Assembly: GCA_039208735.1 (NCBI GenBank)
Contig: JBCCQY010000051.1
Coordinates: 1 to 55,389 of the forward strand
Length of the DNA: 55,389 nucleotides
Origin: Myxococcota bacterium
Lineage (GTDB): Bacteria; Myxococcota_A; UBA796; GCA-2862545
Reading direction: 5' to 3'
Positions 1-55,389 of this stretch are shown piece by piece. Each line of letters opens with the position of its first letter. Within the stretch, counting starts at the first letter, position 1. The notes below the pieces were generated by a model that did not search any database, was not told the DNA's origin, and worked only from the letters and a program-made list of their open reading frames with translations. Both the position numbers and the translations under genes were made by a program.

Positions 1-28
1 ACGAGGAGCCCTATGCACCCCGGCCGGG

Positions 29-3000
29 TCAGGGCAAGGCCCACCGCACGCGGTCGGCGTCGTCCTCTCGGCCGAGCCGCATCCACTGCTGCAAAGATAG
101 GTCGAAGGCTTCACGTGCCCGATCCTTCCAGCCCCGTCCCTTCGCCTCTCGACCCGCCAATTCGGCCGTCGACGCAATATCGGGAGATACATACTGGGTT
201 TCGGCTAACGCCTTGTTGGCTTCGGCGAGGTGGTGGTCCCAGCTCTTGGTACGGCCGATCTTGGCGTCGACCACTACCTGAGCGAGCCGGACGGTCGCCC
301 AAAGGGCTCGGTGGCCAAAGCCGCGGGCCCGGGCTGAGAGCTGATCGAGGCCCCCGGCGACGCCGACCGTGCCTCCACGTTCCACTTCGATGAGTGCGAT
401 GTGCACGTCCGAGGTGAGCGCAGCACTTTCGGTGCCGAGGGCATGCCAGATGCTGGCCGCCGTACGGTAGAAGTGCAGCGCTTCGTCCCACGACCGGTTG
501 TGACGTGCGATGTCGCCGAACCGTTCGGTGGCCTGGGCGAGCCCCCAGCGATGGCCGGTCTGGCGGAAGGCATCACGGGCCCGCGCGGTGGCTCGGCGAG
601 CCCGGTCTAGATCGCCTTGGAACAATGCGATTTCGCCAATGCCGATCCAGGCCTCACCGAGGTCGATGCGATTCCGTTGCCGCTCCGCAAGGCGTTGGGC
701 CTCTCGAAACTCGGCTTCAGCCCCTGCGAAGGCCCCGAGCAATACGAGGGAGCGCCCGAGGTGGGCGTGAAGCGACGCGGCCATACCAGGCTCGGCAAGC
801 AGGCGTAGACCGTCCCGGAACAGGGACACCGCATCCTGGAAGTGTCCGTTCGTCTCGGCAATTCGGCCCTGATGGAGGCGGACGAACGAACGGAGCCAGG
901 CGGGCCAACTGTGGCGTTGGGCACCGGTTTCGAGGCGATGGCAGATGTGGGTCACCTGCTTGGGACGATCCTTGAAACGCTGGACGTCGGCGATCGCCAC
1001 CAGTCCGGGGACCCAGCGCGGATCTCCCTCGTGAAGTTCAAGCCCGACCATCGCCTCCTCCCACAGGGAACGGAGGGCATCGGCGCGGTTGTAGTCGCCG
1101 GCTTGCAGCGCACCTCGAATGGCGCGAACCGTGGGCTCAAGGGCCGGCTCGAAGGTTCCGGACTGGACGAGATGACGGGCGAGGCGCTCGCCTCCAGACT
1201 TTCCAGATGCCTGCAGCATGGCGGCGCAGGCGCGGTGATGCGACTTGGCTCGACCAGCTTCACTCGCGGTTCGTCCAAGGCTTTCGCGTAGCATGCTATG
1301 AGCGAAGGACCAGGCGCCTCGACCTTCTTCAAGGGAGGCGAGGTGGCGCGAAAGCAGGGTGTCCACCAGGTCGGGACTCGGGGTGAGGCCTCGGGCTCGG
1401 CACGCGCCCAACCACTCGTCGGCGAGCACCCGTTGGCCGAGCACCGCGGCGATCTCGAGCGCATAGCGGTCCGTATCGGGACGTCCCTTGAGCACATCGT
1501 CGATCCGGCCGGCCCACACCGCGTACAAGTCGTCAGGAAGAGCGAGTTCGGCGGTGTCACGAAGCTGGAACCCGCGGCGGCCCGGGCGCAGGATACCGCG
1601 CTGCACCCAATCTCCGATGAGCTGGACGGCAAAGAGGGGATTGCCCGCGGTGCGCTCTTCGACCCGCCGGGCGAGCACGCCTTCAAGGCCGATCAGTTCC
1701 TGGATGAGCGCATGGTGTTCGCGGGGCGAGAGGCGCTCCACGCGGATTCGGCGTCCGTGTTGATCCACCAGCTCGTCCATCAGGCCGCGTTCGGTGGGGC
1801 GCTCCGCGAGCGCTTCCTCGCGCGTGCACATCACGACCAACACGGGCGCGGGCTCGAGGGCTTGCGCCGACAGCACCTGGTGGGCCATCGACAGCGCGTC
1901 GGCTCCCCACTGGACATCGTCGAGGAAGATGATGAGGGGCCGATGGCGGGCCTGGTTCAACACGAAGCGACGCACCAGGGTCGCGGGGGCTGTGGTGGCC
2001 CCTTTCGGATCGGACCGACCCGACAACAGGGTCACCATGTGTTCGATCTCTTGGGGATCGGGCTCGGGGCGGCCGCCGGCCCAGGCGCGTTGAACCCGGT
2101 CGGTGAGCTGCTTGGCGGACAGGCCGCCCGTGCGCAGGTAGCGCCCGATCATGTCGATAAGACCACTGCCCGTGCTGTCGACGCCATGGGAGGCGCGCAT
2201 CACCAAGGCAGCGCCGACCTCGTTGGCCCGCTCACAGAGCCACTCCCCGATGCGGGTTTTGCCGGCTCCCGCGGGCCCGTGCAGCAAGACGAGGCGGGCC
2301 TTCCCGCTGGCTCGCACGGCCGAGAGTTCACGCCAGAGTGCGGTCCGCTCCTCCTCTCGACCGACCATGGGAATGCGTCGCAGTCCATACAGACCGAGCC
2401 CGGCCCCCAACAGCATCGTGGATCGCTCGGCATCGCGAGGGGGGCGCCACCGCGAGGGCATCGGAGGAACCCGGGTGTCGGAGGGGAGGTACGACACCAA
2501 CGTTTCTTCGGCGAGGGAGGGGTCCGAACCGTCGAGTTCCGAAAGAGCGAGTGCGATGGTGGTTTCGGCTCGGGGCGCCACCGGCTTCTTCGACACCACC
2601 GAGATGCGGGTAGCGGCCGGCTTGGACTCCTTGCTGATGCGATGCAGCGCGTAGGCCGCATCGGCGGCGAGTTGAAAGCGGGCGTCGGGACGCGGTGCGG
2701 TCAGCGTGTTGAGCCAATCCTCGATGCCTTGAGGCACCGTCATCCGGGGCCGGAGTGGAGGCAGGATGCGATCTTTGAGGTTGCCCGACAGCTCGTCGGG
2801 AAACGCACGATGGCCGGTGATGAGCGTGTAGGCGCAGCAGCCGAGGCTGTATAGGTCGGTCCAAGGGCCATAATCCCACCAGCGTCCGAGCAGCTGTTCG
2901 GGCGGCATGTACGCCGGCGTGCCCCAACGGAAAGGGTCGCCCGTCGCCGCCATCGCATGAGCGATGCCGAAGTCGGTGAGCTTCACCCTTCCCGAGTCGC

Positions 3001-3517
3001 TTTCGTAAAGCACGTTGGAGAGCTTCAAGTCGCGGTGGATCACCGAGCGAGCGTGCGCGTGGGCGAGTGCGTCGAGCAGGCAGAGGAGCAGCCGGTTGAT
3101 CTCCGGCCAATCGAGCGTGCCCATGTGGTCGGCCAACGTGGTGCCTTCGAGCAGCTCCATCGAGAGGAACGGGGTTCCTGCCACCAACCGGCCCTTGGAG
3201 GCTTTGGCGGCCTGGTCCGGCACCGAGCCGTAATCGAGCACCATCGCGATGTGAGGGTGCTCGAGCGGAGCCACCGCGCGCACTTCGTTGCGGAAGCTCT
3301 CGACGAACATGGTCTCCGACGCACCCTTGGCGGTCAGCAGTTTGACGGCAACGCGAACGCCCTCCGCTTGGTGACGGGCTCGCCACACCTCGCCCATGCC
3401 GCCCCGGCCAATGCGGGTTTCGAGGACGAAGGGGCCGAGCGCGATCTGTCGGATGCTGCCTCCGGGTTCGTCCCCCCGAGGGGTGACGACTCGGGAGTTT
3501 GTGTCAGGGCGCGGCAA
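29..3517 (-). CDS. Ser/Thr protein kinase fused to AAA/STAND-type ATPase and C-terminal TPR-like repeats
   Basis: Kinase motifs GRGGMGEV, VAVK, HRDLKLSN, DFG, GTPAYMPPE; Walker A GPAGAGKT, Walker B IIFLDDVQW, AGNPLFA motif; helical TPR-like C-terminus. Start (TTG) uncertain. Confidence 0.9.
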   Translation of the reverse strand: MPRPDTNSRVVTPRGDEPGGSIRQIALGPFVLETRIGRGGMGEVWRARHQAEGVRVAVKLLTAKGASETMFVESFRNEVRAVAPLEHPHIAMVLDYGSVPDQAAKASKGRLVAGTPFLSMELLEGTTLADHMGTLDWPEINRLLLCLLDALAHAHARSVIHRDLKLSNVLYESDSGRVKLTDFGIAHAMAATGDPFRWGTPAYMPPEQLLGRWWDYGPWTDLYSLGCCAYTLITGHRAFPDELSGNLKDRILPPLRPRMTVPQGIEDWLNTLTAPRPDARFQLAADAAYALHRISKESKPAATRISVVSKKPVAPRAETTIALALSELDGSDPSLAEETLVSYLPSDTRVPPMPSRWRPPRDAERSTMLLGAGLGLYGLRRIPMVGREEERTALWRELSAVRASGKARLVLLHGPAGAGKTRIGEWLCERANEVGAALVMRASHGVDSTGSGLIDMIGRYLRTGGLSAKQLTDRVQRAWAGGRPEPDPQEIEHMVTLLSGRSDPKGATTAPATLVRRFVLNQARHRPLIIFLDDVQWGADALSMAHQVLSAQALEPAPVLVVMCTREEALAERPTERGLMDELVDQHGRRIRVERLSPREHHALIQELIGLEGVLARRVEERTAGNPLFAVQLIGDWVQRGILRPGRRGFQLRDTAELALPDDLYAVWAGRIDDVLKGRPDTDRYALEIAAVLGQRVLADEWLGACRARGLTPSPDLVDTLLSRHLASLEEGRGAWSFAHSMLRESLGRTASEAGRAKSHHRACAAMLQASGKSGGERLARHLVQSGTFEPALEPTVRAIRGALQAGDYNRADALRSLWEEAMVGLELHEGDPRWVPGLVAIADVQRFKDRPKQVTHICHRLETGAQRHSWPAWLRSFVRLHQGRIAETNGHFQDAVSLFRDGLRLLAEPGMAASLHAHLGRSLVLLGAFAGAEAEFREAQRLAERQRNRIDLGEAWIGIGEIALFQGDLDRARRATARARDAFRQTGHRWGLAQATERFGDIARHNRSWDEALHFYRTAASIWHALGTESAALTSDVHIALIEVERGGTVGVAGGLDQLSARARGFGHRALWATVRLAQVVVDAKIGRTKSWDHHLAEANKALAETQYVSPDIASTAELAGREAKGRGWKDRAREAFDLSLQQWMRLGREDDADRVRWALP

Positions 3518-3651
3518 ATCGCAACTCTCGCGTCGGGGGAGAAGGCAGGCGGGCGTCCGACCCTCGATCCGACCTATCGGCCCGCGCGCGAGCGGGACAA
3601 GAGCCAGTACTGGGACCGCGTTATAGGCGTGGTCCTCACACAGGAGGTTGA

Positions 3652-5655
3652 ATGTCCGGCCTGGCTTGGCTCGTCTCGCTCATGCTGGTGGGTTGCGGAA
3701 GCAACGAGCCCGCCCCCTCGGAACCGGCAGAAAACACCGAGAGTGCAGAGAAAATCGACGTTGATGTCGAGGTTCCTACGGTGACCTACAAGCTCGATCC
3801 CGAGGCCGGAGACAAGAGCGTCTCCGCAGAACTCGGCGGACCGGGCTTCACGGGCGAAGGCTGGACGACCAACCTTGAGATTTCCTCACTTGGGAACCTC
3901 GATGCTCCCCAGGGCGGTCAGGTCACGCGGGCGCTCCCCGACTGGCCGGTGACGCTCCGATTCACGGGGAAGGACTACAACACCTGGTACAACTACTACT
4001 GGCGCAGTCTCATGCTCATGACGCTGCTCCAGCTCGATCCGGTCACCCTCGAACCCGCCCCCTCGTTGGCCACGCACTGGCAGCGCAACGAGGACGACAC
4101 GGTGTTCCGGTTCCGGATCAACCCCGCCGCGATGTGGAGCGACGGCAAGCCCGTCGTGGCCGAAGACTTCGTCCAGACCTACGACTTGCTCGTCGATGAT
4201 GGCATTCTCGATCCATCGGCCAAGTTCACGTGGGGCAAGTTCGAGCGTCCCGTGGCCGTGTCGAAGTACATCCTCGAGGTGAAGGTCAACGACCCGAAGT
4301 GGTCGAACTTCCTGCTGATTGCGACGTCATTTTACCCGTTCCCTGCCCATGAAGTCGGGGAGCTGACGGGCTCTGAGTACCTCGACCAGTACCAGAACAA
4401 GTACACGGCGGTCACGGGCCCCTACAATGTCGACATGGACGATATCGTCCTCAACCAGACCCACGTGGTCAAGCGACGCACCGATTGGTGGGCCGAGGAC
4501 AACCCGGCGTTCGATGGCCGGTTCAACATTGGCAGCGTCAAGAGCATCGTGGTCAAGGACCCGCAGCTCACCTTTGAGAAGGCCAAGAAGGGCGAACTCG
4601 ACTACTTCATCGTCGGAAAGGCGCAGTGGTGGGCCGAGGAGATCCCCGAGCACCCCTGGGTGAAGCGTGGCCTGCTTTATCCGGCCAAGTTCTACACCAA
4701 CTCGCCCGTGGGCACGAACGGCTACGCCCTCAACATGCGACGCGAGCCCCTCGATGATGTGCGCATCCGCAAGGCGTTGCAGTACGTGTACGACCGCGAA
4801 ACGATGATCGAGAAGCTCTTCTTCAACGAGTACGAGCCCCTCACCAGCTACTGGCAGTACGGCCCCTACCAGAACGCCAACAACGAAGAGATCCCGTTTG
4901 ATGATTTCAAGGCGGTTGAACTCCTCGAAGAAGCAGGCTGGACCGAAAAGAACGACGAAGGCTACCGTGTGAAGGACGGCAACGTCCTGCAGTTCGAGGT
5001 GGTGTACGGAAGCGCGCTGACCGAACGTCCGCTCACCCAATGGCAGGAGTCGGCGAAGAAGGCGGGCATCAAACTCGATCTCAAGCTGCTCACGCCGCCC
5101 AGCCTGTGGAAGACGCTGCGCGAAAAGCAGTACGACATCGCGAACATCCCGTGGGGCGCCATCATCTTCCCCAACCCCGATACGTCGTGGCTGGGTGCGT
5201 TGGCCGATCAGACCGACAACAACAACGTGACGTCGCTCAAAGATGATGAGGTCGACCGGCTCATCAACGCCTACAACGCAGAGCGCGACCAGAAGAAGCG
5301 CGAGGCCCTCATCCGTGAACTCGACGCGCTCATCTACGCGATGCATCCCTACGTGTTGTCTTGGTACAACCCGGCCCAGCGCGTGATGATGACGAACCGC
5401 TTTGGGTTTCCCGAGCCGTGGGGTAGCGCGCGCTTCTCCCGCAGCACGGGCGACGCCAACCTGACCCACTACTGGTGGATCGATCCCGCGAAGGACGAGG
5501 CCTTCCAGAAGGCCAAGGCCGACGACAGCATCCAGCTCGAGACGCCCGCCACCCACTGGCGCTTCTGGGCGGAGTGGTCGAAGGCCCAAAATGCGAAGTC
5601 CGCGGCGGAGGAGCCTGCCCCGGCCGAGCCTACTGAGGATGCGGCTGGAGAATGA
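3652..5655 (+). CDS. Peptide ABC transporter substrate-binding lipoprotein (family 5, YejA/OppA-like)
   Basis: RBS CAGGAGG upstream; lipobox LVGC; SLATHW, WSDGKPVVAEDF, TGPY and DVRIRKAL family-5 motifs; first gene of the ABC operon. Confidence 0.9.
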   Translation: MSGLAWLVSLMLVGCGSNEPAPSEPAENTESAEKIDVDVEVPTVTYKLDPEAGDKSVSAELGGPGFTGEGWTTNLEISSLGNLDAPQGGQVTRALPDWPVTLRFTGKDYNTWYNYYWRSLMLMTLLQLDPVTLEPAPSLATHWQRNEDDTVFRFRINPAAMWSDGKPVVAEDFVQTYDLLVDDGILDPSAKFTWGKFERPVAVSKYILEVKVNDPKWSNFLLIATSFYPFPAHEVGELTGSEYLDQYQNKYTAVTGPYNVDMDDIVLNQTHVVKRRTDWWAEDNPAFDGRFNIGSVKSIVVKDPQLTFEKAKKGELDYFIVGKAQWWAEEIPEHPWVKRGLLYPAKFYTNSPVGTNGYALNMRREPLDDVRIRKALQYVYDRETMIEKLFFNEYEPLTSYWQYGPYQNANNEEIPFDDFKAVELLEEAGWTEKNDEGYRVKDGNVLQFEVVYGSALTERPLTQWQESAKKAGIKLDLKLLTPPSLWKTLREKQYDIANIPWGAIIFPNPDTSWLGALADQTDNNNVTSLKDDEVDRLINAYNAERDQKKREALIRELDALIYAMHPYVLSWYNPAQRVMMTNRFGFPEPWGSARFSRSTGDANLTHYWWIDPAKDEAFQKAKADDSIQLETPATHWRFWAEWSKAQNAKSAAEEPAPAEPTEDAAGE

Positions 5656-6677
5656 CCAGCTACTTCATTCGTCGCTTCCTGCTCTTGATTCCGACGTTCA
5701 TCGGGATCACCTTTCTCGTGTTCGCGATCACGCGGTTCGTCCCTGGGGGCCCCATCGATCAGATGATGGCTGCTGCCCAGGGGGCGGCCTCTGAGGCGGG
5801 GGGCGGCGGTGGAGGAGCGACCACCTTTGATGTCCCGCAGTCCGTCATCGACGCCATGAACGAACGCTATGGCTTCGACAAGCCCTTTTACGTGGCGTAC
5901 TTCCACTGGCTTGGCGACGTTTTGACGGGCAACTTGGGCACGTCCTACAAGTTCAACCTGCCCGTGCTTGGCCTCATCGTGTCGCGGTTCCCGGTCAGCC
6001 TCTATTTTGGCCTCATCGGGTTCTTCCTGGCCTATTCGGTCTGCATTCCGCTCGGCATCTACAAGGCCATCCTGCACTCGGGCCGGTTCGACATTGCGTC
6101 GTCGGCCTTAGTGTTCGTGGGCTACTCGATTCCCGGCTGGGCACTCGGCGGTGTGTTGCTCGTGTTGCTCGGCGGGGGGTCGTTTCTCGATCTGGTTCCT
6201 CTGGGAGGATTCCGATCTGAGAACTGGAATGAGCTGTCGTGGTTTGGCAAGATCGTCGACCAGCTTCACCACACGATTCTCCCCGTCATCTCCTATGCGG
6301 TCGCCCAGTTCGCGGTGCTCACGATGCTGATGAAGAACAGCCTCATGGAGAACCTCGGTCAGGACTACGTGCGCACGGCGTTCGCGAAGGGCCTGTCCGA
6401 ACGGCGAGTCATCTGGGTGCACGTGTTGCGCAATTCACTCATTCCCATTTCGACGGGTCTGGGGCATGCGTTGTCGGTGGTGATGGCCGGTTCCTACCTG
6501 GTCGAGAAGGTCTTCAACATCGATGGTGTCGGCTACCTCGGCTTCATTTCGATTGTCGAGCGTGACTATGCCGTGGTGATGGGGATTCTCGTCATCAACG
6601 TCGTGCTGCTGCTGCTGGGCAACATCATCTCCGACGTGCTTTACGTGCTCGTCGACCCGCGGATCCGGTTCAACTGA
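5652..6677 (+). CDS. Peptide ABC transporter permease (YejB/OppB-like)
   Basis: YFIRRFLLLIPT start, PGGPID, DYVRTAFAKGL EAA motif, DPRIRF end; ATGA overlap with the upstream gene. Confidence 0.93.
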   Translation: MTSYFIRRFLLLIPTFIGITFLVFAITRFVPGGPIDQMMAAAQGAASEAGGGGGGATTFDVPQSVIDAMNERYGFDKPFYVAYFHWLGDVLTGNLGTSYKFNLPVLGLIVSRFPVSLYFGLIGFFLAYSVCIPLGIYKAILHSGRFDIASSALVFVGYSIPGWALGGVLLVLLGGGSFLDLVPLGGFRSENWNELSWFGKIVDQLHHTILPVISYAVAQFAVLTMLMKNSLMENLGQDYVRTAFAKGLSERRVIWVHVLRNSLIPISTGLGHALSVVMAGSYLVEKVFNIDGVGYLGFISIVERDYAVVMGILVINVVLLLLGNIISDVLYVLVDPRIRFN

Positions 6678-7780
6678 TGGCAACGACGCAAGAATCCGCG
6701 CCGGCCCCGAGCGCGACGAAGGTGACGCTCGATGAGCGTCCCGTAAGCCTGATGCAGAAGCGTTGGCGAAAGTTCAAGTCGCTCAAGCGCGGCTGGTACA
6801 GCTTCGTCATCCTCTGCTCCGCCCTGTTGTTGAGCTTCTTCAACCCGGTGCTCATCAACAACCGGGCCCTGGTGGTGTCGTACCAGGGCGAACTGCACTT
6901 CCCGGTGTTTGAAAACCCGATCGAAGCGGTCGATCTAGGGCAGCGTGCGGTGGGAGAGCCCGATTACCGCGAGCTGAAGGCCCAATACGCCGAGGCCAAT
7001 GAAGGGGATTTCGTATGGATGCCGCTTTATCCCTACGGCCCCTACGAGCACCTACTGAAGGACGAGGCCTTGCCCGGTCCGCCGCCCCATGCGCCCACCC
7101 CTGAGCACTGGATGGGCACCGACGACCGAGCTCGCGACGTGTTCGCCAGGCTGATCTACGGGTTTCGGGTGTCGCTGTTGTTTGGCCTGTCGGTGGTGGC
7201 GGTGGCCTTCACCGTCGGCACCGCGGTGGGCGCCATGTTGGGGTACTTCGGAGGCACCTTCGACATCCTGGCGCAGCGCCTCATCGAGATTTGGATGGGC
7301 CTTCCCTTCCTCTACACCATCATCATCATCACAAGCCTGCTTCAACCCAACATCATCATGTTCGTGTTGTTGCTGGCGGCATTCCGATGGATGGGCCTGA
7401 CGTATTACGTCCGAGGCGAGGTCTACCGAGAGAAGGCCAAGGACTACGTGGCTGCGGCGGTGGCTCAGGGCGAATCGCACCTCTCCATTTTGTTCCGCCA
7501 CATCCTGCCCAACAGCCTCACCCCCATCATCACGTTCGCCCCGTTTCGGCTCGTAGCCTACATCTCGGTGCTCGTGAGCCTGGACTACCTGGGCTTTGGC
7601 CTGCCCGCGCCGACCCCAAGTTGGGGAGAGCTGGTGAAACAGGGGCTCAACAACATCCAGGAGTACCACCTGGTGTTCTTCCCGCTGGGAGCGATGTTCG
7701 TGACCCTTCTCATGGTCGTCTTCATTGGGGAGGCGATTCGTGAAGCGTTCGATCCCAAGGTCTTCTCGAGGTTGAGGTAG
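6677..7780 (+). CDS. Peptide ABC transporter permease (YejE/OppC-like)
   Basis: HWMGTDDRARDVFARLIYGFRVSL, DYVAAAVAQG, FRHILPN, PTPSWGEL, GEAIREAFDP. Confidence 0.93.
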   Translation: MATTQESAPAPSATKVTLDERPVSLMQKRWRKFKSLKRGWYSFVILCSALLLSFFNPVLINNRALVVSYQGELHFPVFENPIEAVDLGQRAVGEPDYRELKAQYAEANEGDFVWMPLYPYGPYEHLLKDEALPGPPPHAPTPEHWMGTDDRARDVFARLIYGFRVSLLFGLSVVAVAFTVGTAVGAMLGYFGGTFDILAQRLIEIWMGLPFLYTIIIITSLLQPNIIMFVLLLAAFRWMGLTYYVRGEVYREKAKDYVAAAVAQGESHLSILFRHILPNSLTPIITFAPFRLVAYISVLVSLDYLGFGLPAPTPSWGELVKQGLNNIQEYHLVFFPLGAMFVTLLMVVFIGEAIREAFDPKVFSRLR

Positions 7781-7782
7781 CC

Positions 7783-8805
7783 ATGGATCCGTTGTTGTCC
7801 GTGCGCAACCTCAAGACCGCGTTCGAGGTTGGCGACCGCACGGCGTGGGCTGTTCGTGGCGTGGATTTCGAGGTGATGCCTGGAGAGTTCCTCGGCATCG
7901 TTGGCGAGTCGGGGTCGGGCAAGTCCGTCACCGCACTGTCGATCTTGCGTCTGATTCCCGAACCCCCAGGACGCATCGCTGAAGGCGAGGTCGAGTTCGA
8001 CGGCACCGACCTGCTCACCCTGTCTTGGGAAGACATGCGCAAGGTGCGCGGCAATCGCATCGCGATGATCTTTCAAGAGCCCATGACCAGCCTCAATCCG
8101 GTGTTCACCATCGGCATGCAGGTCGCCGAAACGGTGGTCCAGCATGAGGGACTGTCCTGGGAGGACGCCGAAAAACGTGCGGTCGAGGTGCTTGAAGCGG
8201 TCGGCATTCCTGACCCGGCGCGGCGGCTCGGCGACTATCCGCATCAGTTCTCGGGTGGCATGCGCCAGCGTGTGATGATTGCGATGGCGCTGATCTGCAA
8301 TCCCGACCTCTTGATCGCCGATGAACCCACCACGGCGCTCGATGTGACCATTCAGGCCCAGATCCTGGACCTGATGCGCGACCTGCAAGAAAAGCGCGGT
8401 GCAGCGGTCATCCTCATCACCCACGATCTCGCAGTGGTGGCCGAGACTTGCCAGCGCGTGATCGTGCTGTACGGCGGCCGCATCCAAGAGGTCGCCCCCG
8501 TCGAGGCGCTTTTCGATCTGCCGTTGCATCCCTACACCCAAGGATTGCTGGCGAGCATTCCCGACCGTGCGGTGAAGGGCAAGCCGATGCGCGCCATTCC
8601 GGGCAATGTGCCTACAATCTTCGATTTTCCCGAGGGGTGCCGGTTTTCGACCCGGTGTCCGGTGGCGGAGCCTCGCTGTCACACCATCGAGCCGAGCCTG
8701 GTGAAGATCGCGGAGGGCCACGAGGTGCGCTGCCATCTCGTCGACCCCGACAACCCCGTCCCCCCATGGCAACCCGAGAGTTCGGAGCACAACGATGCCG
8801 GGTGA
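7783..8805 (+). CDS. Oligopeptide ABC transporter ATP-binding protein (OppD/DppD-like)
   Basis: Walker A GESGSGKS, signature FSGGMRQR, Walker [18 protein letters not shown]-terminal Cys motif GCRFSTRC. Confidence 0.95.
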
Positions 8806-9796
8806 ACCGCTCATCGACATCCAGGGCTTGCGGGTCACGTTTCCGGTTTATGGAGGCGTGCTACGAACCCGCGTGGCGGGCGTGCGGGCCGTCGACGGAA
8901 TCGACCTCGACATTCGCAAGGGCGAAGTGCTGGGCCTCGTGGGCGAGTCTGGCTCGGGCAAGACCACGGTAGGCCGCGCGATCATCAACCTGTTGCGCTT
9001 CACCACGGCCGGCGTCGAGCTCGAAGGCGACATTCGCTACGTGCCCGACAACACCAACCTAAATGGGCTGCGGCGAAGCACGATGCTGCCGTATCGGGCG
9101 AAGATCCAAATGATCTTTCAAGACCCGTTTTCGTCGTTGAATCCTCGGCTTTCGGTGTTGCAGATCATCGAGGGCCCGCTGCGGGTCCATACGCGCATGA
9201 CGGCCGAGGAGCGCCGCGAGAAGGTGCTCGAATTGCTCGATCGGGTGGGCTTGCAGCCGGCCTACGCGGAGCGCTACCCCCACGAGTTCAGCGGTGGGCA
9301 ACGTCAGCGCATTGGCATTGCCCGGGCGTTGGCCACGGGTCCCGAACTGGTCATCGCTGACGAGCCGGTCAGTGCGCTGGACGTGTCGGTGCAGGCCCAG
9401 GTCATCAACCTGATGCAGGAGCTGCAAGATCAGCTCGGTCTCACCTACCTCTTCATCGCCCATGATCTGTCGGTGGTGCAGCACATCAGCGACCGCATTG
9501 CGGTGATGTACCTGGGCAACATCGTCGAGATCGGACCGGCGGACGAGGTCTACCAGTCTCCTCGGCACCCTTACGCAAAGGCGCTGCTCTCGGCGGTGCC
9601 CAAGCCAGATCCGCGGCGACGCCACAAGCGCATCAAGCTCGAAGGCGACATCCCCACCCCGCTTGCGAAGCCATCGGGATGTGGGTTCCGGACCCGGTGT
9701 CCCATCGCGAAGCCCTCGTGCGCCGAAGCCGTGCCCGAGTTCGTCGAGGTGGGTCCGGGCCACAAGGTCGCATGCCCTTGGCACGAAGAGATGTAG
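8795..9796 (+). CDS. Oligopeptide ABC transporter ATP-binding protein (OppF/DppF-like)
   Basis: GESGSGKT, FSGGQRQR, IADEPVSALD, HPY, GCGFRTRC. Confidence 0.95.
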   Translation: MPGEPLIDIQGLRVTFPVYGGVLRTRVAGVRAVDGIDLDIRKGEVLGLVGESGSGKTTVGRAIINLLRFTTAGVELEGDIRYVPDNTNLNGLRRSTMLPYRAKIQMIFQDPFSSLNPRLSVLQIIEGPLRVHTRMTAEERREKVLELLDRVGLQPAYAERYPHEFSGGQRQRIGIARALATGPELVIADEPVSALDVSVQAQVINLMQELQDQLGLTYLFIAHDLSVVQHISDRIAVMYLGNIVEIGPADEVYQSPRHPYAKALLSAVPKPDPRRRHKRIKLEGDIPTPLAKPSGCGFRTRCPIAKPSCAEAVPEFVEVGPGHKVACPWHEEM

Positions 9797-9803
9797 TCTC
9801 GCG

Positions 9804-10901
9804 CTACGTTGACCGTACGTTGGGGTCCTGCAGGAGCACCGGCAGTGCCCACGCGGCAAGGCGACCTGCGGAGTCGTCGCGAAGGGCGATCCGTTCGAGT
9901 ACGGGCACCACCCGCGCCGAAAGCGGGCTCTTGCGAAGGTGCAGGTTCACGAGCGACAGCACGATGCCATGGTGCATGTCGGCACACATCGGGTCATCGA
10001 GCCGGTCGATGAGCGAGTCGTCCCACCACGGGGTGCTGCCGAGGCCCTGCTCGAGCTTAGGCAAGAACCCGATTTGCTCGGCCGCCACCCCTCTTGCCGG
10101 CGGCACCGCACCGAGTGCGTGTTGCACGCAGCGATGGGCGATGGCGGCTTCGAGTTCGCCGCGACGCGCGAGATCCACCACCGCAGGCAGGGCCGCGGCC
10201 ACCACGTTGGGGGGGCCGTGTCGGGCCCGATGGACGACGAAGTCACGGTCTTCGGGGGTCGCACGGGACACCAGTGCGGTGATGGCACGGGCAACCGGGT
10301 CCACCGAATCGGGGCCTGCCGCGAGCAACAGGGCTTCGATGAGCGCTCGGTCTGGCTTTGCGACCACTTGGGCGTAGCGAGCCACCGAACCGACCGCCTC
10401 GCCGGCCCGCAGACGGGCCAGTAGTTGTCGACGCACGGGTTCTCGCCAGCCGATGGTGCTGCAGAACCAACATCTACAGGTGCCGTGGGTGCGTTGCATT
10501 CGTCCGTCACGCTCGATGAAGGGGCCCAGCTGGTCGCCGTCCACGAGCACCTGTTCCAGACTCGGGAGCGGCCCCAAGAGCCGCCATCCTGCGGGCGCAA
10601 GCCACTGCTCCTGAATGGTCTGGGCCTCGCACGCAATCGCCGCCCGCAACCAATGCAGCGCAAGCGCTGGCCCGATGGACGTCGGGTCGTCGGGAATCAC
10701 GAATCGGATCGCCCGTTCCGTGGGCATCGATCGGATCCAACGCCAGGGATCGACCGCCTCGTGTCCCGGACTCATCGCGAACCAGTCGATGCGCTCCCGC
10801 AACCCTGCTTCAATTTGGGCCTGCACCTGGGCGACGCTCTGGAGTTGGGGAGTCGGGTGGGGGGCCTTGATTACGAAGAGGACCACCTCGAATTCGGCCA
10901 C
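9804..10901 (-). CDS. Hypothetical protein with central HGTCRCWFC Cys cluster and helical (HEAT-like) C-terminus
   Basis: 3' part of ORF 9804..11717. GTG at 10901 is preceded by GGAGG; the further upstream extension overlaps nei on the opposite strand. Confidence 0.65.
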   Translation of the reverse strand: MAEFEVVLFVIKAPHPTPQLQSVAQVQAQIEAGLRERIDWFAMSPGHEAVDPWRWIRSMPTERAIRFVIPDDPTSIGPALALHWLRAAIACEAQTIQEQWLAPAGWRLLGPLPSLEQVLVDGDQLGPFIERDGRMQRTHGTCRCWFCSTIGWREPVRRQLLARLRAGEAVGSVARYAQVVAKPDRALIEALLLAAGPDSVDPVARAITALVSRATPEDRDFVVHRARHGPPNVVAAALPAVVDLARRGELEAAIAHRCVQHALGAVPPARGVAAEQIGFLPKLEQGLGSTPWWDDSLIDRLDDPMCADMHHGIVLSLVNLHLRKSPLSARVVPVLERIALRDDSAGRLAAWALPVLLQDPNVRST

Positions 10902-11066
10902 GTTGCCTCCGCCGTTGACCCTGTTTCTGTATGCTGAACGTGGGACATTCAGGGTCCGCGGCCGAAAAACCAGCGATCGGGTGCCCGAAAGCGGACCTTT
11001 GGGGGTTGGAGCCCGAGGGTTGCAGGCTCGTGGGCGGTCGCCTTCCCGATTCATACGTCTGCGGGC

Positions 11067-11864
11067 ATGCCTGAAGGACACACCATCCATCGACTCGCTC
11101 GCGACCACCAGCGCTGGTTCGCTGGCCAGTCCGTCACCGTGGCATCGCCCCAAGGACGCTTCGAGGCGGGAGCCCAAGCCCTGTCCGGCCGCACCCTGCG
11201 CGGCGTCGACGCCTACGGCAAGCACCTGTTCTACGACTTCGTTCGGGGGCCTATCCTTCACATCCATCTGGGGTTGTTCGGGAGGTTCCGCATGCGGAAG
11301 CGGCCCGCGCCGCAACGGGGCGCGCCAAGGATGGTTCTCGGCAACGACGAACGAGAGGTCCGCCTGTCGGGCCCTACGGCCTGTGAGGTTCTCACACGGG
11401 CTGACGCCAACGCCATCATGGCCCGACTTGGCCCTGATCCACTGCGTCCTCGCGCTTCGGGCAAGCGGTTTGTCGACACGGTTTGCCGTCGCAAGCGCCA
11501 AGCCGGAGCCTTGTTGCTCGATCAGTCCGTGGTGGCCGGCATCGGCAATGTCTACCGGTCTGAGTTGCTGTTTCGCATCGGGGTGCACCCCGCTACCCCG
11601 GGCCACGCGATTCCGCGCGCGTCGTGGGAGGCGTTGTGGCGCGACACCAAGGCCCTGTTGGCCATCGGGGTCACGCTGAACCGGATCGTGACCGTGGCCC
11701 CCGAAGAACGTGGCCACCGGGGCCCTCGTCAGCTGGTTCGAGGAGAGCGCGTGTATGTGTACCGACGTCGGACTTGCCTGCGCTGCGAGGGTCCCGTCGA
11801 GACCCTCACCATCGGCCAGCGCAAAGCCTACGCCTGCCCCGCCTGTCAGCCGAGGGTCCCATGA
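11067..11864 (+). CDS. nei: Fpg/Nei family DNA glycosylase/AP lyase (endonuclease VIII-like)
   Basis: N-terminal PEGHT catalytic Pro-Glu, GKHLF, HLGLFG, LGPDPL, H2TH LLDQSVVAGIGNVYRSE, zinc finger CLRC...CPAC. Confidence 0.92.
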   Translation: MPEGHTIHRLARDHQRWFAGQSVTVASPQGRFEAGAQALSGRTLRGVDAYGKHLFYDFVRGPILHIHLGLFGRFRMRKRPAPQRGAPRMVLGNDEREVRLSGPTACEVLTRADANAIMARLGPDPLRPRASGKRFVDTVCRRKRQAGALLLDQSVVAGIGNVYRSELLFRIGVHPATPGHAIPRASWEALWRDTKALLAIGVTLNRIVTVAPEERGHRGPRQLVRGERVYVYRRRTCLRCEGPVETLTIGQRKAYACPACQPRVP

Positions 11865-13351
11865 GCGTTCAGGTGGTCTGGCTCAAGCGCGACCTGCGTC
11901 TCACCGACCATCTTCCGCTCGTGGAGGCGGCGAAGCGGGGGCCGGTGGCGTTGCTGTATGTCTATGAGCCTGATTTGTGGGCCGAGCCTGAGTTTGACGG
12001 TTCGCACCTAGGGTTCATCGGAGAGTGCCTCGATGCGATGGACGAAGCGTTGGCGCCCTTGGGGACGCGCGTGGTGCGCTGCGTCGGACGTCTACGGGTC
12101 GTGCTCGACGAACTAAGAGCATTCTGGGCCGATCAGGGAGGCTTGGGCGGCCTGTTCAGCCATCAAGAGACTGGTGGATTGTGGACCTATGCGCGGGACC
12201 GTCGGGTGGGCCGGTGGTGTCGCAACCACGGCGTGCCCTGGTCCGAGTTCGTGCAAGACGGAGTTGAGCGCGGGCCTTCGCAGCGCGATGGGTGGGCGTC
12301 TCGGTGGAAGCGCTTCATGCAGCAGCCCCTGGCTCCCGAGGCCACGTGGCAGCCCGCGCCGCTGCCGCCTCGCGATGCCGTGACAGACACCTTTGAGGGG
12401 CTTTGCAAGTCCCTCGGCATGGTCCCGACCTCCATCGTTGAGCGCCAACCGGGCGGAGCCTCGGTTGCCGAAGCGTGGCTCGACAGCTTCCTCCGCAAGC
12501 GCGTCGTGGACTACGCCAAAGGCATGTCCTCGCCGGTCACTGCGTGGGAGGCGTGCTCGCGCCTGTCGCCCTACCTCGCGTGGGGCGCATTGAGTCAGAA
12601 GCAAGTGCTACACAGGCTCGAAGCCTTCAAGCGGGGGCGGCCGAAGTTCAGGGAGGGCTACGAGGCGTTCCAGAGCCGACTCGCTTGGCGAAGCCACTTT
12701 ATCCAAAAGCTTGAAGACGAACCCGAGATGGAGGTGCGAAGCCTCGATCCGGCCGTCGACCGTGTTCGCCCGGACCGCGGCCTGGACTTGCCTGCGCTCG
12801 AGGCCTGGATGAAAGGCGAAACCGGCTATCCGCTCGTCGATGCGTGCATGCGTGCCCTCGCGCGAACAGGCTGGATCAACTTTCGGATGCGCGCGATGGT
12901 CGTGTCGTTTTCGAGCTATCACCTTTGGCAACCCTGGCCGACTCCGGCCAAACGACTCGCCCGCCACTTCCTGGATTTTGAACCGGGGATTCACTATCCC
13001 CAGTTCCAGATGCAATCCGGTACGACGGGCATCAACGCGCTACGCATCTATGACCCGGTGAAGCAGGTGCGTGACCAAGATCCCGATGGCCAGTTCATTC
13101 GGCAGTGGGTTCCCGAGTTAGCGCGCGTGCCCGTGCAACACCTCGCCGAACCCCATCGCATGTCGGGCATTGAGCAGGCCGAAGCAGGCTGCCGCATCGG
13201 CGTCGAGTACCCCGCTCCGATCGTCGAAAACGTGCCGTCCATCGTGAAGGCCCGTCGGATCATCGAGAGTGTGCGTCGTCGGCCCGAAAGCCGAGCCCGG
13301 TCCAGAGACGTTCACCGTCGCCACGGGTCTCGTCGAGGCCGTCGCCGTTGA
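11861..13351 (+). CDS. Photolyase/cryptochrome family flavoprotein
   Basis: VVWLKRDLRLTDH, SRLSPYLAWG, GETGYPLVDACMR, WINFRMRAM, DFEPGIHYPQFQMQSGTTGIN, DPDGQFIRQWVPEL. ATG at 11861 overlaps the nei stop (ATGA). Confidence 0.92.
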   Translation: MSVQVVWLKRDLRLTDHLPLVEAAKRGPVALLYVYEPDLWAEPEFDGSHLGFIGECLDAMDEALAPLGTRVVRCVGRLRVVLDELRAFWADQGGLGGLFSHQETGGLWTYARDRRVGRWCRNHGVPWSEFVQDGVERGPSQRDGWASRWKRFMQQPLAPEATWQPAPLPPRDAVTDTFEGLCKSLGMVPTSIVERQPGGASVAEAWLDSFLRKRVVDYAKGMSSPVTAWEACSRLSPYLAWGALSQKQVLHRLEAFKRGRPKFREGYEAFQSRLAWRSHFIQKLEDEPEMEVRSLDPAVDRVRPDRGLDLPALEAWMKGETGYPLVDACMRALARTGWINFRMRAMVVSFSSYHLWQPWPTPAKRLARHFLDFEPGIHYPQFQMQSGTTGINALRIYDPVKQVRDQDPDGQFIRQWVPELARVPVQHLAEPHRMSGIEQAEAGCRIGVEYPAPIVENVPSIVKARRIIESVRRRPESRARSRDVHRRHGSRRGRRR

Positions 13352-13360
13352 GAGGAAGGA

Positions 13361-13747
13361 ATGATGACCGAGTGGGAGCGCACCTTCGAAGTCTTGGTGC
13401 CCGTCGAGGCTTTGGAGCGTGCGGCAGACCGGTGGGCCGAAGGGCGGGCGCTGCTCCTCAATGCCAACAAGCCGGGCTATTCAGAGCGCTTCACCATCGA
13501 TTCGGGCCAGTATGAACTGTTGGTCGACGCCATCTTGCGTTCGTCCGAGACGCTAGCCAACGACCGAGGCGAGGTCAGGCTCAAGGACATCGTGGCGACG
13601 GTGCAACTCGAGTTGCAAGACCATCCGAAGTTCCCGGGCGGACGACTGACGAACTACGTGCGCTACGTGAAGGTTGATCTTGAAGCCAGGGGCTACTTGC
13701 GTCGGGTAGACGGCTCGGGTCCACAGAGGTTGCGCCGAAGGCCGTAG
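13361..13747 (+). CDS. Small hypothetical protein, DUF6958-like (probable winged-helix)
   Basis: RBS GAGGAAGGA; FPGG...YVRYVKVDLEARG...PQRLR resembles the recalled DUF6958 motif. Confidence 0.6.
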   Translation: MMTEWERTFEVLVPVEALERAADRWAEGRALLLNANKPGYSERFTIDSGQYELLVDAILRSSETLANDRGEVRLKDIVATVQLELQDHPKFPGGRLTNYVRYVKVDLEARGYLRRVDGSGPQRLRRRP

Positions 13748-14382
13748 TCACCCCTCAAATAGCTTCAGGATGCCGTGGTCGTCGATGTGGGGCAAGGTCG
13801 GGAAGCGCGTCTGGAGGGCGGGTGAGGCGTTGCCCATCACGAAGGGGTGGCCGACCGCTTCGAGCATCGGCAGGTCGCCGCTCGAGTCACCCACCGCCGC
13901 ACAGTCGGTTGGGTCGAAGCCGAGCGACGCGCACACCCGCACGATGGCGGTGCCCTTGTCGACGCCTCGCTTGGTGAGGGTCACGAAGTGCAGCCCCGGC
14001 AATGCGTCGCTCGTAGCGCTTGCCGCATACAGCGCGGACGGCGTGGCGTCCTCCAGCTGGGCGACACGCTGTGGTGTGTCGACGATCCACTGGGCCTTCA
14101 CGATGGGCGCGGAACCCGACGTCGCCAGAGCGTGGAGGTCGGCGGTGACGCCAGGAACGCCCAGCATTTGGACGTGTTGCGTGTGAGGCAGTGCGGGCCT
14201 TGGGGGCCGATGCGCTGGGCGATGACGGATGCGATGCCCCCCGACGGGCGGCCCGTGCAGACCGACAGCACCAGGCCGCTGTCGCGTGCCTTGTCGAGCG
14301 CAGACCAGACCTCCGGCGCGACTTCGCCCGTATGTCCGACGAGAGTTCCGTCGAGATCAAGGAAAGTAGCAGGGTAATGCAT
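13748..14382 (-). pseudogene. Cof-type HAD-IIB hydrolase, frameshifted and apparently internally deleted
   Basis: Motif I FLDLDGTL and CTGR lie in one frame (ATG 14382, RBS AGGAG); GVDKG and motif IV GDSSGDLPML...MGNA lie in another. Frame switch at about 14170-14195; combined length about 210 aa. Confidence 0.8.
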
Positions 14383-14429
14383 GGGTTCTCCTGATTCACT
14401 CGCAGGTCGGGCTTGTCGTGCATGAAAAG

Positions 14430-14466
14430 ATGAATACATTCACTTTTAGAAAGTGAACGGATTCAT
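14430..14466. promoter_or_regulatory. Tandem palindromic operator, probably the TetR autoregulatory site
   Basis: ATGAAT-ACA-TTCACTTT-TAG-AAAGTGAA-CGG-ATTCAT: AT-rich dyad containing two TGAA-N4-TTCA sites, ending 2 nt before the TetR ATG. Confidence 0.75.
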
Positions 14467-14468
14467 TT

Positions 14469-15146
14469 ATGAAGATTCCCACGTCTCCCAAGGGTCGCGC
14501 GACCCGGTCGCGTATCCTCAACGCCGCTTTGGCGTGCTTTGCCAGTGCGGGATTCGAACCCACGACGATCAAGGACATCGCCCAGGCGGCCGAGGTTTCG
14601 ACGGGCCTGATCTACCGCTACTTTCCGAGCAAGGATGCATTACTCCTCGGCTTTTACGAGCAGATGTCCGAGGAACTTGCCCTACAGGCGGAGAGTTTGC
14701 CCCGAGGCCGGTTGGGCATTCGGTTCAAAGCCTTGGTGGAACATCGGCTCGAGCGGCTCGGTCCGTACCGCGACGCCATGCAGAAGCTGGTGGGTCTGGC
14801 GCTTGACCCGGCATCGTCTGTGGGGGTGTTGTCGCCGATGACCGCCCGCATCCGGGAGCGAAATGCGGCGACCCACCGCTCCATCGTCGAGGGAGCCATC
14901 GACGTTTCATCGTCGGCGGTTCCGGGTTTGCCAGCGCTGCTCTACGCCGTCGACCTGTTGCTCCTGCTCGCGTGGGTGCAGGACCCAACGCCCGACCAAC
15001 GGGCCACCCACCGGCTCCTCGACTGGATCGCCTCCTCGGCCGGGTTCTTGCCCACCGCGATGTTGCTGCCCCCTGTGCAATCCGGCCTGCGCGAGCTGGG
15101 CCCGTTGATGGCTGAACTTCTTTCATTGCCCAAGGACGAATCATGA
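14469..15146 (+). CDS. TetR/AcrR family transcriptional regulator
   Basis: HTH TRSRILNAALACFASAGFEPTTIKDIAQAAEVSTGLIYRYFPSKDALL. Confidence 0.95.
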   Translation: MKIPTSPKGRATRSRILNAALACFASAGFEPTTIKDIAQAAEVSTGLIYRYFPSKDALLLGFYEQMSEELALQAESLPRGRLGIRFKALVEHRLERLGPYRDAMQKLVGLALDPASSVGVLSPMTARIRERNAATHRSIVEGAIDVSSSAVPGLPALLYAVDLLLLLAWVQDPTPDQRATHRLLDWIASSAGFLPTAMLLPPVQSGLRELGPLMAELLSLPKDES

Positions 15147-15802
15147 AGACCGTTTTCCAGGCCCTCGCGGCAGGTGCTGAGGCCTATGCAGACCTCGACG
15201 TGTTTCGAGCCGTGCGTGATGATCGCATCCCGGTCGATGCCTTTCCCTCGTTTTTCGTCGAACAGGCGATGGCCGCACGCTGGTTCCAAGACTTCATCTG
15301 GGCGGGCACAGCGATTGAGGCAGGTCCGTTGGCGGCGTTCGCAGCCGCGCATCGTCGTCGCGACTCGGGCCACTACCGCTGGTCCGAACGGGATCTGGCT
15401 CGCTTCGGCCTGCCTGCGCTCGACCTCGACGCCGCCTTTGCGCTCGACCGACTCGACACCCGCATCCAACTGGCCCGCATCCTGGCGCTCTTTCACGAGG
15501 CGACGACCGAGATGCGCTTGGTTGTGTTGCTCGCGCTTGAGCGGGCGGGCGACATCACGTTGTCGACGCTAAACGGCTACGTCCACCGCCACGGCCTTGC
15601 AGAACGCACGCACTACCTGGGAGATGCCCACGTTGCGGTCGAAGAAGACCAAGCCGCACGAATTGCCGAGGCGCTAGGGCCCGTCCTCGCGTCGTCGGAC
15701 CCTCAGCTCCTCGAGACGGTGCGCATCACGTTCGACGCGTTGTCGAGGATGTTCGCCGATGGTGGCTCCCGGCACTGGAGCCGCTGGATGGAGGCGGCGT
15801 GA
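15143..15802 (+). CDS. Heme-oxygenase-like (HDO/TenA-PqqC-CADD fold) putative diiron protein
   Basis: All-helical 219 aa with HRRRDSGHYRW...DL, LALERAG and HYLGDAHVAVEEDQ, matching the spacing of HO-like metal-ligand motifs; ATGA-coupled to tetR. Confidence 0.6.
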   Translation: MKTVFQALAAGAEAYADLDVFRAVRDDRIPVDAFPSFFVEQAMAARWFQDFIWAGTAIEAGPLAAFAAAHRRRDSGHYRWSERDLARFGLPALDLDAAFALDRLDTRIQLARILALFHEATTEMRLVVLLALERAGDITLSTLNGYVHRHGLAERTHYLGDAHVAVEEDQAARIAEALGPVLASSDPQLLETVRITFDALSRMFADGGSRHWSRWMEAA

Positions 15803-16512
15803 CGCCGGACGTGGACACCGTCTTCGACGAAGTGCGTGAACTGGCCAAGATCGTGGGGGTGGCCGTCGACGAGGCTGTGCTGTCCCGCCTGGCTCCCCAT
15901 GCCGCGACCTATGCGGAGTTCACCGTGAGCCCTCATGCAATCGAGCTGATCGTGTCCGACGAGCCTCGGAAGGTGTGCGAGACGGCGCGAGCCTTGGGCA
16001 CGTCGAACCCTGCGCTTGCCGCCTTTGACGCTTGCATTGCTGCACTGTCGCCTCGCATGGTGGGCCTCAAGGTGCCGTTTCCCCGTCATGGCGAAGGTTC
16101 GCCGACGCTGTATGTCCGGCTGCTCATGCCGCTCGACGAAGGCTTGTCGTTTCTGCAGTCCCTCGTTCCCATCGACGACCTTCGGCTTCGACTCGCTCAC
16201 AACGCAGTCCTCTATGGCTTGGCGTTCATGGGCGAGCCGCTCATCGTGAAGACCTACACGCTGTGTGATGATGGGTTTGAGAGCTTCCGACTGGATGCGC
16301 GCGGGCTTCGACCCGAACGCAAGGCCTATCGCGCGTCGGCCACCGTCGAGCCTGCCACCGGGGCGTGGGGCCAGGTGGTGGCCGCGTTGCGCAAACGCGG
16401 GCGGCTCCGGGCGGATCATGTCGCGACCCTCGAAGTGGGAGACTCCCTCGTCGAGCCCAAGCTCTACTTCGAACGGATCGGAGCCGTGCCCACCGACTGG
16501 TCTGCCCGATGA
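15799..16512 (+). CDS. Hypothetical protein, putative ABBA/PT-barrel (aromatic prenyltransferase-like) fold
   Basis: GTGA-coupled with RBS GGAGG; five apparent beta-hairpins with TLY, KTY, KAY and KLY strands; N-terminal helix resembles NphB-type starts. Fold assignment is inference. Confidence 0.45.
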   Translation: MTPDVDTVFDEVRELAKIVGVAVDEAVLSRLAPHAATYAEFTVSPHAIELIVSDEPRKVCETARALGTSNPALAAFDACIAALSPRMVGLKVPFPRHGEGSPTLYVRLLMPLDEGLSFLQSLVPIDDLRLRLAHNAVLYGLAFMGEPLIVKTYTLCDDGFESFRLDARGLRPERKAYRASATVEPATGAWGQVVAALRKRGRLRADHVATLEVGDSLVEPKLYFERIGAVPTDWSAR

Positions 16513-17360
16513 ACACGTTGTGGGCCTATGTCGCGTGGATGCGGCCAGCGGGGCTTGCCGTCACGTTCGTCTGGGTGTTCACCGGCTGGGCGGCCTCCCC
16601 GCGTCATCCCACCACCTTCGAGGGTGTGCTGACCGATATGATGTGGCTCCTTGGCGTGAACGGGCTCCTCTTGTGGAGCGGCACCAATGCCATCAACGGC
16701 GCGGAAGACGACGATGATGGTCCGGTCAACCTGCTCACCACGCCTCCGCCGAAACCTCGGTACCTGGGCCCGGTTGGCTACGGACTACTCGGCTTGGCGA
16801 GCGTAGCCGCGCTCACGCGAGGCCCCACGGCGGCCGCACTCGTCGCAGTCGCCGCCGGGTTGGGCTGCGTTTACTCGGTTCGCGGGATGCCGTGGCCGCG
16901 GGGCAAAGACATCGTCGGGGTCGACATCGCCATCAACGCGCTCGGATGCGGTCTGGGATCGGTGCTGCTTGGCTGGGCGAGTACGGGAATGCCGTTGAAT
17001 GGCGAGGTGGTGTGGGTGGGGCTCGCGTTCTCGGTGGCCGTGTTTGGTGGGTTCCCCACCTCGCAGATTTTCCAGCTTGGAGATGGCCATCGGAATTGGA
17101 CGGCCGCGGTGGGTCCACGACGGGTCCTACAGTTGGGAACTCTGCTGTTTCTGCTCCACATTGCCATGTTGGCGCCACGGGGACCGTGGTCGGGTGGGCC
17201 GAGCCTTGGGATGGCGGTGTGGGTCGGGACGACGCTGATGGCAGCCGTGCACTCGCTGTGGTGGTCGCAGACCCCCCACACCGACGCCTACCGCCGCATG
17301 CAGCGGCAGCTTGGTTTGCTCATTGTCGGGCAGCTGGCGTGGTCGCTCGCCCAACTCTAG
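16509..17360 (+). CDS. UbiA family membrane prenyltransferase
   Basis: Multi-TM; early MRP, Asp-rich NAINGAEDDDDG, YS....PRGK motif; ATG 16509 overlaps the previous stop (ATGA). Confidence 0.8.
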   Translation: MNTLWAYVAWMRPAGLAVTFVWVFTGWAASPRHPTTFEGVLTDMMWLLGVNGLLLWSGTNAINGAEDDDDGPVNLLTTPPPKPRYLGPVGYGLLGLASVAALTRGPTAAALVAVAAGLGCVYSVRGMPWPRGKDIVGVDIAINALGCGLGSVLLGWASTGMPLNGEVVWVGLAFSVAVFGGFPTSQIFQLGDGHRNWTAAVGPRRVLQLGTLLFLLHIAMLAPRGPWSGGPSLGMAVWVGTTLMAAVHSLWWSQTPHTDAYRRMQRQLGLLIVGQLAWSLAQL

Positions 17361-18624
17361 GCACGATCCAGGCGTTCGATCGCAACGTTGCCAGAGATTG
17401 CGTCAGGTCCACGTCAGGCCGAATCAAGCGCTGCCGAGGGTGGCCGTTGAGGCTTGCCCAAGCGTCGGCGAACACGGCAACGTCCCGACCTTCCGCGGCA
17501 TGGCGCTTCGCCAGATGAAGGGCGTAGTCGCGAATCATGTCGGGCTGGGTGCGCATATGCTGATGCTGCAGGGGGGTAAGTTCGGCCGAGGGATAGGCGC
17601 GCCACACGCGGCCGGTATTGCGCTCGACCACGCGATAATCCACGAGGCCAGTCTTCTCGTTGAGCAGAACGCGCCAGCCGAATCGGTACCCCTCCTCCGT
17701 CCATGCAACATCGTTGCTGAGGAACCAGGCGCGTCCAGGAAACAGTGCGATCGTCGCCATGCAAGCCAGCCAGATCGTCGCTCCCCGGCGTGAGATCGGG
17801 TCGGCGACGACGGTCGTAGCCTGGGGTAGGTCAAGCCAGGATCGGGGCCACGACGGAGAGAGCAGCACCGTTGCGGCGATGACCATCAACCAGGGGAAGA
17901 TGCCGATAGGAAACAGCACGCCGACTGCGATGTGAAAGCCTAGAAGCAGCGCCAAGCCAACGTTTCGGGTGTGCGGTGCCCACAGCAGAAAGGGAATGGT
18001 CAGGTCGTACGCTGCGCCGGACCAGCTCATGAGCCAGGCCGTAGGGTCCCAAGCGATCCACGGCCCCACCATGGGCCAGCCGGCTCGGGCTTGGAGCCAG
18101 GTGAGAAGGGGCTCGGCGCGAAAGAGCCAGTCTGGATTCAGCTTCGCAAGTCCGGCCCACACATACACGGTGGCGATCTCGATGCGGAATGCGGTGATGA
18201 CCCAGCGGGGCAAGGTGGGACCGCCGAACCGGGCGTGGGCGGCCGGTGTGACGAGTAGGGTGACGCCGAGCATCGTGAACAACACGTAGTGGTTGAGGTA
18301 GAGCGTCTTGTCGAGCAGTTCGACATACACAAAGCTGCCGAGCCACAGCCCCAACCAGACCCGAACGTGGCGGCCCCATGCAATGCCGAGCCCCGCCAAC
18401 GCCTGGGCCCCAAACAGTGCGTAGAGCCCCCACGTCGGCGGCATCACCGCCCAAGACACCCAAGCAAAGTGGAACGAGGGGTCAACCAGCAAGGTCTCGA
18501 CCCAACCCAGGGCGACGAAGCGAAGGGCTGCGAACGTCGCGAGGAGCCCAAAGCCAATGCGAAAGGCCGCGAGGCTCGCCGGATCCGTTGGGCGCTGGAG
18601 GTCGCGACGCAGACCGTCGATCAA
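17320..18624 (-). CDS. HTTM domain / vitamin-K-dependent gamma-carboxylase-like membrane protein
   Basis: DPASLAAFRIGFG, DKTLYLNHY, YVWAGLAKLNPDWL, IGIFPW, WTEEGYRFGWRVLL, QPDMI, SLNG...QRLI; TTG start directly follows the upstream stop. Confidence 0.9.
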   Translation of the reverse strand: MIDGLRRDLQRPTDPASLAAFRIGFGLLATFAALRFVALGWVETLLVDPSFHFAWVSWAVMPPTWGLYALFGAQALAGLGIAWGRHVRVWLGLWLGSFVYVELLDKTLYLNHYVLFTMLGVTLLVTPAAHARFGGPTLPRWVITAFRIEIATVYVWAGLAKLNPDWLFRAEPLLTWLQARAGWPMVGPWIAWDPTAWLMSWSGAAYDLTIPFLLWAPHTRNVGLALLLGFHIAVGVLFPIGIFPWLMVIAATVLLSPSWPRSWLDLPQATTVVADPISRRGATIWLACMATIALFPGRAWFLSNDVAWTEEGYRFGWRVLLNEKTGLVDYRVVERNTGRVWRAYPSAELTPLQHQHMRTQPDMIRDYALHLAKRHAAEGRDVAVFADAWASLNGHPRQRLIRPDVDLTQSLATLRSNAWIVPRVGRATTPAARQ

Positions 18625-19641
18625 TCAATCACCGTCGTTGTCGTTGAACGTGATGGTGACAGAGAGGTTCTGGGCGAGGTCGACTTGAATCGCAACCTGC
18701 AGGGTGCGTAGGACTTCCTGGGCCCGAACCACGATTTCGGGTTGCACAACAAGCGTTTCAATGAGGGGTTCTGGAACTTCGCCCAGGCGTTCCTCAACGG
18801 TGGCGACGGTTTGGTCGAGATCGGCGACCAAGGCTTCGTCCGTGACGAGTGTGCGAACGGTGCTCCAAACCTCGCTAACGCCGGCCAACGCGTCTCGAGC
18901 GTCGGCGAGGGAACGCCCGCTAAAGCGGGACTCGAGAAGTGTAGGATCGACGGTCCCGCCGTTGTCGTCGCCGAGCGGTTTGCCGAGCTTGGTCGAGCGA
19001 ATGTTCTCAACCGTGAAGGCCATCCGGTTGACCCACTCGTCGAGCACGTCCTGCTCGGTCTGGTAGGGCCGCTCCGAGGGGGTGGTCAGGCGGGGCGTCC
19101 ACGGCTCACGCCAGAGTTCTGCAAGTTCGGCCGCGTTCGCCGCCACATCTCCGGTGGCCCCGGCCAAGGTCTGACACCGGCGATCGTCCGCCATGTAGGC
19201 GTCGAGGGTCTTGTCTCCTTGGCTCCAAAGCAGCGCTTCGACGACCGGCAACCCGCGAAGTGTGGCCCCGCGCGACTGGAACGAGTCGGCGTCAACGGGT
19301 TCGGTGCCCGCAACGAGGGCTTCGATGTCTTCGACATTGACCGGCCAGCGGTCGAGCTTGGGACCCAGGCGTTCAGGGAGTTCCTCGACGGGGCCGAACT
19401 TCACAAGTTCGGTTTCCTTCCATGGCTTACGAGCGTCCCACCATGCGGTGCGCACCGCCTGCAGGCCGTTCGCATCGACCGTGCCGCAAAGGTCGGTCGC
19501 GGCTTGGGCCAGGTTTGCCGTTTCGTTGGCGAACGCGTCGTACCGCGACTGGGTGAAGCGGGTCGCCAACGTGTTGAGGGCTGGCGCAAGATCGATCGAC
19601 TCGGGGGTCATGCAACCGATCCACCAAACAAAGGCGATCAC
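18625..19641 (-). CDS. Imelysin family (peptidase M75-like) lipoprotein lacking the HxxE His
   Basis: GTG 19641 with GGAGG, overlapping the upstream stop; WIGC lipobox-like; FGP, RGLPVVEALLW, KLGKPLG, ESRFS, FNDNDGD C-terminus. Confidence 0.85.
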   Translation of the reverse strand: MIAFVWWIGCMTPESIDLAPALNTLATRFTQSRYDAFANETANLAQAATDLCGTVDANGLQAVRTAWWDARKPWKETELVKFGPVEELPERLGPKLDRWPVNVEDIEALVAGTEPVDADSFQSRGATLRGLPVVEALLWSQGDKTLDAYMADDRRCQTLAGATGDVAANAAELAELWREPWTPRLTTPSERPYQTEQDVLDEWVNRMAFTVENIRSTKLGKPLGDDNGGTVDPTLLESRFSGRSLADARDALAGVSEVWSTVRTLVTDEALVADLDQTVATVEERLGEVPEPLIETLVVQPEIVVRAQEVLRTLQVAIQVDLAQNLSVTITFNDNDGD

Positions 19642-20978
19642 AAGTCCTCCACAAACGCGAGGAGTTCGGTGCGTTCGTCGGCCGTGAGCATCAAGAACGC
19701 GTCGCGAGCGGCTGCGGCTTCGCCCCCGTGCCACAGGATGGCTTCTTCGAGGCTTCGGGCTCGTCCGTCATGCAAGAAGCGCGTGTGGGCCCCTACGTCT
19801 TCAATGAAGCCAAGCCCCCACAGAGGCGGAGTCTGCCATTCGCTGCCCGACGCGCTGCCGAGTGGAGCGTTGTCGGCCAGTTCCGGTCCCATGTCGTGCA
19901 GCAAGAGGTCGGTGTAGGGCCAGATCACTTGGGATGCGAGGGCCGGGAGTGCGGCTTCATCCGCTGTTTCATGGCTCGGGACGTGGCAGCCGGTGCACCC
20001 TGCCGCGTCAAAGTGTGCTTGGCCGCGACGGATGGTCCGATCGTCCGCCGCGCGACGCACCGGGGGCGCCAGGGTGCGAGAGTAGGTGACCACCACATCG
20101 AAGATGCGCGCTTCGACCTCTTCGGGATCGACAGGCTCCGCCTCGGCGCACTCGGGTTGGGCTGCCGTGCAGTCGTCGGTGGACCGAAGCGGACTCGTGA
20201 GGCCCATGTCGCCTGCGAAGGCCCCCGCCGTCTGCTCGGCGACATCGGGCGCATCGCCCTTCCAGCCGAATCGGCCGATGCGCATTCCCGCGTTGGTGTC
20301 CAGCCACTGAATTCGGCCCGAAATCCCGTCACCGTCAGTATCTTCGGGATCGGCGAGGGCCATCAAGCGCTCCTCGGGAATCGCTTCGAGCAGGCCAAGG
20401 CCGATCACATGAGGAGCGACCCTGGGTGAAAGTACGGTTCCTTCCGTCAGGGGCCCGTACGCAAGCTCGGTCAGCACGTAGGTGGGGGCGGCCAATTCGT
20501 AGCGTGTGCCGTCGGCGTATTGGCCTTCGATGGGCGTGGTTTCGATGACCGGAATCGCCTCGGGAGGTAGGTCCGACGTGGCCTGATCTTGGATTTGGGC
20601 CCCGTAGACCTCGTCGGGCGGAGAGACCCGCAACAGGAGCCCCACAAAGGGACCCTGCCCGTCTTCGGGGGGCGCCCCTTTGCCGTCCCGGAAGTGGCAC
20701 GCCGAACAGGACCGGGCATTGAAGAGCGGTCCCAGACCGTCCCGGGCGGTGGTGCTTGCGGGAGCTTCGACCCAGGCTTGGTTGAAGAACCCATTGCCCG
20801 AGAAGAAGTCCATCTCGGCCTCTGGCGACAGGTTGGCCGCGGGGGCTTTGAAGGCGTTGTTGCCGAGCAGCTGCACGTTGGTCGTCTGACCTCCCGGAAA
20901 CCACTGGCGGGTGTCGAAGTCGTCCGCACAACCCGTCAGGGCCACGGCGGTGATTCCGATGAGGCGCAGGCTCGGCAT
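19638..20978 (-). CDS. Di-heme oxidoreductase (DHOR) family c-type cytochrome lipoprotein
   Basis: Lipobox LTGC; heme motifs CSACH and CTGCH; DGLGPLFN, GLGLLEAI, DGDGISG, GRFGWK, YTDLLLHDMG, WQTPPLWG, LHDGRAR, AILWHGGEA. Confidence 0.92.
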   Translation of the reverse strand: MPSLRLIGITAVALTGCADDFDTRQWFPGGQTTNVQLLGNNAFKAPAANLSPEAEMDFFSGNGFFNQAWVEAPASTTARDGLGPLFNARSCSACHFRDGKGAPPEDGQGPFVGLLLRVSPPDEVYGAQIQDQATSDLPPEAIPVIETTPIEGQYADGTRYELAAPTYVLTELAYGPLTEGTVLSPRVAPHVIGLGLLEAIPEERLMALADPEDTDGDGISGRIQWLDTNAGMRIGRFGWKGDAPDVAEQTAGAFAGDMGLTSPLRSTDDCTAAQPECAEAEPVDPEEVEARIFDVVVTYSRTLAPPVRRAADDRTIRRGQAHFDAAGCTGCHVPSHETADEAALPALASQVIWPYTDLLLHDMGPELADNAPLGSASGSEWQTPPLWGLGFIEDVGAHTRFLHDGRARSLEEAILWHGGEAAAARDAFLMLTADERTELLAFVEDL

Positions 20979-20983
20979 AACCA

Positions 20984-22111
20984 CTACTCCGGGATCTCGG
21001 GGGTGAGTTCGAGAAGGGCGAACGCGTCGGACAACAGGTCTTCGGTGGTCCGAAGGCTGGTGACTAGCGCGGCTACGCGGGCATTGCCTTCCGATCCCGG
21101 GGCAATTTCCTGGTCGTAGGGCGGCTGCAACGCATTGGCGAGATCGAGGCTCTCTTGGATCTGCGCGTCGAGTTCGCTGGCCAGATCGCTGTCCAACCGC
21201 TCGACCACGTCGCGCACGCCGGTGCCTGCGATGGCCTCGTAGGTGCCCGTCCACACGTTCAGAATGCCCTGGACATCCTGAATCATGTCGCGGTGGGTGT
21301 TGTCGGAGAAGCAGCTGTGCTCCTCTTCCTGGTCCCCTGCGTCAAGCGAGGCCTGCAGGCGTTCGCCGCCGGTCTCGAAGCCCGCAAGCACGATCATGCC
21401 AGTAAGGATGTCTTCGAACGAGCCCTCGGGATCTCCCTCAAAGCCCGTGCGGTAGGCCGCCTCGGGTGTCCAGGCGTCGTGGACCTGGGTGAGGTGCTGG
21501 ATGATCAGGTCGCCGGTGACGGTGAGGTACAGGCCACGGCGGTCCTGGTTGGCCGCGGTGCCCGACCCGTCTGTGACGTAGTCCGTGGCGGGCCGTTCTC
21601 CAGGTCCGGTTTCGGAAAGGTCCTGTCCCCAGAGCAAGAACTCGACCGCGTGGTAGCCCGTCGCGATGTTCTTCTCACCGCCCGCCTCGTTGAGGCCCTC
21701 GAGGGTCGCCCCGTCGATGGTCTCGGTTCCGTTGACGATGCCGGCATCCGGATCGCCAACGACGTAGTCGATGTAGTTTTCGTCGAGCGGCCAGGCGTTC
21801 AACAGCCCTTCGGGCCCGTCGGTCGGGTTGTCGATGGGGCCGTCATAGAACCGGTACACCTCGGTCTGCAGGTAGGGCTCGCGACTATCGAGCCACGCCT
21901 GCTGGGCTGCGGTGAGGTTGGCCGCCGAAGGGTCGTCGACGAGGGCCTGAAGGGCAGCATCGAGCGTCTCCGCGGTCGAGATCGAGTCGGCGTACGACGC
22001 CTCGGCGATCTGGGCGTAGGTGGCGACCGCATCGCTCGTGTTGCCAGGAAACGTCCCTCCGCATGCGCCAAGCATGGCAAACGAAAGGGAAAGGGAAAGC
22101 CGCGAATTCAT
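20984..22111 (-). CDS. Imelysin family iron-regulated lipoprotein (IrpA/IcmP/LruB-like)
   Basis: ATG 22111 with GGAG RBS; lipobox LGAC; NAWPLDENYIDY, TGYHAVEFLLWGQD (GxHxxE), EEEHSCFSDNTH; strongly acidic. Confidence 0.92.
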   Translation of the reverse strand: MNSRLSLSLSFAMLGACGGTFPGNTSDAVATYAQIAEASYADSISTAETLDAALQALVDDPSAANLTAAQQAWLDSREPYLQTEVYRFYDGPIDNPTDGPEGLLNAWPLDENYIDYVVGDPDAGIVNGTETIDGATLEGLNEAGGEKNIATGYHAVEFLLWGQDLSETGPGERPATDYVTDGSGTAANQDRRGLYLTVTGDLIIQHLTQVHDAWTPEAAYRTGFEGDPEGSFEDILTGMIVLAGFETGGERLQASLDAGDQEEEHSCFSDNTHRDMIQDVQGILNVWTGTYEAIAGTGVRDVVERLDSDLASELDAQIQESLDLANALQPPYDQEIAPGSEGNARVAALVTSLRTTEDLLSDAFALLELTPEIPE

Positions 22112-22128
22112 AGAGGAGCTCCTGCAGA

Positions 22129-22149
22129 TGAAAATGACATTCATTTTCA
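22129..22149. promoter_or_regulatory. Fur-box-like operator upstream of the imelysin operon
   Basis: Perfect 9-3-9 dyad TGAAAATGA-CAT-TCATTTTCA; the central 19 nt match GATAATGATAATCATTATC at 15/19 by manual count; 18-38 nt upstream of the start codon. Confidence 0.85.
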
Positions 22150-22211
22150 CGCTCACCATACGGGAGCGCGCAAGTCACTGCAACGCTGGTCAAACGAATG
22201 GGTCATCGGGG

Positions 22212-24614
22212 CTATGCTTGCCGAACGTGTTGGTCCGAGAGAATGCGGCCTGCCATCGCCATGCCGGAAAGCAAGGCCTCTTCGACCCCTCCGCCGACGA
22301 GCGCGTCACCGCATACGCCGATGCGGCCATCGTCCGAAAGCAGGCAGTCCACACCTACGGGCGTTGCTACCCGGGCGAACCGCCAACGATGCGCCGAGGT
22401 GTACACGACGTGCGAGGCTTGAACGCCAAACGTCTCGCTCAGAATCGACCCTAAGGCAGCCGCAACCTCTTCCTTCGACTGTTCAAGGTGGTTGGTGGTC
22501 CACTCGGGTGTGGCATGAACCGTCCACGCGGGAACGTCAGCGCGTCGACCGGGTTTCGTGTGTTCACGGGCCACGAAGGCCAAGGGGTGGTCGACGAGGG
22601 AGGCGGCCACGAAGTCGACAGGAGGCTCCTCGGAAAGCTGGGTGAGGAGCGCCCACACCGGGGTGGTCACCACGCCTTCAAGGCGAGCCACGAGGGCGGG
22701 GTCGGGTACCAACGGAATCGCCTGGGGGGTGGGCACGGCCACGACGACGACATCGAAGGGGCCGATCGATTCCGTCTCGGTTCGAATCGAACAGGTTTCG
22801 CCCTCGCGCCGCACTTCGGTCACCCGGGTGCCGAGCTGTACGGCGAGGTCGCGATGGAGGTGCTTGAGGAGGTGGCTCATGCCTGGTGTGCCCACGAACT
22901 GGGGCAAGGCGTTGGGATCGGCTTCGAATTGGCCGTCGGACCACGTCCCGAACGCGCCCGTCCATCGTTCGATGACGCCACGCTGGCGCCAAGAACGCGC
23001 ATAGCGGCCCACGCGTTTGTCGCGGATCGTGAATGCGGGGGTGCCGTGATCGAAGGTGGGGCCGTCGGTTCGCCGGGTGGAGCAGCGACCGCCCGCGCCG
23101 CGTCCTTTGTCGAACACCGTGACCTCGAGCCCATGGTCGTACAGGGTTCGCGCACACATCGCCCCGGCGGGGCCAGCTCCCACGACCGCCACGCGCAGCG
23201 AACCGTAGGGCGAACGGGACGTATACGAGAGGTAAGCCGGCACATCGAGGCGCCTCGCGTGGTGGTCGAGGGGGCGAGGACGCACCTTGCCGAGGATGGG
23301 GATTTCCGGATTAAACGGGCGGTCGAAGAGGCCGAGTGCCCACATCAATCCCCCGACCGAGGAGGGGTCCCGTCCGTCGAGCGAATAACGATTGTTGAGG
23401 TCGAACAGGGTGCGTGCGGCGACCTCGGGGCTCTCCGTCCACAACGGAATCGCTTTTGCCCAGGTCATCCGCACATTGTTGTGCAACTCGCCGTGCCGCA
23501 GGTAGTGCAGCTGGGCAGCGTCCCAAAGGTCATCGCCGGATTGCCCCCGCTGCAGCGACTCGAGGTCCAACACCTCACGTGGGTCTCGGGCATGCGCCTG
23601 AAGCGTTTGGCGCGCCCATGCGGGCAGTGCATCGAGGGACTCATGGGCGGTGTGGTGGCGGCACCAGTGATGGGCGAGTTCCCGCCACACAATCAGCTCG
23701 TCAAGGTACTTGTCGGCGCCTGCTCCTCCACGGGCTGCGGACTCGCGGGCGAGTCGGGTGGGGGCCACCATGCCGAAGTGCAGGTACGCCGACATGCGCG
23801 ACACACCGTCCTTCAGCGCGTTGTTGCGAAGCTTCGCGTAGGACCCGATGCGTTTGAGGAACCGGTTCCATCGGGCGTACCCCGCGACGGAACCGCCTTG
23901 GGTGTGGGGCACGGGCCCTACGCTGTGGTCGATGGCGCACGAGGCGACCAGGTCCACGCGGTTCGTCGTCGTCAGATCGATGGGCTCGAACGGCAGGTCC
24001 ACGTCATCAGCCCCTCGCCGCGTAGCGGCGATGACGTCGGCTCCAACCTCTTCCCAAGGCAAACCGATACGGGCATCCAGTTCGTCTTCGATGGCGTCTC
24101 GAAACTTGAAGGCCCGCGAATGCCGGCCCTCCACGAGTCGCGCGGGAACCACGTTGGCGGTGTCGACCGCCCACACCGGCGTCTCGGTGGCCTGGGCGAG
24201 GCCATGCATCCAGCGCCGCAGCGGCTCAATGGGGAGGTCTTCGGTAAGGACTGCCACCGCCTGGTCCGCCAGCTCGGGCAGCCACCTCGGCCGATGCCCG
24301 GGCCGCTCGACGTGCAGGCGGTAGGCGATGCCTCGTTCGGCAAGCTGAGCTGCGACATCCCAGGCCCCTTCGAGGATGAAGTGGTGGATGCGTGCCGAAG
24401 CAAAACGGTAGCGCTCGGTGAGGCCCTGAACGACCAAGAACGGCACATCCAATGCCGCCGCGAGCTGCAAACCGGCGTCGAGGGCCGGATTTTCGAACCC
24501 TCGAAGCCCCACCCGCATCCAGTACAACACGAATGCCCCATCCCCGACGGGAGCCTGGTTTACGCGAGTCACCCGCTCCGACAGGTGCGGGGGCAAACGG
24601 CTCGGCACGGACAC
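22212..24614 (-). CDS. Class II CPD photolyase-like domain fused to a renalase-like FAD/NAD(P) oxidoreductase
   Basis: N-terminal VLYWM...ENPAL, SRMSAYLHFG, YLDELIVWREL, HNNVRMTWAK, DGRDP, FDRP; C-terminal GAGPAG, DKGRGAGGR.STRR, FDHG, HRWRFA, CGD...VEEALLSG; single uninterrupted frame. Confidence 0.88.
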   Translation of the reverse strand: MSVPSRLPPHLSERVTRVNQAPVGDGAFVLYWMRVGLRGFENPALDAGLQLAAALDVPFLVVQGLTERYRFASARIHHFILEGAWDVAAQLAERGIAYRLHVERPGHRPRWLPELADQAVAVLTEDLPIEPLRRWMHGLAQATETPVWAVDTANVVPARLVEGRHSRAFKFRDAIEDELDARIGLPWEEVGADVIAATRRGADDVDLPFEPIDLTTTNRVDLVASCAIDHSVGPVPHTQGGSVAGYARWNRFLKRIGSYAKLRNNALKDGVSRMSAYLHFGMVAPTRLARESAARGGAGADKYLDELIVWRELAHHWCRHHTAHESLDALPAWARQTLQAHARDPREVLDLESLQRGQSGDDLWDAAQLHYLRHGELHNNVRMTWAKAIPLWTESPEVAARTLFDLNNRYSLDGRDPSSVGGLMWALGLFDRPFNPEIPILGKVRPRPLDHHARRLDVPAYLSYTSRSPYGSLRVAVVGAGPAGAMCARTLYDHGLEVTVFDKGRGAGGRCSTRRTDGPTFDHGTPAFTIRDKRVGRYARSWRQRGVIERWTGAFGTWSDGQFEADPNALPQFVGTPGMSHLLKHLHRDLAVQLGTRVTEVRREGETCSIRTETESIGPFDVVVVAVPTPQAIPLVPDPALVARLEGVVTTPVWALLTQLSEEPPVDFVAASLVDHPLAFVAREHTKPGRRADVPAWTVHATPEWTTNHLEQSKEEVAAALGSILSETFGVQASHVVYTSAHRWRFARVATPVGVDCLLSDDGRIGVCGDALVGGGVEEALLSGMAMAGRILSDQHVRQA

Positions 24615-24641
24615 CTCCGTCCGCTGGGGTATCGATCGGGT

Positions 24642-25274
24642 CTAGGCCTGGGGGGCTTCCCCGACGTCATAGACGAAGATCGGGCGCTCTCCCTCTTCGT
24701 CGATGGTGGTCGGGGTCCAGCCCGCGAGGGCATGCTGGTACGACACGACCCGCGTTCCCGGTCGCAGCCGCTCTCGAAGACCGTGGGCAAACCCCTCGGT
24801 GCCCACCGAATACGCCGTGCCCCAAACATAGGCGGCGTCGAACGTGGAAAGCTCCGAGCGGTAAAGGTCGCCCCAACGAATGTGGATGGCATAACCCGAA
24901 AAGCGCGTGCGTAGCCAGCCCACAAACGCCATGAGGGGGGCGGCTTCAATACCCGTACAATCGGCATTTGTGGCTTGCGCGACGGACAGCAACACCCGGC
25001 CATCGCCCGAGCCCAGGTCGACGAACCGATCCTGCTCCGACAGGGCCAGATGGGAAATGATCCGGTCCAGATCTGCGGGCGGCGTAGGCTGCCACGGACC
25101 GTGCGTCCAGGACAGCAGCAGCATGGGTCCGGCCAGCACCATCACCGCGACCTGCCAGGCCAGGCTTGCGCCGCGGGGGAGGAACCACGCGGGGGTCAGT
25201 GCAATGAGCAGCAAGGTGACGGTGAGCAGTAGGTCGCGGCGACGGATGGCTGCGACGGCGTTCGAGTCAAGCAT
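24642..25274 (-). CDS. Membrane-anchored class I SAM-dependent methyltransferase
   Basis: Two N-terminal TMs; PWQPT, DLGSGDGR motif I, GIE, LRPGTRVVS. Confidence 0.85.
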   Translation of the reverse strand: MLDSNAVAAIRRRDLLLTVTLLLIALTPAWFLPRGASLAWQVAVMVLAGPMLLLSWTHGPWQPTPPADLDRIISHLALSEQDRFVDLGSGDGRVLLSVAQATNADCTGIEAAPLMAFVGWLRTRFSGYAIHIRWGDLYRSELSTFDAAYVWGTAYSVGTEGFAHGLRERLRPGTRVVSYQHALAGWTPTTIDEEGERPIFVYDVGEAPQA

Positions 25275-25279
25275 GAAGA

Positions 25280-26074
25280 CTATGGAACATCGACGGGGAG
25301 TTCGTCGTCGTCGTGCGGCGCAGTTTGGCGGGGTTGCGGGCGGGACCGCATGGTGCGGGCTCGGCTGAAGGCCCGCCGAAACTCCTCTTGGGCGACCGTC
25401 GACACGAACTGTCCGCCGTCGAGGGCACCGGGGTGAATGAGGGTGTCAGGGTCGTGCTCGAGCAGGACGGGCGGCGTCGCGCTCGCGGGGCGCCCGGTGA
25501 ACAGGTGCCCGGGCACGCGGTACACGAGTTCGGTGGCCGACAGCGGCAGCACGTCGATGAAGCCCGCCCCTACAGCGATCCGCGCTTGCCCTGCGACATA
25601 CGCAGGGGCCCCGCCTCGGTTCTGGGTGCCTCCAATGGTGTACCAAGGTCCACTCGTGGAGCGGCCCACATACCGACGCACCCCCACGCGACGGGCACCA
25701 GCCCGCAGGATGACGGCGTCATGCTGTCCGCGGAGTCGACCCAGGGCGTCGGGAGCGACGCGGATCGCGGGGCCGGGCATCCGAGCGGCGTTCGGAGCAT
25801 CGGGATCGAGCCGCGGGGGGCGGTTGCCGGTGGCGGGAAGTCGGCGTTCGACGGGCCGCCGGGTGTGAAGGACGAAACGAACCGTGAAGTGGAACCGCAG
25901 GAGCTGGCGTCGAATCGCCGCGGCCGCATCCGGCGTTGGATTGACGACGACGCAAGCTCCGGTGCGAGGGCATCCCATGATGTAGGCAAAGCTCGGCAAC
26001 GCCGAGACCTGCAAGATGCGCCAGGTGTCGTAGCTCATCAGTTCCCCCGCAAACGTCCTCTTGAGGAGACCCAT
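25280..26074 (-). CDS. Degenerate metallo-beta-lactamase-fold protein (glyoxalase II/persulfide dioxygenase-like)
   Basis: FAYIMGCPRTGACVVVNP, FVLHT, HLFTG, TLIHPG and STVAQE follow the family layout, but the metal ligands are missing. Confidence 0.55.
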   Translation of the reverse strand: MGLLKRTFAGELMSYDTWRILQVSALPSFAYIMGCPRTGACVVVNPTPDAAAAIRRQLLRFHFTVRFVLHTRRPVERRLPATGNRPPRLDPDAPNAARMPGPAIRVAPDALGRLRGQHDAVILRAGARRVGVRRYVGRSTSGPWYTIGGTQNRGGAPAYVAGQARIAVGAGFIDVLPLSATELVYRVPGHLFTGRPASATPPVLLEHDPDTLIHPGALDGGQFVSTVAQEEFRRAFSRARTMRSRPQPRQTAPHDDDELPVDVP

Positions 26075-26215
26075 GGTTTGGCGTTGTTGTCAACCGCATG
26101 CCTGCGCACCGCCAAACCCAGGCCGTCCGTGGCGGAAACCCAGACATGCTGCGGATCGTCGAGGGTCCACAATCGAGGTGTGCCACCGTAAGGCAGGGAT
26201 GCACGTGGGGGCGCA

Positions 26216-26713
26216 ATGGGTCGCTGGGCAATCGGAATCGCGTGGTTTGGGATCGCCTGTGTCGTCAAGGACGGGGCGACAGAGGCCTTGGTCGAGCCTG
26301 ACGAGGCGACCGCCGTCCGTGCACGAGGACCCGCCGAGGAACGAGGGCTGGACCGGGCCTCGGCGGTGCCGTTGCGAGGCGGGTACGAAAACGTCCCGAA
26401 GCAGTGGGACAAGGCCAAGATCTTCCTAGATGACAAGCCGGCCGCGGGCGCTCGGGCGTGTTTGTACGATGCCAACACGATCTTGGCCCAGTTCAGCCAC
26501 GGTGAGGCCGAAACGATCTACACCGTGACGCTGCAGCATCCGCCGATGATGACCGCATCGTCGGAAGGGATGTCCGACGAGGCGAACTGGATGCGCATGG
26601 AGAGTCGTGACGACATGGCCCTCTACGAGGCCAAGTTTGGCAAGGATCGCGATGACTTCCGATCGAAGCGGGTGAAAATCGAAGCGCCCGCTGATCTTCG
26701 GCCCTGCCGCTAA
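26216..26713 (+). CDS. Hypothetical exported protein / lipoprotein
   Basis: Signal-like N-terminus ending GIAC; coding-like composition; fills the gap between neighbouring genes. Confidence 0.65.
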   Translation: MGRWAIGIAWFGIACVVKDGATEALVEPDEATAVRARGPAEERGLDRASAVPLRGGYENVPKQWDKAKIFLDDKPAAGARACLYDANTILAQFSHGEAETIYTVTLQHPPMMTASSEGMSDEANWMRMESRDDMALYEAKFGKDRDDFRSKRVKIEAPADLRPCR

Positions 26714-27594
26714 AGCGCGAACGTCCGAATCACCTCGCGGCCGACCTCGACGTCGACCTCCACCGCATCAGCGGGTGGAGTGTAGGTGCGGCCGGTCGCG
26801 GCCTCGATGAGATGACCGCGTGCGTTGTACGCGGTCCACTCCCGGAGGGGCTCGCCCTCGTCCCACCCGGTGGCTGGTGCGGTGAGCACCGTCGAACCAT
26901 CGATTTCGATGGGTACCACTGTGGCGTCAGTGAGGGGCAGGGCGCGAACACTCGAGATGTCGAGCGGGGTTCGTCCCCGGCTTCCCGTCAATTCAGCGCC
27001 GTAAAACGAGCTGTCGAGGGTGGTGAAGCGCCAGTCGCAGTGCCGGTGGGTTTCGTAAACGCCGATGTAGCTAGCCCCTGCCGCGGTGCAGGCTGCGTCA
27101 AGCGCGTCGAGATCGCCGTTCTGAGGGCTGAGATCGAAAGCGTCGCCATATTGGTGGCGGGACGAGGTCGCGGAGCCCGGGATGGTCGCGTTGTAGCCGG
27201 GGCTTCGGTAGCCGCTGGTCACGTCGATCGCACCGACCGCATCGCGGAGTTCTTGCAGCCGTTCCACCGCGTGGGGCTGGACCACAGCAAAGGCGCCGTT
27301 CGCGGGATCGGCGAGTTCAAAGAGCTGGAAGTTCGGCGCTACGGAAAGCGCGAGATCCACCGCCTCGAGATCGAGGTAGCGTAAGGGCGCTGAGTACTGG
27401 GCAGACCCTTGGTATGGCTCGGGGTAGTCGTAGTCGGGGTCACGGATGTCGGACGCGTTGGTGAGTTCGAAACACTGGTCGTTCGACTCATCTGGCCCGA
27501 GGTAGCAGGCTTGCCCCTGACGGTTGCATCCCATGCCCATGCTCGTCAGCAGCACGACGCTGCAGCCCCCTGCGATCTGTCTCCGACCCACCAT
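26710..27594 (-). CDS. Peptidase M15A (D-Ala-D-Ala carboxypeptidase-like Zn metallopeptidase), probably a lipoprotein
   Basis: NFQLFEL, TSGYRSPGYN, SRHQYGDAFD, HRHCDWR; hydrophobic segment ending GMGC. Start uncertain (27594 or 27675). Confidence 0.82.
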   Translation of the reverse strand: MVGRRQIAGGCSVVLLTSMGMGCNRQGQACYLGPDESNDQCFELTNASDIRDPDYDYPEPYQGSAQYSAPLRYLDLEAVDLALSVAPNFQLFELADPANGAFAVVQPHAVERLQELRDAVGAIDVTSGYRSPGYNATIPGSATSSRHQYGDAFDLSPQNGDLDALDAACTAAGASYIGVYETHRHCDWRFTTLDSSFYGAELTGSRGRTPLDISSVRALPLTDATVVPIEIDGSTVLTAPATGWDEGEPLREWTAYNARGHLIEAATGRTYTPPADAVEVDVEVGREVIRTFAL

Positions 27595-27771
27595 CTCGCT
27601 CTCCGTGGCATGGCCCGGCCAACCTCGCCGGAGCCGCGTTCCACTATCGGATTGCCGGAAGGTCCGAGACGCCATCGGTTTGGTGAATGGCGGCGATAGG
27701 GGGAAGCGAATTCGCGAAGGACGTACGGCCAGATACAGATTGGCACCGCTTCATCGCTTCAGGAGGCCAAG

Positions 27772-30510
<2,739 letters not shown>

Positions 30511-30584
30511 ACACGGGGTTTTGAAGGTCCGGGGGGAGATCTGACCAAAAGCTCAAGTTTAGAGGGTGATACACTCATAGAGCG

Positions 30585-32330
30585 ATGCGTTCTTCCTCCG
30601 ATCTCTCAGCCCGAGGGCCCCGTCCCGCCAGTCGAGCGGCGCCCAGCATCGGTCGAGGCCGGTATGCGCTGGTGGCAAAGATTGCCGAAGGCGGCATGGC
30701 CGGGGTCTACCGCGCATGGGACGCCCAGCTCAAGGCTTGGCGTGCCATCAAGGTGCTCCTCCCCGAGTATGCAAACCGGCCGACCTTGCGGGGGCGGTTC
30801 GAGCGGGAAGCCGCGACGATGGCTCGATTGTCGTCGCCCCACATCATTCGGGTGTTTGATGTAGTGCAGGACGAAGCGCTCCCCTTCATGGTCATGGAAC
30901 TCGCCGAGGGGGGCACCCTGGTCGGGTGGCTCGATGCTTACCGCCGCATGCCGGCCTCGTTGGCCTGCGATGTGTTGGAGCAGGTGGCGGCGGGCCTGGC
31001 CGTGGCCCATCGCCATGGCGTGGTGCATCGCGACGTGAAGCCCCACAACGTACTGATCACCCTGGATGGCCAGTGCAAACTGACGGATTTTGGGATTGCC
31101 CAAGTCCGGATGCACGAGCGGGCCGAAGAGATGACCCGCACGGGCTCGACGATGGGCACCGTGGGCTACATGGCGCCCGAGCAGCGTGCCGACGCCAAAA
31201 CGGTCGATGCACGGGCAGACATCTACAGTCTTGGTGCGGTGTTGTTCAAGCTCATCACTGGCACCATCATGAGCGACCTCTTCCTCATGGAGCACCAACC
31301 GGAGTTGCTCGATGAGGTGCCGGACGTCTTGCACGAAGTGATCGTGCGGGCCTGCTACTACGACCGAGGACGCCGGTTTCCGACCGCCGAGGCGTTCAGC
31401 GACACCCTGCGGCAGGTGCGTGCGTTGCTGCCGACCGACCCGCGGGACACGCCACCGCTCATCATTCCGGTGGCCGATGCGCCGACGGAACCCGGAGAGC
31501 GGCCGTTCCCCGAGATTGCCGTGCTGCTCGATGCACAGGCGAAGACCCCGGTATCGATGGATTCTCTGGCGCCCACGCGGCCAGCATCGCCGGTGCGTTC
31601 GGTGACTCCATCGTCTTCGTCGAGTTCCTCTGGTGCGTCGTACCATATGCCGGTGACGCATCCTGCTGCCGATGCGCCCCTGTACGCCTCGTTTCCTCCC
31701 GAGACCGAGACCTCGGGGGTGCGCTCCGGTTTTGTCGCTCCGGCCGGCTACGAACTCGAGTCGTTGCCGCCGTCGCCATCGGGCTCGAGCGACGGGCCGG
31801 GGTTGGTTTCAGGTCAGCACCGGTTGTCGCTCGACGACGACGATGCGTTTGAGGCGACGCAAGCCGTGGTTCGCCGATGGGCGATGTTGTTCGGTGCGAT
31901 CAGCTTGCTGGTGTTGTTTGTGGTGGTGGGCAGCACGCTGATGGTGCGCCTTGCCGTATACCAGGCCACCGCAGCGCGGACGGCGCTTTACGACGTGTTG
32001 CTTGAGGAACGAAGCATCTTGTCGGACCTTGAACGCGTGGGGCTCGAGTCCGCAGTCGTGGAAGAACTTCACGAGCACTACATGGCCTTCGAAGACGCCG
32101 AGCAGGAGCCTGAACGGCTGGTCCGAGCGGCGGCGTACGTTCAGGCGTTGCAGGCTCGGGCGCGGCCCGTGCTCCATGGCAGCACCCCGAACGGGTTGGT
32201 GCGGGCGAGAGCCTCGACCATCGAGGCGGCCTACCTTGCCGCCGCACGTGCCCATAGCGGGGCGGTGCAGGCCACACGCACGATGCCCGGCCGCGTGGCG
32301 CTTCGCTTAGGTCTTGTCGAGCGCCCCTGA
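30585..32330 (+). CDS. Membrane-anchored Ser/Thr protein kinase
   Basis: AEGGMAGVY, AIK, HRDVKPHN, DFG, GTVGYMAPE, DIYSLG; Pro/Ser linker, one TM, helical C-terminus. Confidence 0.93.
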   Translation: MRSSSDLSARGPRPASRAAPSIGRGRYALVAKIAEGGMAGVYRAWDAQLKAWRAIKVLLPEYANRPTLRGRFEREAATMARLSSPHIIRVFDVVQDEALPFMVMELAEGGTLVGWLDAYRRMPASLACDVLEQVAAGLAVAHRHGVVHRDVKPHNVLITLDGQCKLTDFGIAQVRMHERAEEMTRTGSTMGTVGYMAPEQRADAKTVDARADIYSLGAVLFKLITGTIMSDLFLMEHQPELLDEVPDVLHEVIVRACYYDRGRRFPTAEAFSDTLRQVRALLPTDPRDTPPLIIPVADAPTEPGERPFPEIAVLLDAQAKTPVSMDSLAPTRPASPVRSVTPSSSSSSSGASYHMPVTHPAADAPLYASFPPETETSGVRSGFVAPAGYELESLPPSPSGSSDGPGLVSGQHRLSLDDDDAFEATQAVVRRWAMLFGAISLLVLFVVVGSTLMVRLAVYQATAARTALYDVLLEERSILSDLERVGLESAVVEELHEHYMAFEDAEQEPERLVRAAAYVQALQARARPVLHGSTPNGLVRARASTIEAAYLAAARAHSGAVQATRTMPGRVALRLGLVERP

Positions 32331-32861
32331 GCGAAGGCTTTCGAGACGACGTCGCTCGGCCGCGACCGAAGCAGGCACTGCAGGGGCGGCCTGGGCCTCT
32401 TTTACGGCGAGGTAGAGGGCTCGATACAGCCAAGCTCCCGAACCATCGTGAACTTGCACGAAGAAAGGCACGATTTGCCCATCCTTCAGCTCGATCTCGA
32501 GGAGGGTCCGCCGCAGGCGTACGTTCGCGATGGCGGTGAGGGGGTGCGAGACCCGTTGCGAGCCGAAGAGGGTGACGCTGCCCCCTCGGATCACCATGCG
32601 GCGTGGCCATGTCAGGGCCGCCCCGATGCCGAACCCCACGCCGAACAGGTAGACCGCAGCCAGCACAATCGCGATGAACAGGCCGACATGAGGGACGCTG
32701 AAGGCCACGAAGACGAGCCAGAGCACCCCCGCCATCGACAGTGCGATCGAGGCCAGCACAGCGACGGCTCGACCGGGTTGGGTGGAGGCCTCGAAGCCAT
32801 CGTGCGTCCAAGTGACGTTGAGGCTCTCCGGGGGATCTTCGAGTCCCGCAGGGCGCGCCAT
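32307..32861 (-). CDS. Hypothetical membrane protein (2 TM plus small beta-rich domain)
   Basis: ATG 32861 overlaps the iaaA stop (TGATG); two hydrophobic helices. Confidence 0.65.
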   Translation of the reverse strand: MARPAGLEDPPESLNVTWTHDGFEASTQPGRAVAVLASIALSMAGVLWLVFVAFSVPHVGLFIAIVLAAVYLFGVGFGIGAALTWPRRMVIRGGSVTLFGSQRVSHPLTAIANVRLRRTLLEIELKDGQIVPFFVQVHDGSGAWLYRALYLAVKEAQAAPAVPASVAAERRRLESLRSGALDKT

Positions 32862-33781
32862 CAGCGGGCTTTCCAAATGGCGACTTGCGCGGTTTCCCCT
32901 TCGCGTTGGGCCGCGCGGAACATGCCCGCCGTGTTGAAGGGCATCGCGATGTTCCCATATCGGTCGACTGCGATGAGTCCCCCTTCACCCTCGAGATCGT
33001 CGTGGATCGTCGCCTGGCTTGCCGTCCTTAGGTCCTCGCCGAGCAGTTCCATGCGGGTGGCCACCCGCCGGGCCGCGCCGAGCACGGCAAGCGGCTCCCC
33101 ATGGCCGGTGGCACTCGCGGCGCATCGCCCGTCCGCCCACGTCCCGGCGCCAACGAGCGGAGAATCTCCGATGCGGCCCGGCCACTTGTTCGTCATGCCC
33201 CCGGTCGAGGTGGCGGCGGCGAGATGCCCGTGCGCGTCGCACACCACGGCACCGACCGTTCCGTACACATCCTGCTCCCCTCCACCATGGTCGAGTTGAA
33301 ACCGTCCCTTGGCTCGGGCTCGCGTCAGTTGTTCGACGCGTTCGGGCAAGATGAAGTCCGCGTTGTCGCAGCGGGCCAAGCCCTCGCGATCGGCGAAGGC
33401 CTCGGCGTTCGGGCCTGCGACATAGACGTGGGGGGACCGTTCCAGCACAGCCCGCGCCAGTCGAACCGGATTGCGCACCGTGCGTACGAGGCTCACCGCG
33501 CCGAAGCGAGCGTCGAGCCCATTCATCACAGAGGCTTCCAGTTCGACGGAGCCGTCCGCGGCCAGGACCGCACCATGACCCGCGTTAAACCTGGGGTCAT
33601 CCTCAAGTGCGGCCACGGTGTCGACCGCCACGTCAAGGGCGGTCGTGCCTTGAGCGAGGGCCTCGGCTCCCTGGGTGATGATGCGATGAAGGGCGGCTTC
33701 ACAGGCAGCACGCCGTTCTTCGGTCAGGGAGTCGCGGCGCACCAACCCGGCGCCGCCATGAATCGCAATGGCAAACGGCAT
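32861..33781 (-). CDS. iaaA: Isoaspartyl peptidase / plant-type L-asparaginase
   Basis: IAIHGGAG, LEDDPRFNAG, GTVGAV (Thr nucleophile), AATSTGGMTNKWPGRIGDSP, FNTAGMFR. Confidence 0.95.
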   Translation of the reverse strand: MPFAIAIHGGAGLVRRDSLTEERRAACEAALHRIITQGAEALAQGTTALDVAVDTVAALEDDPRFNAGHGAVLAADGSVELEASVMNGLDARFGAVSLVRTVRNPVRLARAVLERSPHVYVAGPNAEAFADREGLARCDNADFILPERVEQLTRARAKGRFQLDHGGGEQDVYGTVGAVVCDAHGHLAAATSTGGMTNKWPGRIGDSPLVGAGTWADGRCAASATGHGEPLAVLGAARRVATRMELLGEDLRTASQATIHDDLEGEGGLIAVDRYGNIAMPFNTAGMFRAAQREGETAQVAIWKAR

Positions 33782-33851
33782 TCTGTGACTCTACCGCTCG
33801 CTTCACCGATCCCAAAGCGCGGGTCTGGGGTCGTCGGGTTACCGACCGCCG

Positions 33852-36800
33852 ATGCAGATCGTCCTGGGTGGTCCCCACTTGTCCGAGCCGCGGCGCCAAG
33901 CTGTTGTCGCGGCGATGCAGGCTCGCGTACCCGAAATTGAGGACGCCTGGGCCGATACCGTGCATCTCGTCGACGAGATCCGAAGCCTCGGGAGCGCCGA
34001 GCACACGGTCCTTGAAAGCCTGCTGACGTACGGTGGGCGGGTGAAGGTGGATCGCCGTGGCAACCATCGGCTTTTCGTGATCCCGCGCATCGGTACCATC
34101 TCACCGTGGTCGACCAAGGCCACCGACATTGCTCACGCTGCGGGCCTCGATGCGACGGTGCGACGCATCGAACGAGCCATCCGCTGGACATTTCAGCTCT
34201 CATCGGGCCGACTGCACCGCGAGTCCGTGGGTGACTTGATCCACGATCGGATGTTGCAGGATGTTCTCACCGATATTGGCGAGGCCAAGGCGCTGTTCGA
34301 GCAGCTGCCTCCTCGTCGGCTCGGTCGGATCGATCGACTGCAGCTGATCGAAGCCAACGAGTCGATGGGGCTTGCCTTGTCCGCTCCCGAAATCCGCTAC
34401 CTTGCCGCGGCATTTCAGGGCATGAAGCGCGACCCCACCGACGCCGAACTCATGATGTTCGCCCAGGCAAACTCGGAGCATTGCCGCCACAAGACCTTCA
34501 ACGCGAGTTGGGTCCTCGACGGGGAAATCGCCGAGCGTTCGCTATTCGAGATGATTCGCCACACGTACACCCAGTACGTGGCGGCGGGGGTCTTAGGCGA
34601 ACGGGCTCCTGGCCGGGTGCTATCGGCGTACCGTGACAATGCGGCGGTGATCAGCGGCTATCGCGCGGCTCGGGTCGTGCCAGATCCCGACTCGGGGCAC
34701 TACCGGGCGGAACCCGAGGGGCCCCAGCATCTCGTGGTGAAGGTGGAGACGCACAACCATCCGACCGCGATCAGCCCCGATCCCGGTGCGGCTACGGGCT
34801 CGGGCGGCGAGATCCGGGACGAAGGGGCGACCGGCCGAGGTGCGACGCCGAAGATGGGTCTGACGGGTTTTGCAACCTCGCACCTCCGCATTCCCGGCCT
34901 AGAAGAGCCCTGGGAAGCTGCCGACGTGGGACGGCCCGAGCGCATTGCATCGCCCCTCCAGATCATGACCGAGGGGCCCATCGGGGCTGCTTCGTTCAAC
35001 AACGAGTTCGGGCGCCCCGCCTTGACGGGGTTCTTTCGAACCTTCGAGGCCACGCTCGAGACCGATGCGGCGGTTCCCCATCGGGGGTACCTCAAGCCCA
35101 TCATGTTGGCGGGAGGGCTCGGCAACATCGCGCCCGAGCACGTCCACAAGCGGCGCCTGGAGGCGGGCGCGGTGGTCATCGTAATCGGTGGCCCGGCGAT
35201 GAAAATCGGTCTCGGCGGCGGGTCGGCGAGTTCGCTTGCGCAGGGCGTGCAGAATGCGGATCTCGATTTTGCTTCGGTCCAGCGTGCGAATCCCGAGATG
35301 CAGCGGCGTGTGCAAGAGGTCATCGACCGGTGCCAGGCGTTGGGCGGCGACAATCCTATCCTTTCCATCCATGATGTTGGGGCAGGAGGGCTTTCCAACG
35401 CATTGCCAGAATTGCTTCATGATGGCGGCGTGGGCGGACACCTGAATCTACGGCAGATCCCGAACGCAGAACCGGGGCTTGCGCCGCACGAGATTTGGTG
35501 CAACGAGGCGCAGGAGCGCTACGTTCTCGCCATTCACCCCAAGGACCTCGACCGGTTCTTGGTGCTGTGTGCACGCGAACGCTGTCCCGTGGCCGTGTTG
35601 GGGCGGGCGACGGATGAACCCCACCTACGGGTGGAAGACCCGCTGCTTGGCGATCCGGTTGTCGACATGCCACTTTCGGTGCTCTTCGGGGATCCGCCCG
35701 CGCTGAAGAAGAAGGCCCAATCCTCGCCGTTAGGGGAAGCCCCATTCGACGCAGACGGCATCGACCTTGCCGAGGCCGCCTTGCGGGTGTTGCGATTCCC
35801 CGCCGTGGCCGACAAGACCTTTCTTGTGACGATTGGCGACCGGTCGATCGGAGGGTTGGTGGCTCGGGATCCGATGGTCGGGCCGTACCAAGTGCCGGTG
35901 GCCGATGTCGCGGTGACCGCGTCAGGCCACGCCACCACAACGGGCGAAGCCATGGCGATGGGGGAACGCCTACCGTTGTCCTTGTTGTCGGGCCCGGCTG
36001 CCGCCCGCATGGCGGTCGGTGAGGCGCTGACCAACTTGGCCGCGGCCCCGGTGACCCAGATCGAGCAAATCGCGTTGTCCGCGAACTGGATGGCTAGCGG
36101 CGGCGATCCTGGCGATGACGTGGTGTTGTTTGAGATGGTGCGCACGATCGGCCTCGAGCTGTGCCCTGCGCTGGGCATCAGCATTCCCGTGGGCAAGGAC
36201 TCCATGTCGATGCGCACCCAGTGGCGCGACGCCGAGGGGGAGCCCCAACGAGTCAGTGCTCCCGTGTCGCTCGTCGTCTCGGCCTTCGCGCCCTGCGCCG
36301 ACGTGACGCGGGTGCTCACGCCGCAGTTGTCCTCGGAGCCCGACACCGTTCTGTTGCTCGTCGATCTTGGCGATGGACGCAATCGGCTTGGCGGGTCGGT
36401 GCTCGCTCAGGTCTTCGGGGGTCTAGGAGCCGAACCGCCCGACCTTGACGAGCCCAACTTGCTCTCCGGTTTCTTCGCGGCGATTCAGGACTTGAACGAA
36501 GCGGGCCGGCTGCTCGCCTATCACGACCGGTCGGACGGTGGATTGCTCGCCTGCCTGGCCGAGATGGCGTTTGCTTCGCGTCTTGGCCTCGCGATTGACC
36601 TGGCGACGGCGGATCCCCTCGGAACGTTGTTTACCGAAGAACTCGGCGCCGTGGTCCAGGTTCGTGAGGACGACGTGGACGACGTCTTGCAGACGTTCGC
36701 GGGCCATGGGCTTGGCGACTTGGTCACGAGGATTGGTCGGGCCAACGAGGGCGACCGTTTTGTGGTCACTCATGGCGAGGAAGAGCCTGTCCTCGACCTG

Positions 36801-37832
36801 ACGCGCGAGGAACTTCGAGCCGCATGGTCGACGGTCACGCACCAGCTTCAACGGCGCCGCGACGACGCCACCTGTGCCGACGAAGAGCACCGCATGCGCC
36901 TCGAAGAGGTTCCGCTCGTCGTGGAATGGCCCGAGGACGCGCCACGGCCCAGCGCATTGGTGGGCTTGGTGGCAGCAGCGGATGACCGACCCAAAGTGGG
37001 GATTTTGCGCGAGCAAGGGACCAACGGGCACCGCGAGATGGCGGTCGCGTTCTTGCGAGCCGGGTTTCATGCGGTCGACCTGCACATGTCCGACCTGATG
37101 AACGGCGATCGCACGCTCGACGACCTGCAGGGCCTTGCATGGTGTGGAGGGTTCTCGTTTGGCGACGTGCTGGGCGCGGGCGAAGGCTGGGCCAAGTCGA
37201 TCTTGCATCAGCCACGCCTCAAAGAGGCCTTTGCGCGATTCTTTGCTCGCGACGATGCGTTTTCACTTGGGGTGTGCAACGGCTGCCAAGCCCTGTCGGC
37301 GCTCCATCCGATCCTCGAAGGGGCAGAGCAATGGCCTGCTTTCGTTACGAATCGGTCGGAACGGTTCGAAGCGAGGGTGTCGGTCCTGCGTATCGAAGAT
37401 TCGCCGTCCATCCTCTTCAAGGGCCTCGTGGGGGCTCGTTTGCCTGTGCCCATTGCGCATGGGGAAGGTCGGGCGCGCTTCCGGGATGACGCGAGTGCCC
37501 ACTCCATGCCGGGCGAGTTGGTGGTGGCTCGCTACGTCGACCACGAGGGCAACGTGGCGGTGCGGTATCCCCAAAACCCCAATGGCTCTGAGGCCGGCAT
37601 GGCCGCGCTCACGACCCCCGATGGCCGCACCACCGTGCTCATGCCCCACCCCGAGCGGGCCATCCGTTGGCCCATGCTTTCGTGGTGCCCGCCAGATTGG
37701 AAAGCTGAGTCGCTCGATAGCCCCTGGCTGACCGTGTTTACCAACGCCTACGCTTGGGTGACAGGCTCACGACCGGCGCCGCCCGAAGTCGGCGGGGACG
37801 TTGACGAGGCTGGTGACGAGGAAGCCGGGTAG
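33852..37832 (+). CDS. purL: Phosphoribosylformylglycinamidine synthase (large single-chain type)
   Basis: [75 protein letters not shown]. Confidence 0.98.
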
Positions 37833-39074
37833 GGTCGCGACCACCACCCACACGAAAAAACCCAGGTAGCCCAGCTGCTCTTGGACGTAGCCGCTCCAAA
37901 ACGAGGCCAGCGAGACCGCCAGCGCCATGAGGCCGGTCGCAAAGGCGTAGTGCGCTGTCTTGAAGGGACCATCGGCGAATTTGATCAGGTACATCATGTA
38001 GGCGGTGAACCCAAAGCCATAGCCGAAGGACTCGATGCCGATTCCCGTGCAAATGACGAGGTAGTCCTGAGGCTGGGCCCAGGCGAGGTAGACGTAGACG
38101 AGGTTGGGCACATTGATGGCCAAGGCCATGGGCCACAACCAGGCTTTCAGCCCGTCGCGGTAGATCGCGAGGCCCCCCAAGATGCCGCCGAGGGTGAGGG
38201 CGCCAAGGCCGACCGTGCCCTTCGCGATGGCCGCTTCCTGCGGGCTCAGGCCAAGCCCTCCGACCTCCAACGGGTCAAGCAGGAACGGGTAGAGCAGTTT
38301 GGCCATGTGATTTTCGGCAAAGCGGAAGAAGCCGATGAACAGTAAGGCGACGCCGATGTCGGACTTGGCGACGAAGGTCTTGACCGTCTCGCGGGCGATG
38401 GCGAAGGTGTCCTGCCCGGGCCTTGGGACGTCATCGGGCGCCGTGGGCAAGATGAAGTAATGCCAGAGCGCGGCGACCCCGAAGATGCCTGCACTGCTCG
38501 CCAGCACAGCGCTCCACGCCATTCCCGCCGATCCCCACGCTTCGGCGAGCGCCCCCGCCGCATAGATGAGCACCGACTCCCCAAAAAACGGAGCCAGGCG
38601 CCAAGCCGTGCTTCGGACCCCGACGAACGCGGATTGCTGGTCGTCGCGGAGGGCCACCATGTACAAGCCATCCGCCGCAATGTCGTGCGTCGCCGACAGA
38701 AATGCGAGCACGAAGAAACCGAGGAGAGAGGCCTCGAAGTACCAAGGGAGAGGCAGGGTTGCGGCGATGAACAACAAGACGGGGGCCATGGCGAGTTGCA
38801 TCGCCACCGTCCACCGTCGCTTTGTCGACACCCCGTCGACGAAGGGGCTCCAGAACGCCTTGAACGCCCAGATGAGGCCAAGCCAGCTCGTCCAAAAGGC
38901 CATCGTCGCATTGGAGACGCCAAGCGTCTTGTAGAGCACCACCGACAGCTGATTGACGATGACGTAGGGCAGGCCCTGAATAAAGTACAGGGTTGAGACA
39001 AAGATGGCGGCGACAGACCAGCGGGTCTCGCCGGTCTGATTGGGGTTCGGATCTGGCGTGTCGGGTGTGTCCAT
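37767..39074 (-). CDS. AmpG-like MFS transporter
   Basis: [37 protein letters not shown]; about 12 TMs. Start taken at ATG 39074; the upstream ORF extension is antisense to the Na/Pi symporter. Confidence 0.88.
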
Positions 39075-39218
39075 GGCCCACTCTACGGCGGTTCGTGGCA
39101 GCTCGGTAAAAGCGATCGTCGCACGCGAGCCGTTCGCGTCCGATTGGCATAGGGGCCCCCCCGGGCCGGACGCGCCGGGGTGATCCACCCTTGCGGGACC
39201 CGAGAATCCGTCAGGGGG

Positions 39219-40502
39219 ATGTTGATGAATCGCGGACTCCGAATCGCACTGGTGGTGCTGTTCGGCTACCTGTTCTTCCTCGCCATCGATGCGATCGGTA
39301 CAGGGATGAAGACGAGCTTCAAGGAGCCCGTCAAGCTGTTCATCGAACAGAACGCCGACACGCTGACCGAGTTGGTGTCGTTCGTGCTCGGCATTTTGGG
39401 CACGGCCCTCATTCAGTCGTCGAGTTCGGTGACGTCGATGTGCGTGAAGTTCGTTGAGGAGGGGGTGTTGCCCTTGTTCCTCGCCGCGGGAATCGTCCAC
39501 GGGGCCAACCTCGGTACCTCGGTGACGTCGAGCATCGTCGCGTTTGCGTCCGAAACGAAGCCGCTCACCGGCAATCCCATCCGGGACCTCCGCACGTTGC
39601 TGTTCGAACCCCGCGCCGAAGGGTTTGAACGGGCCGTGGGCACCGCCGTCGTCCATGACATGTTCAACATCATCATGGTGACGTCGATCCTGCTCCTCTT
39701 GGAGCTGCCGTTTGCCTTCATCCTGCGCACCTCCGAATGGGCCGCCACGCAGCTGGAGTCGATGACGACGTCGTACGCGGGGATCAAGGAAGTCCTCGTG
39801 TGGATCAAGCCATCGACCTACACGGGCCCCATCGTTGACGGCATGATCGACAGCGGCGTGCCGGGCTGGGCCGTGGCGCTGATTGGGGTGCCGCTTTTGT
39901 TCTTCGCGCTCAACCGGTTCACGCAAGGGATGAAAGGCATCCTTCTTGAAGGCGTGGATCTCACCGATGGGCGCCAGGTCGGGGAAGCGCTGCTCGGCAG
40001 GTCGGATCTGCGAACCTTCGCCACCGGCCTCGTCATTACGATTTTGGTGCAGAGCAGCTCAGCGACCACCTCGTTGGTGGTTCCGCTGGCCGCCCTCGGC
40101 TTGTTTGGGGTGCGTCGAATCTTCCCGTTCATCCTGGGCGCGAACATCGGCACCACCACCACGGCGGTGCTTACCGCGACGGGCGCCATCGGTTCGGCGG
40201 GCTTCCACGACAGCATGACCATCGCCATCAGCCACCTGTGGCTGAACACGTTGGCCGTCCTCTTGGCGGTGGCCATCCCGGGCCTTCAGAACCGCATCCT
40301 GGGGTCCGCACGATGGTTGGCCCACCACTCCGCCAAGAATCCCATCGTGCTCCTCGGCTACCTGCTCACGCTCATCGTGGTGGTGCCCTTGGTCGTGTTC
40401 GTGACGCCCACCCCGGTCGCGGCAGCATTCCTCGGGGGCTGCATGCTGCTGTTGTTGTTCGGTCCTCCGCGTGAACTGCGGGAAAATCCAGACGCGTTCT
40501 AG
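39219..40502 (+). CDS. Na+/Pi cotransporter family protein (NptA-like)
   Basis: Duplicated QSSS and GAN(L/I)GT motifs, VHDMFN; start at 39219 or 39225. Confidence 0.9.
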   Translation: MLMNRGLRIALVVLFGYLFFLAIDAIGTGMKTSFKEPVKLFIEQNADTLTELVSFVLGILGTALIQSSSSVTSMCVKFVEEGVLPLFLAAGIVHGANLGTSVTSSIVAFASETKPLTGNPIRDLRTLLFEPRAEGFERAVGTAVVHDMFNIIMVTSILLLLELPFAFILRTSEWAATQLESMTTSYAGIKEVLVWIKPSTYTGPIVDGMIDSGVPGWAVALIGVPLLFFALNRFTQGMKGILLEGVDLTDGRQVGEALLGRSDLRTFATGLVITILVQSSSATTSLVVPLAALGLFGVRRIFPFILGANIGTTTTAVLTATGAIGSAGFHDSMTIAISHLWLNTLAVLLAVAIPGLQNRILGSARWLAHHSAKNPIVLLGYLLTLIVVVPLVVFVTPTPVAAAFLGGCMLLLLFGPPRELRENPDAF

Positions 40503-41698
40503 GCGAGCGGCAGCCGCATCTCGAGGCGGGCCCCCCCAAAGGGTGAGGGCTCGCCAGAAAGTTCGCCGCCGCGCGCGGTCAACAATTGCGACGCGATGGC
40601 GAGGCCAAGCCCACTTCCCGATCGGCCCTCGGCCGTATGCAGCCGAAGGTGGGGCTCTCCAATGCGGGCGTAGTCCCCTTGATCGGGCAGCCCCGGACCG
40701 TCATCGTCGACCCGTGTGACGACGTGTTGGCCCTCGCGGGTTTGGGAGACGCGCACGCATGCGCTCGCAAAGCGCAAGGCGTTGTCGGTCAGATTCACGA
40801 GGCAACGGCGCAGGAGCACCTTGCCAAAGCGTACGGGGGCCGGAACGTCGGTGGGGACGTCGAGTTGCAAACGTACCCCCTGCGGCACCGTCACATGGTC
40901 GCGCACCGCTGCCGCCACGCGAGCTGCGTCAATGACCCGCGTGGGGCCCACCCCCATCTCATCACTGGCCTCTTCGACGAGCGACGTGATGTAGTCGAGA
41001 TTGCGGTGGAGCGTCTTCAGCAATCGGGTGACCGGAGGCTCATCCACGACATAGGCGAGCTGGTCGAGCCCAATGCCCAACGCGGTGAGCGGCGAGCGGA
41101 GGTCGTGCAAGGCCATCCGCGTGGAGGACGTGGTCGCTTCCTGGCTGCTTTGGAGCGTCTCGGAGAGTTTTGAGAGCTGCAGGGCCGAGGCCTGTGCGCG
41201 AGTGAGCTGCCGTCGCAGGTCCATCTCCTGGGCCACCCACGACACCGCATCGGTGAGAACGGCGAGATCGCGATTCGACCACTCCCGGGGTTGGGAATCG
41301 ATGGCACACAATGCACCGAGCGCCAGCCCGTCGTTCGTACGAATCGGCACTCCGGCGTAGGCCGCAATCCTCAACTCGCGATGGGCAGGATGGTTGCGAA
41401 ACCGCGGATGGCGAGAGGCGTCCACCACCACAAGCGGGGTCTCGTCATCGGCGACCACCTTGCAAAAGGACTGGTGGAGAGGCGTCTGCCGGACGGGGCC
41501 CCACAGGTCGTCGCCCCCCACTCGGGCGGCAAAGTACTGTCGCTCACGATCGATGAGGGTGACCAGCGTGATCGGAGCCCCCAACGCAGTGCGGACGAGC
41601 CGGGCGGCCCGCATCAGGGTGGCGTTGGGCTCGTTGTCGAGCAGTCCCGTTTCCCGGACGGCGTCGACCCTTTGGCGATCGCTACCCGATCTCGTCAT
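40499..41698 (-). CDS. Cytoplasmic GAF-domain sensor histidine kinase
   Basis: GAF (SFCKVV, AYAGVPI, LGALCAID..PREW), H-box HDLRSPL, NLTDNA, DDDGPG, GSGLGLAI; GGAGG before ATG 41698. Confidence 0.92.
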   Translation of the reverse strand: MTRSGSDRQRVDAVRETGLLDNEPNATLMRAARLVRTALGAPITLVTLIDRERQYFAARVGGDDLWGPVRQTPLHQSFCKVVADDETPLVVVDASRHPRFRNHPAHRELRIAAYAGVPIRTNDGLALGALCAIDSQPREWSNRDLAVLTDAVSWVAQEMDLRRQLTRAQASALQLSKLSETLQSSQEATTSSTRMALHDLRSPLTALGIGLDQLAYVVDEPPVTRLLKTLHRNLDYITSLVEEASDEMGVGPTRVIDAARVAAAVRDHVTVPQGVRLQLDVPTDVPAPVRFGKVLLRRCLVNLTDNALRFASACVRVSQTREGQHVVTRVDDDGPGLPDQGDYARIGEPHLRLHTAEGRSGSGLGLAIASQLLTARGGELSGEPSPFGGARLEMRLPLA

Positions 41699-41792
41699 CC
41701 GGCCTCCGACCACGGCGGTGCGAAGTATCCCGTCCGAGATCCTCTGCCTCGTTTTGGTCGTTTGGTCGGTTTAAGCTCTGTTACAGGTACCG

Positions 41793-43436
41793 CTACCAGA
41801 AGCTCGCGAAACCTTCGGGGCGGGGCACCAGATCGGCGAGACCAGCACGTTCTGCGTGAGCCATGGCTGCGAAGACACTCGCCTCATCCCAAGCGTCTCC
41901 CAGCAGTTGCAACCCGACCGGAGTGCCGTCTACGAGGCCGATCGGAACGGTGCCTGCGGGCAGTCCGGTGAGGTTTCCAAGGAAACTGAAGCGCGTCATC
42001 GCCGCCGTGGCCCCGGTGTCGAGGATGGGCTGACGATCCTCGTTGGGCGAGTAGCGCGCGGCAGGAGTGGCCGTGGTGGGCATGGCAATCAGATCGACCT
42101 GGGTGAGGAGATCGGCGGTGGCACGTCGTAGTGCAGCGCGGGCCCGAGCGGCGGTCATGAAGTCCTGCGCGGGCACGAGCTGCATCATCCGCAACAGAAT
42201 CGCCAACTCGTCGCCGAATTGCCGGCCGTAGTCAGCGAAGTCTTCGCGGAGGTTGGCCGCGGTTTCTGTGGCGATGGTGAGGGCCCCTACTGCGTTGACG
42301 AGGCTTCCGAGCGCAAGGGACACGTCGACGAGGATGGCCCCTTCAGACTGCAGGGCAAGCAAGGCGTTCTCAACGCGCTGGACGACCGCAGCGTCGGCAT
42401 CGCGGAACTCCTCACGGAGCACACCAATCCGGCATCCTTTGAGGCCTCGCCCGAGCGCGGTTCGCCAGGGTTCGGCATCGTGACCATCTGGGGCAAAGCG
42501 AGTGAGGGGATCGTCGGGATCGATGCCTGCGGTGACGGCCAGCTGTTCGACACAATCGGCCACCGTCTGCCCGATGGGCCCGATGTGAGCCACCGACGAT
42601 GCGCCCCACTGATCGCCGGTCCGTCCAACACGGATGTACGTAGGCTTGATGCCGAACACCCCGTTGAGGCAAGCCGGGATGCGAACTGAGCCTCCACCGT
42701 CCGACCCGACGGCGGAAGGGCACAGGCCAAGCCCCGTTGCCACGCCCGAGCCCGTCGACGACCCTCCGGGGGCCCGTGTTTCATCGTAGGGGTTCCGCGG
42801 CCCCACTTGGTGCTGGAGGATGCCCGACGGGTTGAGACCCCATTCGGTACAGTGCGTCTTGCCCAAGACGATGGCCCCGGCTGCGGTGAGCTGTTGCACC
42901 ACCCAGGCATCTTCCGCCTGAAGATCGGTGCGGTAGGCGGTTCCCCCCAACGTCGCGAGTCCTCGCATGTGGAACTCGTCCTTGACCGGGATGATGAGGC
43001 CATCGAGGGGCCCTCGCGGAGCCCCCGTCTGCCAACGCTCGGCGGAGGCCTTGGCCGCTTCGTGGGCGCGCGGCTCGTCGATCACGACAAAGGGGGAGCG
43101 GGGTCCGAGTTCGTGGTGGTGTGCGATAACCTTCCGCACGACATCGACCGGAGAACCCCCGTCCGCAAAGAAGGCGCGCCACTGGCTTCCCGCCGTTCGC
43201 CCGCGGGTCACCGGGGGAAGTCCCAATTCTTGGTCGATCCACTGGTGAGGGGGGCGTCCGCCCACAGGAACGGGGGCGGGATCGATGGGAGCCAGCTGAT
43301 CGATGGGCAAGGCGGCCAGCTCATGCAGGTGGAAGTCACGCGACGCGAACGACCAGAACGCCCGCGCGAGGGTGGATTGAGCGAGGGCTTGGCGGAGCAG
43401 CCGGACGGGCCGCCCGACGAGGCGTGGCGTGGCCAA
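41793..43436 (-). CDS. Amidase signature family protein
   Basis: PVKD, GGSSTGS, GSDGGGSVRIPA (Ser-cisSer-Lys triad), GNLTGLPA; probable TTG start at 43436 after GGAGG. Confidence 0.92.
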   Translation of the reverse strand: MATPRLVGRPVRLLRQALAQSTLARAFWSFASRDFHLHELAALPIDQLAPIDPAPVPVGGRPPHQWIDQELGLPPVTRGRTAGSQWRAFFADGGSPVDVVRKVIAHHHELGPRSPFVVIDEPRAHEAAKASAERWQTGAPRGPLDGLIIPVKDEFHMRGLATLGGTAYRTDLQAEDAWVVQQLTAAGAIVLGKTHCTEWGLNPSGILQHQVGPRNPYDETRAPGGSSTGSGVATGLGLCPSAVGSDGGGSVRIPACLNGVFGIKPTYIRVGRTGDQWGASSVAHIGPIGQTVADCVEQLAVTAGIDPDDPLTRFAPDGHDAEPWRTALGRGLKGCRIGVLREEFRDADAAVVQRVENALLALQSEGAILVDVSLALGSLVNAVGALTIATETAANLREDFADYGRQFGDELAILLRMMQLVPAQDFMTAARARAALRRATADLLTQVDLIAMPTTATPAARYSPNEDRQPILDTGATAAMTRFSFLGNLTGLPAGTVPIGLVDGTPVGLQLLGDAWDEASVFAAMAHAERAGLADLVPRPEGFASFW

Positions 43437-43459
43437 GGAGCCTCCTAAGTAAGCGAGGT

Positions 43460-43741
43460 TTAGGGTCGACGCAGCGACAGCGGTTTGCCTTCCAGATCCG
43501 AGAACTCCATGAGCGGAGCTTGTTCGAGGTGCGTGTAGTCTACGATGACGCAGGTGCGCTCTGCCCCATCCGCAAAGGCGATCGTCTGGACATCCGCGAT
43601 CGGCACCCATCCGGGCCCTTTGAGATCCTCGGGAAGATCGATGGCTCCGCCGGCCACAGGCACGGTCGGGTCGGGCCGACCGGCCAACACCAACAGGTCA
43701 CGGTGGGGAACGTAGTAGACGCGCTGGACAAAGAAGGCCAT
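43460..43741 (-). CDS. Small hypothetical beta-rich protein (93 aa)
   Basis: MAFFVQRVYYVP... fills the gap between the amidase and the divergent ABC gene; coding-like composition. Confidence 0.55.
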   Translation of the reverse strand: MAFFVQRVYYVPHRDLLVLAGRPDPTVPVAGGAIDLPEDLKGPGWVPIADVQTIAFADGAERTCVIVDYTHLEQAPLMEFSDLEGKPLSLRRP

Positions 43742-43796
43742 GCCGCAAGATACGAGACGGCAGCACCGGCCGCGAGCCCGAGGGAGGCCTCGACCG

Positions 43797-45605
43797 TTGG
43801 GGGAATTGCAAACCACCGCATCTGAGGCACCGGACCAACGTGAGTTCGGTGTTGATGGCGCATTTACGTCGAATCGAAGTTCGCCATTTCGGTTCGTGCT
43901 GTCGCACCTGTGGCGGCACCCATGGCCGATCGTGGGGTTCGTGACCTGCGTGCTCACGCTGGCCGTGTTGACCTCCACGCTGCCTCGGCTCATTGGCTAT
44001 GCCTTTGATGCGGTCGTGGCGGGGGAAGCCGACCGTCTGTGGCCACTTGGCCTGCTCATGATCGGCGTGTCGACGACGCGCGTCATCGTGGATTTGGGGG
44101 GAAGCTTCCTCGTCGAATGGACGGGTCAACGCCTCGAACGCAACGTTCGCGACGACCTGTACGTCGCGCTCCTCGGCAAAAGCCAGACGTTCCACGATCG
44201 CCAACGCGTGGGTGATGTCATGGCGAGGGCAGCCAACGACGTTCGGCAGTTGTCCTCGATGATGAACCCTGGCGTCTCGCTCATCGTGGAGTCGGGCCTC
44301 GCGATCGTGGTTCCCGTGGTGTTCATCGCTACGATCGACCCGCGTCTGGTCGTGGCACCACTGGCGTTTGTCGTGGCCTTTGGGTGGGCCCTGCGCGCCT
44401 ACATGAACCGCCTGCAACCCGTGTCGGGGGCCCTGCGCGCTCGCTTCGGAGAGATGAACGCGGGACTCAACCAGGCGGTGACGGGCATCGAGGTCGTCAA
44501 AGGGCAGGTCCAAGAGACCGCTGAGCTCGATCGCTTCGTGGGCGACGCCACGCGCTACCGCGACCAGTTCGTGGAGCAGGGGCGCATCCAGGCCCGCTAT
44601 CTGCCTGTGTTGTTGTTGGGATTGGCGACCGCGGGCGGGTTTGCGCAAGGGCTCTACCTGCTGGCCAACGGTGCAATCACGGTGGGCGACCTCGTGGCGT
44701 TCGTTGGCCTCATGGCCACGCTGCGGTTTGCTGCGTTCATCTCCATTTTCACCTTCTCGTTGGTGCAGCTCGGCATGGCCGGGGCTCAACGGATTCTCGA
44801 CCTCGTGAAAGCCCGGACGGAACTCGATGAGAACCGGTCGGGCCATGTCGCAACCGTGTCGGGCGCGATTGCGTTTGAGGAGGTCTCGTTCGCGTATGCC
44901 CCCGACAAGCCGGACGTCCTGCGGGACGTGTCGTTCGCACTGCACCCGGGTCAGACCGTCGCCATTGTGGGCCAAACGGGGTCCGGCAAGTCGACGCTGA
45001 CCCAGCTCGTCAATCGGACCTACGATCCCACCGCTGGCACGATCACCATCGATGGGGTCGATCTGCGCGAGTGGAACTTGCAGAGCCTCCGCGAACAGAT
45101 CTCGGTCATCGAACAGGATGTCTTTCTGTTCTCAAGATCCATCGCCGAGAACATTGGGTTTGGCCTTGGAGAGCGTGCCACGCCCGAAGCGATTCAAGAG
45201 GCGGCGAAGCTCGCGCAGGCCCACGACTTCATCCTCGAGTTTGCCGAGGGCTACGACACAGTGGTGGGGGAGCGTGGGGCAACGTTGTCGGGAGGGCAGC
45301 GTCAACGCATTGCGATCGCGCGAGCGTTACTCACCGACCCGCGCATCCTCATCATCGACGACAGCACCTCGGCCGTCGATAGTGCGACCGAAGACCGAAT
45401 CCAGCGCGCCATCGGGGCCGTGCGTCGAGGACGGACCACGCTCATGATCACCCATCGGCTCTACCAGATTCGACGTGCGGATTGGATTTTGGTGCTCGAG
45501 CGAGGTCGCCTCGTTGAGCAGGGCCCCCACGACGTGCTCATCGAGCAAAGCGAACGGTACCAACGCATCTTCGCCCGCGTCCCGCGCACAGGCACCGACG
45601 GTTGA
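43797..45605 (+). CDS. ABC exporter half-transporter (TMD+NBD, MsbA/TM287-like)
   Basis: Six-TM region, GQTGSGKS, LSGGQRQR, Walker B IIDDSTS, ITHR. Start uncertain; TTG 43797 follows GGGAGG. Confidence 0.92.
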   Translation: MGELQTTASEAPDQREFGVDGAFTSNRSSPFRFVLSHLWRHPWPIVGFVTCVLTLAVLTSTLPRLIGYAFDAVVAGEADRLWPLGLLMIGVSTTRVIVDLGGSFLVEWTGQRLERNVRDDLYVALLGKSQTFHDRQRVGDVMARAANDVRQLSSMMNPGVSLIVESGLAIVVPVVFIATIDPRLVVAPLAFVVAFGWALRAYMNRLQPVSGALRARFGEMNAGLNQAVTGIEVVKGQVQETAELDRFVGDATRYRDQFVEQGRIQARYLPVLLLGLATAGGFAQGLYLLANGAITVGDLVAFVGLMATLRFAAFISIFTFSLVQLGMAGAQRILDLVKARTELDENRSGHVATVSGAIAFEEVSFAYAPDKPDVLRDVSFALHPGQTVAIVGQTGSGKSTLTQLVNRTYDPTAGTITIDGVDLREWNLQSLREQISVIEQDVFLFSRSIAENIGFGLGERATPEAIQEAAKLAQAHDFILEFAEGYDTVVGERGATLSGGQRQRIAIARALLTDPRILIIDDSTSAVDSATEDRIQRAIGAVRRGRTTLMITHRLYQIRRADWILVLERGRLVEQGPHDVLIEQSERYQRIFARVPRTGTDG

Positions 45606-45611
45606 TCCGAG

Positions 45612-46688
45612 GTGTCCGACGTCGTTCGCTTTGGCCCTTACGACCTCGTTCGCCCGATCGGTGAAGGGGGCATGGCGCAGGTCTACCTCGCCGAGCGACG
45701 ACGTCCGGCCACGTTCGAGGTGCCGCGGGTGGTGCTCAAGGTGGTGCGTCAGGAGCTGTTGTCGGATGATGTGGTAGTCGGGATGTTCCTCGAAGAGGGG
45801 CGGCTGCTCGCGCGATTGCGGCATCCCAACGTGGTGCAGGTGATCCAAGTCGATGTGCTCAACGACATCCCCTACCTGGTGATGGAGTACGTCCATGGGC
45901 CCACGCTGTACCAGATCCGCCGAAGGGTGGGGCGTCCTGACGAGGCATCGCTGGGGCGACTGTTGCGCATCGTGGCCTCGGCGTGTGAGGGCCTGCACCA
46001 TGCTCATACCGCCGATCTCGGAACCGGCGCTCATGGCGTGGTTCACCGTGATGTGTCGTTGCAGAACATCTTGGTGAGCGCGGAGTCGGGGACCACCAAG
46101 CTCATTGACTTTGGCATCGCGAAGGCCCCGGACTCCGAATGGGACACGGACCACGGATTGTTGCGAGGCAAACTTTCGTACCTTGCCCCCGAACTCATTT
46201 ACGGGGCCTCGGCCACTGCGGCGAGCGACGTCTTCGCGGTGGGAGTCATCGTGCACTGGTTGGTGTTGGGTCGCATGCCCTACGCGTCCACCGTGCCTCT
46301 CGAACAGCGGGCTCGCGCCTTGCCCTCCTCGCTACCCGGGGTGCCCGAAGATCTGGCGCACATCCTGCGCAGTGCCATGGCGGCGGAACCCGAAGCCCGG
46401 CCTACGGCCGATGAGCTGTCACGCGCGCTGCACGACGCGGCGACGGACCGTGCATGTCCGCCGCATGCGATTCAATCGTTTGTCAAAACCGTTTTTCCGC
46501 GCGGAGAGGAAGACTGGCAGCACCTTGTGCGTCCGGTCGCGGAACACGGGACCCTCGCTCGGCTCGCCTCGGCCTATGCCCGGACGAAACGACTGTGGCG
46601 GCTCGCAATTGTTGCTATCATTGCGGCGCTACTGGCGGTTTTGGTTGTGGGGTTGACCGCGCTCGGGTTCATCGTGGCTACACCTTGA
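45612..46688 (+). CDS. Ser/Thr protein kinase with C-terminal TM
   Basis: GEGGMAQVY, VVLK, HRDVSLQN, DFGIAK, GKLSYLAPE, SDVFAVG. Confidence 0.93.
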   Translation: MSDVVRFGPYDLVRPIGEGGMAQVYLAERRRPATFEVPRVVLKVVRQELLSDDVVVGMFLEEGRLLARLRHPNVVQVIQVDVLNDIPYLVMEYVHGPTLYQIRRRVGRPDEASLGRLLRIVASACEGLHHAHTADLGTGAHGVVHRDVSLQNILVSAESGTTKLIDFGIAKAPDSEWDTDHGLLRGKLSYLAPELIYGASATAASDVFAVGVIVHWLVLGRMPYASTVPLEQRARALPSSLPGVPEDLAHILRSAMAAEPEARPTADELSRALHDAATDRACPPHAIQSFVKTVFPRGEEDWQHLVRPVAEHGTLARLASAYARTKRLWRLAIVAIIAALLAVLVVGLTALGFIVATP

Positions 46689-46745
46689 GTCCTGAACCCG
46701 TCCGTCACAAGTCCACATGAAGAGATAAAGAGTCGTGCGCCGGGG

Positions 46746-47714
46746 ATGTCGGGGGGCATCATCGAACGGGAAAATGCCCGAGAAAACCTGGGTTCAGGTG
46801 GTTCTGGGGCGGCCGCGGTACTCGAACGGTTGGGGCTGATCGTGCGCGCCGCCCTCGAGACCAACGTTGAAGTCGTGGATCGCCACAACGTGGTGATCCA
46901 GGGCCCTCACGTGCGCATCCCGAACCCGCGTCGTGTCGTCGATCTGCCGGCCGCGGCCCCCGAGGCTTCCCGCACCGGGCCTACGCCCGGCACGCTCGTC
47001 TATTCGGCGACCCGACTCGCCCTTGATTTGGCCTTTCCGGGCCGATTCACTCCAGGCCCTTCGCTGCAGTCGGACGTGGAGCGGGTGCTGTCGACCGAGT
47101 GGGCCCAAGAAGGCCGGCGCCGCCAGGCTGCGATTGCCCTTCTTGTGGAGTGCCTCGACGACAATCCGTACGCGCGGCCGAGTCCTGACCAAGTGCTCAC
47201 GCGGGCAGATCGCGTGGTCCACAACCAACCTGTCCTCGATTCGAGTTCGTCGCTCGCGGGGATGGTGCGGGTGCAGGCACCGCCCGCCACCGATGATCCC
47301 GCCCGTGTGGTGGTCCTCGCGGCTGTCGTGCTGTCGATTCTCGCGTTGGTCTTGGCCATCTTGATGCTTGCCGCCCTCGTGTTTCGCAACGATGGTGCGG
47401 CGACCGCGCTGCCTCAGCTGGGGGATGTCGTGCAGCCAGCCGCCCACCTTGCGGCGCCGACGCTCGCGAGCCCCGCTCCAACTGGCGAGACGGGCATGGC
47501 GATCGTGCTGCCACAGGGCCCGCCAGGGCTCGAGGAGGCTGAGGAGATTGAGGAGGCCGAGGACGAGTCTTCACCAAACGCGGAGACGAGCGACACGGCG
47601 AGTTCCGAAGCCGACGTTCCATCACGACCCGCGCCCGCGCCTGGGGTCGAACCGGTGTTACCGCCCGCGCCCTATCACCACGACGATCTGATCGATCCCT
47701 GGGGGCGTCGATGA
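46746..47714 (+). CDS. Membrane protein with degenerate kinase C-lobe-like N-terminus and acidic/Pro-rich tail
   Basis: LVYS and CLDDNPYARPS resemble kinase subdomains IX and XI; one TM; ends DDLIDPW. Confidence 0.6.
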   Translation: MSGGIIERENARENLGSGGSGAAAVLERLGLIVRAALETNVEVVDRHNVVIQGPHVRIPNPRRVVDLPAAAPEASRTGPTPGTLVYSATRLALDLAFPGRFTPGPSLQSDVERVLSTEWAQEGRRRQAAIALLVECLDDNPYARPSPDQVLTRADRVVHNQPVLDSSSSLAGMVRVQAPPATDDPARVVVLAAVVLSILALVLAILMLAALVFRNDGAATALPQLGDVVQPAAHLAAPTLASPAPTGETGMAIVLPQGPPGLEEAEEIEEAEDESSPNAETSDTASSEADVPSRPAPAPGVEPVLPPAPYHHDDLIDPWGRR

Positions 47715-48349
47715 TGCTCGGCTGGCTCGGCATGACATTGGCGTGGGGAGAGCCCACGGGCAGCCCGCCGGTCGAAGACGCAGGGGTTGAAGATCACCAG
47801 GCGATGTCCATCTTCGACAACGGCCGTCGGTTGTACGATGAGGGGCAGTACGAGCAGGCGATTGTGGCTTTCGAACGTGCCCTTGAGCTGTCCAGTCGAC
47901 CTGAACTGTACTTCGACATTGCCAATGCCAAAGAGCGGCTCGGCGATTTGCAAGGCGCCATCGACGCGCTCATGATGTACCGCATCTACGCCGAGCCCAT
48001 CGAACAGGACATCTTGAGAGCTCGGGTCGATGCGTTGCGGGCTCGCCTCGCTGCGGCCGAAATGCAGGCCCTTGAGCCTCCCCCGGTCGACCTCATGCAG
48101 CGCCGTCGCACGAGTGCCGCGTGGGCGCTTGCGGGTTTTGGAGGCGTGTTAGCGGCCGCGGGAGGAACCGTCGCAGCGGTCACCTACGCGCAAGGCCGAC
48201 AGTCGCTCGGTGAAGGCGACCGCGAGTCCTGGGAACGCATTCGTCCGGTCAACAATGCGGCGTTGGGCACCGCCCTCGGTGGCGTGGCGGTGGGCATTAC
48301 TGGCGTCACGCTCGCGTTCAAGCTCGGACAACCGGTAGAGAGCCAATGA
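47711..48349 (+). CDS. Exported TPR protein with C-terminal hydrophobic hairpin
   Basis: Signal peptide; GRRLYDEGQYEQAIVAFERALEL...LYFDIANAKERLGDLQGAI TPRs; ATGA-coupled. Confidence 0.82.
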   Translation: MMLGWLGMTLAWGEPTGSPPVEDAGVEDHQAMSIFDNGRRLYDEGQYEQAIVAFERALELSSRPELYFDIANAKERLGDLQGAIDALMMYRIYAEPIEQDILRARVDALRARLAAAEMQALEPPPVDLMQRRRTSAAWALAGFGGVLAAAGGTVAAVTYAQGRQSLGEGDRESWERIRPVNNAALGTALGGVAVGITGVTLAFKLGQPVESQ

Positions 48350-49497
48350 TGACGGTGTGGGTACTTGGACTGTTGGGATGCATCGGCCCTTGGCCCTCCT
48401 CGAAGGCCATCGAAGAGCCCCAGGTAGGCTTTCTCTACCGAGGCCCGGTCAACGACATGGGCTGGACCATGAGCCACGAAGTCGGTCGCGCTGAACTCGA
48501 AGCGGCCATTCCGACGGCCTCGACGCACGTGATGGCGGGGGTGACCCCATCCGATGCCATCGACGTGATTGGGCGATTCATCGAAAACGGTGACAACGTC
48601 ATTGTCGGCACGAGTGAAGACTTTGGCCCCGCTCTTCGCGCCGCGGCGCTCGACCACCCCGACGTTCGGTTCCTGTCGTGCGGAAGCTTCGATGAAGCCG
48701 CCAATCTCGGGAGTTTTGCGGGTCGACTCTACCAAACGAAGTACCTCGCTGGTTTGTTGGCCGCGTCGAGTTCATGCACGGGCCGCATCGGCTACGTGGC
48801 CTCGGTTTCGAACCCGGAATCGGTACGCCAAATCAACGCATTCACGCTCGGGGCACGGGCCATCGACCCCAATGCGATCGTGCTGGTGTCGTGGGTGGGG
48901 GTTCGTTGGAGCGTCGACCTCGAGACCGCGGCGACCGAGCGGTTGCTAACCGCAGGCATTGACGTGCTCACGAGTGGTACCGACACCGCGGTGCCCATCG
49001 AGGTGGCCAACGGGCGTGCGGCGACCTGCGGCAACGACGAAGTCGCCGTGCAGACCATCGGACATGGCTACACCGGAGCCTGTGAAGGGGCCGGGGCGGG
49101 ATGCCTGGCGGTCACGGCGTTCGAGTGGGGTCCCGTGTACGTCGACCTCCTCGAAGACATGCAGGCAGGCGTCTGGGTACCCGACGGCGACCGGTGGGAT
49201 GGTGTGCAGTCCACGCCAGAACAAGGGGTGGTCCAGCTTGCCAGCCTCGATCCACTGGTCGCCACGGCGACGCGGGTCGAAGTGGAGTTCGAGGCGGCTC
49301 AGCTTGGCGATACTCGGCCCTTGGCCACCCCGTTCGTCGGACCGCTATCCGACACGATGGGGATGGAGCGAGTGGCCGCCGAAGCGGTGCTCTCCGATGT
49401 GGGTTTGCGATCGATGTGTTGGTTTGTCGATGGCGTCCGGGACGTCACGGCTCCGGATGACCCCCAAACTTCGGTGCCCGCTCCCTGCTCACCGTGA
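48346..49497 (+). CDS. BMP family (PnrA/Med-like) substrate-binding lipoprotein
   Basis: Lipobox LLGC; VGFLYRGPVNDMGWTMSH, YLAGLLAA, INAFTLGA, WGPVY, WFVDGV. Confidence 0.88.
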   Translation: MMTVWVLGLLGCIGPWPSSKAIEEPQVGFLYRGPVNDMGWTMSHEVGRAELEAAIPTASTHVMAGVTPSDAIDVIGRFIENGDNVIVGTSEDFGPALRAAALDHPDVRFLSCGSFDEAANLGSFAGRLYQTKYLAGLLAASSSCTGRIGYVASVSNPESVRQINAFTLGARAIDPNAIVLVSWVGVRWSVDLETAATERLLTAGIDVLTSGTDTAVPIEVANGRAATCGNDEVAVQTIGHGYTGACEGAGAGCLAVTAFEWGPVYVDLLEDMQAGVWVPDGDRWDGVQSTPEQGVVQLASLDPLVATATRVEVEFEAAQLGDTRPLATPFVGPLSDTMGMERVAAEAVLSDVGLRSMCWFVDGVRDVTAPDDPQTSVPAPCSP

Positions 49498-50853
49498 CAT
49501 GGCGCGCGACGCGCCGTCGCGCCACTGACGTAGCGACGCGCGGGGACCTTCGGCGGTGTGCCGGATGGTGACGTGGGTGAAGGTCTTGTAGGGATCACCC
49601 CGAGGGGTCCAGGTTCCGGTGTTGAGGTAGGCGCCATCGTCGTCAACGAGATGGACGGGGTCGTGGCTGTGGCCCATCACGACAAACGGTACGCCGACGA
49701 GCTTTCGGACCGTCTTGGCCTGGCTCCGCATGGCCCGGCGGGGGTCGGTGGGCTCACGGGCGATGGCCGCGGCGGCGATGAGGAGCCCTAAGGGCGGCAC
49801 AAGCACCAACGCCGCGAGCGTCTGGCTGGCCGCGGGCACGAGCAGGGTGGCCATAAGGACCGTGGGAGCTGCCACAAGCAGCGCGACGCGGTCGCACATG
49901 AGGGCACGCAGCAGGCGTCCGAGCTGATTGGCGACGGGGGGACGCCACAGGTCCGACAGGCGATACAGCAAGCCCACATCGAGTCCCGCGGCCCGAGCGA
50001 CGTCTTCGACGCGGTCGGCGACTTTGGCCTGATGGCGCGTGACTTGGTCTGGCCCCAAGAGCCGGTAGTGTTCGAGGAGTCGCCTACACATGTCGAAGTA
50101 CGCGACGAAGATCTTGGACATGTGCAGGGGGCCTCGCGACGCCCACAGCTTCAGGTAGGCAAACGTGCCGCGGTGGACGACCTCGTGCACCTCGTCGCCG
50201 AATTGGCTGCCCAAGTACCGCAGCAGGAGTCCCCCGATGTTGGGATCGACTTCCACTTCGTCGATGACGGGCTCGAGGAGGTGCTCGAACGAGCAATACG
50301 GATCGTATTGATGACCGTGTTCGATCCAGGCCACGCCAGGCACGTACAAGAACCAAGGATGGAACGTCACCGCCTTGGCGATCGCATCGCCTGATTCAGA
50401 CGGATGGTCATGGCGCCAGCCTTCGACCACGCCTTCGGTAAAGACGCGCTGCACCGCAGGCCAACACAGTTCGATGTCGTGGTTGCCGATCACGATCGAT
50501 AGGGCGTGACCGGCGCCAACGAAGCGTCCTAAGCCGGCAAACACCGTGCTGTGGTGCTCGACCATCGCGCGCATCTTGATTGCCGCGGCGTCTTCTCGAC
50601 CGCCGAGTCCGTAACGGTGGTCGTGAGGATGAAGGTCATCGGGCACGCGCGGGGCTTGGTCGGGCAGCATCACGATGCCCACCATCTCGAGCATGTCGCC
50701 ATTGATCACCAATCGCCAAGGCCCGCCGTGGTCTTGGTGGTGATCGAGGAAGGCCACGAGCGCTGCCTCGAGCCCTTCCGTCGTTCGGATGGACCGACCC
50801 ACGTCTTCGCCCAAGTGAAGATCACTGACCACGAGCAGGTTGTGCGCCGCCAC
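49489..50853 (-). CDS. Calcineurin-like metallophosphoesterase with TM insert (LpxH-like)
   Basis: SDLHLG, NGD, GNHD, EHGHQYD, MGHSH, YLNTGTW. Confidence 0.88.
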   Translation of the reverse strand: MAAHNLLVVSDLHLGEDVGRSIRTTEGLEAALVAFLDHHQDHGGPWRLVINGDMLEMVGIVMLPDQAPRVPDDLHPHDHRYGLGGREDAAAIKMRAMVEHHSTVFAGLGRFVGAGHALSIVIGNHDIELCWPAVQRVFTEGVVEGWRHDHPSESGDAIAKAVTFHPWFLYVPGVAWIEHGHQYDPYCSFEHLLEPVIDEVEVDPNIGGLLLRYLGSQFGDEVHEVVHRGTFAYLKLWASRGPLHMSKIFVAYFDMCRRLLEHYRLLGPDQVTRHQAKVADRVEDVARAAGLDVGLLYRLSDLWRPPVANQLGRLLRALMCDRVALLVAAPTVLMATLLVPAASQTLAALVLVPPLGLLIAAAAIAREPTDPRRAMRSQAKTVRKLVGVPFVVMGHSHDPVHLVDDDGAYLNTGTWTPRGDPYKTFTHVTIRHTAEGPRASLRQWRDGASRAMSR

Positions 50854-50962
50854 GCCTCTCCTCCGCCCGACGCCGTTGGGCTGTGGCTACCACAACATGC
50901 AAGGACGACGGTCTGGCGAAGATGACGCGACGGCTTGGTAACCTCCGCGTAGCAACTGACGT

Positions 50963-52141
50963 TCAGTTGGGAACGTCGAGCTCAACGAGGACCGGACGAT
51001 GGTCGGAGCACCCAGCATCAGGAAGTTCCGCCTTGACAACCGGTAAATCTGGGGACGCGTAAACGTAGTCGATGCGAAGCGGCAGCCAATCGAACAGTGC
51101 GACGGTGCCGCCAAAGCCTTCGCCGCCCTGCTCCCACCCGTCGACCAGATGTTCGCGCAGATGAGCGTGCAAACTGGCATCTCGGGTCGAGTTGAAGTCT
51201 CCAGCCACCACGGTGGGGTCTTCGAACCGCGCTACCCGGTCGAGCAGCGCTGCGGCTTGGTCGGACTGTCCCCGAACGATTGCCGAGCCCTGTTCTCCTA
51301 GCTCCTGGAGTGGCTCGGCCTTGCCTGACGCGAGGTCTCTCACTCCGGAACGGAGCTTCTTGGCCACGTACTCGTACGGGTAGAGGTGTACGGCGAGGAG
51401 GTTGAACAGCACGCCGTTGTGTTCGACCTCAGAAAAGACGTAGTACCAGTCTTGATCATCGACGAAACGCTGGGCTTGTCCTGTTCGAACCGACCAATCG
51501 CCACGGGCACACGCGGCCAAGCCCCCTTGCTTCGAACCGGAGGTTGAAAGGTAGGCGTGTTGCGTGCAATCCATGCCCAGCGCTCGCTCAAGCCGCTGCA
51601 CATCGTCGCTCGACACCTCGAGCAAGGTCAGCACGTCGGCCTCGGATTGGGCGATGACTTCCACCGCGCAGGCAAAGGGATCGCCGTGGTCATCGGGTCC
51701 GCCCCACAGACGACGGAGGTTCCAACTCATCACCCGAACCGTTTCGCCTTCGGCGGTGACCCCCCGCGCGGGCCAGCTGGGTCCCCAGAGCACAGCTCCC
51801 AGCGCGATGACGGCGGCAAGCGCCGCGGGAAGGGCCCGACGGTCGGGAAACACCGACCACAACGCAAACACGACCAAGGCCGTGGTGAGGTAGAGGTACG
51901 GCAGCATGGCCACGGCGGCGGCGAGAAAGGCGGGAGGTGCCGACAGTTGGCGGCCGAGCACCGTCACCCCGGCCAACACGATGACCGTGGCCACGCCCAT
52001 TCCGGTGAGCACAAGGCCGACCACTCCGCCGTCGCGCCGTTTCACCCGGAGCCGCGTCTTGCGTCGTCGCCGGGGGCGGGGCGGAGGGGTGGCTTCGCCT
52101 TCGGCCGAAGGGGGCGCGGGCGTCTGGGGTTCTTCTTCCAC
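50963..52141 (-). CDS. Membrane-anchored endonuclease/exonuclease/phosphatase (EEP) family protein
   Basis: Three N-terminal TMs; MSWNL, LLEV, AGDFNS, RIDYVY, SDHRPV. Confidence 0.9.
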   Translation of the reverse strand: MEEEPQTPAPPSAEGEATPPPRPRRRRKTRLRVKRRDGGVVGLVLTGMGVATVIVLAGVTVLGRQLSAPPAFLAAAVAMLPYLYLTTALVVFALWSVFPDRRALPAALAAVIALGAVLWGPSWPARGVTAEGETVRVMSWNLRRLWGGPDDHGDPFACAVEVIAQSEADVLTLLEVSSDDVQRLERALGMDCTQHAYLSTSGSKQGGLAACARGDWSVRTGQAQRFVDDQDWYYVFSEVEHNGVLFNLLAVHLYPYEYVAKKLRSGVRDLASGKAEPLQELGEQGSAIVRGQSDQAAALLDRVARFEDPTVVAGDFNSTRDASLHAHLREHLVDGWEQGGEGFGGTVALFDWLPLRIDYVYASPDLPVVKAELPDAGCSDHRPVLVELDVPN

Positions 52142-52146
52142 TCAGG

Positions 52147-53790
52147 TCATTTATCGCGGGTCAGGGTGACAGCATGGTTGGTCGGCAGGCCCTTGACCAC
52201 GCTTCGGGCTCCGTCCGGCCAGCGCACCGTGAGCCGGTCGATCGCCTCGGCGGAACCGGTTCCGAAGTGCACTTCGAAGGGACCCGTGGAGGCAAATCCC
52301 TGGCCTCCGCCCTGGACGTCACGGAGCAACCTCTGCTCGCCCACCTCGGCGGTGAGCCGTGCGCCGATCGCATGGCGGTTGGGGCCTCCTTGTTCCAAGC
52401 GAACCAGCACCCCGTGGTGGCCCCCGCAGCGGCTCAGGTGCAGCCGTGTGAACCCTCGCAAATCGCGCTTGACCAGATCGAGCCACCCGTCGCGGTTGAG
52501 ATCGGCCAGCACCACGCCGCGCCCCACGCCCGGATTGGCCAAGCCCCAACCAAGCGCCACGTCTTCGAAGCTCGGCTCCTCAAGGCCCCGATCCAGGTAG
52601 ACCGCGTCGCCTTGGTTCGTGGGGTTGTTCCAGATCGGGTTGCCGTTTTGCACGAAGCCAAATTGGGTCACGACGTCGAGATCCGTGTCGTTGTCGAGAT
52701 CACCGAGCCAAGTGCCCCAACCCACCAATTGGTTGCGCTCCCGTACGTTGACGAGACCGCTCGCGGCGGCAGTATCGACCCAGATGCCGCGATCCGGCCG
52801 GCTTTCGAGCAAGGCGTGGTTGGCCCAGTTTGGGATTACCAAATCGAGCCATCCATCGCCATTGAGGTCGCCGGCGGCCAGGCCCATACCGGTCATGGGC
52901 CGCTGAAGTCCGCTTGCATTGCTCTCGTCGAGGTAAAGGGTGCCGCGCTCGTTGAACAGCACCTGGTTGGGTGACTGCGCGCCAAAGTCGTTGACCACGT
53001 ACAGGTCGAGGTCACCGTCATCATCGAGGTCGAGCAGTCCGCCCGCAAAGGTGTAGCCATCGTTCACGGCATTCGGGAGGGCTTGTCGGGTGAACGTGCC
53101 ATCTCCCTCGTTGTGGAACAGGTAGCTTGGCTCGCCGGGTCCCATGTCGGTCTGGCGGGTCCCGGGGCTGTCGTCGACCCACCCATAGTTGCCCACGAAC
53201 AGGTCGAGATCGCCATCGCCATCGATATCACCCCACGAACTGGCCATGGTGCGGAAGCAGCGGTCGATGTCGTCGTCTCGATGATGGGGCCCGCAGGCGG
53301 CCACGCCAGCGGATTCGGTCACGTCGGTGAACCGGCGGCTTCCTTCGTTGCGGAGCAGCCAGTTGGCGCCGTCGATCCGGGAGTCGGGTACGGGCTCGCC
53401 ACGCACCCGCATCACATAGATGTCGAGGTCACCGTCGCCATCGTAGTCGGCGACCGTCGTTCCGGTGGCGAAGGTCACAGCGGCGAAGGTCTCCCGATCC
53501 GCGGCTGCCCAACGGTCGCTCCCCCATCGCGCTTCCATGCCCCCTTCGTGGGGCAGCAACAAGTCGAGCCACCCGTCGCCATCGAGGTCCGCGGCGGTGA
53601 TGCCCCCGGCCCACGTCCATGCGTGCGACACCCGAGGGCCGCCGAGGAGGATCGTTTCGTAGCGGCCCAAGGTCTCTCGCTCACTCGAACGCTCGCACGG
53701 AAGCGGCGTGAGCGTCAGTGTGGTGGGCTCGCCCAGCGAGGAGCCGCATGCGGAAACGACGAGGAGGACAACGGGCACGCGCATGGCCAT
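52147..53790 (-). CDS. CRTAC1-family lipoprotein (FG-GAP repeats plus ASPIC/UnbV domain)
   Basis: Lipobox VSAC; repeated DxDGDGxLD Ca-binding loops; NRHAIGAR...VHFGTG...VRWPDG. Start at 53790 or 53784. Confidence 0.9.
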   Translation of the reverse strand: MAMRVPVVLLVVSACGSSLGEPTTLTLTPLPCERSSERETLGRYETILLGGPRVSHAWTWAGGITAADLDGDGWLDLLLPHEGGMEARWGSDRWAAADRETFAAVTFATGTTVADYDGDGDLDIYVMRVRGEPVPDSRIDGANWLLRNEGSRRFTDVTESAGVAACGPHHRDDDIDRCFRTMASSWGDIDGDGDLDLFVGNYGWVDDSPGTRQTDMGPGEPSYLFHNEGDGTFTRQALPNAVNDGYTFAGGLLDLDDDGDLDLYVVNDFGAQSPNQVLFNERGTLYLDESNASGLQRPMTGMGLAAGDLNGDGWLDLVIPNWANHALLESRPDRGIWVDTAAASGLVNVRERNQLVGWGTWLGDLDNDTDLDVVTQFGFVQNGNPIWNNPTNQGDAVYLDRGLEEPSFEDVALGWGLANPGVGRGVVLADLNRDGWLDLVKRDLRGFTRLHLSRCGGHHGVLVRLEQGGPNRHAIGARLTAEVGEQRLLRDVQGGGQGFASTGPFEVHFGTGSAEAIDRLTVRWPDGARSVVKGLPTNHAVTLTRDK

Positions 53791-53826
53791 CTCACAATAC
53801 GGAGAAGACGCCGAGGAGCGCCTCCC

Positions 53827-54246
53827 ATGGAGATGCCCGAAATCGGGTCCATTGTCGATATTGTGATTGAGATTCCACGCGGCTCGAGGGTCAAGCATCG
53901 ACTCGACGGCAGTGTGGAGTACGCCTCTCCCCTTGCCGTGCCGTTTGACTACGGGTCGGTGCCGGGGCTGCTCTCCGGCGATGGGATGCCGCTCGATGCC
54001 ATCGTTTTGGGCGGCCCACGTCCCGTAGGGACCTGGCTATCGTTGCCCGTGCGAGGCATTGTGCCGTTCGTGGATGCGGGCCTCGACGACCCCAAGCTGG
54101 TGTGCAGCAAGGCGCCGCTCACCTCCGAAGAACGTCGCCTTGTCGAGCGGTTCTTCTGGTGGTTTTCTCGGGGAAAGTGGGTGGTCAATCTGCTTCGTCA
54201 AGGCGATGGTCGAACCCGCGCGGGGGCGCCCACATGGGAGTTTTAG
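53827..54246 (+). CDS. Short, divergent family I inorganic pyrophosphatase-like protein
   Basis: IEIPRGSRVK, PFDYG, DGMPLD, DAGLDDPKLV; start at 53827 or 53833. Confidence 0.78.
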   Translation: MEMPEIGSIVDIVIEIPRGSRVKHRLDGSVEYASPLAVPFDYGSVPGLLSGDGMPLDAIVLGGPRPVGTWLSLPVRGIVPFVDAGLDDPKLVCSKAPLTSEERRLVERFFWWFSRGKWVVNLLRQGDGRTRAGAPTWEF

Positions 54247-54283
54247 CCTCGCCGGTTGCCGAGCTAGCAGGTAGAACCTCAGC

Positions 54284-55389
54284 ATGACCGCGCTGATCTA
54301 CCTGCTCGTCGCCGTCTCTGCGATTTCGTTGGCGACCGAGGCGTTCCTTGCGGACCGTGACGACCCCGCCCGTCAGGCCTTCCTGGGCTTCAGTCTGACG
54401 GTAGGGCTGGCCTACTTCGCCTTTGCGCTTTCGTTGTTGCCGGGGCTCGAGGCGGTTCGGTCCGTTCATGTGTTTGCGACTGCATTGGTGCCCGCCACTG
54501 CATTGTGGACCATCGACCGTGCGTTTCTCCGTGAAGACCCCACGCCAACCCCGGCCATGCGGACCGTTTACGTGGCCGCGTTGCCATTGGCCATTGCCAT
54601 GGGCGGATTTCACGCGGTGCTCTTCGATGGCACCGAGGCGATGCGCTGGCCTTCCTTGGTCGTCGGTGGGTTTGCTGCCTACGGATTTGTCACGGGGCTG
54701 GTCCGGCTGTCCTGGGCCTTGCGAAACACCTCGCTGCGCATCGATCGCAGCCGCATGCGCTACCTCTTCGGGGTCCTGGTCGCGGCCGTCGCGTTCTCGC
54801 TGGTGGAAGGCCTCGCCCGTCAGCTCGTTCCCGCGGCGCCCAGTCAGCTTGCGTCTTGGTCGTCGCGCATCGTGGCCCTCCAGGGACCCATCCCCCCGTT
54901 CTCTACGGTGTTCGTGGGTTTGGGCACCTACTTTCTCTACCACTCGGTGGTGATGTCTCGGCTCCTCGACGTGACGGAGCTGTTTTCGCGCGCGATGACC
55001 GTGTCGCTGTCTGCGCTTGCCTTGGTGCTCACCATTCAGTGGGTGGGCACCATGACCACGACGTACCTGGTCCACTCCACGTTCCACGTCTTTGTGGCGT
55101 CACTGCTCTTTCTTGCGGCGTACGACCCGCTCCGCCAACGCATGGCGCGGCTCGCCAATCGGCTGTTCGACCGTCGCTCAGCCCAGCTGACAGCGGCCCT
55201 CGATCACCTCACCCAGCGCCTGCCCACCATCATCGACGCCGACACGTTGGTCGAGGTTTGCATGTCGACCCTCCATTCGTCGGGCCGGGTTCCGGTGTGT
55301 TCGCTGTACCTCTGGGACGACCGCAAAGACGCGTTTACCTGTGCGGACTCTCGAGGGCATGACCAACCGCCGCTCGCGGTGGTTGCGGA
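54284..55389 (+). CDS. Multi-TM membrane protein, probably the N-terminal part of a sensor histidine kinase (truncated by the window end)
   Basis: Manually translated open frame MTALIYLLVAVSAISLATEAF... with no stop to the window end. About 8-9 TMs, then YDPLRQRMARLANRLF and a GAF-like start (CSLYLWD). Absent from the ORF track; the kinase domain is not visible. Confidence 0.75.
   Translation, partial: MTALIYLLVAVSAISLATEAFLADRDDPARQAFLGFSLTVGLAYFAFALSLLPGLEAVRSVHVFATALVPATALWTIDRAFLREDPTPTPAMRTVYVAALPLAIAMGGFHAVLFDGTEAMRWPSLVVGGFAAYGFVTGLVRLSWALRNTSLRIDRSRMRYLFGVLVAAVAFSLVEGLARQLVPAAPSQLASWSSRIVALQGPIPPFSTVFVGLGTYFLYHSVVMSRLLDVTELFSRAMTVSLSALALVLTIQWVGTMTTTYLVHSTFHVFVASLLFLAAYDPLRQRMARLANRLFDRRSAQLTAALDHLTQRLPTIIDADTLVEVCMSTLHSSGRVPVCSLYLWDDRKDAFTCADSRGHDQPPLAVVA

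Follow-up and report, generated by a model that had tools for sequence, protein, structure and literature searches.

Prenylation of tryptophan followed by oxidation of its side chain has a precedent in Streptomyces SCO7467/SCO7468 (5-DMAIAN), which like IptA (6-DMAI-3-carbaldehyde) joins an ABBA prenyltransferase to one side-chain-trimming oxidase (PMC3617294). Of the heme-oxygenase-like iron enzymes (HDOs) only some dozen have been characterised, most of their reactions being unprecedented (PMC13108848); AetD, a nitrile synthase (PDB 8TWN/8JI2), and SktA, a skatole synthase, are the ones that matter here. The operon described below lies in a stretch of 55,389 nucleotides from a Myxococcota bacterium (the window). 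It would follow the same logic as these clusters and is, as they are, devoid of a PKS, NRPS or terpene-synthase core. The reading we favour, to which we would give a little less than an even chance, is that its enzymes prenylate an aromatic amino acid, in all likelihood tryptophan, and trim its side chain; the substrate, the order of steps and the product are what we infer from the enzymes.

Positions 14430–17360 hold four plus-strand ORFs, for TetR, gene 2 (HDO), gene 3 (barrel) and gene 4 (UbiA) (Table 1). The first-pass annotation had described these genes as coupled by 4-nt overlaps, and ATGA, GTGA and ATGA are indeed found at 15143, 15799 and 16509. One contig of run X1 spans 13300–17800 with zero differences, X1 being possibly the source of this DNA and hence not independent; all four genes are partly covered by close-strain pieces from other runs. 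The enzyme genes of the unit total ~2.2 kb. GC3 of the four genes (0.76–0.80) is within the 5–95% range of the genome (0.66–0.81), so that a recent horizontal arrival of the operon is unsupported. A search for a sigma-70-like promoter at the operon found none, and terminator-like matches there were at chance level.

Table 1. Features of the operon (positions in the window).
Feature	Positions	Strand	Length	Remarks
Operator-like palindrome, copy 1	14430-14443	none		RTGAA-N4-TTCAY; likely TetR site (predicted)
Operator-like palindrome, copy 2	14453-14466	none		ends 2 nt 5' of TetR start codon
TetR-family repressor (P0001)	14469-15146	+	225 aa	PF00440; PDB 3c07
Heme-oxygenase-like iron enzyme (HDO, P0002)	15143-15802	+	219 aa	AetD-related
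Compact ABBA prenyltransferase-fold (PT-barrel) protein (P0050)	15799-16512	+	237 aa	GTG start
Divergent UbiA-superfamily membrane protein (P0004)	16509-17360	+	283 aa	

The first gene product has an N-terminal TetR domain (helix-turn-helix, E 1.6e-17, 63.5 bits against a cut-off of 24) and matches its PDB relative over the full length (E 2.4e-18); two orthologues match TetR_C_23. Upstream of it lies an inverted repeat (14430–14446/14450–14466, 17-nt arms, 88% complementary) that ranks first in the region. When random 145-nt pieces of the window were scored, one in 300 reached its value, and no shuffle out of 300 did. The strong palindromic operator proposed at first survives as this inverted repeat but is better read as a tandem pair of RTGAA-N4-TTCAY sites beginning at 14430 and 14453. 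This motif, which was derived from the same loci in which it was counted, lies 5' of TetR in 24/24 loci having an upstream TetR and preceding DNA and in 0/21 other loci; two copies are present in 13 of the 24. At four loci (L006, L026, L028 and L045) a MarR gene stands in place of TetR. It is likely, judging from these predicted operator-like sites, that TetR autoregulates the operon; it would bind the two copies and come off in response to the pathway product or to a ligand related to it.

The HDO-barrel-UbiA set recurs in more than 20 other DNA records, mostly myxobacterial, usually with a repressor gene in the lead. Directly 3' of the HDO lies the barrel in 30/30 loci with at least 500 nt downstream (27/27 without three duplicate pairs), while UbiA is present in 23/26 loci with at least 1100 nt downstream (21/23 without duplicates). 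Co-occurrence in other genomes is thus conserved in the non-redundant loci, and the three-enzyme set first proposed stands as regards HDO and barrel, which are constant; UbiA proved dispensable in 2/23 loci, and the core is therefore HDO plus barrel. A converse search with the barrel profile matched 5 of 401 genomes, all five in the cassette and on the same DNA as five loci of the HDO search. Trees of the three enzyme genes share clades, with distance correlations of 0.46–0.59 that none of 2000 permutations reached. Beyond the cassette no conserved neighbours were seen among the 80 of 106 candidate flanking ORFs scanned at 22 loci: a Zn-ADH recurred at three loci and a GNAT and an epimerase at two each, at differing positions, which speaks against a larger gene cluster. 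None of ten clusters looked up gave a cultured carrier.

One might suppose from the regulatory layout that the operon serves an inducible modification or detoxification, in which TetR senses an aromatic compound from outside. The HDO would begin by oxidising this compound, and the oxidised product would be prenylated by the two transferases and so neutralised or sequestered. The autoregulated TetR layout, the conserved operator-like site and the exchange for MarR would suit such a role, as would the patchy spread of the close HDO family, found in only one of 401 genomes of the phylum (the window's own) and in 0/20 of its own family. So would the lack of a conserved exporter among the flanking ORFs scanned, but a lipophilic product would not need one. 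Against it, the HDOs and PT-barrel enzymes characterised so far serve biosynthesis and the tightly conserved active sites of the three enzymes suggest a single fixed substrate, so that we consider this quite improbable.

The AF2 model of gene 2 (pLDDT 96.2) is a seven-helix bundle with the fold of the HDO superfamily, which confirms the heme-oxygenase-like assignment. SznF, UndA, BesC and CADD had been named as examples of such enzymes; the nearest HDO is AetD, the sole significant PDB match of the profile (E 7.5e-14) and the first structural match (Z 21.0, rmsd 2.7, 208 aligned), followed by CADD (Z 18.3), FlcD (17.1) and BesC (16.8), with the metal-free TenA and PqqC further down. Gene 2 and AetD/SktA share the fold (TM 0.78–0.80) at 22–24% identity; their partners differ, being two prenyltransferase-fold proteins here and halogenases, a P450 or an FMO there.

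When the iron ligands are taken as listed in PMC11611611, gene 2 keeps five of the six of AetD (D74, H77, E133, H163 and E167, each in 98/98 relatives). The sixth, H179 of AetD, is Q170 in gene 2 and Gln in 98/98 relatives, and is His in 7/7 distant AetD-clade proteins. The family thus departs from the canonical 3-His/3-carboxylate set, and the earlier designation as a diiron protein is upheld by five ligands and put in doubt by the last. The HDO review lists 3H/3C, 3H/4C and mononuclear ligand sets, and the words Gln and glutamine are not used in it (PMC13108848). Since AetD requires all its iron ligands, H179 included (the Ala mutants are dead), gene 2 might be thought to bind one metal or none and to assist the barrel in a substrate-binding, mononuclear or redox-neutral role; mononuclear HDOs are known, arising by loss of helix-3 ligands, and metal-free HO folds are among the lower structural matches. 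But the other Fe2 ligands (D74, E133 and E167) are invariant, and the equally invariant Gln looks like selection for a ligand rather than decay, which makes this the least probable of the readings that we weighed.

As in AetD and SktA, auxiliary helix 2 has F48 instead of a Glu ligand, and the Tyr that holds the substrate carboxylate is kept: Y158 and F48, conserved in 98/98 relatives, correspond to AetD Y167 and F48, which lie by the amino-acid part of the substrate. The hydrophobic indole clamp of AetD/SktA (F44/I146) is missing from the family, the position of F44 being taken by Ala, Thr or Val (71, 19 and 8 of 98; Ala in gene 2) and that of I146 by T139 (98/98). The position of AetD I41 is mostly Gln, and Glu40 is new and invariant. 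With these replacements tryptophan stays tentative as the HDO substrate. From its residues we would claim that gene 2 works like AetD and SktA, and do not claim its membership of the tryptophan-cleaving group.

Gene 3 was placed by fold prediction alone, searches of Pfam, NCBIfam and a PDB profile having given no significant match. Its AF2 model (pLDDT 93.6) is a ten-stranded antiparallel barrel with outer helices, which bears out the PT-barrel fold first suggested. Foldseek returned NphB, AmbP3 and FamD1 (E 5e-8 to 3e-7), and in VIA the top 19 rows were all ABBA chains (Z 14.1–18.1; next 7.2). In the Atlas, no ABBA family came out of the search by structure, and the search by features gave PTase_Orf2 (0.91) as a lead. 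With AmbP1/AmbP3/FamD1, NphB, CloQ, EpzP and DMATS gene 3 shares the ten-stranded barrel (rmsd 3.0–3.6, 214–229 aligned) and K-x-Y motifs on alternate strands, at an identity of 7–16%. Unlike them it is compact (237 aa against 285–429 for the 19 chains listed), lacks the helices between strands 6 and 7 and has a conserved C-terminal tail.

Among 41 barrel proteins, Y38, E40, K91, Y105, R107, Y139, K151 and Y153 are invariant, and K/R175 (40/41), Y177 (39/41), K221 (39/41) and Y223 (40/41) nearly so; the putative basic/tyrosine-shield set as a whole, R164 included, is conserved at 36–41/41, its equivalence to AuraA being by strand order and not by superposition. Matched in this way, the residues recall DMATS (AuraA), both in its K-x-Y pattern for the diphosphate and tyrosine shield and in its acceptor Glu, and two basic residues of DMATS are replaced by Glu49 and Thr103. 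Gene 3 is not a member of the Trp-DMATS family: PF11991 matched 0/29 barrel members at E 0.1, and HHalign of the barrel family against six myxobacterial DMATS gave a probability of 4% and no direct alignment, the two being joined through a third family only (99.7% and 93.9%). Those relatives of gene 3 that are longer (scanned: 19 of the 41 proteins) proved to be TPR fusions and tell nothing about the chemistry. A strict pattern of the C-terminal tail is found in 31/41 members and in 0/19 TPR fusions; as an idea, we put forward docking on the HDO as a candidate role for this tail.

The same architecture might act on another amino acid (Tyr, His or other polar), giving a prenyl-phenol, a prenyl-imidazole or a similar lipid. 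The polar Q41 and T139 and the invariant E40 of the HDO pocket, in place of hydrophobic indole contacts, would agree with this, and in the HDO tree the family stands apart from the HDOs linked to DMATS, as a clade on a long branch (3.0, support 100/99). The barrel is also matched by ABBA enzymes for His, Tyr or Arg, about 2–4 Z units under the best (FunA 16.4, DMATS1 with Tyr 16.0, DciF 14.1). But tryptophan is the substrate of AetD and of SktA, the two members of the closest HDO clade that have been characterised, distant HDOs of the clade adjoin Trp-DMATS genes in the phylum, and the top barrel match in VIA is the indole prenyltransferase AmbP1, level with NphB. Another amino acid is, in our estimate, unlikely.

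Myxobacteria have a UbiA-superfamily enzyme in AuaA, the aurachin farnesyltransferase. Gene 4 falls under the cut-off of PF01040 (E 6e-4), which two of three orthologues tested exceed; with its Atlas matches (features 0.97, structure TM 0.86) these support the original placing in the UbiA superfamily. A hydropathy scan gave just three segments above threshold, so that the membrane topology of gene 4 rests on the Atlas model. Its fold and the pattern of its first Mg/diphosphate site are common to AfUbiA, MenA and DGGGP synthase, with NxxxDxD where the superfamily has NxxxDxxxD. Gene 4 keeps the first Asp-rich motif with the conserved Tyr-Ser, Arg and Lys: R12, N63, D67, Y122, S123 and K133 (20/20) would fit the residues that AfUbiA requires to bind GPP, as matched by pattern and not by direct alignment. 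The second Asp motif (AfUbiA D198/D202) is absent, being replaced by Q186-I-F-Q189 in 20/20; its loss nearly abolished the activity of E. coli MenA.

UbiA-fold terpene cyclases exist, and one could imagine gene 4 as a cyclase or an enzyme that shapes the prenyl donor, the product then being a cyclised meroterpenoid whose aromatic part is prenylated just once, by the barrel. The invariant Q-I-F-Q might be read in this sense, as might the lack of a strong match to any named UbiA equivalog (best 3.3e-6, no subfamily cut-off being reached). However, no polyprenyl synthase is conserved nearby, and a similar Q-x-F-Q occurs in two inspected sequences of the nearest UbiA sister family in contexts unrelated to the cassette, hence the change is not special to it. 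The neighbours in that family showed no biosynthetic theme in the 69 of 124 candidate ORFs scanned, and the upstream protein common to its loci is neither an HDO nor a barrel. A cyclase is to our mind very improbable.

For the favoured tryptophan-derived product we propose the following order. The soluble PT-barrel, to go by its modelled fold, would prenylate the ring with a prenyl diphosphate as donor. The AetD-like HDO would then hold the prenylated amino acid by its amine and carboxylate and by analogy with AetD/SktA would cut the side chain with O2, leaving a nitrile, an aldehyde or a methyl group. The HDO pocket looks enlarged (AetD F44 being Ala here) and would fit a prenylated ring. Optionally, the membrane UbiA may attach a second, probably longer, prenyl chain, giving a lipid-soluble product.

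More tentative, and rather doubtful as a whole, is the stronger proposition of a stand-alone pathway in which the HDO has an undescribed 2-His/3-carboxylate/1-Gln site and performs a new oxidation of a prenylated amino acid, alongside a barrel shorter than every solved match obtained and a motif-changed UbiA. If true, myxobacteria would make a new class of lipid-soluble metabolites bearing two prenyl groups, one that escapes cluster-finding programs. As one metal ligand is changed in every member, the HDO family offers a ready test of how the chemistry of HDOs depends on the metal ligands. The compact barrel represents an unannotated prenyltransferase-fold family and possibly a small biocatalyst, and the unit, with its ~2.2 kb of enzyme genes, can be expressed directly.

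The same phylum holds a sister cassette. A sample of 401 genomes contains six Trp-DMATS loci that exceed the Pfam cut-off: at five of them an HDO of the AetD clade lies no more than 2 kb away, and at the remaining one DMATS is fused to an HO-like enzyme; at L076–L078, L080 and L081, all myxobacterial, Trp-DMATS and the AetD-like HDO are accompanied by an FAD oxidase. These point to a wider, apparently unreported myxobacterial theme of prenyltransferases paired with HO-like iron enzymes. The DMATS-type cassette, itself uncharacterised, might be where the indiacens come from, prenyl-indoles that have two Sandaracinus producers and for which a literature search found no gene cluster; it fits them better than the HDO-barrel-UbiA cassette, for which we set indiacen aside as product. 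Common to both cassettes is an ABBA-fold prenyltransferase partnered by an HDO of the AetD clade, but the sister has a canonical DMATS (E 1.7e-86 to 6-DMATS), an HDO with all three His intact, and a cytokinin-dehydrogenase-like oxidase where this operon has UbiA.

Literature searches found no characterised pathway with an HDO, barrel and UbiA gene set, in keeping with the original remark that the combination was not recognised from any characterised cluster. Genes for Trp-DMATS, flavin monooxygenase and tryptophanase are absent from the cassette, and none recurs next to it among the flanking ORFs scanned. The operon may work like the actinomycete prenyl-indole clusters and is not one of them. 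Where SCO7467/SCO7468 and its type employ a canonical Trp-DMATS and a flavin monooxygenase, the present operon has a compact non-DMATS barrel, an HDO and a UbiA, and is best read as a variant of the prenyl-indole pathway type built from three uncharacterised subfamilies.

The four overlapping reading frames of the cassette described by the first-pass annotation, and their three 4-nt overlaps, were found in the window sequence at the positions claimed. The palindromic operator proposed ahead of them is indeed an inverted repeat (a score reached by one of 300 random window pieces and none of 300 shuffles), but, set against related loci, it resolves into a 14-nt palindrome, RTGAA-N4-TTCAY, that occurs twice. 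This motif precedes the TetR gene in 24 of the 24 loci where TetR lies upstream and has sequence ahead of it (21 once three duplicate pairs are removed), occurring twice in 13 of the 24, and is found in none of the 21 remaining loci; since it was derived from these same loci the 24/24 score is no blind test. There are 29 matches across the whole 9.4-Mb genome, and a similar site lies ahead of a full-length TetR paralogue encoded on contig C7. Regulation of the cassette by TetR through this operator-like site is putative. The divergent Cof-type HAD hydrolase gene is likely decayed: it occupies two frames, split near 14100–14170, and is below the usual length. It is not kept beside the cassette at other loci. 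On the other side the convergent HTTM frame and the UbiA 3' end overlap by 41 nt.

Features in the window and at related loci
Feature	Sequence	Position	Strand	Remark
Fpg-like glycosylase with photolyase-family gene	window	11067-13351		
Cof-type HAD hydrolase	window	13748-14382	-	divergent from TetR
14-nt palindromes	window	14430; 14453		start positions
TetR	window	14469-15146	+	
Gene 2, AetD-related heme-oxygenase-like iron enzyme (HDO)	window	15143-15802	+	
Gene 3, compact PT barrel	window	15799-16512	+	
Gene 4, UbiA	window	16509-17360	+	
Imelysin, di-haem oxidoreductase, imelysin, HTTM/vitamin-K-dependent carboxylase-like row	window	17320-22159	-	convergent with cassette
Second photolyase-like domain	window	22212-24614		fused to flavin amine-oxidase-type domain
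Sister UbiA locus	L068 (G000:C15)	35955-39602		
P450	L012	2486-3814		abuts UbiA
Fatty-acid-desaturase-family gene	L017	9263-10531		behind TetR
DMATS cassette	L076	4164-8957		
DMATS cassette	L077	4647-10171		
DMATS cassette	L078	5109-8710		
DMATS cassette	L080	1830-5035		
DMATS cassette	L081	6279-9587		
DMATS-HO fusion	L079	5462-7246	-	595-codon frame; Trp_DMAT 51-306, PF14518 414-581
Tandem AetD-clade HDO paralogues	L082	6311-9026	-	62% identical; prenyltransferase not nearby

Gene 2 has no match in Pfam and a weak one to BesC. Phmmer returned the tryptophan nitrile synthase AetD (E 1.4e-4), which was also the sole match (E 7.5e-14) of a family profile built from 45 of the 46 collected proteins, one fragment being dropped. 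AetD is likewise the best match of the AlphaFold model (pLDDT 96.2) in Foldseek (TM 0.78–0.80) and in VIA-align (Z 21.0, rmsd 2.7, 208 aligned), where CADD ranks second (Z 18.3). The predicted model thus upholds the HO-like fold of the original proposal, whereas its diiron part is qualified by glutamine in place of the sixth AetD iron ligand. The ligands D76, H79, E140, H172, E176 and H179 of AetD, and its substrate contacts Y167, F48, F44 and I146 (excerpts of PMC11611611; PMC10654658), align with D74, H77, E133, H163, E167 and Q170, and with Y158, F48, A44 and T139. Among 98 full-length family members (seven short fragments left out) D74, H77, E133, H163, E167, Y158, F48 and Q170 are each found in 98/98; position 44 is Ala, Thr or Val, 139 is Thr, 41 mostly Gln and 40 always Glu. 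This argues that the amino-acid-binding end is kept, the ring pocket remodelled and one ligand changed. The last His is retained in 7/7 distant AetD-clade proteins of the same phylum, and in a tree with these the gene 2 family forms its own, long-branched clade. Because Ala mutants of the AetD iron ligands are dead (excerpts of PMC10654658), the change would by analogy speak against the putative activity, but the invariance of Gln170 and the other Fe2 ligands would speak for it. Excerpts of a review of HDOs describe 3H/3C, 3H/4C and mononuclear ligand sets and nowhere mention glutamine or Gln (PMC13108848).

Sequence-library searches gave no match for gene 3. Its ten-stranded model (pLDDT 93.6), computed from 29 sequences (27 of the 30 locus ORFs after removal of duplicates, and two others), retrieved NphB, AmbP3 and FamD1 at the top ranks of Foldseek (E 5e-8 to 3e-7) and 19 ABBA prenyltransferases in VIA-align (Z 14.1–18.1; next entry 7.2), a predicted fold which agrees with the PT barrel first suggested. 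Gene 3 encodes 237 aa, below the lengths of all 19 (285–429), and the model is without helices between strands 6 and 7. A full-library profile search collected 127 proteins, which fall into the close family, a sister group fused to TPR repeats and a third group of ~290 aa. The third group bridges the barrel and Trp-DMATS in profile comparisons (99.7% and 93.9%), as against 4% for the two compared directly. Y38, E40, K91, Y105, R107, Y139, K151 and Y153 are invariant in 41 full-length members, and K175, Y177, K221, Y223, S162, R164 and E225 are present in 36–40 of them. A pattern like the K-x-Y pairs, four-Tyr shield and acceptor-binding Glu of DMATS enzymes such as AuraA (excerpts of PMC11696170) recurs here, with putative equivalence by strand order only; two DMATS basic positions seem to be replaced by E49 and T103. 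The literature assigns PT-barrel enzymes to secondary metabolism and sees no relationship between them and UbiA (excerpts of PMC3227686; PMC7839719). The 19 TPR-fused proteins (among P0099–P0126) have C-terminal repeats and retain the Y-x-E and K-x-Y motifs, the conserved tail being missing; one additionally has an EryCIII-like domain match. None of 21 scanned members of the third family (P0135–P0177, alignment A5) has a Pfam match.

PF01040 scores below cut-off in gene 4 of the window and above it in two of three orthologues, which together with its resemblance to UbiA (Atlas 0.97, TM 0.86) supports the earlier assignment. In 20 sequences (the window and, after removal of duplicates, 19 of 21 complete ORFs) R12, N63, D67, Y122, S123 and K133 are invariant, echoing R22, N68, D72, Y139, S140 and K146 of AfUbiA, in which alanine mutants of R22, N68, D72 and K146 abolish GPP binding (excerpts of PMC4106721). 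The second motif, D198/D202, is Q-I-F-Q in gene 4; its loss weakens binding in AfUbiA and nearly abolishes activity in E. coli MenA (same excerpts). A sister UbiA family is repeatedly found behind a conserved unannotated ~250-aa protein (L068, L055–L057, L060 and L061), L055 having a tandem pair of UbiA genes.

Homologs of the three genes do co-occur elsewhere. At the 45 loci that the HDO profile retrieved, 16 of them genomic and 29 metagenomic, the barrel lies directly behind the HDO in 30/30 with enough DNA (27/27 non-redundant) and UbiA is present in 23/26 (21/23 non-redundant), being frameshifted at L007 and upstream at L014; the genomes of L009 and L015, of unstated completeness, have no member of this UbiA family at any other position. 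TetR occurs in 26/37 loci, with MarR in its place in four. A barrel-profile search of 401 genomes of another order gave five matches, all in cassettes already counted and thus no new samples. Several well-supported clades are common to the gene trees of 20 complete cassettes, and the three distance matrices correlate (rho 0.46–0.59), part of which could stem from shared host ancestry alone. Flanks differ at every locus. It is a rare cassette: out of 401 genomes in the phylum sample, the window's own is the single one with the close HDO family. This genome likely belongs to Myxococcota: myxobacterial names are borne by 13 of the 16 genome-derived loci, and the genomes with five cassette loci are recorded as the same phylum; the Janthinobacterium label of L006 could reflect mis-binning. 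A Bacteroidota record, L012, also has the cassette, with a P450 directly behind; both rest on the unpublished genome G404, whose publication needs the depositors' permission. This P450 and the L017 desaturase-family gene are possibly lineage-specific tailoring.

Three distant HDO matches in the phylum sample led to a second cassette. Trp-DMATS exceeds the Pfam cut-off in six of 401 genomes, and in five of these an AetD-clade HDO, with its 3-His/3-carboxylate site intact, lies less than 2 kb away, accompanied by a cytokinin-dehydrogenase-like FAD oxidase. In the sixth a single ORF fuses DMATS to an HO-like domain of another subfamily. That indole prenyltransferases and HO-like enzymes recur together in this phylum is the main ground, by analogy, on which tryptophan is suggested for the window cassette. 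The DMATS cassette is a candidate for making prenyl-indole aldehydes, among them the indiacens, which have a 3-carbaldehyde structure. Indiacens are prenyl indoles from Sandaracinus (excerpts of PMC9306752; PMC4660955); an open-literature search for an indiacen biosynthetic gene cluster using tryptophan found none.

The cassette is thus real, conserved and self-contained, with three uncharacterised enzyme subfamilies predicted to have HO-like, PT-barrel and UbiA folds, and probably serves the biosynthesis of a prenylated amino-acid derivative. We would suggest that the barrel attaches a prenyl group to a free aromatic amino acid, that the HDO cleaves its side chain in the manner of AetD or the skatole synthase SktA, which yield a nitrile and a methyl group, respectively, the latter with release of cyanide and bicarbonate (PMC11869266), and that UbiA may optionally add a second prenyl chain. 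The version in which the amino acid is tryptophan is tentative, at somewhat short of even chances. The product is open to direct testing.

No set of heme oxygenase-like enzyme, prenyltransferase and UbiA was found in the open literature, subscription papers being mostly outside its coverage, nor anything related on myxobacterial prenylated indoles with prenyltransferases. The set is absent among the matches listed for AetD-homologue/prenyltransferase clusters since 2023, though the AetD supplements may place this family in a similarity network, and "prenyl", "myxo" and "UbiA" are absent from the SktA supplement (PMC11869266). Being without the DMATS and the flavin enzyme of the Streptomyces prenyl-indole clusters, as these appear in excerpts of PMC3617294, the cassette is not a member of that group, but it would work like them.
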